Shown here: piece after piece, positions 1-64,000 of the stretch | How the letters are laid out: each line of letters begins with the position of its first letter | Numbering within the stretch: position 1 is the stretch's first letter | Source of the DNA: Kiritimatiellia bacterium | Lineage (GTDB): Bacteria > Verrucomicrobiota > Kiritimatiellia > CAIQIC01 > Lenti-01 | Direction of reading: 5' to 3' | DNA: 64,000 nt | Assembly: GCA_017540905.1 (NCBI GenBank) | Contig: JAFYAC010000029.1 | Span: 14,171-78,170 of the forward strand | Made by a program: the position numbers and the translations under genes | Notes under the pieces: generated by a model | Seen by the model: the letters and a program-made list of their open reading frames with translations, nothing else | Databases searched by the model: none | Told to the model about the DNA's origin: nothing

Positions 1-289
1 TGATGTGCGCCACCGCGTATTCGCGCTCCCGCCGATCGTCTGCCCCCGGCGTGTAGAGTTCGGGATGCCCGCGGGGGGCGCCGCGCGGGACGGGACAGAA
101 ATTGTGCACGCTGTTGACCTTGACCGAGCCGTTGGCGATCATCGCCTTGACGCCCGGCACCAGCTCCTGGCGCAGGTCGTAGCCCAATTCGAGCCGGTTG
201 ATGCCGAGCGCGAGGATTTCCTCGCACATGGCTTCGCCCGACGCGTGCCGGCTGGCGTTCCAGTGCGTGCTGACGGCCAGCTCAAGCAT
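1..289 (-). CDS. sugar phosphate isomerase/epimerase-like TIM-barrel protein (N-terminal part; gene runs off the window start)
   Basis: Not in the ORF track because the window edge truncates it. Reverse-strand translation from the ATG (rc of 287-289) gives MLELAVSTHWNASRHASGEAMCEEILALGINRLELGYDLRQELVPGVKAMIANGSVKVNSVHNFCPVP... GC3 is high and an in-frame stop lies just upstream of the ATG. Resembles xylose-isomerase-like TIM-barrel proteins. Confidence 0.5.
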   Translation of the reverse strand, partial: MLELAVSTHWNASRHASGEAMCEEILALGINRLELGYDLRQELVPGVKAMIANGSVKVNSVHNFCPVPRGAPRGHPELYTPGADDRREREYAVAHI

Positions 290-456
290 GGCCAGGGCGT
301 TCCGCGCGGACGGAGACGGCAGAATGGATGGTTTTGTTTCTCACAACCCAACCAAGCTACCCGTTTTGCCGCCGCTTGGCAAGCCCGCAGACCCCCGGGC
401 CGCGGTGCTTCTTGACTTTCCCGCCCCATCCCGTAATGTAACCCACGCTCCGCGGC

Positions 457-532
457 GCCGGCTTAGCTCAGTTGGCAGAGCAGCTGATTTGTAATCAGCA
501 GGTCGTCGGTTCGAATCCGTCCGCCGGCTCCA
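457..532 (+). tRNA. tRNA-Thr (anticodon UGU)
   Basis: Manual cloverleaf: acceptor GCCGGCT/CGCCGGC; D arm GCTC-AGTTGGCA-GAGC; anticodon arm GCTGA-TTTGTAA-TCAGC (anticodon TGT); T arm GTCGG-TTCGAAT-CCGTC; discriminator T; encoded CCA. There is one U-U mismatch in the T stem (506/520) and one mismatch at 7-66. Confidence 0.85.
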
Positions 533-533
533 T
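487..533 (+). repeat. attL (tRNA-Thr anticodon loop to CCA+1)
   Basis: ATTTGTAATCAGCAGGTCGTCGGTTCGAATCCGTCCGCCGGCTCCAT. It is repeated at 11545-11591 with a single difference (T520 versus A11578). Confidence 0.85.
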
Positions 534-655
534 TCTCTTCCGCTTGGAAGGGAGTGGGTTGTGGCACGCGGTGCCCGGTCCGGGGGGCGTGGGTGCCGGG
601 GGTTGGTGACGTTTTTGGTGACGAATTGCGCTTGCAATCGTCACCTTGGCGAACC

Positions 656-1852
656 ATGATGCACCTTGTGAAACCTACAGGCAAAGCAACCGGCATTTGG
701 AGAGAGCACGGCGTGACAATCCGCTATCGTGACGGGCGCCGGTGTCCATGGATGATTGACGTGGGGCGCGGCGGTTTGCGGATCCGTCGGCACTACGCGA
801 CGGAGGCGGAAGCGAGGGCGGCGGCGGTGGAGCTGTCGGCCTCGTTCACGTCCTCCGGGGTGCAAGGCTACTCGCTCACGCTGGAACAGCGCCAGGACGC
901 CGAGCGGGCCTTGGCCCTGCTCGGTGGTCGGTACACACTCGAAGAGGCGGCGCGCGGGTTCCTCGCGTCGCTGCCGACTGACGAAACGACGGTCCGCGAA
1001 CTGTCGGACGGTCTGCTTGCCTCCCTTGCCGCGAACGGGCGACGGCCCCGCACCATCAAGGGACGGGCGCAAATGCTTCGCCCGTTCGTGACCCTCTTCG
1101 GGGACCGTCCCGCTGCCGGCATCGGCTACCGGGAACTCGAGGACTGGCTTCTCGAAATCGGCAAGGGTATGTCGCCCTCCTCGCGGAATAACTACCGCAT
1201 CGCCGTCGGGACCCTCTTCGAGTACGCGGTCGCCCGTGGGTGCTGCGTGTCGAACCCTGCCCGCCGTCTGCCGGTCGCCTCGCGCGACGAAACGCTCCCG
1301 GAGGTTTTCACGCCGGACCAGGCGTCGGCGCTCATGCGCTCGGCGGTCGATGTCGACGGTGGCCGCATGGTGCCCTACTTCGCCCTCGGCCTCTTCGCCG
1401 GTCTCCGTCCCGAAAACGAGTTGCGGCGGCTTGACTGGCGCAACGTGGATTTGCGTGGGCGGATGATCCGCGTGCTACCGGCGACGGCGAAGCGGCGCCG
1501 GACGCGGTTCGTCCGCATCGTCGACAATCTGGCGGCGTGGCTCAAGCCCTATGTCCCGGAGTCGGCGGAGGGGGCGGTGTTCTTCTCGCGCCGGATGTTC
1601 CGGCGCATCATCGACGGCGCAAGCGTCACGTGGACAAAGGACGTGATGCGGCACTCCTTCGCAAGCTACCTCCTCGCCCAGTCCGGGGACGCGGCGGATG
1701 TCGCCGCGCAACTCGGACACACGCAAGGCTCGAGCGTCCTGTGGGACCACTATCGGGCGCTCGTCTCGGCCGAAGATGCGGAACTGTTCTTCGGAATCTA
1801 CCCCGCCGCGGCTGGCAAGTCCGGCGGGCGTCGACGCGGCTCGCGGCGCTGA
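656..1852 (+). CDS. int: tyrosine-type site-specific integrase
   Basis: ORF 554..1852. The C-terminal catalytic region reads RHSFASYLLAQSGDAADVAAQLGHTQGSSVLWDHYRAL (R..H-x-x-R..Y). The gene is adjacent to a tRNA. The ATG at 656 (MMHLVKPTGK) is preferred over 554 because the upstream part is G/R/P-rich and not protein-like. Confidence 0.9.
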   Translation: MMHLVKPTGKATGIWREHGVTIRYRDGRRCPWMIDVGRGGLRIRRHYATEAEARAAAVELSASFTSSGVQGYSLTLEQRQDAERALALLGGRYTLEEAARGFLASLPTDETTVRELSDGLLASLAANGRRPRTIKGRAQMLRPFVTLFGDRPAAGIGYRELEDWLLEIGKGMSPSSRNNYRIAVGTLFEYAVARGCCVSNPARRLPVASRDETLPEVFTPDQASALMRSAVDVDGGRMVPYFALGLFAGLRPENELRRLDWRNVDLRGRMIRVLPATAKRRRTRFVRIVDNLAAWLKPYVPESAEGAVFFSRRMFRRIIDGASVTWTKDVMRHSFASYLLAQSGDAADVAAQLGHTQGSSVLWDHYRALVSAEDAELFFGIYPAAAGKSGGRRRGSRR

Positions 1853-2018
1853 CGCCCGTGGGACCAGGGCAACCCCCGCACTTGCGAAAAACGGGGCGCG
1901 GGTCCCCTTCCCGCCAGCCCCCCCGAAAAATTTTCTTGTTTCGTTGACCTTGTAAAACCTTCGCGCACCTTGCGAAACTGCCGGACCTCGTTGGGCCGGG
2001 GAAATCCCTCTCCCTTTT

Positions 2019-2048
2019 TTGACAAGGGGAAAAAGTGTGCTTTATAGG
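2019..2048 (+). promoter_or_regulatory. putative sigma70-type promoter of the replication module
   Basis: TTGACA (2019-2024), a 17-18 nt spacer, then TTATAGG (2042-2048). It lies about 90 nt upstream of the ATG at 2135. Confidence 0.4.
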
Positions 2049-2134
2049 TAAGCCGCCCAAGCGAATTGTGCGGCTGACAAGTGGCAACGTCGCCAACACG
2101 GACGCGGCAACGCTGGGCATGAAAGGAAACCACA

Positions 2135-2479
2135 ATGCCCAAGACCGAAACCACGCCTCTTCTCGAAGCGGACAAGCCCCTGCGCGCTGCGCTCTACTCC
2201 ATGGCGGGCCAGTTGGCGGATGAGAAGATGAAAGCCGCCATCTGGCGCATCTTGGCGGGCGAGGACGCGCAGCCGAAACCGGCGCTCTCCGACCCTCCCC
2301 GGCAAGAAGTCTTGTCCGGGGCCGAAGCCGCCAAGATGCTCCGCGTGTCCCGCCGGACCATCACGAACCTTGCCCGAACCGGGGCCATCCAAGCCGCCAA
2401 GTTCCCCGGACGCATCCGCTCTTGCGGGTATGTCCGCGCCAGCATCGAATCCCTTCTTGCAACGAGGAAATCCCAATGA
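2135..2479 (+). CDS. AlpA/excisionase-family helix-turn-helix protein
   Basis: The C-terminal half reads LSGAEAAKMLRVSRRTITNLARTGAIQAAKFPGR, an HTH_17-like pattern. It is the first gene after the integrase, and its stop overlaps the next start (ATGA). Confidence 0.7.
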   Translation: MPKTETTPLLEADKPLRAALYSMAGQLADEKMKAAIWRILAGEDAQPKPALSDPPRQEVLSGAEAAKMLRVSRRTITNLARTGAIQAAKFPGRIRSCGYVRASIESLLATRKSQ

Positions 2480-3123
2480 GCGCCAGTCCAGAAAAAGAAA
2501 GCCGCCCTTTGGAGCAGGGCGGCGAGAAGTGGGATAGACCCGAACCCTCTTCTGCGGTGCACACTACCACGCCGCTTTTCCCCGTCAAGCCTCCCGCCGA
2601 CTTCAAGCCGCTCGCGCTGGAGTGGGCGGCGGCGGGCTTCCGCGTCATGCCGTGCGCCCCCTACAGTCACGCGCCACTGGTCCCCAGCGGCTTCGCGGCG
2701 GCGTCCTCCGATCCCGATCTCGTCCGCCTCTGGTGGAACATCTGGCCGGCTGCGAACGTCGCGGTTGCCACGGGGCGCGGCCTCGTCGGGCTTCGCCTCA
2801 ACAATCCTTTCGCCGCGACGTTGTTGAACCAAGCCGGTGCATCTCCGAAGTTCCTGCGGCGGCTCTCGTTCTCCTACCCAATCCGGCATCATGGGCGGGT
2901 GTACCTCTTCCGTTCGGATGCGCCGGTCACGTCGCGTCTGCGCGTCCTGCATCCGCGCTCGCACCTCCGCATCTTCGGGGAGGGGGACAGCCTGCTCGTT
3001 CCTCCTTCCCGACAGCACTCCTGGACATACTCGTTTCCGGGCCGAAAGCCGAAGGTGCCACCGCTGGCCTCGCTCGCGCCCTGGGCCATCATCGAACCCT
3101 ACTTGAACGGAGAATGCAAATGA
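2476..3123 (+). CDS. bifunctional primase-polymerase (PrimPol) domain protein
   Basis: ORF 2422..3123. The ATG at 2476 overlaps the upstream stop. The motif region WAAAGFRVMPCAPYSHAPLVPSGFAAASSDPDLVRLWWNIWPAANVAVATG is typical of the Prim-Pol N-terminal domain. Confidence 0.75.
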   Translation: MSASPEKESRPLEQGGEKWDRPEPSSAVHTTTPLFPVKPPADFKPLALEWAAAGFRVMPCAPYSHAPLVPSGFAAASSDPDLVRLWWNIWPAANVAVATGRGLVGLRLNNPFAATLLNQAGASPKFLRRLSFSYPIRHHGRVYLFRSDAPVTSRLRVLHPRSHLRIFGEGDSLLVPPSRQHSWTYSFPGRKPKVPPLASLAPWAIIEPYLNGECK

Positions 3124-4685
3124 CTACCCCCACTGACTGCGTACTTTCCTTCTTGGATGTCGTCGATTTCGAGAAAGACTTTCTCCTCGTTCTCGAAGCT
3201 CTTTACATCGGCTTTGGTGTTTCCGAAACTGGACTGCATGCCTATTGCCCATCTCATCTAATGCCACAACTGGACCAAGCCCTTACCTCCCTCAAGCGGA
3301 AATGCGAAGAGGAAAAACTTGAGCGTGGTACTTTTCTCCACGCTCCGGATGGACCGGTCCCTGCCGCTCTCGCTTGGCTCGAGAAACGACACGACGAAAC
3401 CGAGCTTGCTGTTCAAGATTCCGAAGTGAGCGCCGCGGAACAGACCGCCGAAGCCGCTGCCGTCCTCCGTGACGCTTCGCTGGCTTCTCCCCCAAAATCG
3501 CCCCGCGTCGAAACACCCTCCGCTGTTCCGCTCGACCTGCCCTCCGATCTCCTTCAGTTGTTGGAGTCGAATCCGGCAGAATTCATTGCCGATCTCGCCC
3601 AAGACCACAAAACCGGCAAACTCGACCTGCCGCCTTTCGTTGTCGAGGGAATGTTTCGTTGTGGCAAGTTGGTTATAGTGGCAGCGGATGGCGGTGTCGG
3701 CAAATCCTTCTTTGGTGACCAGCTCGCTATTTGTGTCGCCTCCGGCAAGCCCTTCCTGGGACGAAAAACCCGACAAATGCCCGCCCTCTATTTCGACTGC
3801 GAGATGGGCAACGCCTCCCAATTCCACCGCCTGGCCGCGCTTGCGTACCATCTTGGTGTTTCCCTTGACGATCTGCCGGTCATCCAGCGGAATGCCACCC
3901 CATTCCTGCGATATGTCACGCCCGAATATCTCGAGCGGATTTTGCTCTATGATTGCCACCGCCTCAACCTCAAACTGGGTGACTGCCTCGTGGTGTTTGA
4001 CAATCTCGCCGCGCTATCTTGTGGGGCCAATGAAAATTCCCTGCAGGATATGTCCCCCGTCATGCGTTGCCTGCGGGAAATCGTCGAGAAACACGGATGC
4101 CCCTGCGTTGTGTTCCATCACACAACCAAGGACGGCTACGACCCGCGCGGACATTCTTCCATCCGTGATTCGCTCGACGGCAATTTCCTCATCACCGGAA
4201 CGGGACCCACATGGTATTTCAAATGCGACAAGGGACGCGATATTTTCCAATTCCCAACGGAGGGTCTTGTCCGTGAATACATCCCCCGCCCCCGATTCCT
4301 GCGTTCTCGTGATGAGCTAGACACACAGCAATTTGCTGGTTTCGTTTGGAAGTCTACTGGACCCGTCAAGACGAAGTCGCCGGAGTCCGGCGACAAGCAC
4401 CAGCAGGGCATGAGCGCTGCCGAAGTCGAGCATTGCCGCGCCGTCGTGCGCTGCTTCCGCTCGCCCGACGAGAAAGTCCCGGCGACGGAACTTCGCGACC
4501 GCTACTGCAAGCTCGCCAAGGCGCAGGATCGCACCGCAAAAGCCGCCGTCAAGGATGCTGACACGCACCACTACACCAGCCGCCAAAAGGGCGGAGCGGA
4601 CGCGCGTGGTGTGCTCCGCACCCTCACTTCGAAGGGCCGCGGCGAGTGGCAAAAGCTCCACGGCACGACGGCGGAAGCGGAGTAG
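3120..4685 (+). CDS. AAA_25 / RepA-like (RecA-fold) replicative helicase-type ATPase
   Basis: Same frame as ORF 2622..4685. The ATG at 3120 overlaps the PrimPol stop (ATGA). Walker A reads VIVAADGGVGKSF, Walker B-like reads CLVVFDNLAAL, and HHTTKDG follows. Confidence 0.75.
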   Translation: MTTPTDCVLSFLDVVDFEKDFLLVLEALYIGFGVSETGLHAYCPSHLMPQLDQALTSLKRKCEEEKLERGTFLHAPDGPVPAALAWLEKRHDETELAVQDSEVSAAEQTAEAAAVLRDASLASPPKSPRVETPSAVPLDLPSDLLQLLESNPAEFIADLAQDHKTGKLDLPPFVVEGMFRCGKLVIVAADGGVGKSFFGDQLAICVASGKPFLGRKTRQMPALYFDCEMGNASQFHRLAALAYHLGVSLDDLPVIQRNATPFLRYVTPEYLERILLYDCHRLNLKLGDCLVVFDNLAALSCGANENSLQDMSPVMRCLREIVEKHGCPCVVFHHTTKDGYDPRGHSSIRDSLDGNFLITGTGPTWYFKCDKGRDIFQFPTEGLVREYIPRPRFLRSRDELDTQQFAGFVWKSTGPVKTKSPESGDKHQQGMSAAEVEHCRAVVRCFRSPDEKVPATELRDRYCKLAKAQDRTAKAAVKDADTHHYTSRQKGGADARGVLRTLTSKGRGEWQKLHGTTAEAE

Positions 4686-4722
4686 TCCGCGCCGCCGTCG
4701 GCCCCCACAATCCAGTCTCCCC

Positions 4723-4748
4723 CAATCCCCGGTCCCCGCCGGGGATTG
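4723..4748 (+). terminator. GC hairpin after the helicase gene (no U tract)
   Basis: CAATCCCCGG-tccccg-CCGGGGATTG, 38 nt after the stop at 4685. Confidence 0.3.
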
Positions 4749-4752
4749 GTGC

Positions 4753-5091
4753 ATAGGTGCAAAAGGTGCAATTTCTGCATCCTTGCACCTTTCGCGCCCG
4801 CGCCAGTATTGGCTTTTCCTTGCGATAGGTGCAAAAGGTGCAAGCCCGCGCCCGCCCGCGCGCTCAAAAAAAAACTTCTTCAAACCCCAGGACTTCGAGG
4901 GCGGTGGGAGGAGGTGTCTCCCCCCCGCCGCGGGGGAGGGGGAGGAGGGGCCCCCCTCCCCCCCCCGGGGGGGAGACGATAACCTCCTACCACCTCCCGG
5001 TCCTCGGGGTCCTGGGAAAGGGAAAAAATAGGTGCAACCCCTCCCCCTTATAGTTGCACCTTTTGCACCTTTGCACCTATCGGTCTTTCGG
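4753..5091. repeat. iteron cluster / putative replication origin of the element
   Basis: ATAGGTGCAAAAGGTGCAA occurs at 4753-4771 and 4825-4843. ATAGGTGCAA occurs at 5039-5048. The inverted set TTGCACCTTTTGCACCTTTGCACCTAT is at 5065-5091. An A9 tract (4866-4874) and a G/C-homopolymer palindrome (4908-4988) lie between the sets. Confidence 0.55.
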
Positions 5092-5188
5092 GACCGCGAA
5101 CGGGGCGGCGTTGGTCGCTGCCGGACGCGGGCGTCGGCGGTGGTCCTCCTGGACCTCCGCGCGCCCGGTCGGGCAGGGGTGGCGGTCG

Positions 5189-5518
5189 TTAGGCCCGGTC
5201 CGCGTCCGCGCCGTAGCCGGGGCGCTTCTTGGGGATGTACCCGGAAAGGATGTCCTTGAATGCGCGGGCGCGGGCGATGGCCGGCGGGTAGCCGACGGCG
5301 GCGAGGGCCGCGGCCAAAACGTTGCGGTCCTCCTTCGCCCATTCGTCGTACTCCTGGCGCAAGTCCAAAAGCCAGCCCTCGGGCGTGCTCTTGTGCAACG
5401 ACATGTCCCACCAGACAATGCACGCGACGTGCGCGCGAATCTGGCGGGGAAACTCGAGGGCGCGCACCTGCGCCTCCCACTTCTCAAACGGTGCTTTTCT
5501 CCATTTCGGCGTCGGCAT
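5189..5518 (-). CDS. hypothetical protein (109 aa)
   Basis: ORF with ordinary amino-acid composition (MPTPKWRKAPFEKWEAQVRALEF...WAKEDRNVLAAALAAVGYPP). I recognise no motif. Confidence 0.55.
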   Translation of the reverse strand: MPTPKWRKAPFEKWEAQVRALEFPRQIRAHVACIVWWDMSLHKSTPEGWLLDLRQEYDEWAKEDRNVLAAALAAVGYPPAIARARAFKDILSGYIPKKRPGYGADADRA

Positions 5519-5586
5519 GATACCCTTCTACACCAAGCCGGGCGGCGGCGCAAGCTCGCCGTTCCGGCGGCTGGCACGATCTGGGC

Positions 5587-5614
5587 TTGACGGCCCGGTG
5601 CGCTCTGGTAGAGT
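5587..5614 (+). promoter_or_regulatory. putative promoter for the 5750 gene
   Basis: TTGACG (5587-5592), a 16-nt spacer, then TAGAGT (5609-5614). It lies in the divergent intergenic region. Confidence 0.3.
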
Positions 5615-5749
5615 GCGCCCGTTCGCCGCTTTTGCGGTGGGCCGTCGAGATAGAAGCCGACGCCAACAGAAAACCACTTTGCCCGTTTGTCATGTGCCGG
5701 GGCTCTCGCCTCGCTTCTATCGCATGACTGACGGGTTTTTGGTGAGTAC

Positions 5750-6187
5750 ATGAAAAAGCAGAATGCGAAACAGGACACGGACGCGGCGGTGGTCGCGGAA
5801 CTTCAAAGCCATGACTGGAACGACACCCCTCGGGCATACTCGAAGCGGCTCCAGCAGTTGGCGCGGGACGAAGGAAAGCGCCTCTGGGAAGAGCGCGAAA
5901 CGTGGGGCGCGGGATGCAAGGGGTTTCTCGACTTCATGCATGCAGGGGAAAAACTGTTTCTTGACGGCCCCTACAACACCCATGACATCAAAGCCGCCTC
6001 CGGCCTCGCCCGCTCCCTCGCTTCGCGCCTCGCGAATGTTCCGCCCGAACTTGCGGACGAAGTTCGCAAGGCGGCGCGGCGTCTGGATGCCTTGGCCAAC
6101 CTCTGCACCCTGTACGTGTTCGGCGTCCGGGAATCCCTGGGCAAGCAACAGGACAAGGCACTCGACGCCGGGAAGATTCCCGTCTGA
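5750..6187 (+). CDS. hypothetical protein (145 aa)
   Basis: ORF MKKQNAKQDTDAAVVAELQSHDWNDTPRAYSKRLQQLARDEGKRLWEERE... The composition is protein-like. I recognise no motif. Confidence 0.6.
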   Translation: MKKQNAKQDTDAAVVAELQSHDWNDTPRAYSKRLQQLARDEGKRLWEERETWGAGCKGFLDFMHAGEKLFLDGPYNTHDIKAASGLARSLASRLANVPPELADEVRKAARRLDALANLCTLYVFGVRESLGKQQDKALDAGKIPV

Positions 6188-6358
6188 CGCTCCGGCTCCT
6201 CCTTGCCCTCATCTGCCCTCTCCCGCTGGCCGGGAGGGGGCTTTCTGTTGTCGGACGGCTCGTTGCCGGGGTCGCGGTCTCCGGCGCGTCTCCGGCCAAC
6301 GTCGGCGGAATGCGGGGCCTCGGCGCAGTCCACTATCACTCTGGGATTTTCAGGACTT

Positions 6359-7282
6359 TTACTTCCACCAGTCTTTGACGTCCTGCGCAGCAAACCACGA
6401 CTGCTCGCGATCCTTGGGAAGCGGCTCGCCGTGAATGATTTCGTAGGCCCTCCGGGCGTAGGCCTCGTTGGCCTTGCGCTCCTTGTGCTTCGCGATTTCG
6501 CTCCGGGTCATGTCTTGGGCAATGTAGCCGTGCGCCACTCCCTTCCCCTCCAGCAATCCACGCGCCGCCCAGCTCATTTCCTTCCCCGTGGCTGCCGGGG
6601 CCTTCGCCACCGCGGTCGCGACTTCCCGCGCCCGGACCAGTTCCTGCACCGCCGCCGCCTGTTCCTCCTTGCACCGCAAAAGCAGGGCCTGTTTCTCCAT
6701 GCTCTTCTTGAACGCGGCTTCCTCTGCTTTGCGGGCGGCTTCTTTTTGGGCCAGCGTCTGGGCGGTCATGCGCCGCACTCTGGCTTTCTCCCATTCCCGG
6801 ACCGCCACCTCCGCCGCCTCGTTCCTCGCCTTGTACTCCGCGCCTTTCTTCGCCACTTCCCGCTCGGCTTCCGACAGCACCCCTTTTGCCCATGTCTGTT
6901 CTGCGGTCGCCCTCGCGGCACCCTTCGTGGCTCCCTTCGCGGCGGTCTTGCCTCCCGCGCCAGCCCCACCTATGGCAAACGATGCGGCCATCACGCCAAG
7001 CTCGGCGGCAATCTTCGACACCTTGGAATCCCATCCCGTCTGCTGGTAGGTGTGGGTCATGCCCACCATGTCGCTCAAGCCGAATGTCGCGGAATTGAAG
7101 ATGTTCGCAATCCCCGCCACCGCGCCCTCCTTGAAGCCGTCCCAGGCGCCTTTCAGAACTTCCGATGTCGAAACCGGCTCCGGCTTGTAGGGGTTCCGGG
7201 CTGCGGCGGCGGCGTTTCCGCCGTTCATGCGCGCGAACATCGCGCGGCGTTGTTCTTCGGTCATGGTTTGCGTGGTTGGCAT
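6359..7282 (-). CDS. hypothetical protein with Gly/Ala-rich hydrophobic segment and long charged helical region (307 aa)
   Basis: ORF MPTTQTMTEEQRRAMFARMNGG...IAAELGVMAASFAIGGAGAGGK...EAEREVAKKGAEYKARNEAAEVAVREWEKARVRR... An AGGAGA-type RBS precedes the ATG. Confidence 0.65.
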   Translation of the reverse strand: MPTTQTMTEEQRRAMFARMNGGNAAAAARNPYKPEPVSTSEVLKGAWDGFKEGAVAGIANIFNSATFGLSDMVGMTHTYQQTGWDSKVSKIAAELGVMAASFAIGGAGAGGKTAAKGATKGAARATAEQTWAKGVLSEAEREVAKKGAEYKARNEAAEVAVREWEKARVRRMTAQTLAQKEAARKAEEAAFKKSMEKQALLLRCKEEQAAAVQELVRAREVATAVAKAPAATGKEMSWAARGLLEGKGVAHGYIAQDMTRSEIAKHKERKANEAYARRAYEIIHGEPLPKDREQSWFAAQDVKDWWK

Positions 7283-7308
7283 GGTCGTTCTCCTTGGCTT
7301 TGCTGCCT

Positions 7309-7337
7309 TGACTACGCGCGTTCTCGCGAGGTGTCAA
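7309..7337 (-). promoter_or_regulatory. putative promoter of the 307-aa gene
   Basis: On the minus strand: TTGACA (7337-7332), a 17-nt spacer, then TAGTCA (7314-7309). Confidence 0.3.
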
Positions 7338-7339
7338 AT

Positions 7340-9339
7340 TTGGGCGTATCGCCCCCATTAGCCGCATGGGATTTGTTGGTTTTCGCCTCGGCCGGTTCGC
7401 GCCGCAGTCCCCCCACGGGGGACGGCCCCGCAGGGGCGGCGGACAGCAGGGGGGCATGGGTGCACAAGCCGCATAGTCCCCCCGACGGGGGACGGTGCGC
7501 GCAGCGCAATGCGGAAAGGGGGCCCGCGAAGGCAACGGAGGAGGGCGGCGACGGAAGGGGAGGACCTAGGAGCGCCAGCGACGACGGGCCGATTCCGTCG
7601 ACGTTCTCCGGGAGGTGCCGACCATTCGAGACCCGGCTTTGCGGGGCGAGCGGGCCGGGGTCGGGCGCCCTGTAGGGCCAGCAGCATCCCCCCATCAAAC
7701 CGACGCTCTCCACGGATGGGGGGGTGGTGATGGCCCGGAAGGTGAAGCGGTGAGAATGCGCCCGCCTGTGTCCCCCCTGCCCTCTCTCCCCCTGCCGGAC
7801 GCCGCATCGAAGAGGGGTTTGGGAGGAAGGGGGTCGGAGGGGGAGGGAGGGAAGGGGGGAAACAGGTTTGCCCCGGCCCATCAATCGAAACGAATCCACC
7901 GCATTCCCGACCGACGGAAGCCGGTTGAAGAGGAAACCGGCGCGTCCGGCGGTCGGCGTGCCACCTGCACGCGGGGACGTTGCCGTCGAGGTCTTGTCTG
8001 GCTCCGCCGCGCGTTCTTGGTGGCACGCAAAGGGTGGTGAGTTTGGGGGATGGTGGGCGGGTGCCTTGTTTACCGGTCCAAGCACGGGAGGGGCGGCGAC
8101 GTGCCGGACGGGGGGGCTTGGTCCGGCGTGGAGCCGCCCCGTCGCCGGTCGGCGGACCGCCTTGGGAGTCTGGTGCCCTTGTGGTGCCAGTCTACCAGGG
8201 CGAGGACGCCGGACGGCGGGAAACGGAACGGCGGAACGATGAGTCGCCCGGAGTGAAGGTCGGACGGGAGCGGAGCGCCGTGGGCGGGAACACCTGGACC
8301 GCCGCCGGCGGCGAAGCGGACGGGAGACCGCAACGGAGCGGAGAGTCTTCGTGGAGCCGCACCGCATCGGGGGGGCAGGGTGTCGGGGCGGCAGCCATGA
8401 GGGAGGCGGGTGGGCGCTTCTCGGCCGATCCTGCGGGCCGGCGGAGGCGCGTAGCGGTGGAGCCGTCCCGCGTGTCGGCCGTCGGTCGCGCCCGATCCGC
8501 GCGCGGCGCGTGTCGGGCGTGGAAATTGGGGGGACGGCCGGAGCGGGAATCCGTTGGCGGGACGCCGACGGATCCAGAGCGGAGGACGTAGCCTTGCGGG
8601 GGGGGTGGGGGTATCGGGGGCAAGCCCCCGTGCCGCGGGGTTCAAGGGGGCGCGTAGCCCCCTCGGCGGGGGGAAAGGGGCGCGCAGCCCCTGGGCGGGG
8701 GCTCCGGGGCGCGTAGCCCCGAAAGCAGGGGCGGGGGCGCAGCCCCGAAGCCGCAGGGGCTAGGGGCGTCAGCCCCAGTCGGGGGGAGAGGGGGCGTGCC
8801 CCCCTTGCCGGGGGGTAAGGGGCGCGTAGCCCCAGCCTGCCGCCGCGCGCAGCGCGTTCGCGGCTGCGAGGGGGCGAGGGGGCGAAGGCCCCCCGTGGGA
8901 AGCGTGGGAAGGGCGCCAGCCCGCGTCCCACGCGCCGCAAGCCGGGAGGGCGGCAGGGCGTCGGCCCGCGTCCGCCCGTCGCCGCGTGAGCGGCGGGAAA
9001 GGGGTGAGCGCCCGCCCCCTGCGGAGCGCCAGCGACAAGGGGGGCCGGAGGGACGCGCAAGCGGCCCGGAGTGGGGCGCGGTCGCCTTTGGGGGGGCGGG
9101 GGTACGGGGGCTGTGCCCCTGTAGTACGGAGACGGGAGGGGGGGTGCGCCCGCCCCCAGAGGAGCGCCAGCGACGAAGGGGGTCGAGCCGACGCGCCAGC
9201 GGCGGCGAAGTGGGGCGCAATCCGCTTTTGCCTCCCTCGGGGACGCGGAGCGTGGGGAAGGGGTGTGGGGGAACGGGCGGAGGGGGTTCCCCCACAAGTG
9301 GCAGGGGCGGGCCGGTCGTGGCCCGTCCCTGCTCTGTTC
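7340..9339. other. ~2-kb ORF-poor, G-skewed (plus strand), hairpin- and repeat-rich segment
   Basis: Every ORF in all six frames translates to R/G/P/A-rich low-complexity text. The segment contains dense GGGG..CCCC hairpins, G-run tracts (for example 7813-7859) and internal repeats. Confidence 0.5.
8616..8893 (+). repeat. degenerate ~29-nt tandem array of GGGGC-N4-5-GCCCC hairpins (9 units)
   Basis: Hairpins start at 8616, 8646, 8677, 8706, 8734, 8763, 8790, 8819 and 8878. The consensus is GGGGCGCGTAGCCCC. Confidence 0.6.
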
Positions 9340-9723
9340 TCAATCGCCCCACTCGACGGGGACGGCATCGTCGACGCCTCGGGTGAGGCTGCGCAAGTCC
9401 ACCTCGGCACGCCAAACCCGCACCCAAAACCCTACAAGCTCGCCAAAGCGCACCCCGCCCTTTTCGGTGCTGTGCTCGCGCTCGGTCTCGATGGCGTAGG
9501 CCTCCGCTTGCGAGGGCCATTCGCACCTGCACTTGTCGGGGTTCGCCCGTGGCCCTCCCTTGTGGGAGTAGTCCGGCGTTCTGTCGGCGTTCATGTAGTA
9601 GGCGCGGCAATCAACGTAGAGATTCGGCCCGCGGGCCTTGTCTCGGAGGAATCGCGCCAGTTCTTCACGGGTCAACAGGCGGTCCGGGTCGGTGACTGCT
9701 TCGAGGGTCATGTAGATTTTCAT
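9340..9723 (-). CDS. hypothetical protein (127 aa), third gene of the PRTase operon
   Basis: ORF MKIYMTLEAVTDPDRLLTREELARFLRDKARGPNLYVDCRAYYMNADRTPDYSHKGG... A GAGGAGG RBS precedes the start. It begins 12 nt after the upstream gene. Confidence 0.6.
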   Translation of the reverse strand: MKIYMTLEAVTDPDRLLTREELARFLRDKARGPNLYVDCRAYYMNADRTPDYSHKGGPRANPDKCRCEWPSQAEAYAIETEREHSTEKGGVRFGELVGFWVRVWRAEVDLRSLTRGVDDAVPVEWGD

Positions 9724-9735
9724 CGGTGGGCCTCC

Positions 9736-10020
9736 TCAAGAAATGATGCCGTCGGCGTAGAACGCCCCGCGCGAGCCTGCAACCGTCGCGGCCTCCATCA
9801 CGCGCGCGAACGTCGCCAGGACGAAAGCAAAAGCCTTGTCTTCGCAGTAGCCCAGGGCGGCGACCTCTTCGAGCGTGGTCTTTTCGGTGATGTCCCCATC
9901 TGCCACCCCAGCCTCCAGCCAAAGGCTAAAATCGTCCTCGTCATTGACGCATCGGGCGACCAGTTCCATAGCCTTAACAAGGCGGGCGCGGCGTTCGGTT
10001 TTCTCGTTCATCGTGGTCAT
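9736..10020 (-). CDS. hypothetical acidic protein (94 aa), second gene of the PRTase operon
   Basis: Internal ATG of ORF 9736..10203, giving MTTMNEKTERRARLVKAMELVARCVNDEDDFSLWLEAGVADGDITEK... The part of the ORF upstream of this ATG is P-rich and not protein-like. Confidence 0.55.
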   Translation of the reverse strand: MTTMNEKTERRARLVKAMELVARCVNDEDDFSLWLEAGVADGDITEKTTLEEVAALGYCEDKAFAFVLATFARVMEAATVAGSRGAFYADGIIS

Positions 10021-10054
10021 GGTGTCGTGTCCTTTCTGCCGGGGGTCCGGCGGT

Positions 10055-10876
10055 TCATTTTTCAAACAGGGGGAGGGCCGCGGTGGCTTCCACGTCCAAG
10101 TCCGGGAGCAGTCGCGCGGGGGTGTTGGTGGTGTTGGCGAGGGCCAGCAGGGCCGCACCGGGAAGCGCTTCGAGGGCGGCGCTTGCGGTGGCGCCCGTGT
10201 CAATGACGTTATCGAGGATGACGGTGGGGCGGTCCGTCGGCGGTGTGCGGATGGCGCGCATGGAGATTCGGGCGGGCTTCTGGCCGCGCTTCTTCTGGGT
10301 GTAGTTCGCTTCGTGGGGATTGGAGCGGAGCGCGTCTAGGACTTCGGCATCTGGCGCGAGGGCGGCGATGGCGTCCGCGAGTGCCCGGATGGTCGTGGGG
10401 TAGCCGTGGCGGGACGGCATGGGGACAATGACGGCACGGCGCGGAAGCAGGGGCGCGAGGCGGCGGGCGCTCTCCTCAATCGCCGCGAGCGCACCGCTCT
10501 TGACTTCGCGGGCGAGGTTCCGGAGGACTCCTTCGTAGCTGCCAAGCGTGCGCACCTGGGCGGGCCGGGCCGGACCGGCGGGGCGCGGCGCGTCGTTGTC
10601 GGCCGGTCTGCACCAGGCTTGCCGTCCGTTGTTCCATCGGTAGCCGTTCGCGGCGAGCATGGCGCGGTGTGGGTAGGTCGCGCCCCATACCCACACAAAA
10701 CCCTCCGCCACCTTCGAGCGGACGCCGGGAAGGGTTTCCACGCCGTCAAGGGCGGGCGTTTTTCGGATAGCTTTTGTGGGTCTCGCCCCTCTCTTCATCT
10801 GCGAGACTTCGAGCGTCCGGGGGGCGGCATTCTGGGGGAGAAAGCAAATGGACAAGGTGGTTTCGGTAGGGTTCAT
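10055..10876 (-). CDS. ComF-like phosphoribosyltransferase-domain protein with an N-terminal small W/Y-rich domain
   Basis: Internal ATG of ORF 10055..11119 (MNPTETT) with the RBS ACAGGAGAACC. The PRT motif reads PTVILDNVIDTGATASAALEAL, preceded by PMPSRHG...ANYTQKKRGQKPARISMRAI, as in ComF-type proteins. The N-terminal region reads FVWVWGATYPHRAMLAANGYRWNNGRQAWC. Confidence 0.65.
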   Translation of the reverse strand: MNPTETTLSICFLPQNAAPRTLEVSQMKRGARPTKAIRKTPALDGVETLPGVRSKVAEGFVWVWGATYPHRAMLAANGYRWNNGRQAWCRPADNDAPRPAGPARPAQVRTLGSYEGVLRNLAREVKSGALAAIEESARRLAPLLPRRAVIVPMPSRHGYPTTIRALADAIAALAPDAEVLDALRSNPHEANYTQKKRGQKPARISMRAIRTPPTDRPTVILDNVIDTGATASAALEALPGAALLALANTTNTPARLLPDLDVEATAALPLFEK

Positions 10877-10939
10877 GTAGGTTCTCCTGTTTTTTTCGGT
10901 AGCCTTTGTTGGGGTGGCTCGTTGCCCTCTCTTCACCCG
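10856..10939. repeat. left arm of ~80-bp imperfect inverted repeat (covers 5' UTR, RBS and first 7 codons of the PRTase gene)
   Basis: The reverse complement aligns to 11197-11271 at about 80% identity. The shared core is AAAAACAGGAGAACC-NNN-ATG-RACCC. Confidence 0.7.
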
Positions 10940-11196
10940 AACAGGCGTGCCGGTCCCGATCCCCTGGCCGGGGTCCCCTCGGGGTGGCCAAAGGGGTTCG
11001 GGATGATTTTCGGAAAGCTCAACTGGGGGGGAAAGGGGATGCCCCGCCCCCTGCGGAGAGACAAGGGGGGTCGAGCGTAGCGAGTGGGGCGCTTGCGCCC
11101 GCCCCCTGCGGAACGACAAGGGGGGTTGAGCCGCCCCGCGGCGAAGTGGGGGCGTCCCCCCGTCGGAGACCCTTACTTTCCGAAAATCAAGGTAGC

Positions 11197-11271
11197 CGGG
11201 TGGAGAGAGGGCAATGGGCCACCCCCGCCACCAAAAACAGGAGAACCGAAATGGACCCGGACGGAACCACC
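11197..11271. repeat. right arm of the inverted repeat, facing attR
   Basis: CGGGTGGAGAGAGGGCAATGGGCCACCCC..AAAAACAGGAGAACCGAAATGGACCC..GGAACCACC. An inner 13-bp perfect inverted repeat is also present: GATTTTCGGAAAG at 11005-11017 and CTTTCCGAAAATC at 11176-11188. Confidence 0.7.
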
Positions 11272-11544
11272 CCGCCGCATTCCCCCAGAATGCCGTCCCC
11301 CGGACGCGATACCTTATTGGGCTGGCACGATTCCGGCACGGGTTGGCACGATTCCACCGCGGGCGCTCCGGACGCTCCCTCGCTTGGTGACGTTTGGTGA
11401 CGCCTCAAGGTGTGAAAAGGTGCCAAAAGGTGCCTTTTCGGCCTCTCCCGCGGAACTTGCGATTTCCGCCAAAAACTACGCAAGCGCGCTCTCTGCAAGG
11501 AGTAGCGCGCTTGTCCCCTCCACCCCCTTTCCCCCGTTCATGTC

Positions 11545-11591
11545 ATTTGTAATCAGCAGGTCGTCGGTTCGAATCCGACCGCCGGCTCCAT
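11545..11591 (+). repeat. attR (displaced 3' part of tRNA-Thr)
   Basis: 46/47 identical to 487-533. There is no 5' half, so this is not a functional tRNA gene. Confidence 0.85.
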
Positions 11592-11617
11592 CATTTTTCG
11601 GGCGCCTTCCCGCCTCC

Positions 11618-13090
11618 CTACTCCCATCGCGACACCGGCCGCGGGTCGTACGCCGCCCGCAGTCCCTCCCCGACGAACACGCCCGCGAGCATCACCGCGA
11701 ACAGCGCCAGCGCCGGATACAGCGCCAGCCACCACGCCCACGGGAACTCCTGCGCCTGCGCCAGCAGCTCGCCCCAGCTCGGCGACGGCGGCGGCAGTCC
11801 GAAGCCCAGGTAGTCCAGCGCCGCCATCGACCCGATCGCCCCCACCAGCTGGAACGGGAAGAACGTCACCAGCGGCACCAGCGCGTTCGGCAGGATGTGG
11901 CGGAACACGATCTTCGGTCCCGACAGCCCGAGCCCCTGCGCCGCCTCCACGAACGGCTGTTTCCGCAGCCGCAAGAACTCGGCCCGCATGTAGTGCGAAA
12001 TCCCCACCCAGTTGAACAGCGCGTACACCCCCAGCAGCAGCCCGAACCCCTGCCCGTACACGCTCCCCAGCAGAATCAGCACGTACAAGAACGGCAGCGA
12101 CTCCCAAATCTCGATCACCCGCTGCCCCACCAGATCCACCGCCCCCGCGCAATACCCCTGCACCGCCCCCGCGAGCGTCCCGAGCCCCATCGTCGCGACC
12201 ACCAGCAGCAGCCCGAACGACAGCGACGTCCGCAGCGCGTACAGCATCCGCGCCGCCACGTCCCGCCCCGACGAATCCAGCCCCAGCGGATGCCCCTTCA
12301 CCGGCCGCATCGGGAACCGAACCTCCTCCCGCGACTCCCGGTGCGTCCATCCCGGCGTGCCCGGCGGCGGGAACCCCTCCGGCCACACCGGATTTTCCAC
12401 ATCATCCACCACCGCCTTCAGCGTCCCCCCCGCCACCGGCGCCTCCCGCCACGTCACCCGCACCCGCGACGGCGCCGCCCCGCGCGGCTCGTACGGCGAA
12501 AGCGCGACCGTCCGCCCCCCCTCCACCGCCCCCTCGACGGCCCCCGCCGCCTTGTCCGCCCGCCGCGCCGCCAGCCCCTCCCGCACCGCATCCGGCAGCG
12601 CCGCCTCGTCCACGACTCCGCCCCGTGCCAGCCCGAACCGCTCCGCCTCCCCGCCGACGCGCACGATCCGCCCCTCCCCGTCGATTTCCGCATACGCCGC
12701 ATGCTCCTCCGGAACCGCCACCACCGTCTTGACCTTCGGCAGCTCGATCGACCCCGCCGGAACGCTCTCCAGCGGCCCCCACCGCAGCAGAGGCCACACC
12801 ACCACCGCCCCCTCGAACGCCCCCGCCTTCTCCAGCGCCCGCCAATCCGGCCGCGTCATCCGCCCGCTCCCGTTGAATGCATCCTCCGGATAGAACTTCA
12901 CCACCGGCCAATAACACTTCCCCCCCATCCGCACGAACAGCGGCCTGTCGTTCGCGATCCACTCCGAAAACAGACTCACCCCATACCCCGCCACCAGCAC
13001 CCAGAACGCCCACCACGCCCGCCGCATCCCCCGAAACCTCGCCCACCGCCGCTTGGTGATCGGGTGAAGCCTCATATTGATTCTCCGCAT
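11618..13090 (-). CDS. yejE: ABC transporter permease, YejE-like (Opp/Dpp-type inner-membrane component) with enlarged periplasmic loop
   Basis: ATG at 13090 within ORF 11618..13687. The N-terminus FVRMGGKCYWPVVKFYPEDAFNG resembles YejE. The C-terminal BPD_transp_1 region reads SHYMRAEFLRLRKQPFVEAAQGLGLSGPKIVFRHILPNAL. Confidence 0.8.
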   Translation of the reverse strand: MRRINMRLHPITKRRWARFRGMRRAWWAFWVLVAGYGVSLFSEWIANDRPLFVRMGGKCYWPVVKFYPEDAFNGSGRMTRPDWRALEKAGAFEGAVVVWPLLRWGPLESVPAGSIELPKVKTVVAVPEEHAAYAEIDGEGRIVRVGGEAERFGLARGGVVDEAALPDAVREGLAARRADKAAGAVEGAVEGGRTVALSPYEPRGAAPSRVRVTWREAPVAGGTLKAVVDDVENPVWPEGFPPPGTPGWTHRESREEVRFPMRPVKGHPLGLDSSGRDVAARMLYALRTSLSFGLLLVVATMGLGTLAGAVQGYCAGAVDLVGQRVIEIWESLPFLYVLILLGSVYGQGFGLLLGVYALFNWVGISHYMRAEFLRLRKQPFVEAAQGLGLSGPKIVFRHILPNALVPLVTFFPFQLVGAIGSMAALDYLGFGLPPPSPSWGELLAQAQEFPWAWWLALYPALALFAVMLAGVFVGEGLRAAYDPRPVSRWE

Positions 13091-13101
13091 CTTTTCACTT
13101 T

Positions 13102-13587
13102 TCACTTTTCTCTGTTCTCTATCCGTCGTTGCCGGAAGAACCCCTTCAGCACCGCCGCGCACTCCCCCTCCAGCACGCCCGGCAGCACCTCCGCGCGGTG
13201 GTTCAGTTCCGGCGTCTGCAAAATCTTGAACCGCGACACCGCCCCGCCCCTGAGCGGATCGCTCACCCCCCACACCACGAGCGGAATCCGCGCCAGCACG
13301 ATCGCCCCCGCGCACATCGGACACGGCTCCTTCGTCACGTACAGGATGTGCCCCTCCAGCCGCCAATCCCCCGCCGCCGACGCCGCCTGCGTGATGGCCA
13401 GCACCTCCGCATGCGCCGTCGGGTCCTTCAGCGTCCGCGTCTGGTTCCACGCCTTCCCCACCAACTGCCCCGCCGCGTCGTAAATCACCGCACCGACCGG
13501 CACCTCCCCCTCCTCCGCGGCCCGCCGCGCCTGCCCCAGCGCCAGCCGCATCCGCTGCTCGTGCAGGAACCGGAACTCCTCCCCCAT
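13102..13587 (-). CDS. tadA: tRNA adenosine(34) deaminase
   Basis: ATG at 13587 within ORF 13102..13755. The deaminase zinc motifs are HAEVLAI ... PCPMCAGAI. The upstream part of the ORF is just a translation of the palindromic repeats. Confidence 0.85.
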   Translation of the reverse strand: MGEEFRFLHEQRMRLALGQARRAAEEGEVPVGAVIYDAAGQLVGKAWNQTRTLKDPTAHAEVLAITQAASAAGDWRLEGHILYVTKEPCPMCAGAIVLARIPLVVWGVSDPLRGGAVSRFKILQTPELNHRAEVLPGVLEGECAAVLKGFFRQRRIENREK

Positions 13588-13635
13588 CGCATCCGCCAGC
13601 CACCCGTTCACGCCGCCCTCCTTCCGCCATCGAAG

Positions 13636-13698
13636 TTTTCCAACCATTGGAAAAAAAGTTTCCAACCATTGGAAAAAATTTTTCCAATCATTGGAAAA
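13636..13698. repeat. tandem array (3 copies) of the AT-rich palindrome TTTTCCAA(C/T)CATTGGAAAA
   Basis: Copies start at 13636, 13659 and 13679. The same family is present at 38021-38146. Confidence 0.8.
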
Positions 13699-13720
13699 CT
13701 TTTCCGCCGCCAGTCCCACT

Positions 13721-13763
13721 CGATTCCATCGAAAGAATCGATTTTTTCGATACAATCGAAATT
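13721..13763. repeat. TCGA-rich palindromic repeat (core TCGATTTTTTCGA)
   Basis: CGATTCCATCGAAAGAATCGATTTTTTCGATACAATCGAAATTC. A related copy is at 33881-33921. Confidence 0.6.
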
Positions 13764-13867
13764 CATCCTTGTCCCCCTTTGTCCTGTTTGTCTTTCGAAA
13801 AATCCGTTTCCTTCAAAAGTTGTGCCGAGTTGTTTTTCCAAGTTGTCAAAATTGTCGTTCTGGATTT

Positions 13868-14581
13868 TCAATTTTGTCCATCTTGCAAATTTGTTTCTTG
13901 TTTTGTTTCTTTTGTTTCCCCCTTTTCCACCCTCACCACCCTGAACCCCACGTCCCTCCCCCTGTACCCCGCCGGGAACGCCTGCCGCTTCTCCACCCGC
14001 AGCGACGCCGCATCCGGCTCCGACCACGCCCCGCCGCGCGCCTCGTCCCCGTCCGCGACCCACTCGAACACGTTTCCCGCCATGTCGCGCAGCCCGTACC
14101 CGTTCGCCGGATACATCCCCGTCCGCGGCGCCGGCGCCAACGCATCCACGCACGCCATCTTACGCGGCTCCCCGCCCCATCCCCACGGCCACGGCGCCCC
14201 GCGCACGCCGCCGCGCGCCGCCCACTCCCACTCCGCCGACGTCGGGAGCCGCACCGTCCGCCCCTCCCGCTTCCCGAGCCACGCCGCATACCCCTCCGCC
14301 TCCGCGCGCGACACCTCCGATACCGCCGCCCGCCGCGACACCCCGCGCCGCACCTGCCACTTTCCGTCCTCCCCCCGCTCCAGCTGCGCCGTCTCCGCGA
14401 ACCCCGCCGCACCGCCGTCGTTCAGCCACTCCGCGAACTCCCCCGCCGTCACCTCGCACCGCCCGAACTCCAGCGCCGCCCCGTCCCCGCCCGGCACCGG
14501 CGGCACCCCGCGCCACGCCCCCCCGCAGCCGCCGCACAACAGCGCCAGCGCCACCAGCGCACCTGACCATTGATCGCCCAT
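13868..14581 (-). CDS. formylglycine-generating enzyme (SUMF1/FGE-sulfatase) family lipoprotein
   Basis: ATG at 14581 gives MGDQWSGALVALALLCGGC, which carries a lipobox. RLPTSAEWEWAARGG ... GLRDMAGNVFEWV is typical of the FGE-sulfatase domain. Confidence 0.8.
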   Translation of the reverse strand: MGDQWSGALVALALLCGGCGGAWRGVPPVPGGDGAALEFGRCEVTAGEFAEWLNDGGAAGFAETAQLERGEDGKWQVRRGVSRRAAVSEVSRAEAEGYAAWLGKREGRTVRLPTSAEWEWAARGGVRGAPWPWGWGGEPRKMACVDALAPAPRTGMYPANGYGLRDMAGNVFEWVADGDEARGGAWSEPDAASLRVEKRQAFPAGYRGRDVGFRVVRVEKGETKETKQETNLQDGQN

Positions 14582-14702
14582 GCCTCGTCCACTCGTCGTT
14601 TCGTTGTCTCGTCGTCCTCCAACCATTCAACCGCATCCGGCTTTGACAATCCAGCGGAAATTCGCATAATGGCCGCCGAACCATCCAACCAAGGATCGAC
14701 CG

Positions 14703-15641
14703 ATGACCGCGAAAAAATCCAAGTGCTGTGGCAACCACGCCAAACTCCCCCTGACCGTCCTGCTGGGCATCGCCCTGGCCGCGGCCGCGGGCTTCGCCTC
14801 CCGCGCCGAACTCGCGTGCGCCGACTGGGCCGCGCTCGCCGCCATCGGCATCGCCGCCGCCCACTTCATCCTCTCCGCGGCCGACGCCATCCGCATCTGC
14901 CTCGCCGTCAAGTCCGGTCCCCTTCCCGACGGCTTCGAGCCCGCCGACCGCGCCGTCGCCGCCGAGCGCGCCGCCGCCCTCGCCGGACGCACCCCTCTCC
15001 ACGCCCGCCTCCGCCATCTCCTGACCGCGTGGGGCTCCGGCGCCACCGGACCGCAGGTCACCGCCATGGCCTCCGCCCAGAACGTGCGCGCCCAGACCGT
15101 CCTCGCCGCCGAGACCGCCGGCATCGTCGCCCTCGCCCTGATCTCCTCCGGCTTCGGCCCCGACCAGGGACTCCTCCAGGCCGGCACCGCGGTCGCCGCC
15201 CTGAACCTCCTCCTCGGCATCGTCCGCTTCCAGCAGACCGCCTGCATCGCCGGCTACATCGAAGGCCGCCTGCTCGCCCGCATCGGCAACGACACCCCGG
15301 CCGCGGCCGCCGCCGACTTCGCCAAGGCCGCCAAGGAAGCCGCCTCCGCCTCCGCCGACACCCTCGCCGCCGCGCAGGAAAAAGCCTCCGCCCGCCTCGC
15401 GCAGGCGCAGGACGCCATCGCCAAGCAGCTCGACCGCATCGCGGGCCTCGCCTCCACCATCGACCAGACCCTGCAGCTCCAGAAGTCCGTCGACGGCACC
15501 CTCAAGGGCGTCACCGCCGCCGAAGAATTCAAGTCCACCCTCCTCGAACTCAAGCGCCATCTCGCCGACTCCGACCAACTCCTCAAGAACGCCGCGCGTC
15601 CCCGCACCCTGCGCCTCGTCGAGAACCCCGGCGAAGACTGA
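14703..15641 (+). CDS. hypothetical membrane protein with C-terminal Ala/Gln-rich coiled coil
   Basis: ORF with several hydrophobic segments (LPLTVLLGIALAAAAGF, WAALAAIGIAAAHFIL, AETAGIVALALISSGF) followed by AAQEKASARLAQAQDAIAKQLDRIAGL. Confidence 0.6.
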   Translation: MTAKKSKCCGNHAKLPLTVLLGIALAAAAGFASRAELACADWAALAAIGIAAAHFILSAADAIRICLAVKSGPLPDGFEPADRAVAAERAAALAGRTPLHARLRHLLTAWGSGATGPQVTAMASAQNVRAQTVLAAETAGIVALALISSGFGPDQGLLQAGTAVAALNLLLGIVRFQQTACIAGYIEGRLLARIGNDTPAAAAADFAKAAKEAASASADTLAAAQEKASARLAQAQDAIAKQLDRIAGLASTIDQTLQLQKSVDGTLKGVTAAEEFKSTLLELKRHLADSDQLLKNAARPRTLRLVENPGED

Positions 15642-15651
15642 TTCCCTTCCC

Positions 15652-16449
15652 ATGGAAGCCCCTTCCCACCCGGCGGCGGAGCCCACTCCGCCGCCGTTTG
15701 TTTCCCCCGCCAAGCCCCTAGGTTCTCTAGGTTCTCTAGACAATCTAGGATCTCTAGACCATCCAGAGCCCTTGCCCCCCGGCCTCTACCTCGTCGGCAC
15801 CCCCATCGGCAACCTCGAAGACATCACCCTGCGCGCCCTCCGCGTCCTGCGCACGGCCACCTGCATCCTGGCCGAAGACACCCGCCACACCCGCCCGCTC
15901 CTCGACCGCTACGCCATCCACACCCCGCTCCTCTCCCTCCACAAATGGAACGAGCGCGCCCGCGAGTCCGAAATCCTCGCCCGCATCCAATCCGGCCAAT
16001 CCCTGGCGCTCGTCACCGACGCCGGGATGCCCGGCATCTCCGATCCCGGCGCCCGTACCGCCGCCGCCGTGCGCGACGCGGGGCTGCCCGTGACCGTCAT
16101 CCCCGGCCCGAGCGCCGTCACCTCCGCCATCGCCCTCTGCGGATGCAGCAGCACCCCGGCCTTCCGCTTCGAAGGCTTCCTCGACCACAAGACCGCGACC
16201 CGCCGCCGCCGTCTCCGCGAACTCGCGGACGAACCCTGCCCCATCGTCTTCTACGAATCCACCCACCGCATCCTGAAACTCCTCGACGAAGTCGAAGAAG
16301 AGCTCGGGCCCGGCCGCCGCCTTTTCATCGCCCGCGAACTCACGAAGAAATTCGAAGAAACCCTCCTCGCCCCTCCCCCCGCCCTCCTCGCCCACTACAA
16401 AACCCACTCCCTCAAGGGCGAATTCACCGTCATCCTCCTCCCCGCCTGA
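15652..16449 (+). CDS. rsmI: 16S rRNA (cytidine1402-2'-O)-methyltransferase
   Basis: LYLVGTPIGNLEDITLRALRVLRTATCILAEDTRHTRPLL...VTDAGMPGISDPG. The true start may be the TTG at 15772, because the first 40 codons include a 9-nt CTAG tandem repeat. Confidence 0.85.
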   Translation: MEAPSHPAAEPTPPPFVSPAKPLGSLGSLDNLGSLDHPEPLPPGLYLVGTPIGNLEDITLRALRVLRTATCILAEDTRHTRPLLDRYAIHTPLLSLHKWNERARESEILARIQSGQSLALVTDAGMPGISDPGARTAAAVRDAGLPVTVIPGPSAVTSAIALCGCSSTPAFRFEGFLDHKTATRRRRLRELADEPCPIVFYESTHRILKLLDEVEEELGPGRRLFIARELTKKFEETLLAPPPALLAHYKTHSLKGEFTVILLPA

Positions 16450-16482
16450 CGCACAGCGCCCACCTCCCCCACCCCGCCGCCC

Positions 16483-18012
16483 ATGCCCGACATCCTCCGC
16501 TTCGAGAACGTCTCCTACGCCTGGCCCGGCATGGTCGCCCCGCTGCTGGAGCACCTGACCGTGCAGTTCGACCGCGGCTGGACGGGCATCGTCGGCGCGA
16601 ACGGCTGCGGCAAGACGACTCTCCTGCGCCTCGCCTCCGGCGAACTCGCCCCCTCCGACGGCACCGTCGCCCGCCCCGCCTCCTGCCTGTACGTTGTCCA
16701 GCGCACCGACGATCCCCCCGAAGGGCTCGACGCCTTCTTCGCGGCCGACGACGCGCACGCCTGGCAGGTCCGCGCCGACCTCGACATCGGCGACGACTGG
16801 GACGCCCGCTGGGACACCCTTTCCCACGGCGAACGCAAGCGCCTGCAAATCGCGATCGCCCTCTGGCGCGCCCCCGGACTCCTCGCCCTCGACGAACCCA
16901 CCAACCACCTCGACGCCGCCGCCCGCGCCACCCTCCTCGCCGCCCTCCGCCGCTACCCCGGCACCGGCCTCCTCGTCAACCACGACCGCGCCCTCCTCGA
17001 CGACCTCTGCGCCAAATGCCTCTTCATGACGCCCCCGACCGCCACCCTCCGTCCCGGCGGCGTCACGCAGGGCATGGAACAGGACCGCCGCGAACAGACC
17101 GCCGCCCGCTCGCGGGATGACGCCGCGAAGCACGCCGCCGCCCGCCTCCGCGCCGCCGCCCAGGAGCGGCGCGAGGAAGGCGAACGCATGGCCGCCCGCA
17201 CCAAGGCCCTCACCCGCAACGCCAAGCGCAACCCCCACGACCACGACGGCAAGGAAGTGCGACGCCTCGCCAAACTAACCGGCAAGGACGCCTGGGCCGG
17301 CCAGCAGTCCGCCGCGCTCGCCAAGCGCGCGGCAAAGGCCCAGTCCACCCGCGCCTCCATCACCGTGCGCAAGGAATACGCGACCGGGTTCTGGCTCGAC
17401 GACGCCGACGTATCCCGCCGCAACGCCCTCCTCCGCATCCCCGCCGCCGAAATCCCCCTCTCCCCCGGACGCCGCCTCGCCCACCCCGCCCTCGAGATCG
17501 CCCCCACCGACCGCATCGCCCTCACCGGCCCCAACGGCGCCGGCAAAAGCACCCTCCTGCGCGCCATCCTACCGCACCTCAACGTGCCGGCGGAGCACCT
17601 CATCCACATCCCGCAGGAAATCACCGCCGCCGAATCCGTGCGCATCCTGGCCGACGCCAAGCGCCTCCCCGACGCCGTCCTCGGCGACGTCATGCGCCGC
17701 TACTCCCGGCTCGGCTCCCGTCCCGGCCGCCTCCTCGAATCCGCGCAACCCTCCCCCGGCGAAGTCCGAAAACTCCTCCTCGCGCTGGGCATCGCGCGCG
17801 GACCGCACCTCATCGTGATGGACGAACCCACCAACCACCTCGACCTCCCCGGCATCCTTTGCCTCGAAGACGCCCTGGCCGCCGCCCCCTGCGCGATGCT
17901 CCTCGTCAGCCACGACGACCGCTTCCTCTCCCGCCTCGCCCGCAAACGCTGGCACATCCAGGACACCTCCCCCGCCCTCGCCACCCTCTCCGTCCGCCAC
18001 TCCTACCCCTGA
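16483..18012 (+). CDS. ABC-F family ATPase (two nucleotide-binding domains, no membrane domain)
   Basis: Two Walker A motifs and two signature regions (GANGCGKTT ... SHGERKRLQIAIAL ... LDEPTNHLD; GPNGAGKST ... SPGEVRKLLLALG ... MDEPTNHLD) separated by a charged linker. Confidence 0.85.
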   Translation: MPDILRFENVSYAWPGMVAPLLEHLTVQFDRGWTGIVGANGCGKTTLLRLASGELAPSDGTVARPASCLYVVQRTDDPPEGLDAFFAADDAHAWQVRADLDIGDDWDARWDTLSHGERKRLQIAIALWRAPGLLALDEPTNHLDAAARATLLAALRRYPGTGLLVNHDRALLDDLCAKCLFMTPPTATLRPGGVTQGMEQDRREQTAARSRDDAAKHAAARLRAAAQERREEGERMAARTKALTRNAKRNPHDHDGKEVRRLAKLTGKDAWAGQQSAALAKRAAKAQSTRASITVRKEYATGFWLDDADVSRRNALLRIPAAEIPLSPGRRLAHPALEIAPTDRIALTGPNGAGKSTLLRAILPHLNVPAEHLIHIPQEITAAESVRILADAKRLPDAVLGDVMRRYSRLGSRPGRLLESAQPSPGEVRKLLLALGIARGPHLIVMDEPTNHLDLPGILCLEDALAAAPCAMLLVSHDDRFLSRLARKRWHIQDTSPALATLSVRHSYP

Positions 18013-18040
18013 CCGTCCCGCGCGCGGCCGTATCCGTTTT

Positions 18041-18334
18041 GGGAGGGCCGCGCTCTGTCGCGGCCGAGCGAACGGTGTGTCCCTATCATGTCCGTGAAGC
18101 GTCCTGTGGAGACGGCCCGGACGGAAGCCGGGCCCTCCCCTGATGCGGTCACACCATTGTTGCACCCGCCCACGGCGTTGCCGTCTTTTCCACCACGGAC
18201 GCGCGGAAGCGCGTCCCTCCCGCTACGCTCTCCACGGGGAAGGCCGCGCTTCGTCGCGGCCGCGCGGACGGGATGTTCCTGGCACGTCCCTGAAGTGCCC
18301 TGAGGCGACGGCCCGGACGAAGCCGGGCCCTCCC
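18041..18334 (+). repeat. GC-rich composite hairpin repeat (family R1), two adjacent copies
   Basis: GGGAGGGCCGCGC-TNTGT-CGCGGCC ... GGCCCGGACGAAGCCGGGCCCTCCC. The same unit occurs at 26129-26236 (inverted) and at 41423-41655. Confidence 0.75.
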
Positions 18335-18463
18335 GAGACAAAGTTTTCCCCCTCATGAAACCGCGTTTCCCATGCCCCGTGCACGAACTCCTTTTTCCCG
18401 AATGCCGGTCAGACAAGCTCCGCCCACCCATGGGACAAGCCCGCCCGCTCTCCTTTCTCCTAT

Positions 18464-18661
18464 GCCTGCGGTGCAAAACACGGAGCGCGCGGAGAAAGGA
18501 GTCCCGGGAAGTTTCACGGGGGGAACTTCGCACTTCCAAAAACGTCCCGCCCAAGCGTTTGTCCAGCGTTTTCGGGTGCGAAGTCTCCTCCAACAAACGC
18601 TCTCTCCAAAAACTCTCCGTGTCTCCGTGCCTCCGTTCCCTCCGTGTCTCGCGCCGCAGGC
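18464..18661. repeat. MITE-like unit with ~22-bp terminal inverted repeats (family R2)
   Basis: GCCTGCGGTGCAAAACACGGAG (18464-18485) against the reverse complement of 18640-18661 (GCCTGCGGCGCGAGACACGGAG), 18/22 identical. A third terminal copy is at 37622-37651. Confidence 0.5.
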
Positions 18662-18727
18662 CCCTCCCTCAAGGGATACTCCTTGTCTGATCGGCATTCT
18701 CCTTTTTCCCCCCGTGCCCCCGCCCCA

Positions 18728-20503
18728 TCAAAACGCTTCCACGGCCTCGTCCGGCGCCGGCTCCCAGCCTTCGTCCCCGGGCGCGCTCACGTAGCGGAGC
18801 GTGTCCTCCGCGTCGCCGGGACGGATGTCGAGGTAGTGGATGACGGGTTCGGCGATGAAGCGGAACACGGGCGCGGCGCTCACGCCGCCGGTGCGCAGCG
18901 GGTGCGGGTTGTCCAGCACCACGATGATGCCGATCTGCGGCTTGTCCGCGGGGATCAGCCCCATGAACGAGGCCATGTTCTTGGTCTTGCTGTAGTGGCC
19001 GTTCTCGAGCTTTTCGGCGCTGCCCGTCTTGCCGGCGATCGCGTAGCCGTCGATGGCCGCCCGCGTCCCGGTCCCGCCCGGCTGCGTCACCGACACCAGC
19101 ATCTCCCGCATCAGCCGCGCCGTGCGCTCGGTGATCGGCCGCGAGACGGACTTCGGCCGGTGTTCCTCGATGACGGTGCCGTTGGCGTCGACGATCTTCG
19201 AGACGATGTACGGGCGCATCAGCACCCCGTCGTTGCCGATGCAGCAGAGGGCGTTGAGGATTTGCAGCGCCGTCACCGCGACGGTGTGCCCCATCGCGAT
19301 GCGGGTGATGTCCAGCCCGCTCCAGCGGTTCACGGGCGCCAGCAGGCCGCCTTCCTCGCCGGGCAGCTCGATGCCGGTCTTCCGGCCGATCCCGAACGCG
19401 CGCAGGTAGGAATCCAGCTTGCGCTCGCCGACCTGCACCGCGATCTTCGCCGCGCCGACGTTCGAGGACTTGCGCAGGATGCCCGTGACGTCGAGCTCGC
19501 CGTACGGGTGGAAATCCTTCAGCGGCCGCCCCAGATACGTCCACCGCCCCATCTCGCAGTCGAACACGGTGTTGCTCGCGACCAGCCCTTCGTTGATGGC
19601 GGCGGCCACCGTCAGGGTCTTGAACACGGACCCCGGCTCGTAGTTGACGGCGATGGCCCGGTTGCGCCGCTGCTCGGCCGTGCTCTTCGGGAAGGCGTTG
19701 GGGTCGTAGCACGGTCGGCACGCCATCGCGAGGATCTGGCCCGTGCGGACGTCCTCGACGACGGTCCACGCCGCGTCGCAGTGGAACTCCTCCAGCGCGT
19801 GGTCCATGCCGCGTTCGGCGAAGTGCTGGATGTTCTGGTCGAGGGTCAGGTGGATGTCCGCGCCGGCCTCGGGCAGCACTTCGAGCAAGCGCCGGCCGTA
19901 GATTTCGCGGCGCAGCCCGTCCCGCTGGCTCTTGCGCAGCCCGGCGCGCCCATGGAGCATGTCGTCGAACCGCTGCTCCACCCCCGCGCTCCCCACCCCC
20001 TCGGCGTTGGAGAACCCGATGACGTGGCACGCCTCGGCCCCCAACGGATAGTACCGCACCTCGGACGGGCGCGAGAACACCCCCTTCATCTGCAAGCGCA
20101 TCACCGCCGCCGCCTGGGCCTCGCCAAGCTTGCGGGCCACCGGCTCGTCGCGCCGCCCCGGCTTCTTCGCCCGCGCGAGGATTTCGCCGCGCGGCACGCC
20201 CAGCAGGCGCGAGAGGTGCATGGAGACCGCGTTCACGACCTTGTTGCTCTGCAGCACCTGCGGGTCGATGTGGATGTCCACCGTCGGCAGGTCCTGCGCC
20301 AGCAGGTTGCCGCGCCGGTCGTAGATGCGCCCGCGCTGCGACCCCAGCTCCATGTCGAGCTGGTGCAGCCGCTCGGCCTTGGCCTTCAGCGAGGTGTTGG
20401 GCCCCAGGTGCAGCCACCCCAGCCGCACGAACAGCCCCATCCAGACCAGCACCACGGCCAGCGAGATCAGGATGCTCTTCCACCTGTAGCCGTTGTCGGT
20501 CAT
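18728..20503 (-). CDS. ftsI: peptidoglycan D,D-transpeptidase (class B PBP, FtsI-type)
   Basis: Has an N-terminal TM segment, GSVFKTLT (SxxK), SSN and KTGS motifs. Its position after ftsL in the dcw cluster supports the call. Confidence 0.9.
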   Translation of the reverse strand: MTDNGYRWKSILISLAVVLVWMGLFVRLGWLHLGPNTSLKAKAERLHQLDMELGSQRGRIYDRRGNLLAQDLPTVDIHIDPQVLQSNKVVNAVSMHLSRLLGVPRGEILARAKKPGRRDEPVARKLGEAQAAAVMRLQMKGVFSRPSEVRYYPLGAEACHVIGFSNAEGVGSAGVEQRFDDMLHGRAGLRKSQRDGLRREIYGRRLLEVLPEAGADIHLTLDQNIQHFAERGMDHALEEFHCDAAWTVVEDVRTGQILAMACRPCYDPNAFPKSTAEQRRNRAIAVNYEPGSVFKTLTVAAAINEGLVASNTVFDCEMGRWTYLGRPLKDFHPYGELDVTGILRKSSNVGAAKIAVQVGERKLDSYLRAFGIGRKTGIELPGEEGGLLAPVNRWSGLDITRIAMGHTVAVTALQILNALCCIGNDGVLMRPYIVSKIVDANGTVIEEHRPKSVSRPITERTARLMREMLVSVTQPGGTGTRAAIDGYAIAGKTGSAEKLENGHYSKTKNMASFMGLIPADKPQIGIIVVLDNPHPLRTGGVSAAPVFRFIAEPVIHYLDIRPGDAEDTLRYVSAPGDEGWEPAPDEAVEAF

Positions 20504-20533
20504 GGGGTTGGCCTCCCCGTTCCCCCGCCCGCG

Positions 20534-20881
20534 TCAGCGGGCCTGGGCGTATTCCACGGCCTCGTCCGGTTTCTCCACGTGCAGCCGGATGATGTCCTTT
20601 TCCTGCGGCCAGTCCATCTGGATCCCGTACTGCGCCATCAGCAGCTCCATGTTGCGGAACGACCGGGCCTGCGCCCAGTTCTGCTCCTCGGTGGCCACCT
20701 GCTTGAGCAGGTCGGCCTTCTCCTGCTCGGCCGCCTTGATCTGCCGGCCCAGCTCCTCGCAGTTGTTCGCGATGCCCAGGTACAGCAGCACCAGCACCAG
20801 CGCCACCACGCCCAGCACCGCGCCGCGCAGCATCGCCGTCCCTCCGCCCTTCACGTGGTTACGCCTGTTCTTGTTCGCCAT
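20534..20881 (-). CDS. ftsL: cell division protein FtsL-like
   Basis: 115 aa with a single TM segment (AVLGVVALVLVLLYLGI) followed by a coiled coil. It lies between rsmH and ftsI. Confidence 0.6.
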   Translation of the reverse strand: MANKNRRNHVKGGGTAMLRGAVLGVVALVLVLLYLGIANNCEELGRQIKAAEQEKADLLKQVATEEQNWAQARSFRNMELLMAQYGIQMDWPQEKDIIRLHVEKPDEAVEYAQAR

Positions 20882-21836
20882 TTCGTTCCGTCCTTTCGAT
20901 CACCCGCAGCTTCGCCGACCGCGCGCGCGGGTTCCGCGCGGCCTCCTCCTCCCCCGCCGCGACCGCCCGGCGGTCGGTCCGCCGCCCCCGCGGCAGCTGC
21001 CCGCACCAGCGCTCGCCGCCCATCGGCAGCGACTCCATGCGGCCCTCGTGGGCCGCCATGAAATGTTTCACCCGGCGGTCTTCCAGGCTGTGGAAGCTGA
21101 TGACCGCCAGCCTTCCCCCCGGCGCCAGCAGGTCCAGCGCCGCCGGCAGCGCCCGGTCCAGCGCCGCCAGCTCGCCGTTGACCGCGATGCGCAGCGCCTG
21201 GAACGTTTGCGTCGCCGGATGGATGCGCCCGCGGCGCCCGCCCTTCGCGCGCGAAACCAGCTCCGCCAGCTCCCCCGTCGTCGTGGGGAGCCGCCCCTCC
21301 GACCGCGCTTCCGCGATGGCCTTCGCCAGGCGCCGCGCCGCCGGCTCCTCGCCGTATTCGCGGATAATCCGTGCCAGCTCCGCCTCGTCCAGCCGCGCCA
21401 GCAGCGTCGCCGCCGTCTCCCCCTGCCGGTCGTCCATGCGCATGTCCAGCGGACCGTCCTTCATGAACCCGAACCCCCGCTCCGGCCGGTCCAGCTGCAT
21501 GCTCGAAACCCCCAAATCCAGCAAAATCCCCGCCACCGAGCCGATGCCCATCCTGCGCGCCACTTCCGCCATCCCCGAAAACTCCGCGCGCACCACCACG
21601 GCGCGATCGCCGAAGCGCTCCAGGCGCTTCTTCGCCAGCTCCACCGCGTCCCCGTCCCGGTCCAGCGCCAGCAGCCGCGCCCCTTCCCCCGCCGCGTCCA
21701 AAATGGCCTCCGAATGCCCGCCCGCGCCCGCCGTCCCGTCGATGTACCACGTCCCCGGCGCCACGGGCCCCCGCGGCACCAGGCGCTCCACCGTCTCGCG
21801 CAGAAGGACCGGAATGTGCGGCGCCGGCGACTCCAC
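20859..21836 (-). CDS. rsmH: 16S rRNA (cytosine1402-N4)-methyltransferase
   Basis: Same frame as ORF 20859..22397. HIPVLLRETVERL...YIDGTAGAGGHSEAIL...DLGVSSMQLD...ISFHSLEDRRVK. A GVESPAPHIPVL-type start, the GTG at 21836, was chosen because no ATG lies nearby. Confidence 0.85.
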   Translation of the reverse strand: MESPAPHIPVLLRETVERLVPRGPVAPGTWYIDGTAGAGGHSEAILDAAGEGARLLALDRDGDAVELAKKRLERFGDRAVVVRAEFSGMAEVARRMGIGSVAGILLDLGVSSMQLDRPERGFGFMKDGPLDMRMDDRQGETAATLLARLDEAELARIIREYGEEPAARRLAKAIAEARSEGRLPTTTGELAELVSRAKGGRRGRIHPATQTFQALRIAVNGELAALDRALPAALDLLAPGGRLAVISFHSLEDRRVKHFMAAHEGRMESLPMGGERWCGQLPRGRRTDRRAVAAGEEEAARNPRARSAKLRVIERTERNGEQEQA

Positions 21837-21856
21837 GATGGCCTCCCCCCGCCCCC

Positions 21857-22540
21857 TCAGACGAACCAGACCTGGCCGCGCTGGGTGCGCAGCTCGCGCT
21901 GGTTCAGGCGGATGCCGCCGCGGTCGTCTTCCACCACCGCCGCGGCCCCTTCGAACAACTGGAAATGCGGCCGGAGAGCACGCAGGGGAACGGAAAACCT
22001 GCGTGTCTCCTCCGGGCCGCTGAGAATCGACTGGCTCATCACCAAATGCCGCGCGATCGACCGGCTCGCCGCCACCGCCGCCGCCGGGGCCGCCGCGACG
22101 GCCACCGCCCGCGCCTTCGGCACCGCCATGTCCAGCGTCGACGCGCGCGTGACCGTGATCCCCACGATCTTCCCGTTCACCCGCGACTGCGCCGACACCA
22201 CGGTGTTCGGCACCGTGCGGGGGACCACCTTGCGCGCCGGCTGCCTCACCTCCGCCCGCCCTGCCCCGCCCTCCGGCAGCGTCACCGCCACCTGTCCCTC
22301 GTCGTCGAACAGCCGCGCCTGCTCCCCCAGCACCATCGGCAACGCGTCCGCGCCGCCGCCGGCCTCCGTCTCCCCCTCGTCGTCCTCCCGGTCCCACCAG
22401 CGTTCCGACGCCGCGCGCCGGCGCGGAGCCGCCTCCCCGCCGATGCCCAGGAAAAACCGCCCAAGACCGTCTAGAATCCGATGGATGCCGCGGCTTCCGC
22501 GAAAGATTGTGGATCGAGTTGCGAATTCTGCCTGTTCCAT
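21857..22540 (-). CDS. hypothetical protein inserted between mraZ and rsmH (start uncertain)
   Basis: Same frame as ORF 21857..22993. GC3 is strongly G/C from about 22470 down to the stop. The ATGs at 22540 and 22555 overlap the mraZ 3' end, so the true start may lie further downstream. Confidence 0.45.
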   Translation of the reverse strand: MEQAEFATRSTIFRGSRGIHRILDGLGRFFLGIGGEAAPRRRAASERWWDREDDEGETEAGGGADALPMVLGEQARLFDDEGQVAVTLPEGGAGRAEVRQPARKVVPRTVPNTVVSAQSRVNGKIVGITVTRASTLDMAVPKARAVAVAAAPAAAVAASRSIARHLVMSQSILSGPEETRRFSVPLRALRPHFQLFEGAAAVVEDDRGGIRLNQRELRTQRGQVWFV

Positions 22541-22914
22541 TGCTCCGGACTCCATAGTTCGAACCGGCCGCCCACGCCCACCAGCTCCACCTGCCCCGTG
22601 ATCCCCGCGTACTCCAGCAGCCGGTCGCTCACCCGGATGCGGCCCGCGGAATCGATTTCCAGGCGGTCCGCGCAGGAGAAGATGCTGCGGATGAATTGCT
22701 GGGCCTTCGCGTTGGCGACGGAAATCGACCGAATCTTGTCCAGCCGGGCCTTCATGTCGCGCGCCGTGAAGACGTAGAGGCAGGGCTGGTCCACGCCCTT
22801 GAGCACGAACACGGGCATGCCGCCCGTGGCTTCGCGCCACTCCGCAGGGATGGTCAGCCGCTTTTTGCCGTCCAGCGAGTGGGTATGGCTGCCGACGAAC
22901 GCGCCCGCGTTCAA
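22471..22914 (-). CDS. mraZ: transcriptional regulator MraZ
   Basis: AFVGSHTHSLDGKKRLTIPAEWR ... LEIDSAGRIRVSDRLLEYAGI shows the two SpoVT/AbrB-like halves. The TTG at 22914 was chosen because there is no ATG near the conserved FxG N-terminus. Confidence 0.8.
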   Translation of the reverse strand: MNAGAFVGSHTHSLDGKKRLTIPAEWREATGGMPVFVLKGVDQPCLYVFTARDMKARLDKIRSISVANAKAQQFIRSIFSCADRLEIDSAGRIRVSDRLLEYAGITGQVELVGVGGRFELWSPEQWNRQNSQLDPQSFAEAAASIGF

Positions 22915-22945
22915 CAGCTCGTCCAATTCGAATGTGTCTTGGGTT

Positions 22946-23000
22946 CCCACTTTGCTTTCCTGACGCCCCACTTTCTCCCACTTTCCCCCACACTTGTCAA
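22946..23000 (-). promoter_or_regulatory. putative Pmra region: TTGACA followed by four phased (A)AAGTGGG MraZ-box-like repeats
   Basis: The minus strand reads TTGACAAGTGTGGGGGAAAGTGGGAGAAAGTGGGGCG..GCAAAGTGGGAAC. GTGGG occurs at 22991-22987, 22981-22977, 22971-22967 and 22950-22946, giving spacings of 10, 10 and 21 nt. Confidence 0.5.
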
Positions 23001-23392
23001 TAGGCGATTCGCCGTTTTGTAATTTTTTTCCTATTCCTTCCCCCGCAACCACTTGCGGCCCCACCATTTTCCGCCTCCCCCCAAAAGCTCCACAACTTAT
23101 CAACAGCCCCCCGCCCCCCCTGTGCATTCCCTCCCCCGCCCCCACCCTTTCACCCCTCCCCATTCTTTGAGATTATGGAAAAATATGCGTTTTCCAAACC
23201 TTTTCCACCATCTTTCCCACCATGAATACCCCGCACTTTTCCCCCTCCCTCCGCCCCCCCACCATCCCCTTGCCCCACCCCCCTGTCGTGCCCGGCACCC
23301 CTTCGCCACCCCCGCCACCCAACGCCCCCCTCTTCCCCCCAGCCCAGCCCCCCCCTCGGTAGCCGATCCCCCCATTCATGGGGGGCCTCTTC

Positions 23393-24049
23393 CTACTGGC
23401 AATCTCCCGCCCCCGCCCCCTCTGCCCCCACACCGCCGTGCCGTTCGAGCAACCGCTGGAGGGCGTCCAGGAATTCCGGGCTGGCGGCGCGGTCGCGCCG
23501 TCCCTGGTCCAGCAGGAGACGCAACTCTTCCGCCAGACCGTCCTTCACGGGGGGCTGCCACGGAGGGAACACCCGCGCCGGCCCGCGCACCCGGTTCGCG
23601 CCGGGCCGCGCAACGCCCGGGAAGCGGGATTTCCCGCGGTAGAGGGCCGCAATTTCGGCGTCGGAGAGCACGGCGGCCCAAATGCGCACCTCGGCAAGCT
23701 CCATCGGGCACGGGTGGTCCATCGGGAACTGGACGTGGTCCTTCGCGCCGATGAAGAGGTCGGCCTCCGGATTGTGGTTCAGCGGGTGCGGACAGGGCGT
23801 GGTGGCAACGGGTTCGCCATCCACGTAAAGGCGGATCCGCCCTCCGCCGACGCTCATGGCCACATGGTGCCAGATGCCGGGGGCGATGGCCTCCGGGGAC
23901 GCGGCCGTGGTTTGCACGCCGGCGGGATTGGCGCTGGTGGCGTGCACGGTGCCCTCCCTGCGGATTTCCAGGTGGTAGTCCTCGTTGTTGTAAAAAGAGG
24001 GATTGCGCTTGAACACGATGGTGCCGCCGGGCTTGGACATGGGGCGCAT
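23393..24049 (-). CDS. LamG/concanavalin-A-like lectin domain protein (short; no signal peptide seen)
   Basis: WHHVAMSVGGGRIRLYVDGEPVA ... LFIGAKD ... ELAEVRIWAAVLSDAEIAALY is the Laminin_G_3 pattern. The ATG at 24049 lies 10 nt after the uraA stop. Confidence 0.6.
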   Translation of the reverse strand: MRPMSKPGGTIVFKRNPSFYNNEDYHLEIRREGTVHATSANPAGVQTTAASPEAIAPGIWHHVAMSVGGGRIRLYVDGEPVATTPCPHPLNHNPEADLFIGAKDHVQFPMDHPCPMELAEVRIWAAVLSDAEIAALYRGKSRFPGVARPGANRVRGPARVFPPWQPPVKDGLAEELRLLLDQGRRDRAASPEFLDALQRLLERHGGVGAEGAGAGDCQ

Positions 24050-24059
24050 GCTCGCGCCT

Positions 24060-25298
24060 TCACGTTCCGGATCGGCCCCCATCTCCCCGCGGCAGCGCCA
24101 AATTCAGCCCCATCCCCACCATCGCCGCCAGCCCGATGCCCCCGAGCGAAAAACTCCCCGCCTTGAAGACCGCCCCCCCGACGCCCAGCGTCAGCACCAG
24201 TCCCGCGATCACCAGGTTGCGCGAGTCGGAGAAGTCCACCTTGTGGCGCACCAGGCCCTGGATGCCGACGCCCGCGATCGTGCCGAACAGCATCAGCATG
24301 ATGCCCCCCAGCACCGCCGGCGGGATGCTTTGCAGGAAGGCCCCCACCTTGCCGAGCACCGAGAACGCGATCGCCGCCAGCGCCGTGATCCGCAGCACGG
24401 TCGGATCCGTCACCCGCGTGATCTGCACCGCCCCCGTCACCTCGCTGTACGTCGTCACCGGCGGCCCCCCGGCCAGCGCCCCGAACAGAATGGCCAGCGC
24501 GTCGCCCAGCAGCGTGCGGTGCAGGCCGGGCTTGTGCACGAAGTCGCGGCCGGCCACCTGCCCCACCACGTAGATGTCGCCGACGTGCTCGATCACCGTC
24601 GCCACCGCCACCGGCATCAGGCACGCCAGCGGCTGCCACGCGAAGCGCGGAAGGCGCGGATGCGCCAGATTCGCCGGCAGCGCGAACCACGGCGCCGCGG
24701 CGATGCCCGAGAAATCCACCTTCCCCAGCGCCGCGGCCAGCGCGTACCCCGCCGCGACGCCCGCCAGCATCGGCAGCAGCCGGAACATCCCCCGCCCCCA
24801 CGAAACCACCGCCACGGCCGCCGCGAGCGACGCCAGCGCGATTCCCCAGTCCTCGGAGGCCATCTTGACCGCGGACGGCGCGAGCGTGAGGCCGATGAGC
24901 ACGATGACCGGCCCGACCACGACCGGCGGGAACAGCCGGTCCAGGAACCCGGTCCCCCGCCAGCGCACGCACCCCGACGCCGCCAGGTACACCGCCCCCA
25001 CGCCCACGCAGCCCGCCAGCGCGCCGTCGAGCCCCCACTGCGCGGACGCCGCGAGGATGGGCGCGATGTAGGTGAAGCTGCTGCCGAGGAACACCGGCAC
25101 CTGCCCGCCCGTGACCGCATGGAAAAGCAACGTCCCCACGCCGGCCGAGAACAGCGCCGTGGCCGGATCGAGCCCCACCAGCAGCGGCATCAGCACGGTC
25201 CCCCCGAACGCCACGAACAGGAATTGCACCCCCACCAGCCCCTTCCGCACGGGCCCGAGCGCCCCATCGTCCTTCGGTTTGTCCATCTCCGTCTCCAT
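24060..25298 (-). CDS. uraA: uracil permease (NCS2 family)
   Basis: ATG at 25298 ([11 protein letters not shown]). [38 protein letters not shown]...[15 protein letters not shown] is close to UraA/PyrP. Confidence 0.85.
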
Positions 25299-25492
25299 TC
25301 CCCCACCTCTACCATGCCCGCCCCTTCCGCGCAATCCCGCTTTTTCTGACTTTTCCCGTGCGCCCCGCCCCCCCCCTCGCCCCAAAAGTTTCCAATGGGC
25401 GGAAAACCCGGCATCGCCCATTTCCCTTCGTCCCCCCCACCTCCCTCCCGCATCCGCCCCGCGCGATATCAAGGAAAATACCCTCTTGGAAG

Positions 25493-26079
25493 GTGCGGGA
25501 CGTGGCACCCCTGCCGTTTGAATACCACGGCCCTTGGCTGGCGACCGTGAACATGCTTGACGGAGTGACTGTCAGAAAGATTGGCACGGATTACGACGAC
25601 AAGTATTACGATGGCAGGGGGGATGGCGCAGCGAAATTCAACGACGAAACTTCATTTTACCAAATCCATTTCGACGACACTCCTGATGAATTGTCTTACA
25701 TGCTCCGAGGTAATTCGCTTGGCTCATGTATCTGTACGGCAATCCTCGTGCGGGAATCGGCGGATGGCGCGAACTGGAACGTTGTCGCGGAGTATGAGAC
25801 AAAACCAAAGGATAAGGCCGATTATCTTAATTCCAACACGATTACCAATGTGGCCAATCTCAAACCCGACAGCCGTTATGTGGAGTTCGCCTACAAAGAT
25901 GCCTCGAAAGGTTTCGGCAGCATCGGCGTGGACGCCATCGTCATCACCAAGGCCGAGGGCGGGGAGCCCGTGAAAACGACGGTCACGGGCGGCAACCTTT
26001 CCTTTACCTCGTCACGGTCCCGGACAGCCCCTCGCAGCTGTTCCTCTCGGTCGGCAAGCCGGACATCCCGGGCGAGTAG
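25493..26079 (+). pseudogene. low-GC orphan ORF (beta-sandwich-like domain) with apparent frameshift near 26000
   Basis: Frame of ORF 25358..26119 gives [14 protein letters not shown]...AILVRESADGANWNVVAEYE...GVDAIVITK. After about 25995, GC3 bias supports only the adjacent frame (PFLYLVTVPDSPSQLFLSVGKPDIPGE, stop at 26077-26079). Lines I counted between 25621 and 25860 are about 38-47% GC. Confidence 0.35.
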
Positions 26080-26128
26080 CCCAGTTTCTTCCCGCCAGAG
26101 CAAACAAGGAAAAGTGTAGCCGTATCCT

Positions 26129-26236
26129 GGGAGGGCCCGGCTTTGTCCGGGCCGTCTCCACAGGGCGCTTCAGGTACATGCCTGAAACACCCCGTCGCGC
26201 GGCCGCGACAAAGCGCGTCCATCCCCGCGGAGAGCG
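26129..26236 (-). repeat. family R1 GC-rich composite hairpin repeat (inverted copy)
   Basis: GGGAGGGCCCGGCTTTGTCCGGGCC...CGCGGCCGCGACAAAGCGCG...CCCCGCGGAGAGCG is the reverse complement of the unit at 18240-18334. Confidence 0.75.
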
Positions 26237-26317
26237 CACCGCCCGTTCCGCGGTGGCGGAGGGGGCGCGGCGCGGTGGAACTGGCAAACCGCGGCGGATG
26301 TGGTAGAGTGCTCCGCC

Positions 26318-27517
26318 ATGTTGCCCGAACATTGCCAGAAGAACGACACGGTCCCTCCCCGCTCCACCATCGACTCCCTCCTCGCCCGGCTCCGCGGGCT
26401 CCGCCCCGCGCGCCCCTTCCGCCTGATGGAAGTCTGCGGCGGGCAGACCCACTCCATTCTCCGGCACGGACTCGACCTCCTGCTCGAAGAACACGCCAAC
26501 ATCCAGCTTCTCCACGGTCCCGGATGCCCCGTCTGCGTGACTCCCGCCGCCTACCTCGACCGCGCCATCGCCATCGCCCGCCTGCCCGGCACCCTTCTCT
26601 GCACGTTCGGCGACCTCCTGCGCGTCCCCTCCGGGGCTTCCGGAGACCTCTTCGCCGCGCGCGCCGCCGGCGCCCGAGTCCAGACCTGCCTCTCCCCCCT
26701 CGACGCCCTCGACCTGGCCGGAAGGAACCCCTCCCTCCGCGTCGTCTGGCTGGCCATCGGCTTCGAGACCACGGCCCCGGCGCACGCCCTGGCCCTGCGC
26801 CTCGCCCGCGAACGCCGCCTGGCCAACTTTTGCGTCCTTCCCTCCCTCTTCCTGCTCCCGCCCGTCCTCTGCGCCATCTGCGCCGACCCCGACACCGCGC
26901 CCGACGCCTTCCTCGCGGCCGGACACGTCTGCACCGTCACCGGCCCGGCCCCCTACGAGGCCCTGGCGGCCGAACTCCGCCGCCCGATCGCCATCACCGG
27001 CTTCACGCCCGAAGAAATCCTCCTCGGCGCTTGCCATGCCCTGCGCCTGCACGCCGCCGGCACCCCGGCCTGCTTCAACGCCTATCCGTCCGCGGTCCAC
27101 CCGGGAGGCAATCCCGCCGCCCGCGCCCTCATGCGCGAAACCTTCGTCCCCTGCGACCAGGTCTGGCGCGGCCTCGGCCCCCTGCCCCGCAGCGGCCTGG
27201 CCCTCTCCCCCGACTACGCCTCCTTCGACGCCAACGCCCTGCTCCCGCCCGGCACCCTCCCGGCTCCCGCCGCCGCAGGTGGCGCCGGCGCCGACGACGC
27301 CCCGGCCTGCCCCGCCTCCAAGATTCTCCGCGGGCTCCTCGCACCGCCCGACTGCCCCCATTTCGGCGGGGCCTGCACCCCCGACACCCCCCTCGGCGCC
27401 CCCATGGTTTCCCCCGAAGGCCCCTGCTCGGCCTTCTACCTCCACCGCCCCCGGGTCACTTCTTCAGCCCGTCCTCCAGCCCCTCCGCGTATCTCCCGGC
27501 GACCGCCCGCCAGTTGA
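26318..27517 (+). CDS. hypD: [NiFe]-hydrogenase maturation factor HypD
   Basis: FRLMEVCGGQTHSILRHGLDLLL..IQLLHGPGCPVCVTP ... FLAAGHVCTVTG ... GACTPDTPLGAPMVSPEGPCSAFY follows E. coli HypD closely. The ATG at 26318 was chosen. Confidence 0.85.
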   Translation: MLPEHCQKNDTVPPRSTIDSLLARLRGLRPARPFRLMEVCGGQTHSILRHGLDLLLEEHANIQLLHGPGCPVCVTPAAYLDRAIAIARLPGTLLCTFGDLLRVPSGASGDLFAARAAGARVQTCLSPLDALDLAGRNPSLRVVWLAIGFETTAPAHALALRLARERRLANFCVLPSLFLLPPVLCAICADPDTAPDAFLAAGHVCTVTGPAPYEALAAELRRPIAITGFTPEEILLGACHALRLHAAGTPACFNAYPSAVHPGGNPAARALMRETFVPCDQVWRGLGPLPRSGLALSPDYASFDANALLPPGTLPAPAAAGGAGADDAPACPASKILRGLLAPPDCPHFGGACTPDTPLGAPMVSPEGPCSAFYLHRPRVTSSARPPAPPRISRRPPAS

Positions 27518-28613
27518 ACACCTCGCGCGCGCGCCGTTCGCCGGCCTCGCCCATCGCCGCCAGGCGGGCCGGGTCGCGCAGCATCCGCACGACGGCCTCC
27601 GCCATCGCCTCCGGGTCGCCGGGCGGCACCAGCTCGCCGGTCACGCCCTCTTCGACCGCGTCGGGGATGCCGCCGCAGCGCGTGGCCACGGCCGGAACCC
27701 GCCTCAAGGCGGCTTCCAGGACCACGATGCCGAACCCCTCGATGTCGTGCGGCAGGTCGAGGCACGGGAAAACGAACAGCTTCGCGGCCGCGTAGGCCGC
27801 CGCGAGGTCCGCCTCCGGCAAACGGCCCAGCAGTTTGACGGAATCCGCCTGCCCCGTCGCGCGGATGGCCTCCTCCAGCGCGCTGCCGATGCGCTCGCTG
27901 TGGATGAGGGACGCCCCCGGCTCGCCGCCCACCACCCAGTACTGCGCGTCCGGCAGCTCCGCGCGCACGCGCGGCATCACGTCCCGTATGAATTCCAGCA
28001 CCCCCTTGCGCTTGACCAGGCGCCCCACCGACAGCAGGACCGGCTTGCCCACCGCTTCCGCCGCGAGCGCCTTCATGGCCGCGCCGGCCTCCGTGCCGGG
28101 GGGCGGCGGCGGGGTCACGCCGGGACACACCACGCGGATGCGGCCGCGCTCCAACCGCCGCTTCGCCAGCAGTTCCGCCGTGTTCCGGCTGTTCGCGAAA
28201 AGCAACGCCGCCCCGCGCAGCAACGGACGGATGGCCGCCTGGTAGAGTTTGGACTGCAGCAGGATGTCCGACCCGTGCACCAGCACCGCGTACGGCACCC
28301 CGAACCGCTTCGACAGCCACCACGCCGCCGGCGCCGACGTCAGGCTCGGGCACAGAATCCAGTCGGGCCGCTCCCCGCGGATGCGCCGGGCCCCTTCGCG
28401 GACGGCATGCAGCAGGAAGCGCGGAATGCCCTTCCTGGCCGCCCGCGCCACCTCCACGCTGCCCGCCGCCTCCCGGGCACCTTCCGGGAGGGCCGCCGCC
28501 AGTACCGCGACCTGGTGGCCCAGCGAATGCAATCCCTCGGCCACCTGTTCGGCCACCACTTCGATGCCGCCGACCACCGGCGGATAGTTCCAGCTGCAAA
28601 CCAGTATCTTCAT
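27456..28613 (-). CDS. glycosyltransferase family 4 (GT-B)
   Basis: ATG at 28613 (MKILVCSWNYPPVVGGIE). The C-terminal region reads EGFGIVVLEAALRRVPAVATRCGGIPDAVEEGVTGELV. Confidence 0.85.
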   Translation of the reverse strand: MKILVCSWNYPPVVGGIEVVAEQVAEGLHSLGHQVAVLAAALPEGAREAAGSVEVARAARKGIPRFLLHAVREGARRIRGERPDWILCPSLTSAPAAWWLSKRFGVPYAVLVHGSDILLQSKLYQAAIRPLLRGAALLFANSRNTAELLAKRRLERGRIRVVCPGVTPPPPPGTEAGAAMKALAAEAVGKPVLLSVGRLVKRKGVLEFIRDVMPRVRAELPDAQYWVVGGEPGASLIHSERIGSALEEAIRATGQADSVKLLGRLPEADLAAAYAAAKLFVFPCLDLPHDIEGFGIVVLEAALRRVPAVATRCGGIPDAVEEGVTGELVPPGDPEAMAEAVVRMLRDPARLAAMGEAGERRAREVFNWRAVAGRYAEGLEDGLKK

Positions 28614-28647
28614 GCCTTCGCCTTTCTCGCCCCTGCCCGACGCGCCT

Positions 28648-30222
28648 TCATTCCATGAAACCGTTTGTGATGGGCATCCGCCAGCGCGCGGGTTCCAGCA
28701 CCACGCCCGGCGCCCCCTGCCGCCGCTTGTACTCGCTGCGGCCGACCAAGCGCGCCACCCGCCGCGCCACGTCCTCCGGCACCCCCGACGCAACCAGCTC
28801 CGCCACCCCCTCCCGGCCCTCCATGTACCGCTCCAGCAGCGGGTCCAGCACGTCGTACGGCGGCAGCGAATCGCTGTCCTTCTGCCCCGGACGCAGCTCC
28901 GCGCTCGGCGGCCGCTCGATGGTGCTCGCGGGGATGACCTCCCCGTCGCCCTGCCCGTTGCGCCAGCGGGACAGCGCGAACACCATCGTCTTGGGCACCT
29001 CCTTGATGGGGGCGAACCCGCCGCACATGTCCCCGTACAGCGTCGCGTACCCGGTCGAAACCTCGCTCTTGTTCCCCGTCGCCAGCACCAGATGCCCGTA
29101 CCGGTTCGACAGCGCCATCACCACCACCCCGCGCACCCGCGCCTGCAAATTCTCCTCCACGAGCGTGCCCGGCAGCGGCGCCGCCCAGTCCACGCCCGCG
29201 CACCCCGCCTCCAGCATCTTCCCAAACGCATCCACCGCCGGCGCAATCGGAATCCGCAGGCACGGAATCCCGAGCCTCCGCGCCAGCTCCAGCGCATCCT
29301 CCAGCGTTTCCGACGAAGTGATGGACGAGGGCAGCGTGACCCCCATCACCTTCCCCGCCCCCAGCGCATCCACCGCCAGCGCCGCGACCAGCGCCGAATC
29401 GATGCCCCCCGACAGCGCCACGAGCGCTCCCGGGAAGCGGTTCTTCACCGCGTAGTCCCGGATGCCGGTCCGCAACGCCCCCCACACCGCCGCCAGCTCG
29501 CCCGGAACCTCCTCCACCTTCCCCGACACCGCGCCGCCTTCCCCGAACTCCACGTCCCACGCTCCCTCCCCGAACAGCCCCGACCGCGCCCCCACCGTGC
29601 CGTCCGCCGCCACGCCCACCGCCGCCCCGTCGAACACGACCCCGTCCTGCGCCCCCGAAAGGTTCACCCCCAGCACCGGCACCCCGAACCGCCGCGCCAA
29701 CTTCTCCGCCTCCGCCTCCCCCGCCCGTTCCTGGCCCCGCAAATACACCATCGACTGCACCCGGACCAGCGCATCGCACGCCCCGGCCGGAATGTCCCCC
29801 TTCGCCACGTCCCCCAGCAGCACCCCCAACCGCCCCTCGCCCGCTTCCACGACGCCCCACGTCCCCGCGCCCGCGAACTCCGAACTGCACACCACCCGCC
29901 GACCGCGCCCCCCGCCGGCCCCGTACGCCACCATCGCGCTGCACACCCCGTCCCGCATCCGCAGCGGCGTGCCCAGCACCAGCGGCAACCCCTCCGGCAA
30001 CGCCCTTTCCAGCCGCCGCAACTCCGCGTCCACCGCGTCCACGAAAGCCCCCCTCCGCTGCAAATCCCCCGGGCACGCCCCGCCCAACGCCGATTGCGGG
30101 AACACGACCGCATCCACCCCCGCCCCCGCCGCCTCCCGCGCCGCCGCAACGATGCGCTCCGTGTTCCCCCGCACATCCCCCGTCACCGGATTGAACCGGA
30201 CCAACCGTATTTTCGCTTTCAT
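28648..30222 (-). CDS. nadE: glutamine-dependent NAD+ synthetase
   Basis: An N-terminal CN-hydrolase half is followed by an NAD synthase half with LSGGIDSALVAALAVDALG (SGGxDS). Confidence 0.9.
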   Translation of the reverse strand: MKAKIRLVRFNPVTGDVRGNTERIVAAAREAAGAGVDAVVFPQSALGGACPGDLQRRGAFVDAVDAELRRLERALPEGLPLVLGTPLRMRDGVCSAMVAYGAGGGRGRRVVCSSEFAGAGTWGVVEAGEGRLGVLLGDVAKGDIPAGACDALVRVQSMVYLRGQERAGEAEAEKLARRFGVPVLGVNLSGAQDGVVFDGAAVGVAADGTVGARSGLFGEGAWDVEFGEGGAVSGKVEEVPGELAAVWGALRTGIRDYAVKNRFPGALVALSGGIDSALVAALAVDALGAGKVMGVTLPSSITSSETLEDALELARRLGIPCLRIPIAPAVDAFGKMLEAGCAGVDWAAPLPGTLVEENLQARVRGVVVMALSNRYGHLVLATGNKSEVSTGYATLYGDMCGGFAPIKEVPKTMVFALSRWRNGQGDGEVIPASTIERPPSAELRPGQKDSDSLPPYDVLDPLLERYMEGREGVAELVASGVPEDVARRVARLVGRSEYKRRQGAPGVVLEPARWRMPITNGFME

Positions 30223-30276
30223 GCCCCCACCCTACACGCCCCCTCCCCCCCCGTCAATCCCGCCCTCCCCGCCCGC

Positions 30277-30313
30277 AAAGAAAAAGCCCCTCCGGCGAAT
30301 CGCCAAGAGGGGC
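30277..30313 (-). terminator. rho-independent terminator after tRNA-Lys
   Basis: The minus strand reads GCCCCTCTTGGCG-ATT-CGCCGGAGGGGC followed by TTTTTCTTT. Confidence 0.65.
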
Positions 30314-30319
30314 ATGAAT

Positions 30320-30395
30320 TGGTGAGACGAGTGGGGCTCGAACCCACGACACCACGCTTAAAAGGCTCGTGCTCTACCGACTGAGCTATCGTCCC
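30320..30395 (-). tRNA. tRNA-Lys (anticodon UUU)
   Basis: Reverse complement: GGGACGA-TA-GCTC-AGTCGGTA-GAGC-A-CGAGC-CTTTTAA-GCGTG-GTGTC-GTGGG-TTCGAGC-CCCAC-TCGTCTC-A-CCA. The anticodon stem has one A-G mismatch and one G-U pair. Confidence 0.8.
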
Positions 30396-30562
30396 ATTGG
30401 TCGTGAACCGCATGGTGTTTTACCCTCCTCCCCCGCCCGAAACAAGCAAAATCGGACAAAACCGCGAAATCGCCCACTCTGCAACCTGGGCACGGACAGG
30501 AACAGGCATTCCCCGGTGGAGATTTGTTTGCCCTCTTTCCCCGGCCCCCCGCCCTCCCCAGG

Positions 30563-31774
30563 TCAGTCCACGCGGCAGAGGAAGCCTTTGAGGTAGGACG
30601 TTTCCGGGGCGCCGAGGGCCACCGGGTGGTCCGCGCCGGGGCCGAGCGCTTCCAGGATGCGGACGGATCGTCCGGCGTCGTGGGCGGCCCAGCCGAGCAT
30701 TTCGAGGAAGGTGTCAGCTTCGACGAGGCCCGAGCAGGTGAAGGTCGCCAGGTATCCGCCGCGACGGAGGAGTTTCAGGGCGAGGAGGTTGATGTCCTTG
30801 TAGGCGCGAAGGCCCTTCTGGAGTCCGCCGCGGGAGGTGACGAGGCGGGGAGGGTCGAGAACGATCAGGTCCCAGCTTTCGCGGCAGTCGCGGGCTTGGC
30901 GGAGGCGGGTGGGGACGTCGGCTTCTTCGTAGGCGACGGGGGTTCCGCCGGGGTTGGCTTCCTGGTGGCGGCGGGCGAGGGCGAGGGCGGGCGCCGAGGA
31001 GTCCCAGCCGGTAACGCTCCTGGCGCCGGCGTGAGCGGCGCAGACTTCGAAGGCACCGGTGTAGCAGTAGGCGGAGAGGACGTCGCGTCCGCGCGCGATG
31101 GCGGCCACCTTGCGGCGGTTTTCGCGTTGATCGAGATAGAAACCGGTCTTCTGTCCCGCGTCGGGCGCGGCGAAGAAGCGGTAGCCGTTTTCGCGGAATT
31201 CGATTTCGGCGGGGGCGTCGTCGCCGCCGAGGTCTTCGGAAAGCCCCTCGCGCCGCACGGCGTCGGGGTCGGCGCGGACGAGGACGCGGTCGGCGGCGCA
31301 GGTTTCGCGGAGCGATGCGGTGACGCACGGCAGCCAGCGCTCCCATGCCTTTCCGCCGACGTGCAGGACGAGCGTGCTGTCGTACTGGTCGGCCACCAGC
31401 CCGCTCAGGCCGTCGGCTTCGGAGAAGACCATCCGCCACGCGGTCGTGTCCTTCCACGCGGCGCGTGTGCCGTAGAGGTCGTGGCGGAGGGCGGCGGCGG
31501 AGCGGATGCGGTCGCGCAGGAACTCCTCGCCGAGAACGGCATCCGGGTTGCGCGTGAGGACGCGGACGCACAGGTCGGCGTCGGGATTCCAGAGACCGGC
31601 GGCGATCCAGGTTCCGTCGGCGGCGTACACGTCGGCGATGGCACCGGCGGGCGCGTCGCGGTCGATGCCGTCCACCGCGCCGGAGAACACCCACGAGCTG
31701 CCGTGGCGCACGGGACGGTCGCGTCCGGGCAGCAGGCGCACGCGGATTTCCGCCGCTTCGCGGGGGGTGCTCAT
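30563..31774 (-). CDS. rlmI: 23S rRNA (cytosine-C5)-methyltransferase RlmI-type (PUA + class I SAM MTase)
   Basis: ATG at 31774 within ORF 30563..32707. [13 protein letters not shown] ... VLDPPRL ... its start overlaps the rfbA stop (ATGA). Confidence 0.8.
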
Positions 31775-32655
31775 TTCGCGGCCTCGGCGCCGTCGGCGAG
31801 GGCGAGGAGGTAGCGGCCGTATTCGTTCTTGGCCATCAGCTCGCCGCGTTCGCGGAGGATGTCTTCCTTGATCCAGCCGGCGCGGAAGGCGATTTCCTCC
31901 AGGCACGCGATCTTGAGCCCCTGGCGCTCTTCGATGGTCTGGACGAAGTTCGACGCCTGGAGCAGCGACTCGTGCGTGCCGGTGTCGAGCCATGCGAAGC
32001 CGCGGCCGAGCAGCTCCACGCGGAGTTTGCCGTCGCGGAGGTAGCTGCGGTTGAGGTCGGTGATTTCGAGTTCGCCGCGCGGCGAGGGCTTGAGGGCGGC
32101 GGCGCGGTCGCAGGCTTCGCCGTCGTAGAAGTAGAGGCCGGGGACTGCGTAGTTGGACTTCGGGCGCTTGGGCTTTTCTTCGAGGCCGAGGACCTTGCCT
32201 TCCGCGTCGAACTCGACGACGCCGTACCGCTCCGGGTCGCGCACGAGGTAGCCGAAGACGAGCCCGCCTTCCTTGAGCTTGCCCGCGCGCCGCAGGATGC
32301 CGGTGAGGCCCATTCCGTGGAAGATGTTGTCGCCCAGCACCAGCGCCGACGGCGACCCGCCCACGAAGTCGCGCCCGATGATGAACGCCTGCGCCAGCCC
32401 CTCGGGGCGCGGCTGTTCGGCGTATTCCAGCCGCAGCCCCACGCCGCTGCCGTCGCCGAGCAGCGTGCGGAAGCGCGGAAGGTCCTCCGGCGTGCTGATG
32501 ACCAGGATGTCGCGGATGCCGGCCAGCATCAGCACCGACAGCGGATAGTAGATCATCGGCTTGTCGTACACCGGCAGCAGCTGCTTGCTGATGCCTTGCG
32601 TGATGGGATACAGGCGGGTTCCGCTTCCGCCGGCGAGGACGATGCCTTTCATCAT
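31771..32655 (-). CDS. rfbA: glucose-1-phosphate thymidylyltransferase
   Basis: [54 protein letters not shown]. Confidence 0.9.
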
Positions 32656-32677
32656 GGGGGGGCTCCTTTTCCTTTTG

Positions 32678-32721
32678 TCGATTGCAATCGAATGCAGTCG
32701 ATTGCAATCGACTGCAATCGA
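32678..32721. repeat. tandem palindromes TCGATTGCAATCGA (family P2)
   Basis: TCGATTGCAATCGA occurs at 32678-32691 and 32698-32711, with a partial CTGCAATCGA at 32712-32721. A related array is at 53651-53698. Confidence 0.8.
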
Positions 32722-32725
32722 AAAC

Positions 32726-33838
32726 TCAGATCTCCGCCAGCGCCTCCTTGAGCGCCGCGAGGCAGGTGGCGTTCTCCTCCTCGGTGCCGATGCTGATCCG
32801 CACGTAGTCGGGCAGGCCGAACCCGGCGAGCGGCCGCACGATCACCTTGCGCTTCGTCATGGCGGCGGTGAGGGCGGCGGCCTTCTCGAAGCGGAACATG
32901 ATGAAGTTCGTGACGGTCTCGACCGGGTCGAGGCCGAGCGCGCGCAGGCCGTCGGTCATCTGCTTCTGTCCGGCGACGAGGAGCTTGCGGGTGGAGGCGA
33001 TGTATTCCTGGTCCCCGATGGCCGCGACCGCCGCCGCCTGCGCCATTGCGTTGACGTTGAACGGCTGCCGGACCTTGTTGAGCAGGTCGATGCCGTCCGG
33101 CTGCGCCATCGCGTAGCCGACGCGCAGCCCGGCCAGCCCGTACGCCTTGGAGAACGTCCGCAGCGTGATGACGGGCTTCTTGCCGGCCTTGACGTGCTTG
33201 AGGGTGTCCACCTGGCGCTCCGGCGGGACGAGCTCCATGTACGCCTCGTCGAAGACCGTCACCACGCGGTCCGGCACCGCGTCCACGAACGCGTCCACCT
33301 GCTCCTGCGTCAGGATCGTGCCCGTCGGGTTGTTCGGGTTGCCGATGACCACGACCTTGGTGTTGGGCTTGATGGCGGCGAGCATCGCGTCCGGGTCGTG
33401 GGTCATGCCGTTCATGGGCACGAGCGTGCAGGTGCAGCGGAAGAGTTCCGACACCAGCTTGTACACGACGAACGACCGCTGCGACGCCACCAAATCGTCG
33501 CCCTCCCACATGAAGGCGTTGCAGATCAGCACCGCGTGCTCGTTGCAGCCGCAGCCGAGCATCACCATGTCGTCGCCGATGCCGTAATGCCGCGCGATGG
33601 CCTGCCGCAGGTAGTACGAGCCTCCGTCTGGGTAGCGGTTCATGTGCTCCACCGCGTCGTGCATGGCCTGCTTCGCCTTCGGCGACGGCCCCCAGGCGTT
33701 CTCGTTCGACGCCAGCTTCACGATGCCCGACGCGTCCGCCAGCCCCAGCTCGCGCGCCACCTCCTCGATGGGGCGGCCCGGCTGGTAGGGTTTCTGCGCG
33801 GCGATCCAGTTGTTCGCGATGGTTCCGAAAAGACTCAT
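32726..33838 (-). CDS. hisC: histidinol-phosphate aminotransferase
   Basis: [19 protein letters not shown] ... [17 protein letters not shown] (PLP lysine context). Confidence 0.9.
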
Positions 33839-33880
33839 GGTGTGTGCTCCTTTGGTTTGTCAAAATGCGGTTTCAGAAAA

Positions 33881-33921
33881 CTCGATGGATTCGATGGTTT
33901 CGAAAAAATCGAAAGAATCGG
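33881..33921. repeat. TCGA-rich palindromic repeat (family P3)
   Basis: CTCGATGGATTCGATGGTTTCGAAAAAATCGAAAGAATCGG shares the TCGA-T/A6-TCGA core with 13721-13763. Confidence 0.6.
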
Positions 33922-33944
33922 AACGGTTGCCGCTTGAACGGCGG

Positions 33945-34883
33945 TCACTTTTCCTCGTCTTCCTCGTCCTCTTCTTCCTCTTCTTCGTCGTCCTCGTCGT
34001 CGAACTCGTCCTCGGCCTCGTCGAATTCGCCGTCCTCGTCGAATTCGTCGGTTTCTTCCTCTTCTTCCTCGGCGGGCATCTCGGACGCGGCCTCGACGGC
34101 TTCGATCTTCATCTGGTTCGGGTCCTCCGGAGGCTCCTCCGGCTCGGGGGCGGAGGGGTCGGGTGACGCCTTCTCCACGACTTCCATCTTCATCTGGTTC
34201 GGGTCTTCCGGCGGCTGCGGCGGCGCGTCCTCCCCGTCGTCCGCGCGGCCCTTGCGGCCGTTGCCGTAGCGGGCGGCCTGTTCCGCCTCGATGCGGCGGA
34301 GCTCGTCCGTGCCCGGCAGATCGTCGAGGTTCTTGAGCCCGAAGTGCTCCATGAACTTCTGCGTCGTCCCGAACATCCACGGCCGGCCCGGCAGCTCGCT
34401 GCGGCCCACCACCCGCACCAGCTGCAGGTCGAGCAGGTTCTTCAGGATCGCGTCCACCGCCACGCCGCGCACCGCCTCGATTTCCGAGCGCACGCACGGC
34501 TGGCGGTACGCGATGATCGCGAGCGTCTCCAGCGCCGGCAGCGAGAGCCGCGTGCCGCGCCCCTTCTGGAGCATCGTGCGGAGCCAGGGGCCGCAGTTCG
34601 CGTCGTTTTCCAGACGCCACCCGCCCGCCACCTCGATCAGGTGGAACCCGGCCTTGCGGTCCGCCAGGTCCCGCCCCAGCTCCCCGAGCGCCTCCAGCAC
34701 GAGCTTCTCGTCCGCCTTCGCGAAGTCGGCGGTGATGCCGCCGCGCCGCTCCGCCGTCGCCTTCAGCACGCGGCGTATTTCCGCGACCGGCAGCGGGTCC
34801 TTGCGCACGAACAGCATCGCGCCGATGATCTGCTTCAGCACCGGCAGCGCGAAATCACGGGTTTTCGTCGGACTCATCTTCAA
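33945..34883 (-). CDS. scpB: SMC-Scp complex subunit ScpB with long acidic C-terminal tail
   Basis: LSLPALETLAIIAYRQPCVRSEIEAVRGV...LVRVVGRSELPGRPWMFGTTQKFMEHFGL. The tail contains the duplicated segment PEDPNQMK(M/I)E followed by a D/E run. Confidence 0.85.
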   Translation of the reverse strand: MKMSPTKTRDFALPVLKQIIGAMLFVRKDPLPVAEIRRVLKATAERRGGITADFAKADEKLVLEALGELGRDLADRKAGFHLIEVAGGWRLENDANCGPWLRTMLQKGRGTRLSLPALETLAIIAYRQPCVRSEIEAVRGVAVDAILKNLLDLQLVRVVGRSELPGRPWMFGTTQKFMEHFGLKNLDDLPGTDELRRIEAEQAARYGNGRKGRADDGEDAPPQPPEDPNQMKMEVVEKASPDPSAPEPEEPPEDPNQMKIEAVEAASEMPAEEEEEETDEFDEDGEFDEAEDEFDDEDDEEEEEEDEEDEEK

Positions 34884-35784
34884 CCTTCTCCTCTTCCGCT
34901 TCCGCGTCCGCGTCCGCCGTCGGGGCTCCGTCCGCGAGCGGCAACGTGCCGGTTTCCGGCGCGGGCGCGGCGTTGAGCTTCTTGCGGCGCCGCAGGATGG
35001 CGGCCGTCTGCGGGTCCTCGGCCGGGGCCTCGTCCTCGGGCTTCGCGCCCTCGGGCGGGATGTCCCGGCGCTCGATGAAAATCTCCCCGTACGTCTCCGA
35101 CTGCACCGCGCGCGCCTGCCGGAGGCGGATCAGCTCCAGCAGCGCCAGGAACGTGCACGCGATCTCGTTGCGCGAGCGCATCTTGTCGAGCATCCCCGAC
35201 AGCGAGAACCGCCGCTCCCGGCGGAGCCGGAGCCCCAGCGACTCGATCTTGTCGGCGACCGTGTAGCGCTCGGCGAAGATTTCCCGGAGCTCCTCGTCCT
35301 TGACCTTCTTGAGCGCCTCGTTGAACGCGTTGATCAGGTCGAACAGCCCCACGTCGTGGAGCGCCACCTCCGGCTCGCGGCCGAGCACCGCCTCCGTCCC
35401 CTCGCGGCCGAAGATGTCCTCCCGCCGCACCTCCAGCTCCTCCAGGTGGAGCGCCGCGTCCTTGAACTTCTTGTACTCGACCAGCTGCCGGACCAGGTCC
35501 CACCGCGGATCCTCCTCCTCGGCCTCCTCCTCGGGCCGGACTTCGGCGGGAAGCAGCATCCGGCTCTTGATCATCATCAGCGTGGCGGCCATGACCAGGA
35601 ACTCGCCCGCGACGTTCAGGTCGAGCCGCTTCATCATCTCGAGGTACTCGATGTACTGCCTGGTGACGCTCTCCATCGGGATGTTGCTGATGTCCAGCTC
35701 GTCCTTCTTGATGAGGTACAACAGCAGATCGAGAGGTCCCTCGAAGACCTCCAGCTTGACCTTGTATTCCTCGTTCCTGTCCAT
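34855..35784 (-). CDS. scpA: segregation and condensation protein A
   Basis: ATG at 35784 gives MDRNEEYKVKLEVFEGPLDLLLYLIKKDELDISNIPMESVTRQYIEYL. Confidence 0.85.
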   Translation of the reverse strand: MDRNEEYKVKLEVFEGPLDLLLYLIKKDELDISNIPMESVTRQYIEYLEMMKRLDLNVAGEFLVMAATLMMIKSRMLLPAEVRPEEEAEEEDPRWDLVRQLVEYKKFKDAALHLEELEVRREDIFGREGTEAVLGREPEVALHDVGLFDLINAFNEALKKVKDEELREIFAERYTVADKIESLGLRLRRERRFSLSGMLDKMRSRNEIACTFLALLELIRLRQARAVQSETYGEIFIERRDIPPEGAKPEDEAPAEDPQTAAILRRRKKLNAAPAPETGTLPLADGAPTADADAEAEEEKVEDESDENP

Positions 35785-35972
35785 GTGGGCGTTTGTCCGT
35801 TCAGTGGCAATCTTTTCCACTTTACCCTCTCCCCCCGCCCGGGGCAACGCCAAACACCCAACGCCAAACCGCGCACGGGGCCGGCATCCGAGTTTGCTTG
35901 CCTTCCGCCGCGGACTTGTCCATTGTTTTGCCGTACCGCAACCGACCGAGGACCACAACCAGGGAGCTGCCC

Positions 35973-37550
35973 ATGAAATTCATTGATTCCGCCGTTTTCC
36001 GCGACCACGAGTCCCGTTTTCTGGAGGGGGCCCCCGGCCCGGCCGCCGAATGCGGGCTCGTCGCCCACGCCGGGCGCCTCCTCGCGATCCGCCTGGCGTC
36101 CCTCCTGCGTGAAATGGGCCTTCCTCCCTCCGCCGGCGTGGAGTTCTTCGCCGGCAAGGGCAACAACGGGGCCGACGCCCTCGCGGCCGCCTGCCTGCTG
36201 CACGATGCCGGCTACCGCACCTCCGTCCACAGCACGGTTCCCTTCCCGCCCCCCGCTGACGGCGAACCCGCATCCGAGCCGCCCCGCGACGCCCTGTTCC
36301 GGGCCGTCCGCGAAAAAGGCATCCCCTGCTCCGTCCGCGAAACCCCGGAAGCCTGGGCATCCTTCCGCCCCTCCGACGGTGCCCTCGGCGCCGTATGGGT
36401 CGACGCCCTCCTCGGCACCGGCGCCGCCGGCGCCCCCCGCGGTGCCGTCGCCGCCGCCGTACGCGTGCTCAACGACCGCCCCGCCGCCATCCCCGTCCTC
36501 GCCGTGGACATCCCGTCCGGGCTCGATCCCGCCACGGGAGCCCCCTCCCCGGACGCCACCGTGCGGGCCGACCTGACCCTCTGCATGGCCTGTCCCAAAT
36601 CCTGCCTCGCCGCGCCCGCATCCCGCGACTTCGCCGGCACCGTGGAGGTGGCCCCCATGCCCGAACTCGCCGATCCCGGCCTCCCCGCGTCGCCCGCCGG
36701 GCTGGACCTCGTCGGGCCCTCCGACCTCCTCCCGCTGTTCCCGCCCCTACCCCGCGACTCGCACAAAGGCACCCGCGGCCGCGTCCTCCTCGTCGGCGGC
36801 TGCCCCCTCTATCCCGGCGCGCTCGTCATGGCCGCCGACGCCGCCACCCGCTCCGGCGCCGGCCTCGTCCGCGCCTGCACCTCCCCCGCCGCCGTGGCGG
36901 CCATCCTCGCCCGCTGCCCCGAGGCCATCGCCCGCGACGACCTCTACGGCGAGCTTCCCCTTTCCGAACGCCCCTCCGCCATCCTCTGCGGGCCGGGGCT
37001 CGGGCGCGACGCCGAAGCCCGCCGCATCGTCGCCACCCTCCTCCACGAAACGCCCGCGCCCCTCGTGCTCGACGCCGACGCCCTTTCCATGCTGGGCAGC
37101 AAGACCGACGCCCTGGGCGCCTGCACCCGGCCGCTGCTGCTCACCCCGCACGCCGCCGAGGCCGCGTCCCTCCTCGGCTGCACCCCCGCCGGCATCCAGC
37201 GCGACCGCCCCGCGGCCGCCGCCGAACTCGCCCGCCGCGCCAACGCCACCGTGATCCTCAAGGGCGACGGCACCCTGATTGCCACGCCCGGCGGGGCAAC
37301 CCTCTGGATCAACCTCTGCGGCAACCCCGGAATGGCCACCGCCGGCAGCGGCGACATCCTGGCCGGACTGCTTGCCGGCCTCCTCGCCCAGGGTCTCCCC
37401 GCCCACGGCGCCGCGCGGGCCGCCGTCTGGATCCACGGCACCGCCGGCGACATCGCCGCCCGCCGGCTCGGCGAGCGCCCCATCCGCGCCTCCGACATCG
37501 CCGACGCCCTCTCCGCCGCCTTCCGTTCCCTCCACCGCCCTACCGCCTGA
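35973..37550 (+). CDS. nnr: bifunctional NAD(P)H-hydrate repair enzyme (epimerase/dehydratase)
   Basis: ATG at 35973 (MKFIDSA). The YjeF_N motif is GKGNNGADALAAA. The C-terminal kinase-fold region reads GSGDILAGLLAGLLAQG. Confidence 0.85.
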   Translation: MKFIDSAVFRDHESRFLEGAPGPAAECGLVAHAGRLLAIRLASLLREMGLPPSAGVEFFAGKGNNGADALAAACLLHDAGYRTSVHSTVPFPPPADGEPASEPPRDALFRAVREKGIPCSVRETPEAWASFRPSDGALGAVWVDALLGTGAAGAPRGAVAAAVRVLNDRPAAIPVLAVDIPSGLDPATGAPSPDATVRADLTLCMACPKSCLAAPASRDFAGTVEVAPMPELADPGLPASPAGLDLVGPSDLLPLFPPLPRDSHKGTRGRVLLVGGCPLYPGALVMAADAATRSGAGLVRACTSPAAVAAILARCPEAIARDDLYGELPLSERPSAILCGPGLGRDAEARRIVATLLHETPAPLVLDADALSMLGSKTDALGACTRPLLLTPHAAEAASLLGCTPAGIQRDRPAAAAELARRANATVILKGDGTLIATPGGATLWINLCGNPGMATAGSGDILAGLLAGLLAQGLPAHGAARAAVWIHGTAGDIAARRLGERPIRASDIADALSAAFRSLHRPTA

Positions 37551-37931
37551 TCCGGACGCCGCCCGGGCCGTCCTTCCGCCTCCCTCCGGGGGCGGGTGGG
37601 TTGCTTCCGCTTCACGTCCGTGCCTGCGGCGCAAACACGGAGCGCGCGGAGGAAGGAGGAACGGAGGTTCCCGGGAGGGGCTTCTGGGAAGGAAATGCCA
37701 AGATTCCGGGCCGTGCGCAAGCACACTCCCCCCTCCGAGAGGGGGGTGCCGCCCGGAGGACGAGATGTCCGTGTAGAGTGTTTGCCTGGAGAATGGAAAG
37801 GGCGGCGGGGGGAGTACTGCGGGGGGCCGTCGATACAGGCTTTCCCATGCTCCATCCGCAGAGGGCTTGATTCGTTTGTTGCAGGTGGAAAGTCGTGCTT
37901 GCCGCGATGGCCGACCGCAGTACTCCCCCCG

Positions 37932-38006
37932 CCGCGGCCCCTGCCGCTTGTCGTTTGCCATGCATCCACTTTCCATTCATGGCCGCGCCCCCCCCTCGGA
38001 GGGGGC
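37932..38006 (-). repeat. family R3 repeat
   Basis: The reverse complement matches 41941-42018 (..GGCGCGGCCATGAATGGAA(A/G)G(T/C)GGATGCATGGCAAA(C/A)GACAAGCGGCAGGGGCCGC..). Confidence 0.7.
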
Positions 38007-38020
38007 GGGTTCCGCCGCGT

Positions 38021-38146
38021 CCCGGAAAAATTTTTCCAATCATTGGAAAAACCAGGCAAATTTTTCCAACCATTGGAAAAATATTTTCCAATCATTGGAA
38101 AAAACGGCCCGAGTTTTCCAACCATTGGAAAAAAAGTTTCCAATCA
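38021..38146. repeat. tandem array (5 copies) of the AT-rich palindrome TTTTCCAA(T/C)CATTGGAAAA (family P1)
   Basis: Copies start at 38021, 38051, 38073, 38103 and 38126. AATCATT and AACCATT centres alternate, and spacers are 3-12 nt. Confidence 0.85.
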
Positions 38147-38171
38147 TTGGAAAAAAATGGGCCGGGTTTTG

Positions 38172-38217
38172 TCCGCGGGCGGGACGCCCGCGCCCCCAGG
38201 ATACACACGCTTTCCCT
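38172..38217 (+). repeat. family R4 repeat
   Basis: CCGCGGGCGGGACGCCCGCGCCCCCAGGATACACACGCTTTCCC. The inverted copy is at 41253-41296. Confidence 0.75.
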
Positions 38218-38258
38218 CCGTGTTTCGCGCCGCGGGCCCGTTTTTCGGAGGCGAAGCC

Positions 38259-39212
38259 TTACCCCCCCCTGCGCTGCGCCAGCGCCGCCTTGGCCAGCAG
38301 CCAGGGCCAAAGCTCCGGCGTGGCGGCCAAATGCCGGTCCACGTTGTTGCGGGGCAGGCACCAGCGCATCCCCCCGCGCAGCGGGCCCGGCGCGACCACG
38401 CCCCCCCGGGTGCCGAACGCCGCCCGCACCCCCAGCGACTCCAGCGCGGGGGCCAGGTCGGCGCGGACGTTCCCGTTGGGCCAGGCGAAGAACGGCACGA
38501 GCGCATCCGGAACGCGCGCCCGCAGGATTTCCCGGCAGCGGCAGAGGTCGTCGAGCGCGGCGGTGTGGGAAAGGGACGTCATCAGCGCGTGGCGGTGGCC
38601 GTGCAGGCCGAAGCGCACCAGGCCGCCCGCGGCCATCTTCCGCACCTGCGTCCAGTCGAGGAACTCCTTCGCGCACGCATCGCGCACTCCGGGCGGGGCT
38701 TCCCGCACGCGCCGTTCGAGCCGTTCGGGGGGGAGGGACTTCATCCCTTCGATGCCGGCGTCGGTGAGCCCGGGCACCTGCCACCAGAAGGGCATGCGTT
38801 TCTCGACGGCGCCGGTGGCCAGGAATATGGTGGCGGGGATGCGGAGCTCTTCGAGCACGGGCGCGGCGTACAGCGCGTTGTCGGCCCACCCGTCGTCGAA
38901 GGTCACCGCGAAGCACGGCAGCCGCCGCGGCGCCGCGGGCAGCCCGCCCGCGCCCGCCGCCGCCCCCTCCCCTTCGCCCGGGAACCAGTCCGCCAGCGCC
39001 ACGGGGTCGGCCCGCCGCCGCATCCACGCCAGGAGGTTGCGGAAGTCCCGCACCGGCACCTCCAGGTTCCGCATCGGACGCCCTTCGGCCGGTTCGCCGT
39101 CGGGGCGCACGCGGTGGAAGGTCAACACCACCAGGCGCCCGGCGAGCCGCCGCCGGACGAATCCGGCGCGGCCGGCCAGGCGCGCGAGCATGGATTTGGC
39201 GGCGGTGCGCAT
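38259..39212 (-). CDS. polysaccharide deacetylase (NodB-type) family protein
   Basis: ATG at 39212 within ORF 38259..40091. FAVTFDDGWADN ... FGLHGHRH. Confidence 0.8.
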   Translation of the reverse strand: MRTAAKSMLARLAGRAGFVRRRLAGRLVVLTFHRVRPDGEPAEGRPMRNLEVPVRDFRNLLAWMRRRADPVALADWFPGEGEGAAAGAGGLPAAPRRLPCFAVTFDDGWADNALYAAPVLEELRIPATIFLATGAVEKRMPFWWQVPGLTDAGIEGMKSLPPERLERRVREAPPGVRDACAKEFLDWTQVRKMAAGGLVRFGLHGHRHALMTSLSHTAALDDLCRCREILRARVPDALVPFFAWPNGNVRADLAPALESLGVRAAFGTRGGVVAPGPLRGGMRWCLPRNNVDRHLAATPELWPWLLAKAALAQRRGG

Positions 39213-39419
39213 GGCGGTCAGCGTCCGGCGCCCTGCATCCCGCGCCGGATTCCCGGCCGGTTCCGGCGCGCGTCCCCGCGGTTGTGGCGATGTTTCTGCA
39301 TGGTCGTTTTCCGTTCGGCGGCGGTCCCTAGCGGAACAACGCGGCCAAATATCATTCTTGCAAAAGCGGGGCGGATGTTGGAAGCTAAAAAAACATTTGC
39401 ACCCCGGAGAAAAACAACC

Positions 39420-40166
39420 ATGGAAAAAACAACCCGCATCCGCCTTCCCGCCGCCATGCTGGCATGGACCCTCGCCCTGCTCCCGGCGCTCCTCGCGCTC
39501 TCGGGCTGCGAGACGGATTCCTCCAACACCTCGTCCGTCGTCTCGGACAAATCCGGAACCGTCTACGACTTCTCCGGCCTCTACCACGGCAGCAGCACCA
39601 ACGCCGACGGCTCCTCCTACCTCGTGTTCCCCCACGAACGGCAGTCCGGCACGAAGCTCACCTGGATGCGCATCGTCCAGAACGGCTCCTCCCTGCAAGG
39701 CTACGACAACGCCGGCAAGAACTGGCACGGCTCCGTCTCCACCGTGGCCGATGCCACCGCCCGCTTCTCCCTCGAAGGCGCCACCACCGCCGGCGCCGCC
39801 GTCACCATCGCCGGCACCATGGCCTACGCCTCCAGCCAATCCACCATCAGCGCTTCCTGGCTCGAAGCCGGCGGTTTCTCCGGCAGCTTCTTCGCGACCG
39901 CCACGGTCAGCGCGCCGAGCACCAACACGCCCAGCGCCGGCCTCCAGATTTCGCCGTCGTCCGCAACCATAGCCACCAATGGTTCCCGGACCTTCACGGC
40001 CTCCGGCGGCAACGGAACCTACACCTGGGCGCACTCCGGGTCCTGCGGCACGCTCTCCGCCGACACCGGTTCCACCGTCGTCTACCGCCACGACTCCGCC
40101 GGCACCGACACGCTCACCGTCACCTCCGACGGCAAGAGCGCCACCGCCACCATCGTCTGCGAATGA
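39420..40166 (+). CDS. lipoprotein, Ser/Thr/Gly-rich, unknown function
   Basis: The ATG at 39420 follows GGAGA. The signal peptide plus lipobox is LLPALLALSGC. The stop overlaps the cysE start (ATGA). Confidence 0.7.
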   Translation: MEKTTRIRLPAAMLAWTLALLPALLALSGCETDSSNTSSVVSDKSGTVYDFSGLYHGSSTNADGSSYLVFPHERQSGTKLTWMRIVQNGSSLQGYDNAGKNWHGSVSTVADATARFSLEGATTAGAAVTIAGTMAYASSQSTISASWLEAGGFSGSFFATATVSAPSTNTPSAGLQISPSSATIATNGSRTFTASGGNGTYTWAHSGSCGTLSADTGSTVVYRHDSAGTDTLTVTSDGKSATATIVCE

Positions 40167-41188
40167 AAACGAACAAGCCCCGCCGAACCCGGCACCCCGC
40201 CCCCGCCCCCTCCCCCGACGCCGCGCCGCGCGCCTGCCGCCACCTCTCGCCGCAGGCCGACATCTGCCAGGCCGCCGGCGAACTGGCGGGCCTGTTCGAC
40301 CGCGAGGCCGTGGACGCCCCGTGCGCCCTGCCCGCCAACGCCCCCGCCCCCCGCGCCGTCGTCGACGCCCTGCGCATCCTGCTCGACGTCCTCTTCCCCG
40401 GCCGGGTCAGCGGCGAGGCCGTCGGCGCCGCCGAACTCGACGTGTTCCTCGTCCGCCGCCTGAGCGAGGCCTGGAACCTGCTCCGGCGCGAAGTGCGCCG
40501 CGCGCTGCCCTACCGCTGGATTGGCGAGGCCGCCCGCACCGAGGGCGCCCGGCCGCCGCGCGTGGCCGACCTCGACGGCGAGGCCGACCGCGTCATGAAG
40601 GCCTTCTTCGAGCGCCTCCCCGGCGTGCGCAGGCTCGTCGCCGCCGACGTCCAGGCCGCCTACGACGGCGATCCCGCCGCCCTCACCTTCGCCGAAGTCA
40701 TCCTCTCCTACCCCGGCCTCACCGCCATCGCCGCCCACCGCATCGCCCACGAACTCTACGCCCTGGACGTCCCCATCCTCCCGCGCGTCATGAGCGAATG
40801 GATCCACACCAAGACCGGCGCCGACATCCATCCCGGCGCGCGCATCGGACGCTCCTTCTTCATCGACCACGCCACGGGCGTCGTCATCGGCGAGACGGCA
40901 GAGATCGGCTCGGACGTCAAGCTCTACCAGGGCGTCACCCTCGGCGCCCAGTCGTTCGCGCTCGACGCCGCCGGCCATCCCGTCAAGCACATCAAGCGCC
41001 ATCCGACGGTCGAGGACCACGTCATCATCTACGCCCACGCCACCATCCTCGGCGGCAACACCGTCATCGGCGCGCGCAGCGTCGTCGGCGGCAACGTCTT
41101 CCTGATGGAAAGCGTCCCCCCCGACAGCCTCGTCTCCAGCCAGCACCCCGAACTCCTCATCCGCGAAAAGCGCTCCCGCAAAAAGTGA
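40163..41188 (+). CDS. cysE: serine O-acetyltransferase (long form)
   Basis: The hexapeptide region is DIHPGARIGRSFFIDHATGVVIGETAEIGSDVKLYQGVTLG, preceded by an N-terminal helical SATase domain. Confidence 0.8.
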   Translation: MKTNKPRRTRHPAPAPSPDAAPRACRHLSPQADICQAAGELAGLFDREAVDAPCALPANAPAPRAVVDALRILLDVLFPGRVSGEAVGAAELDVFLVRRLSEAWNLLRREVRRALPYRWIGEAARTEGARPPRVADLDGEADRVMKAFFERLPGVRRLVAADVQAAYDGDPAALTFAEVILSYPGLTAIAAHRIAHELYALDVPILPRVMSEWIHTKTGADIHPGARIGRSFFIDHATGVVIGETAEIGSDVKLYQGVTLGAQSFALDAAGHPVKHIKRHPTVEDHVIIYAHATILGGNTVIGARSVVGGNVFLMESVPPDSLVSSQHPELLIREKRSRKK

Positions 41189-41252
41189 CCGCGCTGGCCG
41201 CCCCCCCTTTCAAGGTGCGCCGCCCCCAACCGGGCGGCGGAGGGGAGACGGA

Positions 41253-41296
41253 TGGGAAAGCGTGTGTATCCTGGGGGCGCGGGCGTCCCGCCCGCG
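41253..41296 (-). repeat. family R4 repeat (inverted copy)
   Basis: GGGAAAGCGTGTGTATCCTGGGGGCGCGGGCGTCCCGCCCGCGG is the reverse complement of 38172-38217. Confidence 0.75.
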
Positions 41297-41422
41297 GGGG
41301 CATGGAGATGGAACACTGGCCGAAAATGTCCATGTTCTCCCATCGAACGGCGCGGCTGGAAGCCGCACCTCCCAGTCGTTTTCCAACCACAAGTCGCGCG
41401 GAAGCGTGACCTTCCCGGGGCA

Positions 41423-41655
41423 CTCTCCATGGGGGGAGGGACGCGCTCCCGCGCGTCCGCCGTGGTGCAGTGCCAGAGAGGGCCACGAAACAATGTGGCC
41501 GTCTTGGGAGGGCCGCGCTTTGTCGCGGCCGTGCGAAAGGGGTGTTCCCGGCATGTTCCAGAAGCGCCCTGTGGACATGGCCCGGACGAAGCCGGGCCCT
41601 CCCAGGATGCGGCTCGGTACGCTCTCCACGGGGAGGGACGCGCTTCTGCGCGTCC
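41423..41655 (+). repeat. family R1 GC-rich composite hairpin repeat
   Basis: CTCTCCATGGGGGGAGGGACGCGCTCCCGCGCGTCC ... GGGAGGGCCGCGCTTTGTCGCGGCC ... GGCCCGGACGAAGCCGGGCCCTCCC ... GGGACGCGCTTCTGCGCGTCC. Confidence 0.75.
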
Positions 41656-41940
41656 GCAGGGGAAATGGGTGGCTAGACAACGGCTTGAGGCCACACTGTT
41701 TCTGAAACCGCTCTAGTACATCGTACAGTCAAGACATTCGTATTTCTCGGCCGCGGGTAGGGCGGGCAGTCCCCTGCCCGCCGTGCGAACGGGGTGTGTA
41801 TGAAGGCAAATCCATTCGCAAGACAGGCACACGGCGACGAGGGGACTCGCCGCCCTACCAAAAAAGATGGTTCTTCGGGGATTATAGTGGAACCCCTCAG
41901 GAATCCCACGAATGCAAGGAACAAGAAGGGCGACAGGCCA

Positions 41941-42018
41941 CTCCCCCCTCCGCGAGGGGGTTGGCGCGGCCATGAATGGAAGGCGGATGCATGGCAAAAG
42001 ACAAGCGGCAGGGGCCGC
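41941..42018 (+). repeat. family R3 repeat
   Basis: See 37932-38006. Confidence 0.7.
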
Positions 42019-42182
42019 ACTCGCAATCCACTCGCGCACTTTCCATTCTCAAAATCTCTCTCCACGCCCTCTCGGCAATCCTCCCCGTCCGCTGTCAGTC
42101 CCGAAGAACCGGGCTTTCCCGATGAACCAAAGCCCGCCGGAACGTCGCTATACCCTTATTTAGGAGAACAAGGAGAAACAGC

Positions 42183-42962
42183 ATGGTGCAACAAACGGTC
42201 ATGGCGGCGGAAGGCTTGGACAAGCGCTTCTGGCAGGGCGGGGAACGGATCTACGCGCTCTCCGGGGTGTCGTTCGGCGTGGAGCGGGGGTCTTTCGTGG
42301 CCGTGATGGGGGCGAGCGGGTCGGGGAAGACCACCCTGCTGAACCTGCTCGCCGGGCTGCTACGCCCGGATGGGGGGCGCATCCTGCTGGACGGCATGGA
42401 TTTTTCGTCCCTGGGCGGCTCGGAGAGGGCCCGGGTGCGACGGCGCCGGATCGGGTTCGTGTTCCAGGACTACAACCTGCTGCCGAACCTGACGCTGGAG
42501 GAAAACGTGCGCCTGCCCCGCCTGCTGGACAAGCCCCCGGAGGGGGCGGAGCGGTGGGCCGCGGAAATCCTGGAGTTCCTGGGGCTGGCGGGGCGGCTGA
42601 AGCACCTTCCCCGGCAGCTCTCGGGCGGGGAGCGGCAGCGCGCCGCCATCGCGCGGGCGCTGTCCATGAAGCCCGACATCGTGCTGGCGGACGAGCCGAC
42701 GGGCAACCTGGATTTGCGGGGTTCGTCGCAGGTGTGCGGCCTGCTCCGGCGCCTCTGCCGGGAGCGGGGCTGCACGGTGCTGGCGGTGACGCACGCCCCG
42801 CACGTGGCCATCCATGCCGACCGGATCCTGATGCTGGGCGACGGGCGCCTGCTTTCGGACCGCCCGGTCACGGACTTCGCGGACGCGGAACAGCTGGCCA
42901 CCGCGTACCAGCGCCTCCTGGCGCCGGCCGCCGGGGAGGCCGGGGAGGAGGGGCGGCCATGA
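42183..42962 (+). CDS. ABC transporter ATP-binding protein (MacB/LolD/FtsE-type)
   Basis: GASGSGKTTLLNLLAG ... LSGGERQRAAIARAL ... LADEPTGNLD. Confidence 0.9.
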   Translation: MVQQTVMAAEGLDKRFWQGGERIYALSGVSFGVERGSFVAVMGASGSGKTTLLNLLAGLLRPDGGRILLDGMDFSSLGGSERARVRRRRIGFVFQDYNLLPNLTLEENVRLPRLLDKPPEGAERWAAEILEFLGLAGRLKHLPRQLSGGERQRAAIARALSMKPDIVLADEPTGNLDLRGSSQVCGLLRRLCRERGCTVLAVTHAPHVAIHADRILMLGDGRLLSDRPVTDFADAEQLATAYQRLLAPAAGEAGEEGRP

Positions 42963-45865
42963 CGGGCCTCGGCCGTTTCCGCGGGTTTGCGGGATTGCTC
43001 GCCGGGGCGATGCTTCGCCGCCAGCCGGCGGTGGTCCTTCTCGCGGTGGCCGCGGTGGCCCTCGCCGCGGGCATGGTGCTGCGGGTGGCGTGCACGTTCT
43101 CGGCCTCGTCGGACCGCCTCGACGCGATGGTGGCGGACGCGGACCTCCATTTCGACCGCGTCGTGGCCGAGGACGCGGACACGGACGGGGACGGCGGGGC
43201 CGCCATGGACGCGGCCATCGCAATGCCGCATCCGGCTTTGCCGGAGGGGCTGCTGGACTTCGTCCGCGGGCACGGCGCGGTGGCGGCGTGCGTGGCGGGC
43301 TCGGTCGCGACGGTCGAGGTGTATCCGGGACCGGAAACGGCCGCCCACAACGGCGGAATGGGGCGGCGCGGCGGCGCGGTGCCCGGTCCGGCCCGCGGCG
43401 CCCCCGGCGGCCCAGCGCCGGACCGCCCCCGCAAGGCCCCCCCGCCGCCGGAGGGCGCGGTCAGGGGCCACGTCTCCACGAACATCACGGACCCGATGTT
43501 CCGGATGGCGGGATGGGTGCCCGGCGAGATGGCCCTGTGCCCGCTCTTTTCGCCGGAACCGGATGCCGTGCCGCCCGGGGTGGAGGCGGAAGCGTGGCAA
43601 CGGTGCCTCGCGGAAGGTTCGTTGGCGGTGCCCTCCTCCATCGCGCGGCAGTTCGGCCTCGCCGCGGGCGACACGGTGTACCTCGCGGGCGCCGGCGGCC
43701 GCTCGCTCGTCCCCGTCGGGGCGGTGTACGGCACGGGGGGCGCGGGGATGGTGCGCGGGCTGTTCCCGGTCCATGCGCCGCGCGGGCCATTCGAAGCGGT
43801 GGCCGGCGCGCCGTGGCGCCCGAACCGCGCCTACGTGCGGCTGCGCCCGGAACGGGCGCGGGAGTTCGACGACGCCTTTGCCGCCGCGCTCTCCTCCCTC
43901 TCCGGCGGTGGGGCCCCGGCCGCGCTGCTCGGCCCGGCCCACTGGCGCAGGGCGGCCGCCCCGGCGGCGCGCGGGCGCGGCGGCGGGAGCGGGTTCGACG
44001 CGATCCCCTACTCGGCGGTATTCCTCGCGAACGCGGCGGCCCTCTTCCTCCTGCTGAGCACGCTGGCGATGAACGTGCAGGCCCAGCGGCGCGAGTTGGC
44101 GGTCCTGAGGGCCATCGGCGCGCCCGCGTGGATGCCGGCGCTGGCCGTGCTTTTCCAGGGATTGGGCCTGGCGGCCGCGGGCTGGGTGGTCGGCGCGGCG
44201 TTCGGCCTACACGGGTTCCGGGGCACCCTGCCGGAGGCGGCGCGCGGTTGGGGGCATGTCCTGGCGCTGGCGCGGAACGGACTCTGGATTTCGGCGCTGC
44301 CCGTCCTGGCGGCGACCCTGCTGGCGTGCGTGCCGGCCGTATGGATGGTGGCCCGGCTGCATCCGCTGGAAGAGGCGCCCCCGGCGGCCGCACGGACCGG
44401 ACGGGCCGCGTTCGCCTGGGGATTGGCGCTCCTGGCGCTGCATCCGGCGCTGGCCTGGACGCCCCTCGCGCGCGGGGCGCTCGCCCAAGGCCTCGTGTTG
44501 CCGGCCGCGTACCTGCTCGGGATGGCCGGGGCCATCCTGATGGTGCCCGGCCTTCTGCGGGCGCTGGCCCGCGCGCTGGCCCGGCCGCTCGGCCTGCTGC
44601 TGGGCCTGCACCCGCTGCTACTGCGCGACCACGACCAGAGCGGCCTGTGGCAGCAGACGCTCGGGGCGGCGGCCCTGGTGGTTTCCCTGGCGTTCTACCT
44701 CACGACCGCAATCTGGGGCGAGTCGATGCGCAGGCCGTTCGTGGCCGGGGACAAAGTGCAGGACGCCATCGCCATGTATCTCCCCAACGGCCCGCTGGCG
44801 GGGCGGGCGGGCGAAATCGCGTTCCTCCCGGGGGTGACCTCCGACTGCGCGATGCGCCTGACGCACCTCCAATTGGCCGCCACGGACGCGCTCGCGGGCA
44901 AGTTCTTCGCGGGCGCCGGCGAAATCATCCTCCTCCGCACCGACCTGGACCGGTTCCTCGGCGGCATCGACCACCGCCTGGTCGCCGGGCGCACCGGGCC
45001 GCTCAGGGACGGGGAGTGCGTGGTGATGGACCAGATGCCCATCACCGCCCCCGATGCGTTCCGGCTCGGCAAGCCGTTCGGGGTCTACCCGCTGGAGGAC
45101 GACCCGGAGGGGGAGGACGCCGGCGGCGGCTGCCCGCCCATCGACCGCGCCCGCAGCGAGCTCGTGCCCGTCGGCGTGCTGGACATCCCCGGCTGGCAGC
45201 TCATCACCAAGTCCACGCGCATGCGCCGCGGCATGAACCGGAGCCTTTCCCTGGTCTTCGTCAACGACGCCACGTTCGACCGCTACGCCCCCCACATCCG
45301 CGAAAACTGCCACTGGCTCTCGCTCGCCCCCGGCACCTCCATGCAGGCCTTGCAGAACGCGCTCGACGGATTGCGGCCGTTCCCGGCGGCGTACGTCAAG
45401 CTCACCGACATCGCGGCGGCCCAGGACATGGTCAACCGCCGCTCCGACAGCGTCATCGCCCCGCTGCTTCGCCTGCCGCTGATGGTGCTGGGCCTCTCGA
45501 GCCTGGCGGTCCTGGTGTCGCTGGCGGCCGCCGCCTGGTCGCGTCGGCGGGCGTACGCCCTGCTCGACGCCCTGGGCCTGACCCGATTCCAGCTCATGCG
45601 CCTGCTGCTCGGCGAGGCCGTGCTGCTCGCGGTCGCCGCCGTCCTGCTGGGGACGCTGCTCGCGCTGCTGTTCGCCCAGACCGGAATCCTGCTCTGCGAC
45701 CGCATGATGTCCGTCCGCGCGCCGTACGTCTTCCCGTGGGGGGCCTTCGCGACCGGCGCGGCGGCCACCCTGGGGGCGACCCTGGCGGCCGCGGCGCTGG
45801 CCATCCCCCTGCTCTGCCGCCGCTCCGGCCCGGCCGGCGCGCTCTCCGGGGCCGACCGGTCCTGA
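42959..45865 (+). CDS. FtsX-like ABC permease, large (two FtsX domains)
   Basis: The ATG at 42959 overlaps the ATPase stop (ATGA). Same frame as ORF 42554..45865. Multiple TM blocks are present, including VFLANAAALFLLLSTLAMNVQAQRRELAVLRAIGA and the C-terminal LVSLAAAAWSRRRAYALLDALGL. Confidence 0.8.
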   Translation: MTGLGRFRGFAGLLAGAMLRRQPAVVLLAVAAVALAAGMVLRVACTFSASSDRLDAMVADADLHFDRVVAEDADTDGDGGAAMDAAIAMPHPALPEGLLDFVRGHGAVAACVAGSVATVEVYPGPETAAHNGGMGRRGGAVPGPARGAPGGPAPDRPRKAPPPPEGAVRGHVSTNITDPMFRMAGWVPGEMALCPLFSPEPDAVPPGVEAEAWQRCLAEGSLAVPSSIARQFGLAAGDTVYLAGAGGRSLVPVGAVYGTGGAGMVRGLFPVHAPRGPFEAVAGAPWRPNRAYVRLRPERAREFDDAFAAALSSLSGGGAPAALLGPAHWRRAAAPAARGRGGGSGFDAIPYSAVFLANAAALFLLLSTLAMNVQAQRRELAVLRAIGAPAWMPALAVLFQGLGLAAAGWVVGAAFGLHGFRGTLPEAARGWGHVLALARNGLWISALPVLAATLLACVPAVWMVARLHPLEEAPPAAARTGRAAFAWGLALLALHPALAWTPLARGALAQGLVLPAAYLLGMAGAILMVPGLLRALARALARPLGLLLGLHPLLLRDHDQSGLWQQTLGAAALVVSLAFYLTTAIWGESMRRPFVAGDKVQDAIAMYLPNGPLAGRAGEIAFLPGVTSDCAMRLTHLQLAATDALAGKFFAGAGEIILLRTDLDRFLGGIDHRLVAGRTGPLRDGECVVMDQMPITAPDAFRLGKPFGVYPLEDDPEGEDAGGGCPPIDRARSELVPVGVLDIPGWQLITKSTRMRRGMNRSLSLVFVNDATFDRYAPHIRENCHWLSLAPGTSMQALQNALDGLRPFPAAYVKLTDIAAAQDMVNRRSDSVIAPLLRLPLMVLGLSSLAVLVSLAAAAWSRRRAYALLDALGLTRFQLMRLLLGEAVLLAVAAVLLGTLLALLFAQTGILLCDRMMSVRAPYVFPWGAFATGAAATLGATLAAAALAIPLLCRRSGPAGALSGADRS

Positions 45866-45900
45866 ACCGGCCCGCCCACCCCCGGCGGCCACCGGGCGGG

Positions 45901-45929
45901 TTGACAGGCGCGGGGCGGGGTGGGATAGT
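45901..45929 (+). promoter_or_regulatory. putative sigma70-type promoter
   Basis: TTGACA (45901-45906), a 17-nt spacer, then GATAGT (45924-45929). An AAGGAG RBS lies before the ATG at 45958. Confidence 0.4.
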
Positions 45930-45957
45930 CGCACCCATGCTTTCAAGGAGTCATGCG

Positions 45958-46299
45958 ATGAAGAAGCTTGCTGTGCTGGGCCTGGCCGCGCTCGCGGCGT
46001 TGGGGACGCCGGGGTGTTTCCGGAACACGGTCTCGGAGATGGAGCTGGACATTCCGGCCATGACCACCCCCGCGGCCGCGGCGCGCGTCGAACAGGGACT
46101 CAAGACCCTCGGCGACGCCGTGAAGGACATCCGGCTGGATCCCGGCAACCACCGTGCGGTGGTGAAGTTCGACAACGTGCGCCTCGGCCGCCGCAACGTG
46201 GAGGTCGCCGTCTCCCACGCGGGATTCGCCGTGAACGACTGGCCGGCCGACGAAGAGGCCCGCGCAAAACTGCCCAAGGAGATGCAAGGACATGAATAA
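45958..46299 (+). CDS. HMA-fold-like lipoprotein lacking the CxxC metal site
   Basis: MKKLAVLGLAALAALGTPGC carries a lipobox. ELDIPAMTTPAAAARVEQGLKTLGDAVKDIRLDPGNHRAVVKFD...VAVSHAGFAV follows the HMA pattern, but MTTPAA replaces MTCxxC. Confidence 0.6.
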   Translation: MKKLAVLGLAALAALGTPGCFRNTVSEMELDIPAMTTPAAAARVEQGLKTLGDAVKDIRLDPGNHRAVVKFDNVRLGRRNVEVAVSHAGFAVNDWPADEEARAKLPKEMQGHE

Positions 46300-47809
46300 A
46301 GCGAGTGCCGTGCGGGCCGTGTGCCCGAAGAACGTCCGCGAACCCGCCGCCGGAACGGTGCGCGTGGTGCCGGTGTGGAACGGGGAAGCCTGGGGCGCCG
46401 ACGCCCTGCCGCCGGACGACGCCGCGGTCCTGGCCGCCTGGCTCCGCAAGCATGATTTCAAGGGCGAGGCCGGCACCGCGGCCTGGCCGACGGGCGTGTC
46501 GGTCCCCGTCCTGCTCGCGGGCATGGGCTCCACCGGCGACTTCCAGACGGTCCGCTGGTTCAGGGGCTGGGCGGCCGCCGGAAAGGCCCTGGCCGACGCG
46601 AAGGCGGAATCCGCCCGCGTGGAGGACTCCATCTTCGACCGCCTCCCCGAAGGCGCCCCCGGGCGCGCGGCCCTCTCCCGCCTCCTCGCCGAAGGCCTCG
46701 GAACGGGCGGCTACCGCTTCCTCGCCCTCCGCGGCAAGGCGGACGGCGGGGAGAAAACCCCGCCCATCGAGGTCGAACTCGCCGGCGACGATTTCGCGGC
46801 CCCGGACGTGCGCCGCGCCGTCGAACGCGGCATGCTCGCGGCCGACACCGTCAACGAAATCCGCGATGCCGCCAACACGCCCGCCAACCGGCTCGGCCCC
46901 GCGGAAATGGCCACCTTCGCCAAAAAACTGGCCGACGCCGACGGACTCTCCTGCAAGGTGTTCGACGAAAAGGCGTTGCGCCGCGAAAAGGCCGGCGCCC
47001 TCCTCGCCGTGGGCCAGGGCAGCCACCGTCCGCCCTGCCTCCTCCGCCTCGCCTACACCCCGGCCAAGGCCCCCAAGGGCGCACGCCCCCGCGTGCTGGT
47101 CGGCAAGGCCATCCTCTTCGACGCCGGCGGCATCTGCCTCAAGCCGGCCAAGAACATGGAATGGATGCAGTACGACAAGTGCGGCGGCATGGCCGCCATC
47201 GCGGCCGTCCTCCTCGCGGCGCGCCTGAAGCTCCCGCGCCCCGTCGTCGCCTACGTGCCCATGGCCGAGAACCTCCCCGGCGGCGGCGCGCAGCGCCCCG
47301 GCGACATCGTGACCGCCCGCAACGGCAAGACCATCGAAGTCCTCAACACCGACGCCGAGGGACGCCTCATCCTCGCCGACGCCCTGACCTTCGCCGCGGA
47401 CGAGAAGCCGGAAGCCATCGTCGACATCGCGACCCTCACGGGCGCCGTCGTCATCGCGCTCGGGCACGAAGCGAGCGGCGTGATGGGCAACGACGGCGAC
47501 CTCCTGGACGCCCTGGACGCCGCCGCCGGCACCGCCGGCGAACGCATCTGGCGCTTCCCGATGTGGGAAGAGTACGCAACGCCCCTCCGCGGCACTTTCG
47601 GCGACCTCCGCAACATGGGCGCCCCCGGCGCCGCCGGCACCATCGCCGCCGGCATGTTCCTCAAGCAGTTCGTCCCCGAAGGCACCCCCTGGGCCCACCT
47701 CGACATCGCCGGCACCGCCTGGAACGAGACCGCCACCGCCTGGGGCGCCCCCGGCGCCACCCTGGCCTGCGCCCGCCTGCTCGCCGCCTGGCTCGAAGCC
47801 GACGCCTGA
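46292..47809 (+). CDS. pepA: leucyl aminopeptidase (M17)
   Basis: VGKAILFDAGGICLKP ... NTDAEGRLILADAL ... DIATLTGA. Confidence 0.9.
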   Translation: MNKASAVRAVCPKNVREPAAGTVRVVPVWNGEAWGADALPPDDAAVLAAWLRKHDFKGEAGTAAWPTGVSVPVLLAGMGSTGDFQTVRWFRGWAAAGKALADAKAESARVEDSIFDRLPEGAPGRAALSRLLAEGLGTGGYRFLALRGKADGGEKTPPIEVELAGDDFAAPDVRRAVERGMLAADTVNEIRDAANTPANRLGPAEMATFAKKLADADGLSCKVFDEKALRREKAGALLAVGQGSHRPPCLLRLAYTPAKAPKGARPRVLVGKAILFDAGGICLKPAKNMEWMQYDKCGGMAAIAAVLLAARLKLPRPVVAYVPMAENLPGGGAQRPGDIVTARNGKTIEVLNTDAEGRLILADALTFAADEKPEAIVDIATLTGAVVIALGHEASGVMGNDGDLLDALDAAAGTAGERIWRFPMWEEYATPLRGTFGDLRNMGAPGAAGTIAAGMFLKQFVPEGTPWAHLDIAGTAWNETATAWGAPGATLACARLLAAWLEADA

Positions 47810-47866
47810 GCGGAATCCCGGAATCCCGGGCTTCCCGAGTCCCGCCCCCCCGAAATCCCCAAGCCA

Positions 47867-48757
<891 letters not shown>

Positions 48758-49133
48758 CCCCGTAGCCACTTGGACGGGCCGGATTGCGGAAACGACCGTC
48801 CATGCGAACGGCCTGCGCCGAGGCAGTAATGCACGCGGGGGTGTGGAGGAAAAGTGTGAGGGTGACTTTGCCGAAGACAAGAGGGAATGCCTCTGCTCGC
48901 TGCAATCAGAGGCCCCAAATGATATGTCTACATATTTATGGACATACCATTTGCGGCTGTTCGCGACAAAGGCGTGCGAAGCCCCTCCCCCCTCTCGGAA
49001 GGGGGAAAGAGCTTCGCACGATCCAATCACCACAGACTGGCTTCTCCTCCCACCTTGCACTTTTCGCCCACACCCTGCGCGCGGCTTTCCGTCGCGCGCG
49101 CCTTTCTTGACGGGAGGGGCGGGGAAGGATAGG

Positions 49134-49670
49134 ATGGGCGGCATGGTGGCATTCCTTACAACTTGGGTTTTCGCGTTTCTGGGGTATCTGGCGCTGGCCG
49201 CGGGGAGCGGCGGCGTGCTCGGGCTTTGGGAGGCGCCCGAAATCTGGATCGGCGCCGTCGTGGCGACCGCCGTCGCGGCGCTCTCTTCGCGCTGGTTCGG
49301 CGCGCAGGTGCCCGGCAGGGCGCTCTCGCCGTGGCGGTGGATCAAGGTCGTCGCGTACGCCTGCGGGAAGTTCTTCGTGGAGCTCACCAAGGCGAATTTC
49401 GACGTGGCCGGTCGCGTGATCACCGGCCGGATCCGTCCGGGCATCGTGAAGGTGAAGACGGAGTTCGGTCCGGGCGCGGGCATCGTGATGCTCGCGAACT
49501 CGATCACGCTCACCCCGGGCACGCTGACGGTCGAGGAGGACGCCCCCAACGGCGTGCTCTACGTCCACATGCTCAACGTGCCGGAGGGCATGGAAAACCG
49601 GGACGAGGTGCCGGTGCGGGAGTTGTTCGGGCTGGATTGCCCGAAATCGGTGAAGGGGATCGTGGAATGA
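49134..49670 (+). CDS. mnhE: Na+/H+ antiporter subunit E (MrpE/MnhE; MbhA-like)
   Basis: ATG at 49134 within ORF 48843..49670. ANFDVAGRVITGRIRPGIVKV...ANSITLTPGTLTV. Confidence 0.8.
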   Translation: MGGMVAFLTTWVFAFLGYLALAAGSGGVLGLWEAPEIWIGAVVATAVAALSSRWFGAQVPGRALSPWRWIKVVAYACGKFFVELTKANFDVAGRVITGRIRPGIVKVKTEFGPGAGIVMLANSITLTPGTLTVEEDAPNGVLYVHMLNVPEGMENRDEVPVRELFGLDCPKSVKGIVE

Positions 49671-49924
49671 TCTTGCGGCTGTTCACTTTCGCGGGGGCCT
49701 GGATGGCGGGGTTGATGGCGGTGGTGTCGTGGCGGCTGCTGCGCGGGCCGACGCTCGCCGACCGGGTGGTCGCGCTCGACGCGGTCAACACGCTGGTCGT
49801 CGCCTCGATGCTGCTCGGCGCGGTGCTGCTGCACGGGACGTGGATGGTGGACGTGGCGATCATCTACGCGCTGCTCTCCTACGTGGGCACGCTCTACATC
49901 GCGCGCGTGATGAGGAAGGACTAG
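49667..49924 (+). CDS. mnhF: antiporter subunit F (MrpF/MnhF)
   Basis: ATGA overlap at 49667. LLRGPTLADRVVALDAVNTLVVASMLL. Confidence 0.8.
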   Translation: MILRLFTFAGAWMAGLMAVVSWRLLRGPTLADRVVALDAVNTLVVASMLLGAVLLHGTWMVDVAIIYALLSYVGTLYIARVMRKD

Positions 49925-49927
49925 GCG

Positions 49928-50335
49928 GTGATGGATACGGTTCTGGACATCCTCATGGCCGCGGCCCTCTTCGTGGGGCTGGCGTTCAACACGCTGGGCG
50001 TCTTCGGCATCCTGCGGTTCCCCGACGTGTACACGCGGTTGCACGCGGACACGAAGGCGACGACCTTCGGCTCGGTCTTCACGTCGCTGGCCGTCCTGAT
50101 GTGGCTGCTCCGGCAGTGGGTCGGCGCGGACTTCGACGGGGCGCTCCTCCAGCAGGCCATCCACACGGTCGTGGCCGTGGTGGTGCTGGCGGTGACGAAC
50201 GCGACGGGCGGGCACGCGATCGCGCGCGCCGTCTGGCATCTGGGGATACGGCCGGCGCGCGCGGTGTGCGACGCGCTTGCCGCGGACAAGGCGAAGGCCC
50301 GGCCGGAGGCGGGGAAGAAGGAGGGCGAGGCATGA
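49928..50335 (+). CDS. mnhG: antiporter subunit G (MrpG/MnhG)
   Basis: LGVFGILRFPDVYTRLHADTKATTFG. Confidence 0.85.
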   Translation: MMDTVLDILMAAALFVGLAFNTLGVFGILRFPDVYTRLHADTKATTFGSVFTSLAVLMWLLRQWVGADFDGALLQQAIHTVVAVVVLAVTNATGGHAIARAVWHLGIRPARAVCDALAADKAKARPEAGKKEGEA

Positions 50336-50901
50336 ACGCGAGCGTGGTGGCATTGCAGATTGCGCTGGGGCTGGGGATGGTGGCGATGGCGGTGTCGGTG
50401 CTGTTCCTGCGGAACCTGATGGCATCGGCGGTCTCGCTGGCGGGGTTCAGCCTGCTGCTGGCGCTGGAGTTCTACATCCTGCAGGCGCCCGACGTGGCGA
50501 TCGCGGAAGCCGGCATCGGCGCGGGGCTCACGACGGCGATTTTCATGGTCGCCATCCGCGCGGTGACGGCCAAGGGTAAGAAGGAGGCGCCGCCCGCGAC
50601 TCCTCAAACGCAGGAATCCCCGAAACCCGAACCCCCGGCAGAGTCGCCCGCTCCCGCCGAACCGCCCGCCGAAGAGTCGCGGCAAGATGCCGCCGGCCCC
50701 GCGGAAGCGCAAGCGGAGGACGCTTCCAACGCCCCCCCCATGGACGCTCCTGGCGCCGGGGCGCAGCAGGATGCCGCCCCCGTGGAGGGCGCACCCGCGG
50801 AGGTGCCTGTCGCCGAACCCGCGGAATCTGAAATTCCAGATTTGAAATCCGAAATTCCGCCCTCCCCGACCCCCATTCCCCCGGAAAAGGAGGCCCCGTG
50901 A
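50332..50901 (+). CDS. DUF4040/MbhD-like membrane protein (MrpA C-terminal-like) with Pro/Ala/Glu-rich tail
   Basis: ATGA overlap at 50332. AVSLAGFSLLLALEFYILQAPDVAIAEAGIGAGLTTAIFMVAI. Confidence 0.7.
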   Translation: MNASVVALQIALGLGMVAMAVSVLFLRNLMASAVSLAGFSLLLALEFYILQAPDVAIAEAGIGAGLTTAIFMVAIRAVTAKGKKEAPPATPQTQESPKPEPPAESPAPAEPPAEESRQDAAGPAEAQAEDASNAPPMDAPGAGAQQDAAPVEGAPAEVPVAEPAESEIPDLKSEIPPSPTPIPPEKEAP

Positions 50902-51209
50902 AACACCTTTTCAAGTTCCTGGTCCTGGCGGTGCTGGCGGCGGCGCTGTGGCGGTGCGCGCTGGCGATACCGTTCGGCAACCCGCTGGCGGGCACGCCGC
51001 TCCCCCCGGCGATGGACGAGCACTACATCGCGGCGGCGCGCGCGGAGACGGGCGCGTCGAACGTGGTGACGTCGATCGTCTTCGACTACCGCGGATTCGA
51101 CACGCTGGGCGAGGCGTCGGTGCTGTTCACGGCGGTGCTGGGCGTGGGGCTGGTGCTGCGGAAGCTCAACGCGAAGGAAAAACGGGAGGCGCGCGATGCG
51201 GAAGAGTAG
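50898..51209 (+). CDS. MnhB-domain protein (MbhE-like)
   Basis: ASNVVTSIVFDYRGFDTLGEASVLFTAVLGV. Confidence 0.75.
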   Translation: MKHLFKFLVLAVLAAALWRCALAIPFGNPLAGTPLPPAMDEHYIAAARAETGASNVVTSIVFDYRGFDTLGEASVLFTAVLGVGLVLRKLNAKEKREARDAEE

Positions 51210-51699
51210 GATCGTCGGCCACATCGCGGCCGTGTTTTATCCGTTCTGCCTGGTCTTCGGGCTGTACGTCGTGCTGCACGGGCACCTGACGCCCGGCGGC
51301 GGCTTCCAGGGCGGCGCGGTCATGGCGACCGGCGCGGCGCTGATGATGGTCGCGGGCATGTTCGACGAGGGCGAACGCGAAATCAAGTACCACCACTACA
51401 AGGCCATCGAGGCGTTCGGCCTGCTGCTGTTCATCGGCCTGGCGTTTGCGGGGATCCTCTCCGGACACGGGGCGTTCTTCCGCAATATCTGGGCCAACGC
51501 GGGCGGCTGGTTCGGCGCGCCCGGCGAGAGCGGGTCGTTCAACAGCGGCGGGCTGCTGCCGCTGATGAACCTGGCGGTCGGCGTCGAAGTCTTCGGCGGC
51601 ATCTCCGTCATCCTGGTCACCATGATCCGCGCCATGAAGGCCGCCGAACGCGGCGAAGACCGCGAGGACGGGGACGAAAAAGGGGAGGACGCCGAATGA
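51196..51699 (+). CDS. mnhB: antiporter subunit B (MrpB/MnhB; MbhF-like)
   Basis: LHGHLTPGGGFQGGAVMATG. Confidence 0.8.
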   Translation: MRKSRIVGHIAAVFYPFCLVFGLYVVLHGHLTPGGGFQGGAVMATGAALMMVAGMFDEGEREIKYHHYKAIEAFGLLLFIGLAFAGILSGHGAFFRNIWANAGGWFGAPGESGSFNSGGLLPLMNLAVGVEVFGGISVILVTMIRAMKAAERGEDREDGDEKGEDAE

Positions 51700-52061
51700 A
51701 CGCCATCCTCACCCATCTCCCCTTCGTGATCGCGCTGACGGTCGCCATCGCCGGACTGGCCGTGGTGCTGTGGCGGCGGAACCTCATCCATGTCCTGATG
51801 GGCATGTCGCTGGTCGAGTCGGCGGTGAACCTGTTCCTCGTCGCGCTCGGCTACCGGCACGACGCCGTCGCCCCCATCTACACCGGCCTCCGCGACGGCG
51901 GCGAACACGTCTACATGGTCCTGCCCACCGTGCAGGCGCTCACGCTGACCGCCATCGTCATCGGGCTGGCCACCACCGCCATGATGCTCTCGCTGGTGAT
52001 CGTCATCCACCGCCACTACGGCACCACCGACGTGCGCGACGTCCGGAGGCTCCGCGAATGA
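51696..52061 (+). CDS. mnhC: antiporter subunit C (MrpC/MnhC, NuoK-like)
   Basis: NLIHVLMGMSLVESAVNLFLVALG. ATGA overlap at 51696. Confidence 0.85.
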   Translation: MNAILTHLPFVIALTVAIAGLAVVLWRRNLIHVLMGMSLVESAVNLFLVALGYRHDAVAPIYTGLRDGGEHVYMVLPTVQALTLTAIVIGLATTAMMLSLVIVIHRHYGTTDVRDVRRLRE

Positions 52062-53629
52062 ACTTGAGCTGCTGCTGCTCCACCCATTCCCCCGCGCTGG
52101 CCGTGGCCTTGCCGCTGCTGGGCGCGATGCTCGTGATGCTGATCCCCGCGGAGCGCCGTCCCCAGCTGCGCGGCATCGTCTTCTTCCTCGCGGCGGCGCT
52201 GGGCGCCTTCGCGGCCATCTCCGCCGCAGGATGGGCCCTTGCGCTCGGCTCGTGCGACTACGTCTTCGGCGCCGGCCCCGCCTTTGGTCTGCCGGAAGGC
52301 GCCCTCGGGCGGGGCGCCGCGGGGGCTGTGCCCATCCGCATCGTCTTCCACATCGACGCCGCGGGCGCGCTGATGCTGCTCATCGCCGCCGTCACCTCCA
52401 CGGCCGCCGCCCTCTACGCCCTGCGTAGCGAAGAAGGCACGACCGCCCTGCCCGCCTTCCAGCCCCTCTACCTGCTGCTCGTCGCGGGCGTGTACGGGAT
52501 GGTGGCGACGGGCGACGCCTTCAACTTCTTCGTCTTCCTCGAAATCACGTCCCTCGCGGGCGCCGCCCTCGCCGCGTGCCGCATCGACCGCGGGTTCGCC
52601 GCCGAAGCCGGCCTCAAGTACGCCGCCATCAGCTCCCTCGGCGGCCTCTCCTACCTCGCCGGCGTCGGCCTCCTCCTCGCCCGCCACGACCTCCTCAACA
52701 TCGCCGCCCTCTCCCAGGCCATCCAGGGCGGCGGCCCGTCCGCCACCGACTACGCCGCGCTCGGCCTCATGGCCCTGCCGCTGGCCATGAAGGCCGGCAC
52801 CGTCCCCATGCACCAGTGGACGCCCGACACCTACTCCCGCGCCCCGCACCCCGTCTCCGCCTTCCTGCTCATTTCCAGCCAGGCCAGCCTCTTCGGGCTC
52901 TTCCGCGTCGCGTTCACCCTCTTCGGCGCGCCCGTCGTGGGCGCCACCTCCCTCGGCGCCTTCCTCGCCGTGCTGGCGGCCCTCTCCATGTTCGTCGGCG
53001 TCACGATGGCCATCCCCCAGCACGACGTCAAGCGCCTGATTTCCCACCACGCCGTCTCCCAGACCGGCTACATGCTGCTCGGCGCCTCCGTCGCCCTGGC
53101 CGTGCTGGGCGACGCCGAAAAGACGGCGGCCTTCGGCCGCGACGCCCTCGCCGGCTCCCTCTTCCACATGATGAACTACGCCATCTACAACGGCCTGCTG
53201 TTCCTCGCGGCGGGGGCGGTCGTGTGGCGTACCGGCAAACGCAACCTCGACGACATGGGCGGACTGGGCCGCGCCATGCCGGTGACCATGCTGTGCTTCG
53301 GCATCGGCGCCCTGGCCATCGCGGGCATCCCGCCGATGAGCGGCTTCGCCTCCAAGTGGGTCCTCTACGAATCCGTCTTCCGCTACAGCCCCCTCCTGGC
53401 GATCGTCGCGATGGTGGTGAGCCTTCTCACCCTGGCCAGCTTCGTCAAAGTCTTCCAGGCCATGTTCCTCGGCCCCGCCCGCAAGCACCTGGCGGAGGTC
53501 AAGGAAGTCCCCCTGGCGATGGCCTTCCCGATGCTCCTGCTGGCCCTGGCCACCATCGCCATCGGCCTCTTCCCCGATGTCGTGATGCAGCGGCTCCTGC
53601 TCCCCGCGGCGGACGCGCTGCTGAAGTAA
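52058..53629 (+). CDS. mnhD: antiporter subunit D (MrpD/MnhD, NuoM/N-like proton-conducting subunit)
   Basis: ATGA overlap at 52058. Same frame as ORF 51770..53629. KAGTVPMHQWTPDTYSRAPHPVSAFL ... YMLLG. Confidence 0.85.
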   Translation: MNLSCCCSTHSPALAVALPLLGAMLVMLIPAERRPQLRGIVFFLAAALGAFAAISAAGWALALGSCDYVFGAGPAFGLPEGALGRGAAGAVPIRIVFHIDAAGALMLLIAAVTSTAAALYALRSEEGTTALPAFQPLYLLLVAGVYGMVATGDAFNFFVFLEITSLAGAALAACRIDRGFAAEAGLKYAAISSLGGLSYLAGVGLLLARHDLLNIAALSQAIQGGGPSATDYAALGLMALPLAMKAGTVPMHQWTPDTYSRAPHPVSAFLLISSQASLFGLFRVAFTLFGAPVVGATSLGAFLAVLAALSMFVGVTMAIPQHDVKRLISHHAVSQTGYMLLGASVALAVLGDAEKTAAFGRDALAGSLFHMMNYAIYNGLLFLAAGAVVWRTGKRNLDDMGGLGRAMPVTMLCFGIGALAIAGIPPMSGFASKWVLYESVFRYSPLLAIVAMVVSLLTLASFVKVFQAMFLGPARKHLAEVKEVPLAMAFPMLLLALATIAIGLFPDVVMQRLLLPAADALLK

Positions 53630-53650
53630 GGGGGCGGCCTGACGGCCGCC

Positions 53651-53698
53651 CAATCGACTGCAATCGAGAGCAGTCTATTGCAATCGATTGCAGTCGAA
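53651..53698. repeat. family P2 palindrome array (TGCAATCGA units)
   Basis: CAATCGACTGCAATCGAGAGCAGTCTATTGCAATCGATTGCAGTCGAA. Confidence 0.75.
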
Positions 53699-53816
53699 TT
53701 TGCCCGCTCCAGATCTCAGAAGTGCCTCCCTCCCCGTGGAGAGCGCACCGGATTGCGCTTCCGCGCGACCTTGTGCCCCCCCTTTCCGCTTGAGTTTGCC
53801 CCCCGCCCGTTGTTAG

Positions 53817-55580
53817 ATGGATGGCATGAAGTCCTTCCCCCGCATCCCCCACCCCGCCCTGGCCGGCTTTCTGGCGCTGTTGGCGCTTGCCGCGGCGGCC
53901 CTCCCACGCGGCGCGCGCGCCGGCGGCGGCCCCTACAACACGCTTCTCGTCGTCAACGCCGTCAGCCGCGACTCCCGCCAGCTCGGCGCCCACTACGCCA
54001 AGGCCCACGGCCTCCCCGAAGCCAACGTCTGCATGATCCACACCGACCCGCACAAGCCGAGCGTTTCGGTGGACGATTTCGAAATCACCATCCTCCGCCC
54101 CATCCTCGACCACATCGCGCGCGAAGGCCTGGCCCAGCAAATCCACTTCCTGGTCCTGAGCATGGACATCCCCACGCGCGTCAACTACTTCAACAGCGTC
54201 CCCGCCGCCCTCTTCTACGGCTACAAGCCCAAGCCCCCCGACGCACCGACCTGCTTCATCGTCCCCGACTCGGTCAACCAGTACTACGCCTCCGAGCGCG
54301 CCTACACCTCCACCGCCGGCTGGAACCGCACCAACATGCCCATCGTCTTCGCCCTCACGGCCCCCGACCTCAAGACCGGCAAGGCCGTCGTCGACCGCGC
54401 CGTCGCCTCCGTCGCCGACCCGCCGCCCGCCGACGCCGCATTCTGCCTGCACGGCTCCGGCGACGCCGCCCGCAACGTCCGCCACCGCACCTACGCCCGC
54501 GCCGCCATGCCTTTCGCCTGGTGCGGCGCCGCCGGCGCGCCCGACGTGCGCCCCACCTCCACGGCCGTCCCGTCCCGCCCCGTCGCCCTCTACATGGGCG
54601 GCTTCGCCTACATCCCCACCAACTTCCCCGGCAACATCCGCTTCGCCCCGGGCGCCATCGCCGACCACCTGACGAGCTGCGGCGGCATGCTCCCCGAGCC
54701 CTGCCTCAAGCAGAGCACCGTCTGGGACTGGTTCCGCCTGGGCGCCACCGCCTCCTACGGCACCGTCTGCGAACCCTGCGCCTACGAGGCCAAGTTCCCC
54801 GACCCGATGCTCGCCTTCTGGTACTGGCGCGGCTTCACCGCGGGCGAAGCCCTGGCCATGTCCGTGAAGAACCCCTACCATGGGCTCTTTGCCGGCGACC
54901 CGCTCGCGGCCCCCTTCGCGCGGCCGCCCTCCGTCGAAATCCTCTCCCCGGCCCCCGGACACCGGACCGACGGCCCCGTCGAGCTATCCATCTCCATGGA
55001 AGCCCATCCCGACGACGGCGCCCCGCCCGTCTACCTCGACCTCTACATCGACGGCAAGTTCGTCCGCCCCGTCGTCCGCCCCCTGGCGCCCACCGGCAAC
55101 GACCTCGTCGTCCAGGTCGGCGGCGAAACCTTCAGCTACACCATCGCCCCCGACGAGGATCTCTACCGTGCCGCGGCCGGCCTGGCCTGGGCCGTCAACA
55201 GCCGCGGCCTCGGGCGCGTGAAGGCCCGCGCCGTCTCCGACCGCGTCGAACTGACCGTCCGCGACCCGCTCGACCCCGGCAGCGGCGCCCCCCTTCCCGT
55301 CTCGGTTTCCGCCGAACGCGGCTTCGCGAAGGATTTGTACATCGGCCTCCGCGCCGGCACCCCCGATCTGGTCGTCGACGAAACCACCGGCGAAGGCCGC
55401 GCCTGCCTTTTCCTCCACCTCGGCCGCGCCGGAAGCTACGCCTTCGCCTATCCCCTCGACCTCTCCGCCCTGCCCCCCGGCCCCCACACCATCGGACTGG
55501 TCGTCCGCGACGGCACCGCCGTGCAGGCGCAGTCCCAGACCGAACTCCCCGTCGAAATCGTCGCGAAAGACCTCCCCTGA
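53817..55580 (+). CDS. secreted protein, TIGR03790-like family (call from memory of the family signature)
   Basis: The signal peptide is FLALLALAAAALPRGARA. It is followed by LLVVNAVSRDSRQLGAHYAKAHGLPEANVCMIH, which resembles the TIGR03790 N-terminal signature. Confidence 0.65.
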   Translation: MDGMKSFPRIPHPALAGFLALLALAAAALPRGARAGGGPYNTLLVVNAVSRDSRQLGAHYAKAHGLPEANVCMIHTDPHKPSVSVDDFEITILRPILDHIAREGLAQQIHFLVLSMDIPTRVNYFNSVPAALFYGYKPKPPDAPTCFIVPDSVNQYYASERAYTSTAGWNRTNMPIVFALTAPDLKTGKAVVDRAVASVADPPPADAAFCLHGSGDAARNVRHRTYARAAMPFAWCGAAGAPDVRPTSTAVPSRPVALYMGGFAYIPTNFPGNIRFAPGAIADHLTSCGGMLPEPCLKQSTVWDWFRLGATASYGTVCEPCAYEAKFPDPMLAFWYWRGFTAGEALAMSVKNPYHGLFAGDPLAAPFARPPSVEILSPAPGHRTDGPVELSISMEAHPDDGAPPVYLDLYIDGKFVRPVVRPLAPTGNDLVVQVGGETFSYTIAPDEDLYRAAAGLAWAVNSRGLGRVKARAVSDRVELTVRDPLDPGSGAPLPVSVSAERGFAKDLYIGLRAGTPDLVVDETTGEGRACLFLHLGRAGSYAFAYPLDLSALPPGPHTIGLVVRDGTAVQAQSQTELPVEIVAKDLP

Positions 55581-55701
55581 CACGGCCTTTCCCGGCCGTT
55601 TCCCTTCCCCGGGACGGGGCGCACCTCCTTTTTTCCGCCTTTCCGGCTGAACCCTTCCGGGGTCCCTGTCGCTCATATCCCGGAAAACCCAAGGAGTCTT
55701 C

Positions 55702-56781
55702 ATGCACCCGAAACACACCGCCTCCGGCTTCACCCTCATCGAGCTGATCATCGTCGTCGCCATCCTCGGCTTCGTCGCGATGCTCGGCCTGCGCGGCTAC
55801 GCGAACCTCCGCGAGACCCAGGCCCGCAAGGTCAACGTCTCCAACATCAAGCGCCTCGCCCACTCCCTGGCCACCTACGAAACCATCCACCGGGAGCAGG
55901 GCACCTCCGGCTTCTTCAACGATTTCGACTCCCTCGTCGACGTCGCCGCCTCCGGCGCCTGGACCGGCACGCAGGGCTCCATCGACTGGGGGACCGTCTC
56001 CGGCGGCTCCGTCGACGCCCGCACGGTCCACGGCGGCCTTGGCATCTACGACGGCTCCTGGAAGGTCCTCGGCCCCCTCTACAACGCCGCCGGCGAAGGC
56101 TCCGGCACCACGGCGACGCTCGACGAAGCCATGGACGCCAACCGCGGCATGCGCGACACCGGCCTCTACAAGTCCCTCGGCATCTACTACCTCTCCACCA
56201 ACGACGTCGTCCTCCTCCGCAACGCCGGCGTCACGCAGCTCCTCATGCACAACCCCTCCACCCAGCAGGCCTACGGCACCCGCCGCAACGGCTACTGCAC
56301 CGCGATGGACGACAACGGCTTCACCCCCGAGGGGCTCAAGACCCCCGGCGGCGGCGGCCCCGGCTTCCGCCCCGACATGAGCGCATTCTACCCCGTCCGC
56401 GTCACCAACGGCGTCCCCGTCGCGGTCATCCGCCCCAATTCCACCATCTACAACGACCTCGGCTACCAGCACGTTTTCACCAACAGTTCCCCTTCCGCCG
56501 CCGAACTCACCGCCGCCGTCTCCGGCAACACGACCAAGCTCCTCGCCTTCGGCATCGGCCTGAACGCCGAATGCGTGAAGAACCGGATCGGCCTCGGCGA
56601 CTCCCCCGCCAACCCCGTCTTCGACAAGAAGAACTACCGCCCCTACATCGCCGTCTTCGCCCTCACCTCACGCGGCCAGGGCACCCCCTCCACCTGCCAC
56701 CTCGCGGGCGTCCTCGACTGCGTCGGCAACACCGCCCGCGCCGCCGACTACGCCTCCAACTGGACCACCTCCCTCGATTGA
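55702..56781 (+). CDS. prepilin-type N-terminal cleavage/methylation domain protein (pseudopilin-like)
   Basis: SGFTLIELIIVVAILGFVAMLG at the N-terminus. Confidence 0.8.
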   Translation: MHPKHTASGFTLIELIIVVAILGFVAMLGLRGYANLRETQARKVNVSNIKRLAHSLATYETIHREQGTSGFFNDFDSLVDVAASGAWTGTQGSIDWGTVSGGSVDARTVHGGLGIYDGSWKVLGPLYNAAGEGSGTTATLDEAMDANRGMRDTGLYKSLGIYYLSTNDVVLLRNAGVTQLLMHNPSTQQAYGTRRNGYCTAMDDNGFTPEGLKTPGGGGPGFRPDMSAFYPVRVTNGVPVAVIRPNSTIYNDLGYQHVFTNSSPSAAELTAAVSGNTTKLLAFGIGLNAECVKNRIGLGDSPANPVFDKKNYRPYIAVFALTSRGQGTPSTCHLAGVLDCVGNTARAADYASNWTTSLD

Positions 56782-56824
56782 CCGCTTCTCCCCCCCCCCG
56801 CTCCCCACAGCATCCGCGTCTGGC

Positions 56825-56877
56825 CGGGCCCGCACCGTCGGGCCCGTTCCCCGTCCCCCTTTTTTTCCCCCCCCACT
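56825..56877 (+). terminator. possible terminator hairpin
   Basis: CGGGCCCG-caccgt-CGGGCCCG, with a T7 run beginning 14 nt downstream. Confidence 0.3.
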
Positions 56878-56921
56878 TCCCGCCTTGCACCGCCCCCCTC
56901 CCCGCCCTATACTCCGCCCCC

Positions 56922-58325
56922 ATGAACTCCATCCGATACATCTCCACCCGCGGAAACCAAGCCCCCCTCTCCTTCAAGGACGCCGTGATGACCGGCCTCG
57001 CCCGCGACGGCGGCCTTCTCATCCCCGACCGCATCCCCGACGTCTCCTCCGAACTCGACGCCTGGCGCAACCTCGACTACCCCGACCTCGCCTTCCGCAT
57101 CATCTCCCTCTTCGCCGATGACATCCCCGCCGAGCGCCTCCGCGCCCTCGTCGACAGCGCCTACGCCTCCTTCGACACCACCGAAGTCGCGCCCGTCCTG
57201 CGCGTCGGCCCCGTCCACATCCTGGAGCTCTTCCACGGACCGACCCTCGCCTTCAAGGACGTCGCCCTCCAGTTCCTCGGCCGCCTCTTTGAGTACATCC
57301 TGGCCGAGCGCGACGGCCGCCTGAACATCCTGGCGGCGACGAGCGGCGACACCGGCAGCGCGGCCATCTGCGGCGTGCGCGGGCAGCAGCGCGTCAACAT
57401 CTTCGTGATGCACCCCCACGGCCGCGTCAGCCCGCTCCAGGAAAAGCAGATGACGTCCGTCCTCGACTCCAACGTCTTCAACCTGGCCGTCGAAGGCTCG
57501 TTCGACGACTGCCAGTCCATCATGAAGACCCTCTTCAACGACCTCCCCTTCAAGGACGCCTACTCCCTCGGCACCGTCAACTCCGTCAACTGGGCGCGCG
57601 TCCTCTCGCAGATCGTCTACTACTTCTGGGCCGCCTTCCGCGTCCAGGACGAAACCAACGCCACCCACGTCCAGTTCACCGTCCCGACCGGCAACTTCGG
57701 CGACATCCTGGCCGGCTGGTACGCCAAGCGCATGGGCCTGCCCGTCCGCCGCCTCGTCCTGGCGACCAACGAGAACGACATCCTCGCCCGCTTCTTCCAC
57801 ACCGGCATCTACTCCCGCGGCACCGTCGTCCCGACCGTGAACCCGTCGATGGACATCCAGGTGGCGAGCAACTTCGAGCGCTGGCTCTACTACAAGCTCG
57901 GCTCCGACCCCGCCGCGACGGCTTCCAAGATGGCCGAGTTCCGCAAGAACAACCGCATGGCCATCCCCCTCTCCCGCAACGGAACGGTCGATGCCGAAAT
58001 CGTCGCCGGCACCTCCGACACGACCCGCACCCTCGCGACCATCCGCGACTACCACACCAAGCACCGTTACCTCCTCGACCCCCACACCGCCGCCGGCGTC
58101 TTCGTGGCCTCCCAGTACAACGAGCTCGAAGACCCGATGATCTGCCTGGCGACCGCCCACCCCGCGAAATTCGCGAAAGCGATCCACGACGCCACCGGCG
58201 AAGACGACCTCGCCCACCACCCCATCCTCGACGCCCTCGCCGACGCCCCGACCCGCTGCGACGTCGTCCCCGCCGACCCCTCCGCCGTAAAAACCTACCT
58301 CTCCGCCCGCGCCCTCCCCGCCTGA
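56922..58325 (+). CDS. thrC: threonine synthase
   Basis: ATG at 56922 within ORF 56571..58325. YISTRGNQAPLSFKDAVMTGLARDGGLLIP ... HGPTLAFKDVALQFLG ... ATSGDTGSAA. Confidence 0.9.
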   Translation: MNSIRYISTRGNQAPLSFKDAVMTGLARDGGLLIPDRIPDVSSELDAWRNLDYPDLAFRIISLFADDIPAERLRALVDSAYASFDTTEVAPVLRVGPVHILELFHGPTLAFKDVALQFLGRLFEYILAERDGRLNILAATSGDTGSAAICGVRGQQRVNIFVMHPHGRVSPLQEKQMTSVLDSNVFNLAVEGSFDDCQSIMKTLFNDLPFKDAYSLGTVNSVNWARVLSQIVYYFWAAFRVQDETNATHVQFTVPTGNFGDILAGWYAKRMGLPVRRLVLATNENDILARFFHTGIYSRGTVVPTVNPSMDIQVASNFERWLYYKLGSDPAATASKMAEFRKNNRMAIPLSRNGTVDAEIVAGTSDTTRTLATIRDYHTKHRYLLDPHTAAGVFVASQYNELEDPMICLATAHPAKFAKAIHDATGEDDLAHHPILDALADAPTRCDVVPADPSAVKTYLSARALPA

Positions 58326-58366
58326 CCGCCCCCACGCCCCCTCTCTCCCCCTTCCCCCCTCCGCGC

Positions 58367-59209
58367 CTATGTGTTCTGCTCCCGCCCGCTCTGCCGGGCG
58401 CCCCCCCCACCCCGCCGCCGCAGCGCCCCCGCCACATCCGGCACCGCCGACAGCAACTCCCTCGTGTAGGGGTGCCGCGGCTCGAACAGCACCCGTTCCG
58501 CGGGCCCCCGCTCGACGCATTCGCCCGCCCGCATGACAAGCAGGTCGTCGGCCATCGCCCGCATCACCGCGAGGTCGTGGCCGATCAGAATCCACGTGAT
58601 GCCCCGCTCCCGTTGCAACCGCTTCATCAAGTTCAGGATGAGCGCCTGCACGCTGACGTCCAGCGCGCTGACCGGCTCGTCGGCAATCAGGAACGTCGCC
58701 CCCGCGCACAGTGACCGCGCCAAGTTCACGCGCTGGCGCTGCCCACCGCTGAGCTCGTGCGGATAGCGCGGGGCGTATTCGGCCCCGAGCCCGACCGTGC
58801 CGAGCCACTCGGCCGCCCGCTCCGCGGCCTCCCGCCGCCCCTTGGCCCGGCCATGCACGCGCAGCACTTCGCCAATCGCGTCGCCGACGCGCATGCGCGG
58901 GTTGAGCGAGCCGAGCGGATCCTGAAAAACCATCTGCGCGCTGCGCCGGAAGGCGGCCCTCGCCCGCCGGTCCATCGATAGCACATCCTCGCCGCGGAAC
59001 CACACCCGCCCGCTGGCGGCCTCCGGCTCCAGCCCCAGCAGCGCGCGGGCCAGCGAACTCTTGCCGCTGCCGCTCTCCCCGACGATTCCCAGGCAGCGCC
59101 CCTCGCGCAGCTCGAACGACACGCCCTTCACCGCCTCCGTCGTCCGCCCCACCCGCCGGTACGTCACCAGGACGTCTTCCACCCGCATCACGATGTCCGC
59201 GCCGCTCAT
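58367..59209 (-). CDS. ABC transporter ATP-binding protein (OppF/DppF/YejF-C-type)
   Basis: ATG at 59209. GESGSGKSSLARALLG ... LSGGQRQRVNLARSL ... ADEPVSALD. Confidence 0.85.
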   Translation of the reverse strand: MSGADIVMRVEDVLVTYRRVGRTTEAVKGVSFELREGRCLGIVGESGSGKSSLARALLGLEPEAASGRVWFRGEDVLSMDRRARAAFRRSAQMVFQDPLGSLNPRMRVGDAIGEVLRVHGRAKGRREAAERAAEWLGTVGLGAEYAPRYPHELSGGQRQRVNLARSLCAGATFLIADEPVSALDVSVQALILNLMKRLQRERGITWILIGHDLAVMRAMADDLLVMRAGECVERGPAERVLFEPRHPYTRELLSAVPDVAGALRRRGGGGARQSGREQNT

Positions 59210-60219
59210 CGTCCGCCTCCTCCCCGCACCCAACACGCCAGCGCGCGCCCGTCCCCGGCCTCCCGCCACTCCGGCACCCGCTCCCGGCATTCCGCCCGCG
59301 CCAGCGCGCACCGCGGATGGAACGGGCATCCCGCCGGACGCCGCCCCAGCGCAGGCACCTGCCCCGGAATGCCCTCGAGCGGCCCCGCGCCTCGCTCCAG
59401 CCGCGGCAGCGCCCGCAACAGCCCCTCCACGTACGGATGGCGCGGCGACGCCAGCATCGACACCGGCCCGCGCTCCACCGCCCGCCCCGCGTACATCACC
59501 AGCACCTCGTCCGCCACCTCCGCCACCACGCCCAGATTGTGCGTGATGAGCAGCACCGCCAGGTTTTCCTTCCGCTGCAAGTCCGCCAGCAGACGCAGCA
59601 GGCGCGCCTGCACCGTCACGTCCAGCGCCGTCGTCGGTTCGTCCGCCACCAAAATGCGCGGCCGCCCGGCGAGCGCCATCGCGAGCATCGCCCGCTGCTG
59701 CATCCCGCCCGAGAGCTGGTGCGGATACGACCGCGCCACCCGCTCCGGCTCGTGGAACCCCACCTGCTCCAGCAGCTCCGCCAGCCGTTCCCGCGACCGC
59801 CGCCGGTCCGCCCGCGGCATCGCCTCGACGATCTGCCGCCCCACCCGGAACACCGGGTCCAGGCACTGCCCCGGATCCTGGAAAACGTACGCCAGCCCGC
59901 GCCCCGCCCGCAGAATCCCCGGCGCCGCCGCGATTTTCCCACCGTCCACCGACATCCCGCGCGGCAACAACCCTCCCAGCGCCGCGGCCGTCACGCTCTT
60001 CCCGCACCCGCTCTCCCCGACCAGCGCCAGCATCCGCCCCGCGCGCAGTTCGAACGACACGTCCTCGACCACCGGCACCCGGCTCCCTCCCTCCCCGCGG
60101 TACCCCACGCACAACCCTTCCACCGACAGCACCGTCTCCCCCGCCCGCGGCGCCCCGCTGGGGAATGCGGCATCCGGCCGCGCGCCCGCCGCGCCCATCG
60201 TATTCACTTTCGCGCTCAT
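59206..60219 (-). CDS. ABC transporter ATP-binding protein (OppD/DppD/YejF-N-type)
   Basis: ATG at 60219. GESGCGKSVTAAAL ... LSGGMQQRAMLAMAL ... ADEPTTALD. The C-terminal region reads GCPFHPRC. Confidence 0.85.
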   Translation of the reverse strand: MSAKVNTMGAAGARPDAAFPSGAPRAGETVLSVEGLCVGYRGEGGSRVPVVEDVSFELRAGRMLALVGESGCGKSVTAAALGGLLPRGMSVDGGKIAAAPGILRAGRGLAYVFQDPGQCLDPVFRVGRQIVEAMPRADRRRSRERLAELLEQVGFHEPERVARSYPHQLSGGMQQRAMLAMALAGRPRILVADEPTTALDVTVQARLLRLLADLQRKENLAVLLITHNLGVVAEVADEVLVMYAGRAVERGPVSMLASPRHPYVEGLLRALPRLERGAGPLEGIPGQVPALGRRPAGCPFHPRCALARAECRERVPEWREAGDGRALACWVRGGGGR

Positions 60220-61217
60220 GCCACCTCCCCCGCACAATGGCAGGCCACGCAGTGGCCCCCGCCCGCATCCTCCAGTTCCGGCATCGTCCGGCGGCACACT
60301 TCCTTCGCCAGCGGGCACCGCGGATGGAACGGGCACCCCGGCGGCGGATTTGCCGCCGAAGGCGGCTCCCCGCGCAGCACCGCCCTCCGCCCCGCGCCGC
60401 GCACACCGCCCGGCACCGGCACCGCCGCCAGCAACGCCCGCGTGTACGGATGCAGCGGCCGCTCCACCACCTCCCCGGCCGGCCCCACCTCCGCCAGCCG
60501 ACCAAGGTACATCACCGCCATCCGGTCCGACACGTGCCGCAGCACGCTCAAATCGTGCCCGATCATCAAATAAGAAACCCCGTGCCGCGCCTTCAGGTCC
60601 TGCAAGAGGTTGATCACCTGCGCCTGGACGCTCACGTCCAGCGCGCTCGCCACCTCGTCGCACACCACCCAGTCCGGGCGCAGCGCCATCGCGCGGGCGA
60701 TGCATATCCGTTGCCGCTGCCCGCCCGAGAACTCGAACGGGTACTTCCACAGCGCTTCCGCCCCCAGCCCCACCTCTTCCAGAAGCCGCACCGCCGCATC
60801 CTCCCGCCCTTCCCCGCGCAGAAGCCCGTGCTCCGCCAGCCCCTCCGTCACCAAATCGCACACCGGCAACCGCGGATTCAGCGCCGCGAGCGGATCCTGG
60901 AAAACCATCTGGATGAGCCGCCGCTCCTCCTTCGACCTCCGCACCGCCCTCCCCGCCTCCGACAAAACCCGCTCCCCGATCCGCATCCGTCCCTCCGCCA
61001 GCCGTTCCAGCCCCACCACCGCGCGGCCCAGCGTCGTCTTTCCGCACCCCGACTCCCCGGCCAGCCCGATTGTCTCCCCGGGCGCCCATTCCAGCGACAC
61101 CCCTTCCACGGCCCGCACCGCGCCCCGCACCCGCGCCAACACCCCGCGCCGCACCGGAAACCTCACCGACACCCCCTCCACAACCAACTTCTCCCTTCCT
61201 TGTAACTCACCCACCAT
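60216..61217 (-). CDS. ABC transporter ATP-binding protein (OppF-type)
   Basis: GESGCGKTTLGRAV ... FSGGQRQRICIARAM ... CDEVASALD. The C-terminal region reads GCPFHPRCP. Confidence 0.85.
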   Translation of the reverse strand: MVGELQGREKLVVEGVSVRFPVRRGVLARVRGAVRAVEGVSLEWAPGETIGLAGESGCGKTTLGRAVVGLERLAEGRMRIGERVLSEAGRAVRRSKEERRLIQMVFQDPLAALNPRLPVCDLVTEGLAEHGLLRGEGREDAAVRLLEEVGLGAEALWKYPFEFSGGQRQRICIARAMALRPDWVVCDEVASALDVSVQAQVINLLQDLKARHGVSYLMIGHDLSVLRHVSDRMAVMYLGRLAEVGPAGEVVERPLHPYTRALLAAVPVPGGVRGAGRRAVLRGEPPSAANPPPGCPFHPRCPLAKEVCRRTMPELEDAGGGHCVACHCAGEVA

Positions 61218-61270
61218 CTCTCGTCCTATCCGTCCTACCCGTCCTATTCGTCCTATTCATCCTCCCCCCC

Positions 61271-61558
61271 TCACAACTCCAGCACATACCGCTCCCCGCC
61301 CCCTTCCGCCTCCACCCGGCGGAAACCGTTCTTCAGGTAGTACTTCACCTGCTGGCGACCCGCCCCTTCCGCCAGGAACTCCCTCACCCCGGCCTCCTTG
61401 AAGCGCATCCGGCACACCCGGTACAAAAACCGCCCCGCCTTGAAATCGCGGTATTCCGGCACCATGTAATCCGCCAGGATCACGACCGACACCCCGTACC
61501 CCACCAGCGCCTGCCAGTTTTCCGCGGCCCACGCCGCCACGTTTTTCGCAAATTCCAT
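61271..61558 (-). CDS. small hypothetical protein (95 aa), possibly GNAT-like C-terminal fragment
   Basis: ATG at 61558 within ORF 61271..62008. ...QVKYYLKNGFRRVE resembles the end of an acetyltransferase fold. This is a weak call. Confidence 0.35.
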   Translation of the reverse strand: MEFAKNVAAWAAENWQALVGYGVSVVILADYMVPEYRDFKAGRFLYRVCRMRFKEAGVREFLAEGAGRQQVKYYLKNGFRRVEAEGGGERYVLEL

Positions 61559-61745
61559 GTTCACCTTCGTTCGCCGCCGCGCGGCCATTCCATCCCTCCA
61601 GCAAACACCCCTTCCCGCCAAAAGTCCAGCCCAACCCGCCCCCTGCCGACGGCGCAGGCCGGGGTTTGGCCGCGGGCCCCGCAACCAGGGCGCGTTCCAG
61701 CCGCCCGCAAACCCGTGGTTGCCCATGCCGCCGGACTGTGCCAAA

Positions 61746-62953
61746 ATGGCACGCGCAATGAAAGAAGCCTTCTGGAACAAACTGGCCGAGCGGCTCGACA
61801 AGCTCGACCCCGACAGCGTGCAGGCCCAGTTCGTGCGCCTGTCCGCGGAACGCGGCCTGATGGAAACCATCTTCCACGCCCTCCGTGAGGGCATCCTCGT
61901 CCTCGACGCCGCCGGCCGCGTGATTTTCGCCAATCGCGCCGTGTGCCGCATGTTCGGCCTCGACGAGAAGAAAACCGCAGGCCGCCTCCTCTCCAAGCTT
62001 GTTCGCAACCTCGACGGACGCGACTTCGTGCGCGCCGGCCGCTCCGCCGACTGGACCGCCGCCAGCCGCGAAATCGAAATCTCCTATCCCGAGCACCGCT
62101 TCCTCTCGGTCTACCTCGCGCCCCTCTCCGAGGCCGGCGGCGACGGCGTGGTGATGATCCTCCGCGACACGACCCGCGAACGCGACCACGCCGCCGAGCT
62201 GGTCGAGTCGGAACGCCTCAACGCGGTGCTCATGCTCGCGGCCGGCGTCGCCCACGAAATCGGCAATCCCCTCAACGCGCTCTCCATCCACATGCAGCTG
62301 ATGGACCGCAAGCTCCGCAAGCTGCCGCCCGACTCCGCGGCCCCGCTCAAGCAGCTGGTGGACGTCGCGCGCGGGGAAATCGACCGGCTCGACCGCATCC
62401 TCTCGCAATTTCTCAAGGCCATACGGCCCAGCCTCCCCAAGTTCGCCCGCGAATCGCTCCCGGCCCTCGCCCGCGAAACCCTCGAATCGCTTTCGGCGGA
62501 AATCCACGACCGCGGCCTTCGCCTCGAGTTCGACGAACCCGACTCCCTCCCCACGGCGTGGGTGGACGCGGGGCAGGTCCGCCAAGCCCTTTTCAACGTC
62601 ATGCACAACGCCATACAGGCGATGGGCGAGGGCGGCGTCCTGCGCGTGGCCTTCGCCTCCTCGGACCGCCTCGTCGGGGTGGCCGTGGAGGATACGGGGC
62701 CGGGCATCGCGGCCAACCGGATGGGCGACCTGTTCGAACCCTTCCAGACCACCAAGTCCAACGGCAACGGCATGGGGCTGATGATCGTCCAGCGCATCCT
62801 GCGCGACCACGGCGGGACCATCATGGTCGACACCCAGCCCGGCGGCACCCGCGTGCAACTCAACTTCCAGCGCGACGACCAGCGCGTGAGGCTCCTCGCC
62901 CCGCCCGCCGGCGGCGGTCCGGACGCCGCGCCCGCCGCGGGGGAGGGGGAGCC

Positions 62954-62957
<4 letters not shown>
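61746..62957 (+). CDS. PAS-domain sensor histidine kinase (NtrB/AtoS-like)
   Basis: ATG at 61746. H box [16 protein letters not shown] box [11 protein letters not shown]1 EDTGPGI and G2 GNGMGLMIV. Confidence 0.85.

Positions 62958-64000
<1,043 letters not shown>

What the first reader, a model, noticed from the sequence alone, without database searches (positions are those of the whole stretch)
487..11591. tRNA-Thr-integrated 11-kb element with a phage-satellite (PICI/P4-like) layout
A 47-bp direct repeat (46/47 identical) equal to the tRNA-Thr 3' part brackets the element. Inside are an integrase, an AlpA-like HTH protein, a PrimPol and an AAA_25 helicase (the last three translationally coupled by ATGA overlaps). 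An iteron origin follows immediately 3' of the helicase, and then about 6 kb of orphan cargo. I see no capsid, terminase, tail, relaxase or type IV secretion genes. The order int - alpA - pri/rep - ori - accessory genes is the one described for phage-inducible chromosomal islands and related satellites. As far as I know, those are characterised mostly in Proteobacteria and Firmicutes. A copy in a high-GC PVC-like genome would extend that range, and its cargo would be a natural place for uncharacterised phage-interference functions.
Basis: partly seen in the sequence, partly recalled or inferred. Interest (0 to 1): 0.7.

Follow-up and report, generated by a model that had tools for sequence, protein, structure and literature searches.

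The report
Candidate phage satellite in rumen Kiritimatiellae
An 11-kb mobile island sits in a threonine tRNA gene of a rumen bacterium. It belongs to an undescribed family of small self-replicating islands that carry copies of phage head and DNA-packaging genes, so they probably travel inside the particles of other viruses.

Summary
tRNA-Thr(TGT) lies at 457-532. A 47-nt direct repeat (46/47 identical) at 487-533 and 11545-11591 brackets 11,058 bp. Inside are an integrase, an HTH_17 excisionase-like gene, Prim-Pol and an AAA_25 helicase (ATGA-coupled), followed by an iteron cluster.

The host is a rumen Kiritimatiellae bacterium. The "orphan cargo" has three parts:
- a conserved module (o5189, o5750, o6359);
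- about 1.9 kb of GC-rich non-coding DNA;
- a window-specific insertion of three accessory genes.

Homologues of o5189 and o6359 define a family of 10.0-11.1-kb tRNA-integrated islands (L022/L023, L024, L027). These have other integrases and replication genes. One relative was assembled across an attP-type junction.

The N-terminal domain of o6359 recurs in uncultured phages. There it ends the portal-adjacent Mu-type protease polyprotein and starts the next head-module protein. Three relatives also carry a homologue of the small ORF directly upstream of that phage's large terminase, which is the small-terminase position. The window copy lacks it.

No tested PICI or P4 hijack gene is present. 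No empty site, helper phage or packaging evidence was found for this copy. Verdict: a new candidate satellite family, moderate interest.

The parts
457..532 (+). tRNA-Thr(TGT), the integration target. Its 3' part is now supplied by the element.
   Evidence: ARAGORN and Rfam at 62 bits. Position 520 is T here. It is A in the attR copy and in two unoccupied tRNA-Thr genes of relatives, L014 and L015. The T gives a U.U mismatch in the T-stem.
487..533 (+). attL core (47 nt)
   Evidence: D5.
603..623 (+). TTGGTGACG doublet, a candidate integrase arm-type site. It pairs with the doublet at 11384-11402.
   Evidence: four of the six copies in the 64 kb lie at the two element ends, where 0.5 are expected. 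A related island, L018, has an analogous GTTGAC doublet near both of its ends (D2).
656..1852 (+). Tyrosine integrase (398 aa)
   Evidence: PF00589 at 2e-12 and phrog_1 at 3e-35. Homologues 45-51% identical head other small tRNA-integrated islands.
2135..2479 (+). HTH_17 excisionase/AlpA-like DNA-binding protein (114 aa)
   Evidence: PF12728 at 3e-8. Excisionase PHROGs 66, 2907 and 7735. TIGR01764 at 1.4e-5, below its cutoff.
2476..3123 (+). Prim-Pol primase-polymerase (215 aa). ATGA overlap with the upstream gene.
   Evidence: PF09250 at 1.8e-16. It is 35% identical to the Prim-Pol domain of the 798-aa Prim-Pol/DUF3987 proteins of L022 and L024.
3120..4685 (+). RepA-like hexameric helicase (AAA_25, 521 aa). 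ATGA overlap with Prim-Pol.
   Evidence: PF13481 at 2e-27. RSF1010 RepA 1g8y at 1e-4. It is 27-35% identical to phage primase-helicases over the ATPase core only. It has almost no close relatives.
4744..5081 (.). Iteron origin. AGGTGCAA repeats run direct (4755-4843) and inverted (5054-5078) around a GC-rich palindrome (4899-4977).
   Evidence: L024 has different iterons (GATGGAAAGAA) at the same place, next to its different replication gene.
5189..5518 (-). o5189, a 109-aa family-core protein of unknown function
   Evidence: It is 65-71% identical in L022, L024 and L027 at the same position. There is no family hit. The AF2 model is a five-helix bundle at pLDDT 66, and fold searches gave no match.
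5750..6187 (+). o5750, a 145-aa protein, divergent from o5189
   Evidence: It is 92% identical in L024-L026. L022 and L027 have an unrelated 106-aa gene in its place. A promoter-like site lies at 5587-5614.
6212..6329 (+). Non-coding block that is almost invariant. A terminator hairpin (6215-6241) is followed by about 75 nt of unknown role.
   Evidence: It is 92% identical to L022, L024 and L027, although the flanking genes are only 40-80% identical. It is the top terminator hit.
6359..7282 (-). o6359, a 307-aa all-helical protein. An N-terminal domain of about 125 aa is shared with phage head-module proteins, followed by a variable A/E/K-rich long helix and a conserved C-terminus.
   Evidence: Full HMMER search. 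P0120 and P0122 are Mu-type head protease polyproteins that carry this domain at the C-terminus. Both lie next to Portal_Mu in phage contigs L028 and L029, and the next protein starts with the same domain. AF2 is all-alpha with a helix at 121-226, at low confidence. Homologues 41-51% identical occur in L022, L024 and L027.
7311..9228 (.). GC-rich (0.73-0.79) non-coding region with many short hairpins. It is colinear with the 1.5-1.6-kb non-coding stretches of its relatives.
   Evidence: No codon periodicity: GC1/2/3 is .74/.73/.75. Islands of 90-93% identity lie among indel-rich DNA. There is no Rfam family. Fold z-scores are ordinary. The 661-aa ORF called here in public assemblies is probably spurious.
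9229..11318 (-). Window-specific accessory insertion. It holds o9340 (9340-9723), o9736 (9736-10020) and o10055 (10055-10876), the last a DUF5710-like motif (from memory; not a Pfam hit) plus a weak PRTase-like C-terminus. It also holds the inverted repeat 10813-10939 / 11197-11307.
   Evidence: It is absent from L024 and L022, where the flanking blocks abut. It is bracketed by copies of a 35-70-nt unit (D4, D6 and D12). There are no Pfam, PHROG or PADLOC hits beyond weak PRTase. Similarities of o9736 and o10055 to phage L028 ORFs are weak.
11319..11440 (.). Cluster of binding sites near the att end: TGGCACGATTCC repeats, a TTGGTGACG doublet and AAGGTGCC repeats.
   Evidence: 11319-11371 is 92% identical to L022 and L024 at the same distance from their att cores. 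The fold z-score is -2.3 to -2.5, owing to the inverted site arrangement.
11545..11591 (+). attR core. It is the displaced original 3' end of tRNA-Thr and carries the ancestral A at 11578.
   Evidence: D5.

Best explanation
This is an 11,058-bp integrative, self-replicating island of a rumen Kiritimatiellae bacterium. It is inserted by its tyrosine integrase into the 3' end of tRNA-Thr(TGT). It belongs to an undescribed family of 10-11-kb islands that most likely live as phage satellites.

Proposed cycle:
1. A trigger, presumably a helper phage, leads the HTH_17 protein and the integrase to excise the island. The sites used are the 47-nt core and the repeated arm sites.
2. Prim-Pol and the RepA-like helicase replicate the circle from the AGGTGCAA iterons.
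3. o6359 enters or reshapes the helper's procapsid. It is a free-standing copy of a domain that these phages carry on their protease-scaffold polyprotein and on the next head protein. It could act as an alternative internal scaffold or as an encapsidated, injected protein.
4. In relatives, a homologue of the phage gene in the small-terminase position redirects packaging. The window copy has no such gene, so it must use the helper's own small terminase on a mimicked signal, or it is packaging-defective.

Shown: the integration anatomy, the replication module and iterons, the family, and the homology to phage head and terminase-adjacent genes. Also shown is the joined-ends contig of a relative. 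Inferred: induction by a helper, entry into capsids, and packaging.
For: - Integration. The direct repeat equals the tRNA 3' part. The attR copy keeps the ancestral A seen in unoccupied tRNA-Thr genes L014 and L015, while the working tRNA carries the element's T. Arm-type doublets lie at both ends. Coding GC of the element is 0.64, against 0.70 for the host.
- Replication. Prim-Pol and AAA_25. The iterons are exclusive to 4755-5078. L024 has different iterons next to a different replication gene.
- Family. Homologues of o5189 (65-71%), o5750 (92%) and o6359 (41-51%) lie in the same order and orientation in L022/L023, L024 and L027. Their integrases are only about 30% identical to this one, and they sit in tRNA-Lys. 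Sizes are 10,033, 10,062 and 11,058 bp.
- Joined ends. L023 runs from the integrase side through the core to the cargo side. L002 equals window 490-11577 with a 30-nt terminal overlap.
- Phage link. The o6359 N-domain lies in P0120 and P0122, which match Mu-like_Pro at 6e-25 and phrog_328 head maturation protease. Both sit next to Portal_Mu in L028 and L029, and the downstream 603-aa and 584-aa proteins start with the same domain. The 106-128-aa proteins of L022, L024 and L027 are 41-49% identical (E 1e-19 to 1e-20) to the ORF that overlaps the start of L028's large terminase, itself phrog_2 at 2.6e-40.
- No tail, lysis, portal, capsid, relaxase or T4SS genes.
- Precedent. PICMI satellites have only int, alpA and prim, with ATGA overlaps and no capsid-remodelling genes (PMC10803314). 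Virion-encapsidated islands have been mapped to Verrucomicrobia (PMC9618062).
Against: - No helper phage was identified. The window holds no prophage with the o6359 motif.
- There is no packaging or virome evidence. IMG/VR holds no relative of the helicase, o6359, o10055, the o6359 N-domain or the TerS-like protein.
- The window copy lacks the TerS-like gene.
- The TerS assignment rests on gene position and on weak DUF5681 hits. It has no PHROG or PDB support.
- The o6359 model has low confidence, pLDDT 53. Its N-domain also follows Rhs-type DPxGL motifs in P0125 and P0131, so it could be a membrane-active toxin or effector rather than a scaffold.
- All three contigs that share the identical flanking permease are occupied. 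No empty site or attP contig was found for this copy.
- Joined-end contigs from k=31 assemblies can also arise from tandem copies or from graph simplification.
Confidence: 0.58

Rival explanations
1. It is an integrative, plasmid-like replicative island with no obligate link to a phage. It excises, replicates from its iterons and spreads by other routes such as vesicles, transformation or mobilisation. The phage-like genes are ordinary mosaic cargo exchanged with local phages.
For: The int-xis-rep-ori plan is generic. Integrase relatives head varied small islands that lack the o6359 module, namely L018, L019 and L021. No helper or virion evidence exists. The helicase resembles plasmid RSF1010 RepA. 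The o6359 N-domain also occurs in Rhs-type toxins.
Against: Across islands with different integrases and replication genes, the most conserved part is the module that carries the phage head-domain protein. In 3 of 4 members a homologue of the terminase-adjacent gene accompanies it. Size is tightly kept at 10.0-11.1 kb. No relaxase, oriT-type, partition or T4SS gene is present.
Confidence: 0.22
2. It is a decaying family member. The window copy was once a functional satellite but lost its TerS-like gene and gained junk DNA. It is now a fixed, immobile genomic island.
For: The TerS-like gene is absent between 7294 and 7311, exactly where L027 has it. The non-coding region is expanded by hairpin-rich insertions. 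No empty site or attP contig was found for this copy. The T-stem mismatch has persisted in the tRNA.
Against: All ten ORFs are intact and show normal codon periodicity. The att cores match at 46 of 47 positions. Arm-site doublets and iterons are intact. Logan contig L002 ends in the 30-nt overlap expected of a closed circle. TerS-less satellites exist, for example PICMI (PMC10803314).
Confidence: 0.15
3. It is a remnant of a degraded prophage.
For: It has a phage-type integrase, excisionase-like HTH and primase-helicase. The closest integrase homologue, L016 at 51% identity, heads a larger prophage-like region with RusA, ERF and a DEAD helicase.
Against: The same compact architecture and size recur in independent islands at other tRNAs, with intact genes. 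No fragment of portal, capsid, tail or lysis genes appears in any frame. One relative has its ends joined.
Confidence: 0.04

Closest known systems
PICIs (SaPIs, EcCICFT073-type; as defined in SatelliteFinder, PMC10085698)
   Same: Site-specific integrase, excisionase/AlpA-type HTH, its own primase-helicase plus iteron origin, a size of about 10-15 kb, and no tail or lysis genes. Relatives carry a TerS-position homologue, as SaPIs carry terS. o6359 shares a domain with the presumed helper's scaffold-type polyprotein. From my own knowledge, SaPI CpmB similarly shares the capsid-binding end of the helper's scaffold.
   Different: There is no sequence homology to PICI core genes. Only 3 of 5 core components are present in the window ('Type C'). 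No stl-type repressor lies next to int. The hijack-type genes lie after the origin. The host is Kiritimatiellae and the insertion is in a tRNA.
PICMIs of Vibrionaceae (PMC10803314)
   Same: A minimal int-alpA-primase core with ATGA-overlapped genes and no recognisable capsid-remodelling genes. Relatives L022, L024 and L027 even have a gene overlapping int by 4 nt, like the PICMI iolg.
   Different: PICMIs are about 6 kb, integrate next to fis and have no head-protein or TerS homologue. Here the islands are 10-11 kb, sit in tRNAs, and carry the o5189/o6359 module plus 1.5-2 kb of non-coding DNA.
VEIMEs, virion-encapsidated integrative mobile elements (PMC9618062)
   Same: Small integrase-bearing islands with primase-helicase, AlpA, sometimes TerS homologues closest to co-occurring phages, and mostly orphan genes. 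Hosts include Verrucomicrobia.
   Different: VEIMEs are defined by recovery as concatemers from virions, which was not tested here. They are marine. The Verrucomicrobia-linked module mostly uses serine recombinases.
P4-like satellites
   Same: The order int - alpA - primase/helicase (alpha) - accessory genes, and a size of about 11 kb.
   Different: No Sid, Psu, Delta or Epsilon homologue is detectable, and no cos site was looked for. The primase-helicase is split into Prim-Pol and a RepA-like helicase.
Tycheposons of Prochlorococcus (bioRxiv 10.1101/2020.12.28.424599)
   Same: From my own knowledge of the paper, not read here: tyrosine-recombinase islands that target tRNA ends, often with a replicative primase-helicase module and variable cargo, some of them satellite-like.
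   Different: Different host phylum. No shared genes were tested. The integrase clade was not compared.
MuF polymorphic toxins of temperate phages (PMC5576092)
   Same: As I recall that paper, which I did not read here, a phage head-morphogenesis protein carries a variable C-terminal effector domain thought to travel in the capsid. P0120 and P0122 likewise fuse a head protease to the o6359-type domain.
   Different: Here the carrier is a Mu gpI-type protease polyprotein rather than MuF. In the islands the domain is free-standing and followed by a long coiled-coil-like helix.

Membership tests
tRNA-integrated tyrosine-recombinase genomic island | Direct repeat equal to a tRNA gene end, bracketing the island, with the integrase next to one end | tested here: met
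   Polarity is confirmed by the ancestral A in attR and in the unoccupied tRNA-Thr genes L014 and L015.
tRNA-integrated tyrosine-recombinase genomic island | An empty-site allele or an excised circle is observed | tested here: inconclusive
   All contigs sharing the identical flanking permease are occupied. Related genomes L010 and L011 lose synteny at about 11609-11612 and have no tRNA nearby. L002 has a 30-nt terminal overlap. The attP-type contig is seen only for the relative L023.
PICI (SatelliteFinder model, PMC10085698) | Integrase | tested here: met
   PF00589 and phrog_1.
PICI (SatelliteFinder model, PMC10085698) | AlpA-type regulator | tested here: inconclusive
   HTH_17 and excisionase-family hits only. 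There is no Phage_AlpA hit.
PICI (SatelliteFinder model, PMC10085698) | Primase/replicase (pri-rep) with an adjacent origin | tested here: met
   Prim-Pol, the AAA_25 helicase and the iterons. The match is functional. Homology to PICI Pri-Rep profiles was not tested.
PICI (SatelliteFinder model, PMC10085698) | Small terminase (terS) | tested here: not met
   The window has no terminase family hit. The profile of the family's TerS-position protein finds nothing in six frames, best E 0.5. Relatives L022, L024 and L027 do carry it.
PICI (SatelliteFinder model, PMC10085698) | Capsid-morphogenesis or packaging-interference gene (ppi, cpm, rpp) | tested here: not met
   No PHROG or Pfam hit. o6359 is a candidate analogue by domain sharing with phage head proteins, but it is not a homologue of the known genes.
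PICI (SatelliteFinder model, PMC10085698) | Absence of tail and holin genes | tested here: met
   No such PHROG hits above noise.
PICI, PICMI or any phage satellite | Induction by a helper phage and packaging in its particles | not testable with these tools
   This needs read-level or virome data, or culture. IMG/VR scans found no relatives.
P4-like satellites | Sid, Psu, Delta, Epsilon and a P4 alpha-type primase | tested here: not met
   No PHROG or Pfam hits for these in the ten ORFs. tblastn of o6359 and o10055 against 50,697 phage records gave no match.
PICMI (PMC10803314) | Integration next to fis, about 6 kb, a three-protein core only, Vibrionaceae host | tested here: not met
   The island is in tRNA-Thr and is 11,058 bp with ten ORFs. 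The host is Kiritimatiellae.
VEIME (PMC9618062) | Recovered as concatemers from virus particles | not testable with these tools
   No virion long-read data were available.
ICE or integrative mobilisable element | Relaxase, oriT, T4SS or coupling protein | tested here: not met
   No such Pfam or NCBIfam hits. The only hit is a noise-level TIGR03747 match at 0.005, 16 bits against a cutoff of 138.
Defence island | A known anti-phage system | tested here: not met
   PADLOC gives no significant hit.

The most novel reading that the evidence does not exclude
These islands are a new family of phage satellites of PVC bacteria with a hijack module unlike any described one. The module is a free-standing copy of a domain cut out of the helper's protease-scaffold polyprotein. 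This copy begins with the same MTEEQRRAMFA-type linker motif that separates the segments of the phage polyprotein. It may therefore use that motif as a ticket into the procapsid. A helper-derived small terminase accompanies it, along with 1.5-2 kb of patchily conserved non-coding DNA that serves as a packaging signal or as a size stuffer. The window copy would be a TerS-less variant that relies on the helper's own terminase.
Probability: 0.35. Interest if true: 0.7.

Novelty: new variant of a known kind. Interest (0 to 1): 0.55.

Why it matters
Phage satellites shape gene flow and phage resistance. Well-characterised families come mainly from Proteobacteria and Firmicutes, with marine surveys hinting at far more.

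If this reading is right, it gives a defined, recognisable satellite family for rumen and gut Kiritimatiellae, a group with no cultured phage-host systems. The signature genes are o5189 and o6359, with or without the TerS-like gene. The att sites are tRNA-Thr and tRNA-Lys, and there is a candidate helper phage type (Portal_Mu - protease polyprotein - o6359-domain protein).

It would also point to a possible capsid-targeting or cleavage motif shared between helper and satellite. Such a mechanism could be tested directly by proteomics of virions.

If it is only a replicative island, it remains a clean example of modular exchange between phages and small islands in an under-studied phylum.

Tried and rejected
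- Empty site. The identical downstream permease was found on 3 contigs, all occupied. The start guessed at 13090 was not on record. The GTDB relatives RUG11196 and RGIG6649 lose synteny just outside attR and have no tRNA there, so they cannot serve as empty sites. A core-sequence scan of JGI metagenomes gave only two unoccupied tRNA-Thr genes in other genomic contexts. The same scan of IMG/VR gave none.
- Close relatives of the helicase. There are none in IMG/VR or in the GTDB genomes, and only three hits near 27% identity among 5.8 billion proteins.
- IMG/VR scans for o6359, o10055, the o6359 N-domain profile and the TerS-like profile found nothing.
- tblastn of o6359 and o10055 against cultured phages gave no match.
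- PADLOC and NCBIfam on all ORFs gave nothing useful.
- PDB sequence searches of o5189, o5750, o6359, o10055 and the TerS-like profile returned noise.
- AF2 of o6359 was too uncertain to fold-search, at pLDDT 53.
- AF2 of o5189 gave no significant match in the PDB. In BFVD it gave only two marginal uncharacterised phage proteins at E 0.15.
- A protein-coding reading of 7312-9297 was rejected because there is no codon periodicity.
- A structured-RNA reading of the non-coding blocks is not supported. There is no Rfam family, and z-scores run from -0.5 to -1.6.
- An invertible switch at 10813-11307 has no support, because every public copy has the same orientation.
- A tblastx of the phage contigs against the window gave only compositional noise and was discarded.

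Full report
**Observation**

ARAGORN finds tRNA-Thr(TGT) at 457-532. The repeat finder returns 487-533 and 11545-11591 as a direct repeat, 46 of 47 identical and 11,058 bp apart (D5). No other 18-mer of this tRNA occurs elsewhere in the 64 kb. The four named genes are real:
- integrase, 656-1852 (PF00589 at 2e-12, phrog_1 at 3e-35);
- an HTH_17 excisionase-type protein, 2135-2479 (3e-8);
- Prim-Pol, 2476-3123 (2e-16);
- an AAA_25 helicase, 3120-4685 (2e-27), which resembles RSF1010 RepA.

The ATGA overlaps at 2476 and 3120 are in the sequence. All nine AGGTGCAA octamers of the window lie in 4755-5078, direct on the left and inverted on the right of a GC-rich palindrome, where about one is expected. 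No structural, lysis, conjugation or defence family is hit.

**Integration anatomy**

The single mismatch in the core is informative. Two unoccupied tRNA-Thr genes of related organisms (L014, L015) carry A at that position. So does the attR copy. The working tRNA at attL carries T, which puts a U.U mismatch in the T-stem. The 3' end of the tRNA is therefore element-derived, and the displaced original lies at attR. This is expected after integration with crossover 5' of the mismatch. TTGGTGACG doublets sit just inside both ends, with 4 of the 6 copies in the window there. A related island, L018, has an analogous doublet at both of its ends. Coding GC is 0.64 against 0.70 for the host, and GC3 is 0.64-0.87 against 0.90-0.92.

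**Host and empty site**

The flanking permease is 98% identical to those of two rumen MAGs, RUG11196 and Kiritimatiellae bacterium RGIG6649. The host is therefore a rumen Kiritimatiellae bacterium. Their synteny with the window stops at about 11609-11612. They differ from each other beyond that point and have no tRNA nearby, so they are not empty sites. Every contig with the identical permease carries the island. The island occurs at 100% identity in several ruminant metagenomes. Logan contig L002 is exactly window 490-11577, and its first and last 30 nt are identical. This fits a closed circle in a k=31 assembly. It also fits a graph break at the shared 33-nt core, so I do not count it as proof.

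**The cargo is not uniform**

It has three parts.
1. o5189, o5750 and o6359 are conserved elsewhere.
2. 7311-9228 has no codon periodicity (GC1/2/3 = .74/.73/.75, against roughly .65/.50/.80 for the real genes). The 661-aa ORF that public gene calls place there is most likely spurious.
3. 9229-11318 holds o9340, o9736 and o10055 and is specific to this copy.

**A family**

The helicase has almost no relatives. o6359 does. Its homologues, 41-51% identical, lie in L022/L023, L024 and L027. These islands share one layout:
- tRNA-Lys, integrase (437 aa), a 270-aa protein, HTH_17 and a 145-aa protein;
- a replication gene, either Prim-Pol/DUF3987 or AAA_25 plus a 308-aa protein, followed by iterons;
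- an o5189 homologue (65-71% identical), then a small gene (an o5750 homologue at 92% in L024), then the o6359 homologue;
- a 106-128-aa protein, 1.5-1.6 kb of GC-rich non-coding DNA, and the att core.

Their integrases are only about 30% identical to the window's. The o5189/o6359 module is therefore the conserved signature, while integration and replication modules are swapped. L024 is bounded by perfect 52-nt repeats 10,062 bp apart. L022 is 10,033 bp, and the window island is 11,058 bp. L023 is a circular permutation of L022. It runs from the integrase side through the core into the cargo side, which is an attP-type junction implying circular, concatemeric or tandem copies. Integrase homologues 45-51% identical head further small tRNA-bounded islands with primase-helicases but without this module. 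These include L018 (7,045 bp, in the 5' half of tRNA-Arg) and L021 (8,876 bp).

**Link to phages**

The first 125 residues or so of o6359 begin with MTEEQRRAMFAR..GG, followed by a glycine-rich hydrophobic FGL(T/S)D…G.TH segment. The same domain recurs at the C-terminus of P0120 (778 aa) and P0122 (1182 aa). The N-termini of those proteins are Mu-type head maturation proteases (PF10123 at 6e-25, phrog_328). P0120 lies in the phage contig L028 and P0122 in L029. Each sits directly after Portal_Mu. Each is followed by a 603-aa or 584-aa protein that again starts with the o6359-type domain. L028 also encodes a major head protein and a large terminase. In the polyproteins the motif recurs three or four times after 'LAN(A/R)', like a linker or cleavage signal.

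The 106-128-aa proteins that precede o6359 homologues in L022, L024 and L027 are 41-49% identical (E 1e-19 to 1e-20) to the L028 ORF that overlaps the start of the large terminase. That is the canonical small-terminase position. Family support for the assignment is weak, only DUF5681. The window has no such gene in any frame. It is missing cleanly between 7294 and 7311 when compared with L027. The AF2 model of o6359 is all-helical with a helix of about 105 residues, but it has low confidence.

**Non-coding conservation**

The block 6212-6329 is nearly invariant among four islands whose flanking genes are 40-80% identical. It starts with the o5750 terminator. The GC-rich region is colinear among the islands, with islands of 90-93% identity in indel-rich DNA. 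The block 11319-11371 (TGGCACGATTCC repeats) is 92% conserved near the att end. There is no Rfam family and no unusual folding energy. I cannot say what these stretches do. Candidates are a packaging signal, a late promoter region or a size stuffer.

**Interpretation**

It is near-certain that this is an integrative, self-replicating mobile element. I put the probability at about 0.6 that the family lives as phage satellites. The reasons are a terminase-adjacent gene homologue plus a head-module domain and nothing else structural, a narrow size range, joined-end contigs, and the precedent of minimal satellites (PMC10803314, PMC9618062). The window copy may be a TerS-less variant or a defective one.

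It is not a PICI or a P4 member. Only 3 of the 5 PICI core components are present, a state the SatelliteFinder authors do not accept as PICI (PMC10085698), and no P4 genes are detectable. The o6359 domain also follows Rhs-type DPxGL motifs. An injected membrane-active effector, in the manner of MuF toxins (PMC5576092, as I recall it), is therefore as plausible as an alternative scaffold.

**Novelty**

I found no paper on satellites or prophage-type islands of this kind in Kiritimatiellae. Satellites in marine Verrucomicrobia are already reported. I rate this a new variant of a known kind, with moderate interest.

Noticed in passing
window 505-521 (position 520): The working tRNA-Thr carries a U.U mismatch in its T-stem (T506 opposite T520). 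The element-supplied 3' end has T where the ancestral gene has A, as seen in the attR copy and in L014 and L015.
   Followed up: partly
window 7311-9228: About 1.9 kb of 73-79% GC non-coding DNA full of short GGGGC…GCCCC hairpins. It is colinear with the non-coding stretches of related islands, with islands of 90-93% identity. Public gene calls annotate a 661-aa ORF here that shows no codon periodicity.
   Followed up: partly
window 6212-6329: A 115-nt block that is almost invariant among four islands whose neighbouring genes are much more divergent. It consists of a terminator hairpin plus about 75 nt of unknown role.
   Followed up: partly
window 10813-10939 and 11197-11307: A 125-nt inverted repeat (82-96% identical). 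It duplicates the ribosome-binding site, start codon and first codons of o10055, and the copy faces the att end, opening a 49-codon ORF at 11251-11400. After excision, transcription from this copy would read across attP towards int. All public copies have the same orientation.
   Followed up: partly
window 8996-9203 and 11043-11131: Copies of a 35-70-nt unit (GCGCCCGCCCCCTGCGGAGCGCCAGCGAC…) bracket the window-specific three-gene insertion. The unit is also present twice in L024 (8408-8572). This suggests a recombination hot spot for cargo.
   Followed up: partly
window 13638-13702 and 38034-38152: Host intergenic arrays of the palindrome TTCCAAYCATTGGAA at a 22-30-nt period, with three and five copies. 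They are also seen in the related MAG loci L010 and L011.
   Followed up: no
P0120, P0122, P0126 (phage proteins); window 7282-7214 (-): A repeated linker, 'LAN(A/R)..M(S/T)(D/E)EQR(K/R)AMFAR.GGG', separates segments of the phage protease polyproteins. It also forms the very N-terminus of the o6359 family. It may be a protease cleavage site or a capsid-targeting signal.
   Followed up: partly
L018 4958-5033 and 12036-12078: A 7,045-bp island with a related integrase is bounded by a perfect 43-nt repeat of the 5' half of tRNA-Arg(CCT). This is an unusual 5'-side tRNA insertion. The island carries a DUF5681 protein.
   Followed up: no
L019 7648-7693 and 9842-9887 (same in L020): Two perfect 46-nt tRNA-Arg-like 3' fragments lie 2,194 bp apart, upstream of a related integrase. 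This suggests tandem islands or leftover att sites.
   Followed up: no
L024 388-7862: Just outside the att repeat of the related island lies a block of N6_N4_Mtase, MethyltransfD12, an AAA_15/23 ATPase and a 1,042-aa ResIII-like protein. It looks like a restriction or defence-type locus abutting the island.
   Followed up: no
L022 7580-8410 and 8407-9720 (also L024, L027): In the tRNA-Lys relatives, a 270-278-aa gene overlaps the integrase gene by 4 nt. This is reminiscent of the int-overlapping gene (iolg) described for PICMI satellites.
   Followed up: no
window 47972-48688: A second, distant tyrosine-recombinase homologue, 25% identical to the island integrase by tblastn. It was not examined further.
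   Followed up: no

Follow-up and report, generated by a model that had tools for sequence, protein, structure and literature searches.

A candidate large structured RNA in the G-rich, non-coding arm of satellite-like elements from rumen Kiritimatiellae

The window, a 64,000-nt stretch of DNA from a Kiritimatiellia bacterium (GCA_017540905.1, contig JAFYAC010000029.1, positions 14,171-78,170 of the forward strand), contains an integrative element whose ends are marked by a 33-nt exact direct repeat (487-519 and 11545-11577). Pfam and PHROG matches identified genes for an integrase (int), an HTH_17 excisionase-like protein, a Prim-Pol and an AAA_25 helicase, along with small orphan genes, and beside these the element holds a G-rich non-coding arm and a PRTase cargo cassette. 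This gene content is that of a phage satellite: an integrase, an AlpA/HTH_17 gene, its own primase/helicase replicon, small size and no virion genes. No terminase, capsid or cos-like sequence was identified, and a comparison with deposited phages and plasmids gave no similarity. Almost none of the genes of the element can be annotated. The principal features are as follows.

457-532: tRNA-Thr, the integration target
487-11577, plus strand: the host element, 11.06 kb, integrative and satellite-like, at tRNA-Thr
7283-7393: leader and putative promoter region of the 307-aa gene, which is divergent from the arm
7394-7455, plus strand: block 1, the conserved 5' block, folding into hairpins GTCCCCCC-AC-GGGGGAC and GGCCCC-GCA-GGGG
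7473-7495, plus strand: second copy of the block-1 hairpin, in the window lineage only
7524-7570, plus strand: block 2, ending in GGGAGGACCTAGG, 74% identical to L011
7751-7875, plus strand: block 3, a long hairpin of 34 pairs, its pyrimidine-rich 5' arm pairing with G/A-rich 7814-7871
7906-7957, plus strand: block 4, 17 pairs in a stem-loop whose apical loop, RAAGAGGA, is conserved
7958-8135, plus strand: window-lineage expansion, absent from L011-type elements in the block map
8136-8239, plus strand: block 5, an extended helix, GGTCGGCGGACCG ... CGAGGACGCCGGACG
8347-8380, plus strand: block 6, GGAGCCGCACCGCAT and a G-run, 93% identical to L011 and L018
8616-8893, plus strand: degenerate tandem array of about nine GGGGC-loop-GCCCC hairpins, period 26-29 nt
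8907-8928 and 8952-8973, plus strand: two GGGCG-loop-CGCCC hairpins (repeat family D6)
after 8973, within 8907-8997, plus strand: hairpin CCCGTCGCCGC-GTGA-GCGGCGGG with a GNRA loop
9004-9083, plus strand: U1, a three-helix module of about 70 nt (86.6 bits)
9142-9223, plus strand: U2 (76.9 bits)
9267-9293 and 9304-9329, plus strand: two terminal hairpins read from the sequence, GGGGGAAC...GGTTCCCCC and GGGGCGGGCC-GGTCGT-GGCCCGTCCC
9340-10876: PRTase cassette, with U1/U2 on one side and U3/U4 on the other
11037-11158, plus strand: U3 and U4, on the far side of the cassette in the same orientation (51.4 and 35.1 bits)

The arm (7283-9339) takes up 2.06 of the 11.06 kb, or 18%, close to the fifth of the element given in a preliminary description of this DNA. 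That description had portrayed the arm as G-rich, hairpin-dense, repeat-rich and devoid of a protein-like frame, a portrait borne out by its composition, MFE z-scores and codon positions. The plus strand consists of 44.9% G, 30.0% C, 13.9% A and 11.1% T; over 7501-9500, G+C ranges between 0.69 and 0.79 and GC skew between +0.15 and +0.23, compared with a skew of -0.3 to -0.4 in the adjoining chromosome. Scoring of G-quadruplex potential, which the preliminary description had proposed together with the skew calculation, gave 2.9 motifs per kb on the plus strand and 0 on the minus strand. MFE z-scores over 7300-9300 are mostly between -1.2 and -2.5 (two windows reach -0.65 and -0.18) and are alike on both strands, compared with about 0 to +1.6 in the flanking genes.

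All three minus-strand frames had been reported open at once, and long minus-strand ORFs indeed occur in each of them (7312-9297, 7358-8026, 8070-8645, 8192-8623, 8642-9610 and 8769-9410). Automatic gene callers annotate one, of 661 aa, in several assemblies, and the arm could accordingly be taken to encode a low-complexity protein, such as this R/G/P/A-rich product. Against such a protein stand the simultaneous opening of three frames and the flat GC content of the three codon positions in the 676-codon open frame (GC1/2/3 of 0.74/0.73/0.75, versus 0.62/0.51/0.78 in the neighboring 307-aa gene). Pfam returned no match for any of 11 ORFs, and no protein homologue of the 661-aa ORF was found. 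Neither the length nor the phase of the frame is kept among relatives: it spans 661 aa in the window, 234 aa in L011, 378 aa in L018 and 289 aa in L019, and the indels separating these arms are mostly not multiples of 3. With flat codon positions, no Pfam match or homologue and unstable frames, the arm encodes no protein, and we consider the coding reading, which was rejected on these grounds, extremely improbable.

Protein searches with the 307-aa protein, the helicase and the 145-aa protein yielded almost no relatives. Related elements were found through members of 90%-identity clusters and their contigs, and through a DNA pattern built on the U unit, and they fall into five rumen-metagenome lineages (L011; L017; L018/L019/L023; L021; L024/L026). 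Three further patterns from the core had 0 matches in IMG/VR, and an IMG/VR match to the block-1 hairpin (L016) was dismissed as chance, as it lies inside a replication-protein ORF of a contig with 52% G+C. In all five relatives, and hence in six lineages with the window, a G-rich non-coding arm is located between the 307-aa-type gene and attR, while the elements carrying it differ in tRNA targets and replication modules. The G content of the arm is 37-45% in the four measured (window, L011, L018 and L017), and the arm amounts to 12-18% of the length of these 10-11-kb elements.

When L011 was compared with L018 and with L021, a core of about 0.8 kb (11909-12682) was 92-96% identical, except for one 200-nt bin at 81% against L021; in the same comparison, the integrase gene was 83-94% and the genes adjacent to the core 52-86% identical. 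In both of these independent comparisons, the core forms a conservation island flanked on both sides by more diverged DNA. Likewise, L026 and L011/L018 hardly differ over the first ~220 nt of the arm, and their adjacent-gene region is ~76-77% identical overall. In these alignments, the core of L011-type lineages is more conserved than the adjacent genes and, along with the integrase, is the best-conserved part of the element. The blocks common to the window version and the L011-type core add up to only ~450 nt. Block 1 is 90-92% identical to its counterparts in L011, L018, L023 and L024 and, within longer alignments, 86% to that of L021 and 80% to that of L026; block 5 is 76-77% identical to L011, L018, L021 and L023. 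The GGGAGGACCTAGG motif of block 2 heads a hairpin in L011 and L017, and the hairpin region at 8907-8997 is conserved in L011 and L017 and partly in L018. At 7283-7393, the putative promoter block of the 307-aa gene is conserved in L011, L018 and L021, and a ~50-nt segment has a counterpart in L021 only. This block includes a putative promoter of the divergent gene, read from the sequence on the minus strand (TTGACA 7337-7332 and TAGTCA 7314-7309, spacer 17 nt), which a consensus promoter scan did not call.

Between these shared blocks, the lineages differ by large insertions and deletions. L011-type elements hold 243 nt between blocks 3 and 4 that are missing from the window version and are 94-95% conserved among themselves. 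The paired hairpins CCCCCC(G)ACGGGGGACGG (repeat family D11), which the preliminary description had placed at 7407-7423 and 7476-7493, map to 7409-7425 and 7479-7495; the G-run tract that it singled out at 7829-7859 is present and forms part of the 3' arm of the block-3 hairpin. Related to block 6 are 14-mers at 8128, 8351 and 8457 (repeat family D5). The hairpin array reported at 8616-8893 exists but is degenerate: TRF detected a period of 29 at 8635-8720 and of 26 at 8705-8776, and the unit, a 15-nt hairpin followed by a ~14-nt G-rich linker, recurs in copies that are 66-83% identical, with linkers that are alike. Within the array, GGGGCGCGTAGCCCC has 4 copies at <=1 mismatch, and it occurs nowhere else in the 64 kb. 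The array is absent from L011, L017 and L018, many assemblies break within it, and run X12 lacks 8601-8790; it is a lineage-specific expansion with variable copy number.

Such lineage-specific insertions and deletions would also be expected if the arm were a non-functional spacer filled with REP- or MITE-like hairpin repeats or decayed genes, with conservation arising from recent recombination between elements. That recombination occurs is evident from the near-identical variants X11 and X12, which are mosaics with 99.5% identity to the right of 7381 and ~87% to the left (their differences inside the arm are too few to inform on structure). We nevertheless consider this explanation quite improbable, given the conservation island between more diverged flanks and compensatory changes at 3-5 times the level of a coding control (see below). 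In the remaining 52 kb of the window and in the flanks of the relatives, blastn found no significant match to the arm, and no module recurs in either. With its position kept in six lineages, its core conserved, compensatory changes and no other matching DNA in the window, the arm appears to be neither decayed DNA nor a generic repeat, contrary to the suggestion of decayed genes overrun by repeats in the preliminary description.

A 901-column alignment of the core supports a consensus fold of 292 pairs in which 98% of cells are paired, compared with 44-49% when the partners are slid. Both sides have changed in 23 pairs, versus 8.1 +/- 2.2 in shuffles (0/500) and 2-5 with slid partners, and among variable paired columns 50 of 77 have a partner that also varies. 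These counts come from 3-8 sequences representing about five lineages, three of them close, and are biased towards the tested structure, which was predicted from the same alignment. The same pipeline was also run on a coding control, two stretches of the integrase gene taken from these three elements and comparable to the core in how many columns vary. The control stretches yielded 3-8 double-change pairs and the core 21; compensatory changes are 3-5 times commoner in the core. Block 3, block 4 and the U units covary separately in alignments of the window with its relatives. In the block-3 hairpin, 97% of cells are paired (49-65% with slid partners), 12 pairs have changed on both sides (0/500 shuffles) and one G.U pair is conserved in 4/4 sequences; in the block-4 stem-loop, 98.5% are paired and 6 pairs show compensatory double changes, with 4 pairs of the 7-bp apical stem differing from L011 and pairing kept. 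Block 5 adds 5 pairs with double changes. Compensatory substitutions beyond the controls show that base pairing in the arm is under selection.

The 3' part of the arm contributes further examples. The 70-nt repeat that the preliminary description had noted at 9008-9219 was mapped as a pair at 8996-9065 and 9134-9203 (repeat family D2), overlapping U1 and U2, and two more copies, U3 and U4, were found at 11037-11158; no others occur in the window. Each unit comprises three helices, P1 (GCGCCC/GGGCGC), P2 (CCCCC/GGGGG, with a purine-rich GGAGCG loop) and P3, a variable hairpin. Across eight copies from three lineages, 92.8% of cells are paired and 6 pairs show double changes; the units are missing from L018, L019 and L023. 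The U pattern had 0 matches in the genomes of 185,579 species and 1 in the JGI metagenomes, which is the relative L017. A reading of the units as integron attC sites was rejected: their consensus, GCGCCCGCCCCCTGCGGA...AAGTGGGGCGC, lacks GTTRRRY, and the sole recombinase of the element is a tRNA-targeting phage-type integrase and not an integron integrase.

Because compensatory changes would fit folded single-stranded DNA too, they do not by themselves separate RNA from DNA. Several strand tests bear on this question. The consensus fold is more stable on the plus strand (-503.6 kcal/mol) than on the minus strand (-438.4), and where another sequence has a Watson-Crick pair, G.U and A.C variants number 24:3 in the plus fold and 8:8 in the minus fold; with Watson-Crick-only folding, the plus-strand ratio is 8:4. 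A related comparison of G.U and A.C in Watson-Crick-only folds of single sequences likewise favored the plus strand, but was dropped because a skewed chromosomal control behaves alike. Each of the four lineages is enriched in CGCAAG words of the GNRA type. The strand tests favor the plus strand modestly, and we infer that this is the functional strand and that the arm works in the form of RNA, not of folded single-stranded DNA.

The main competitor is a cis-acting DNA region, folded as a single strand or bound by protein as a duplex, that would serve as a helper-phage packaging signal (pac/cos with accessory sites), as an origin for transfer or for the lagging strand, or as a hotspot at which cargo cassettes recombine. 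Its location is suggestive: satellites commonly keep packaging functions at the attR-proximal end, as in the PICI and P4 layouts, and the arm lies at that end of an element that shares with PICI and P4 an int gene, an AlpA/HTH_17 gene and a primase-helicase. In four of four relatives, the arm adjoins a small divergent gene with a weak DUF5681-type motif, a phage family (best E 0.0011), the product of which has no PHROG or PDB match; the window element, however, lacks this gene. The U pairs bracket the PRTase cassette, which is itself variably present (absent from L011, L017 and L018, and partly swapped in run X11), and the elements, which carry Prim-Pol and helicase genes, assemble as circles. 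Compensatory changes would suit hairpins in single-stranded DNA as well. Yet known pac, cos, oriT and sso sites measure tens to a few hundred bases, compared with 0.9-2 kb of covarying helices here, the arm being 5-20 times longer than known pac/cos sites; base-pair covariation is needless for recognition of duplex DNA; no relaxase or HUH Rep gene is present in the element; and conserved G.U positions and GNRA loops fit RNA better. On balance, we regard a cis-acting DNA site as rather unlikely.

Alternatively, the arm could be a string of independent small elements, such as small RNAs, terminators or insulators and protein-binding hairpins, shielding genes from read-through at attR. Its modular build would suit this arrangement, as would the independent fates of the modules (U units in three lineages and not in the L018 type, the array in the window lineage only), the largely local nature of the supported helices and the hairpin pair between convergent genes at 9267-9329. 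The consensus fold, however, also holds helices between positions 60-570 columns apart, one of which covaries (columns 787-800 with 858-871), including a long-range swap of GGG/CCC for AAA/TTT (columns 796-798 with 860-862), and the ~0.8-kb core is one continuous conserved island, for which terminators or insulators would have no need. We therefore judge a set of independent elements improbable. For a single RNA, the terminal hairpins, which face the stop codon of the convergent 127-aa gene and are followed by TGCTCTGTTCTC 3' of 9304-9329, could possibly mark the 3' end of a plus-strand transcript; a terminator scan did not call them and found no clean intrinsic terminator in the arm, and a consensus scan gave no convincing plus-strand promoter for it. 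Searches for RNA runs turned up none that contains the stretch; the element is covered at full length by the DNA runs X1-X10 and at low depth by runs X16, X20 and X21. The candidate RNA would begin shortly upstream of 7394 and end near 9330.

Comparison with known RNAs, as proposed in the preliminary description, was performed with cmscan against Rfam 15 for the window, L011, L017, L018 and L021, in which only tRNAs reach the gathering threshold; none of the families covered, including ROOL, GOLLD, OLE, HEARO, group I and II introns, 6S, tmRNA and ribozymes, match. At E<=10, there were long-hairpin look-alikes of miRNA precursors, far below threshold, and one RsmY match, to a 24-nt stretch that resembles a terminator and lies beyond the arm on the opposite strand. 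The arm matches no known RNA family. The closest parallels are ROOL and GOLLD, intricate non-coding RNAs of >0.5 kb with unknown function that are found on prophages and mobile DNA, often beside tRNA genes, and were recognized by covariation rather than protein homology, ROOL first in rumen metagenomes (PMC5737381, PMC12286853). The candidate resembles them as a large structured RNA on mobile DNA at a tRNA, from the rumen and found through covariation, but differs in having no cmscan match to them at E<=10, in being longer (up to ~2 kb) and far more G-rich, in consisting partly of tandem or dispersed repeat modules, in being known from DNA sequence alone and in its host, a 10-11-kb integrase and Prim-Pol element of Kiritimatiellae.

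We predict, with a probability of roughly 0.55, that ~7390-9330 is a gene, or gene cluster, for a new large, G-rich, structured non-coding RNA of the plus strand, carried by a small family of integrative, satellite-like elements, 10-11 kb in size, from rumen Kiritimatiellae. Among the three roles raised in the preliminary description, a structured RNA is best supported, owing to the covariation; packaging or recombination is possible, above all for the 3' units, which flank the cargo cassette and lie near attR; and decayed genes are not supported. In the predicted RNA, a 5' core of conserved helices (blocks 1-6) would be broken up by lineage-specific expansion hairpins and followed by a modular 3' part made of the hairpin array, the GGGCG hairpins and the 70-nt U units.

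The weakest step of the explanation concerns function. Near-identical hairpin modules whose loops are rich in purines (GGAGCG, RAAGAGGA, GNRA) vary in copy number, which leads us to suggest, tentatively, a multivalent scaffold or decoy. In the excised, replicating phase of the element, it would either self-assemble or bind a protein of the host, the helper phage or the element in many copies. In a similarly speculative vein, the arm may specify an unrecognized class of ornate RNA, ~1-2 kb long and 45% G, that forms the principal payload of a minimal family of satellites in rumen Kiritimatiellae and whose expandable stem-loop arrays assemble after excision with many copies of a protein or with themselves, cage-like as in ROOL and GOLLD; one conceivable task would be the capture of a factor from the helper phage or the host. 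The CsrB and RsmX-Y-Z RNAs offer a precedent, with many similar stem-loops, varying in number among relatives, and purine-rich, GGA-containing loops, and this likeness suggests multivalent binding of one protein; however, there is no family match, the loops of the arm do not follow the A(N)GGA consensus and the GGA of one loop is not conserved.

Large structured bacterial RNAs of unknown function are rare, comprising OLE, GOLLD, ROOL, raiA and few others, and, to our knowledge, each new class has opened new biology. The present candidate is unusually long and G-rich, and its carrier is a tiny mobile element from a rumen phylum that has not been cultured. Should the arm be an RNA, making it may be the very purpose of the element, which would then offer a compact system for studying such RNAs; should the arm work as folded DNA, its size would be exceptional for a cis site of packaging or transfer. 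Either reading would account for a 10-11-kb element spending 12-18% of its length on non-coding sequence.

Individual modules also recall other repeat systems. RNAs of type III toxin-antitoxin systems (ToxI, AntiQ) are tandem direct repeats of ~30-40 nt forming RNA structures on mobile DNA, and the 26-29-nt hairpin array might form RNA structures likewise; in contrast to them, its repeats are degenerate, relatives lack it and part of it is deleted in a near-identical strain, and a toxin-antitoxin reading was rejected, with no ToxN/AbiQ-type ORF or Pfam match beside 8616-8893 on either strand. A CRISPR reading of the array was rejected as well, as its diverged copies and similar linkers are not identical 23-50-nt repeats with unique spacers. 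REP, BIME and MITE sequences share with the arm GC-rich imperfect palindromes in arrays, but the modules of the arm were found, in the DNA examined, in this element and related ones only, and every module has the same orientation and strand.

The G-rich, non-coding arm is part of an 11.06-kb integrative element, at whose ends (487-519 and 11545-11577) the 3' part of tRNA-Thr is directly repeated; the element is organized as follows (window positions).

554-1852: tyrosine integrase, the first gene of the element
Second in order, after the integrase: HTH_17 excisionase-like gene
2622-4685: Prim-Pol and AAA_25 helicase
Small orphan genes of 109 aa (minus strand) and 145 aa (plus strand)
6359-7282, minus strand: 307-aa orphan gene, adjoining the arm
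7283-9339: the arm, between the 307-aa gene and the PRTase cassette
9340-10876, minus strand: PRTase cassette (127-aa gene, 94-aa gene, ComF-like PRTase)

The plus strand of the arm contains 45% G and 30% C, with a GC skew of +0.15 to +0.23, compared with -0.3 to -0.4 in the neighboring chromosome, in agreement with the strong G skew claimed in the preliminary description. Long ORFs are present in all three minus-strand frames, as had been noted, and the claim that none is protein-like is borne out by the flat GC content of the longest open frame (GC1/2/3 = 0.74/0.73/0.75), the lack of Pfam matches for all 11 ORFs tested, and the lack of a homolog of the 661-aa ORF among 5.8 billion protein clusters. 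A low-complexity protein encoded in these open frames is a lesser alternative, and the proposal that the arm consists of decayed genes was rejected. Every repeat and hairpin array named earlier was found. Predicted folding energies lie, for most of 7300-9300, 1.2-2.5 SD below those of dinucleotide shuffles, and two windows are weaker (z = -0.65 and -0.18); the z-scores of flanking genes are about 0 or above. G-quadruplex motifs number 2.9 per kb on the plus strand and none on the minus strand. GC skew is nearly nil in the element's own genes and very strong in the chromosome at 11600-30000 and 52000-64000 (-0.15 to -0.44, plus strand), where it spans both gene orientations (e.g., 11618-13687, minus, and 16450-18012, plus).

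No Rfam 15 family matched the arm in the window or in related elements, no DNA similarity to deposited phages or plasmids was seen, and the arm had no significant match in the window's remaining 52 kb or the chromosomal flanks of the relatives, nor look-alikes in the other scanned windows. For the U unit, a repeat module of about 70 nt, a covariance model found only the eight known copies, and a sequence pattern had no match among 185,579 species, each represented by one genome, and one match, L017, in JGI metagenomes. Three patterns from the core, the conserved part of about 0.8 kb, had no match in IMG/VR. Protein searches with the element's proteins yielded almost no relatives; these were obtained through members of 90%-identity clusters and their contigs, and with the DNA pattern of the 70-nt unit.

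L011: ENA, integrated at tRNA-Lys
L018, L019, L023: Logan
L021: Logan, with a different replication module
L024, L026: short contigs
L017: JGI, the most distant relative

Every relative carries a 145-aa protein homolog (46-92% identity), retains the conserved N-terminal part of the 307-aa protein and has, between the 307-aa-type gene block and attR, an arm of 1.2-1.5 kb that is G-rich and non-coding, so that the segment, which the preliminary description had allowed might be missing from related elements, is present in every one found. The 145-aa protein, 92% identical between the window (5750-6187, plus strand) and L011 (10001-10435, plus strand), whose elements have different integrase targets (tRNA-Thr versus tRNA-Lys) and replication genes, has no homolog beyond the element family among 5.8 billion clusters.

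In a sliding comparison of whole elements, L011 11909-12682 shares 92-96% identity with both L018 and L021, except for one 200-nt bin (81% versus L021). Identity of the core equals or exceeds that of the integrase gene (83-94%), and the surroundings are more diverged (left-hand genes, 52-86%; right-hand DNA, 62-86%). Similarly, the arm's first ~220 nt show next to no variation between L026 and L011/L018, with the adjacent-gene region at ~76-77% overall. The window arm is more distant, sharing with L011 six collinear blocks (72-93% identity, ~450 nt in total) and the 3' module 8944-9228. In each lineage, the conserved blocks are separated by lineage-specific insertions; a string of independent small elements is a lesser alternative here. 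Copy number also varies: there are four U units in the window, two each in L011 and L017, and none in L018-type elements, and the 29-nt hairpin array (8616-8893) is an expansion found in no relative, with 190 nt less in the near-identical strain of sequencing run X12. A repeat-colonized spacer likewise ranks among the lesser readings.

Folding of the 901-column core alignment of L011, L018 and L021 with RNAalifold gave a consensus of 292 predicted pairs, 23 of which show pair-keeping changes on both sides, compared with 8.1 +/- 2.2 in shuffles (0 of 500 reached 23); slid partners give two to five such pairs, and for 50 of the 77 variable paired columns the partner also varies. Since prediction and test of the structure used one alignment, the identical procedure was applied to two 900-nt stretches of the integrase gene from the same three elements (102-119 variable columns), yielding double changes in 3-8 pairs and co-variation in 8-18 columns, against 21 and 46 for the core. 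Alignments of the window with relatives count as independent cases. The long hairpin 7751-7875 (34 pairs, 97% of cells paired) has 12 double changes; the stem-loop 7906-7957 (17 pairs) has six, with an invariant RAAGAGGA loop and a 7-bp apical stem in which four pairs differ from L011, all compensated. The U unit comprises three helices, with 92.8% of cells paired and six double-change pairs across the eight copies. These predicted structures indicate that base pairing in the arm is under selection.

The plus-strand consensus fold exceeds the minus-strand one in stability by 65 kcal/mol, and the ratio of G.U to A.C among altered Watson-Crick pairs is 24:3 on the plus-strand fold (8:4 once G.U pairs are disallowed in folding) and 8:8 on the minus-strand fold, although G-rich strands show such asymmetries anyway, which limits these tests. 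One G.U pair in hairpin 7751-7875 is kept in all four sequences, CGCAAG (GNRA-loop) words are over-represented in all four lineages, and folding z-scores are alike on both strands. Overall, the strand results modestly favor a plus-strand RNA. Searches for RNA data turned up none, and a consensus scan recognized no promoter or terminator; a 10-bp terminal hairpin at 9304-9329, with TGCTCTGTTCTC after it, may mark a 3' end. In sequencing run X20, the sole contig matching the 11.3-kb element is an identical 252-nt arm piece (7871-8122) at depth 2, too little to interpret.

The initial observation on the arm is thus confirmed, and of the three roles then proposed, a structured RNA is the best supported. 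We consider the best explanation to be a plus-strand structured RNA that is new, large and modular, with a probability only slightly better than even (about 0.55). Judged from a small set of metagenomic relatives, the arm is a credible candidate new class of such RNAs, carried on a minimal mobile element. Speculatively, because its hairpin modules are repeated, variable in copy number and equipped with purine-rich loops, the RNA could act as a multivalent scaffold or decoy. The main rival, a cis-acting region working as folded single-stranded DNA or in packaging or recombination, appears rather unlikely. In its favor, the arm adjoins attR, U-unit pairs lie on both sides of the cargo cassette, a DUF5681-like small gene of a phage family neighbors the arm in four relatives, and the elements assemble as circles; the length of the arm and the covariation fit poorly with a simple pac, cos or oriT site. 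The circular assembly follows from 30-nt end overlaps (equal to k-1) on Logan contigs of the window element (L003, window 490-11577) and the L018-type element, and from L019, from another sample, being a circular permutation (arm to att to int); it suggests that excised episomal copies may outnumber chromosome junctions. Identical copies of the window element occur in many ruminant gut metagenomes.

The DUF5681-like gene (106-128 aa; a weak Pfam match) sits between the arm and the 307-aa-type gene, has the invariant motif GRFxxGNPGGPAGRKCGR and is absent from the window element.

L011 11533-11868, minus strand: DUF5681-like gene
L018 8147-8533, minus strand: DUF5681-like gene
L021 8203-8523, minus strand: DUF5681-like gene
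L017 ~4557-4910, plus strand: DUF5681-like gene

Direct repeats of the GGCACGATTCC type, in two to three copies and 93-97% conserved, adjoin attR in all lineages (window 11323-11352; L011 13152-13182; L017 3053-3103, minus strand) and probably serve as arm-type integrase or excisionase sites. The otherwise G-rich L017 arm has a ~280-nt AT-rich mid-arm insert (3950-4230, minus strand), which may represent a promoter island or else a small insertion. Immediately beyond its attR, the L011 element is followed by a defense-type gene run (13669-20435) of N6_N4 methylase, AAA_15/SMC-like ATPase, D12 methylase and ResIII helicase. The PRTase cassette is missing from every relative, including L011, L017 and L018, and is flanked on both sides by pairs of U units (9004-9223 and 11037-11158) that share one orientation; in run X11, which carries a near-identical variant of the element, 9329-10017 is replaced by other sequence, and the region 9340-11158 looks like a cargo hotspot.
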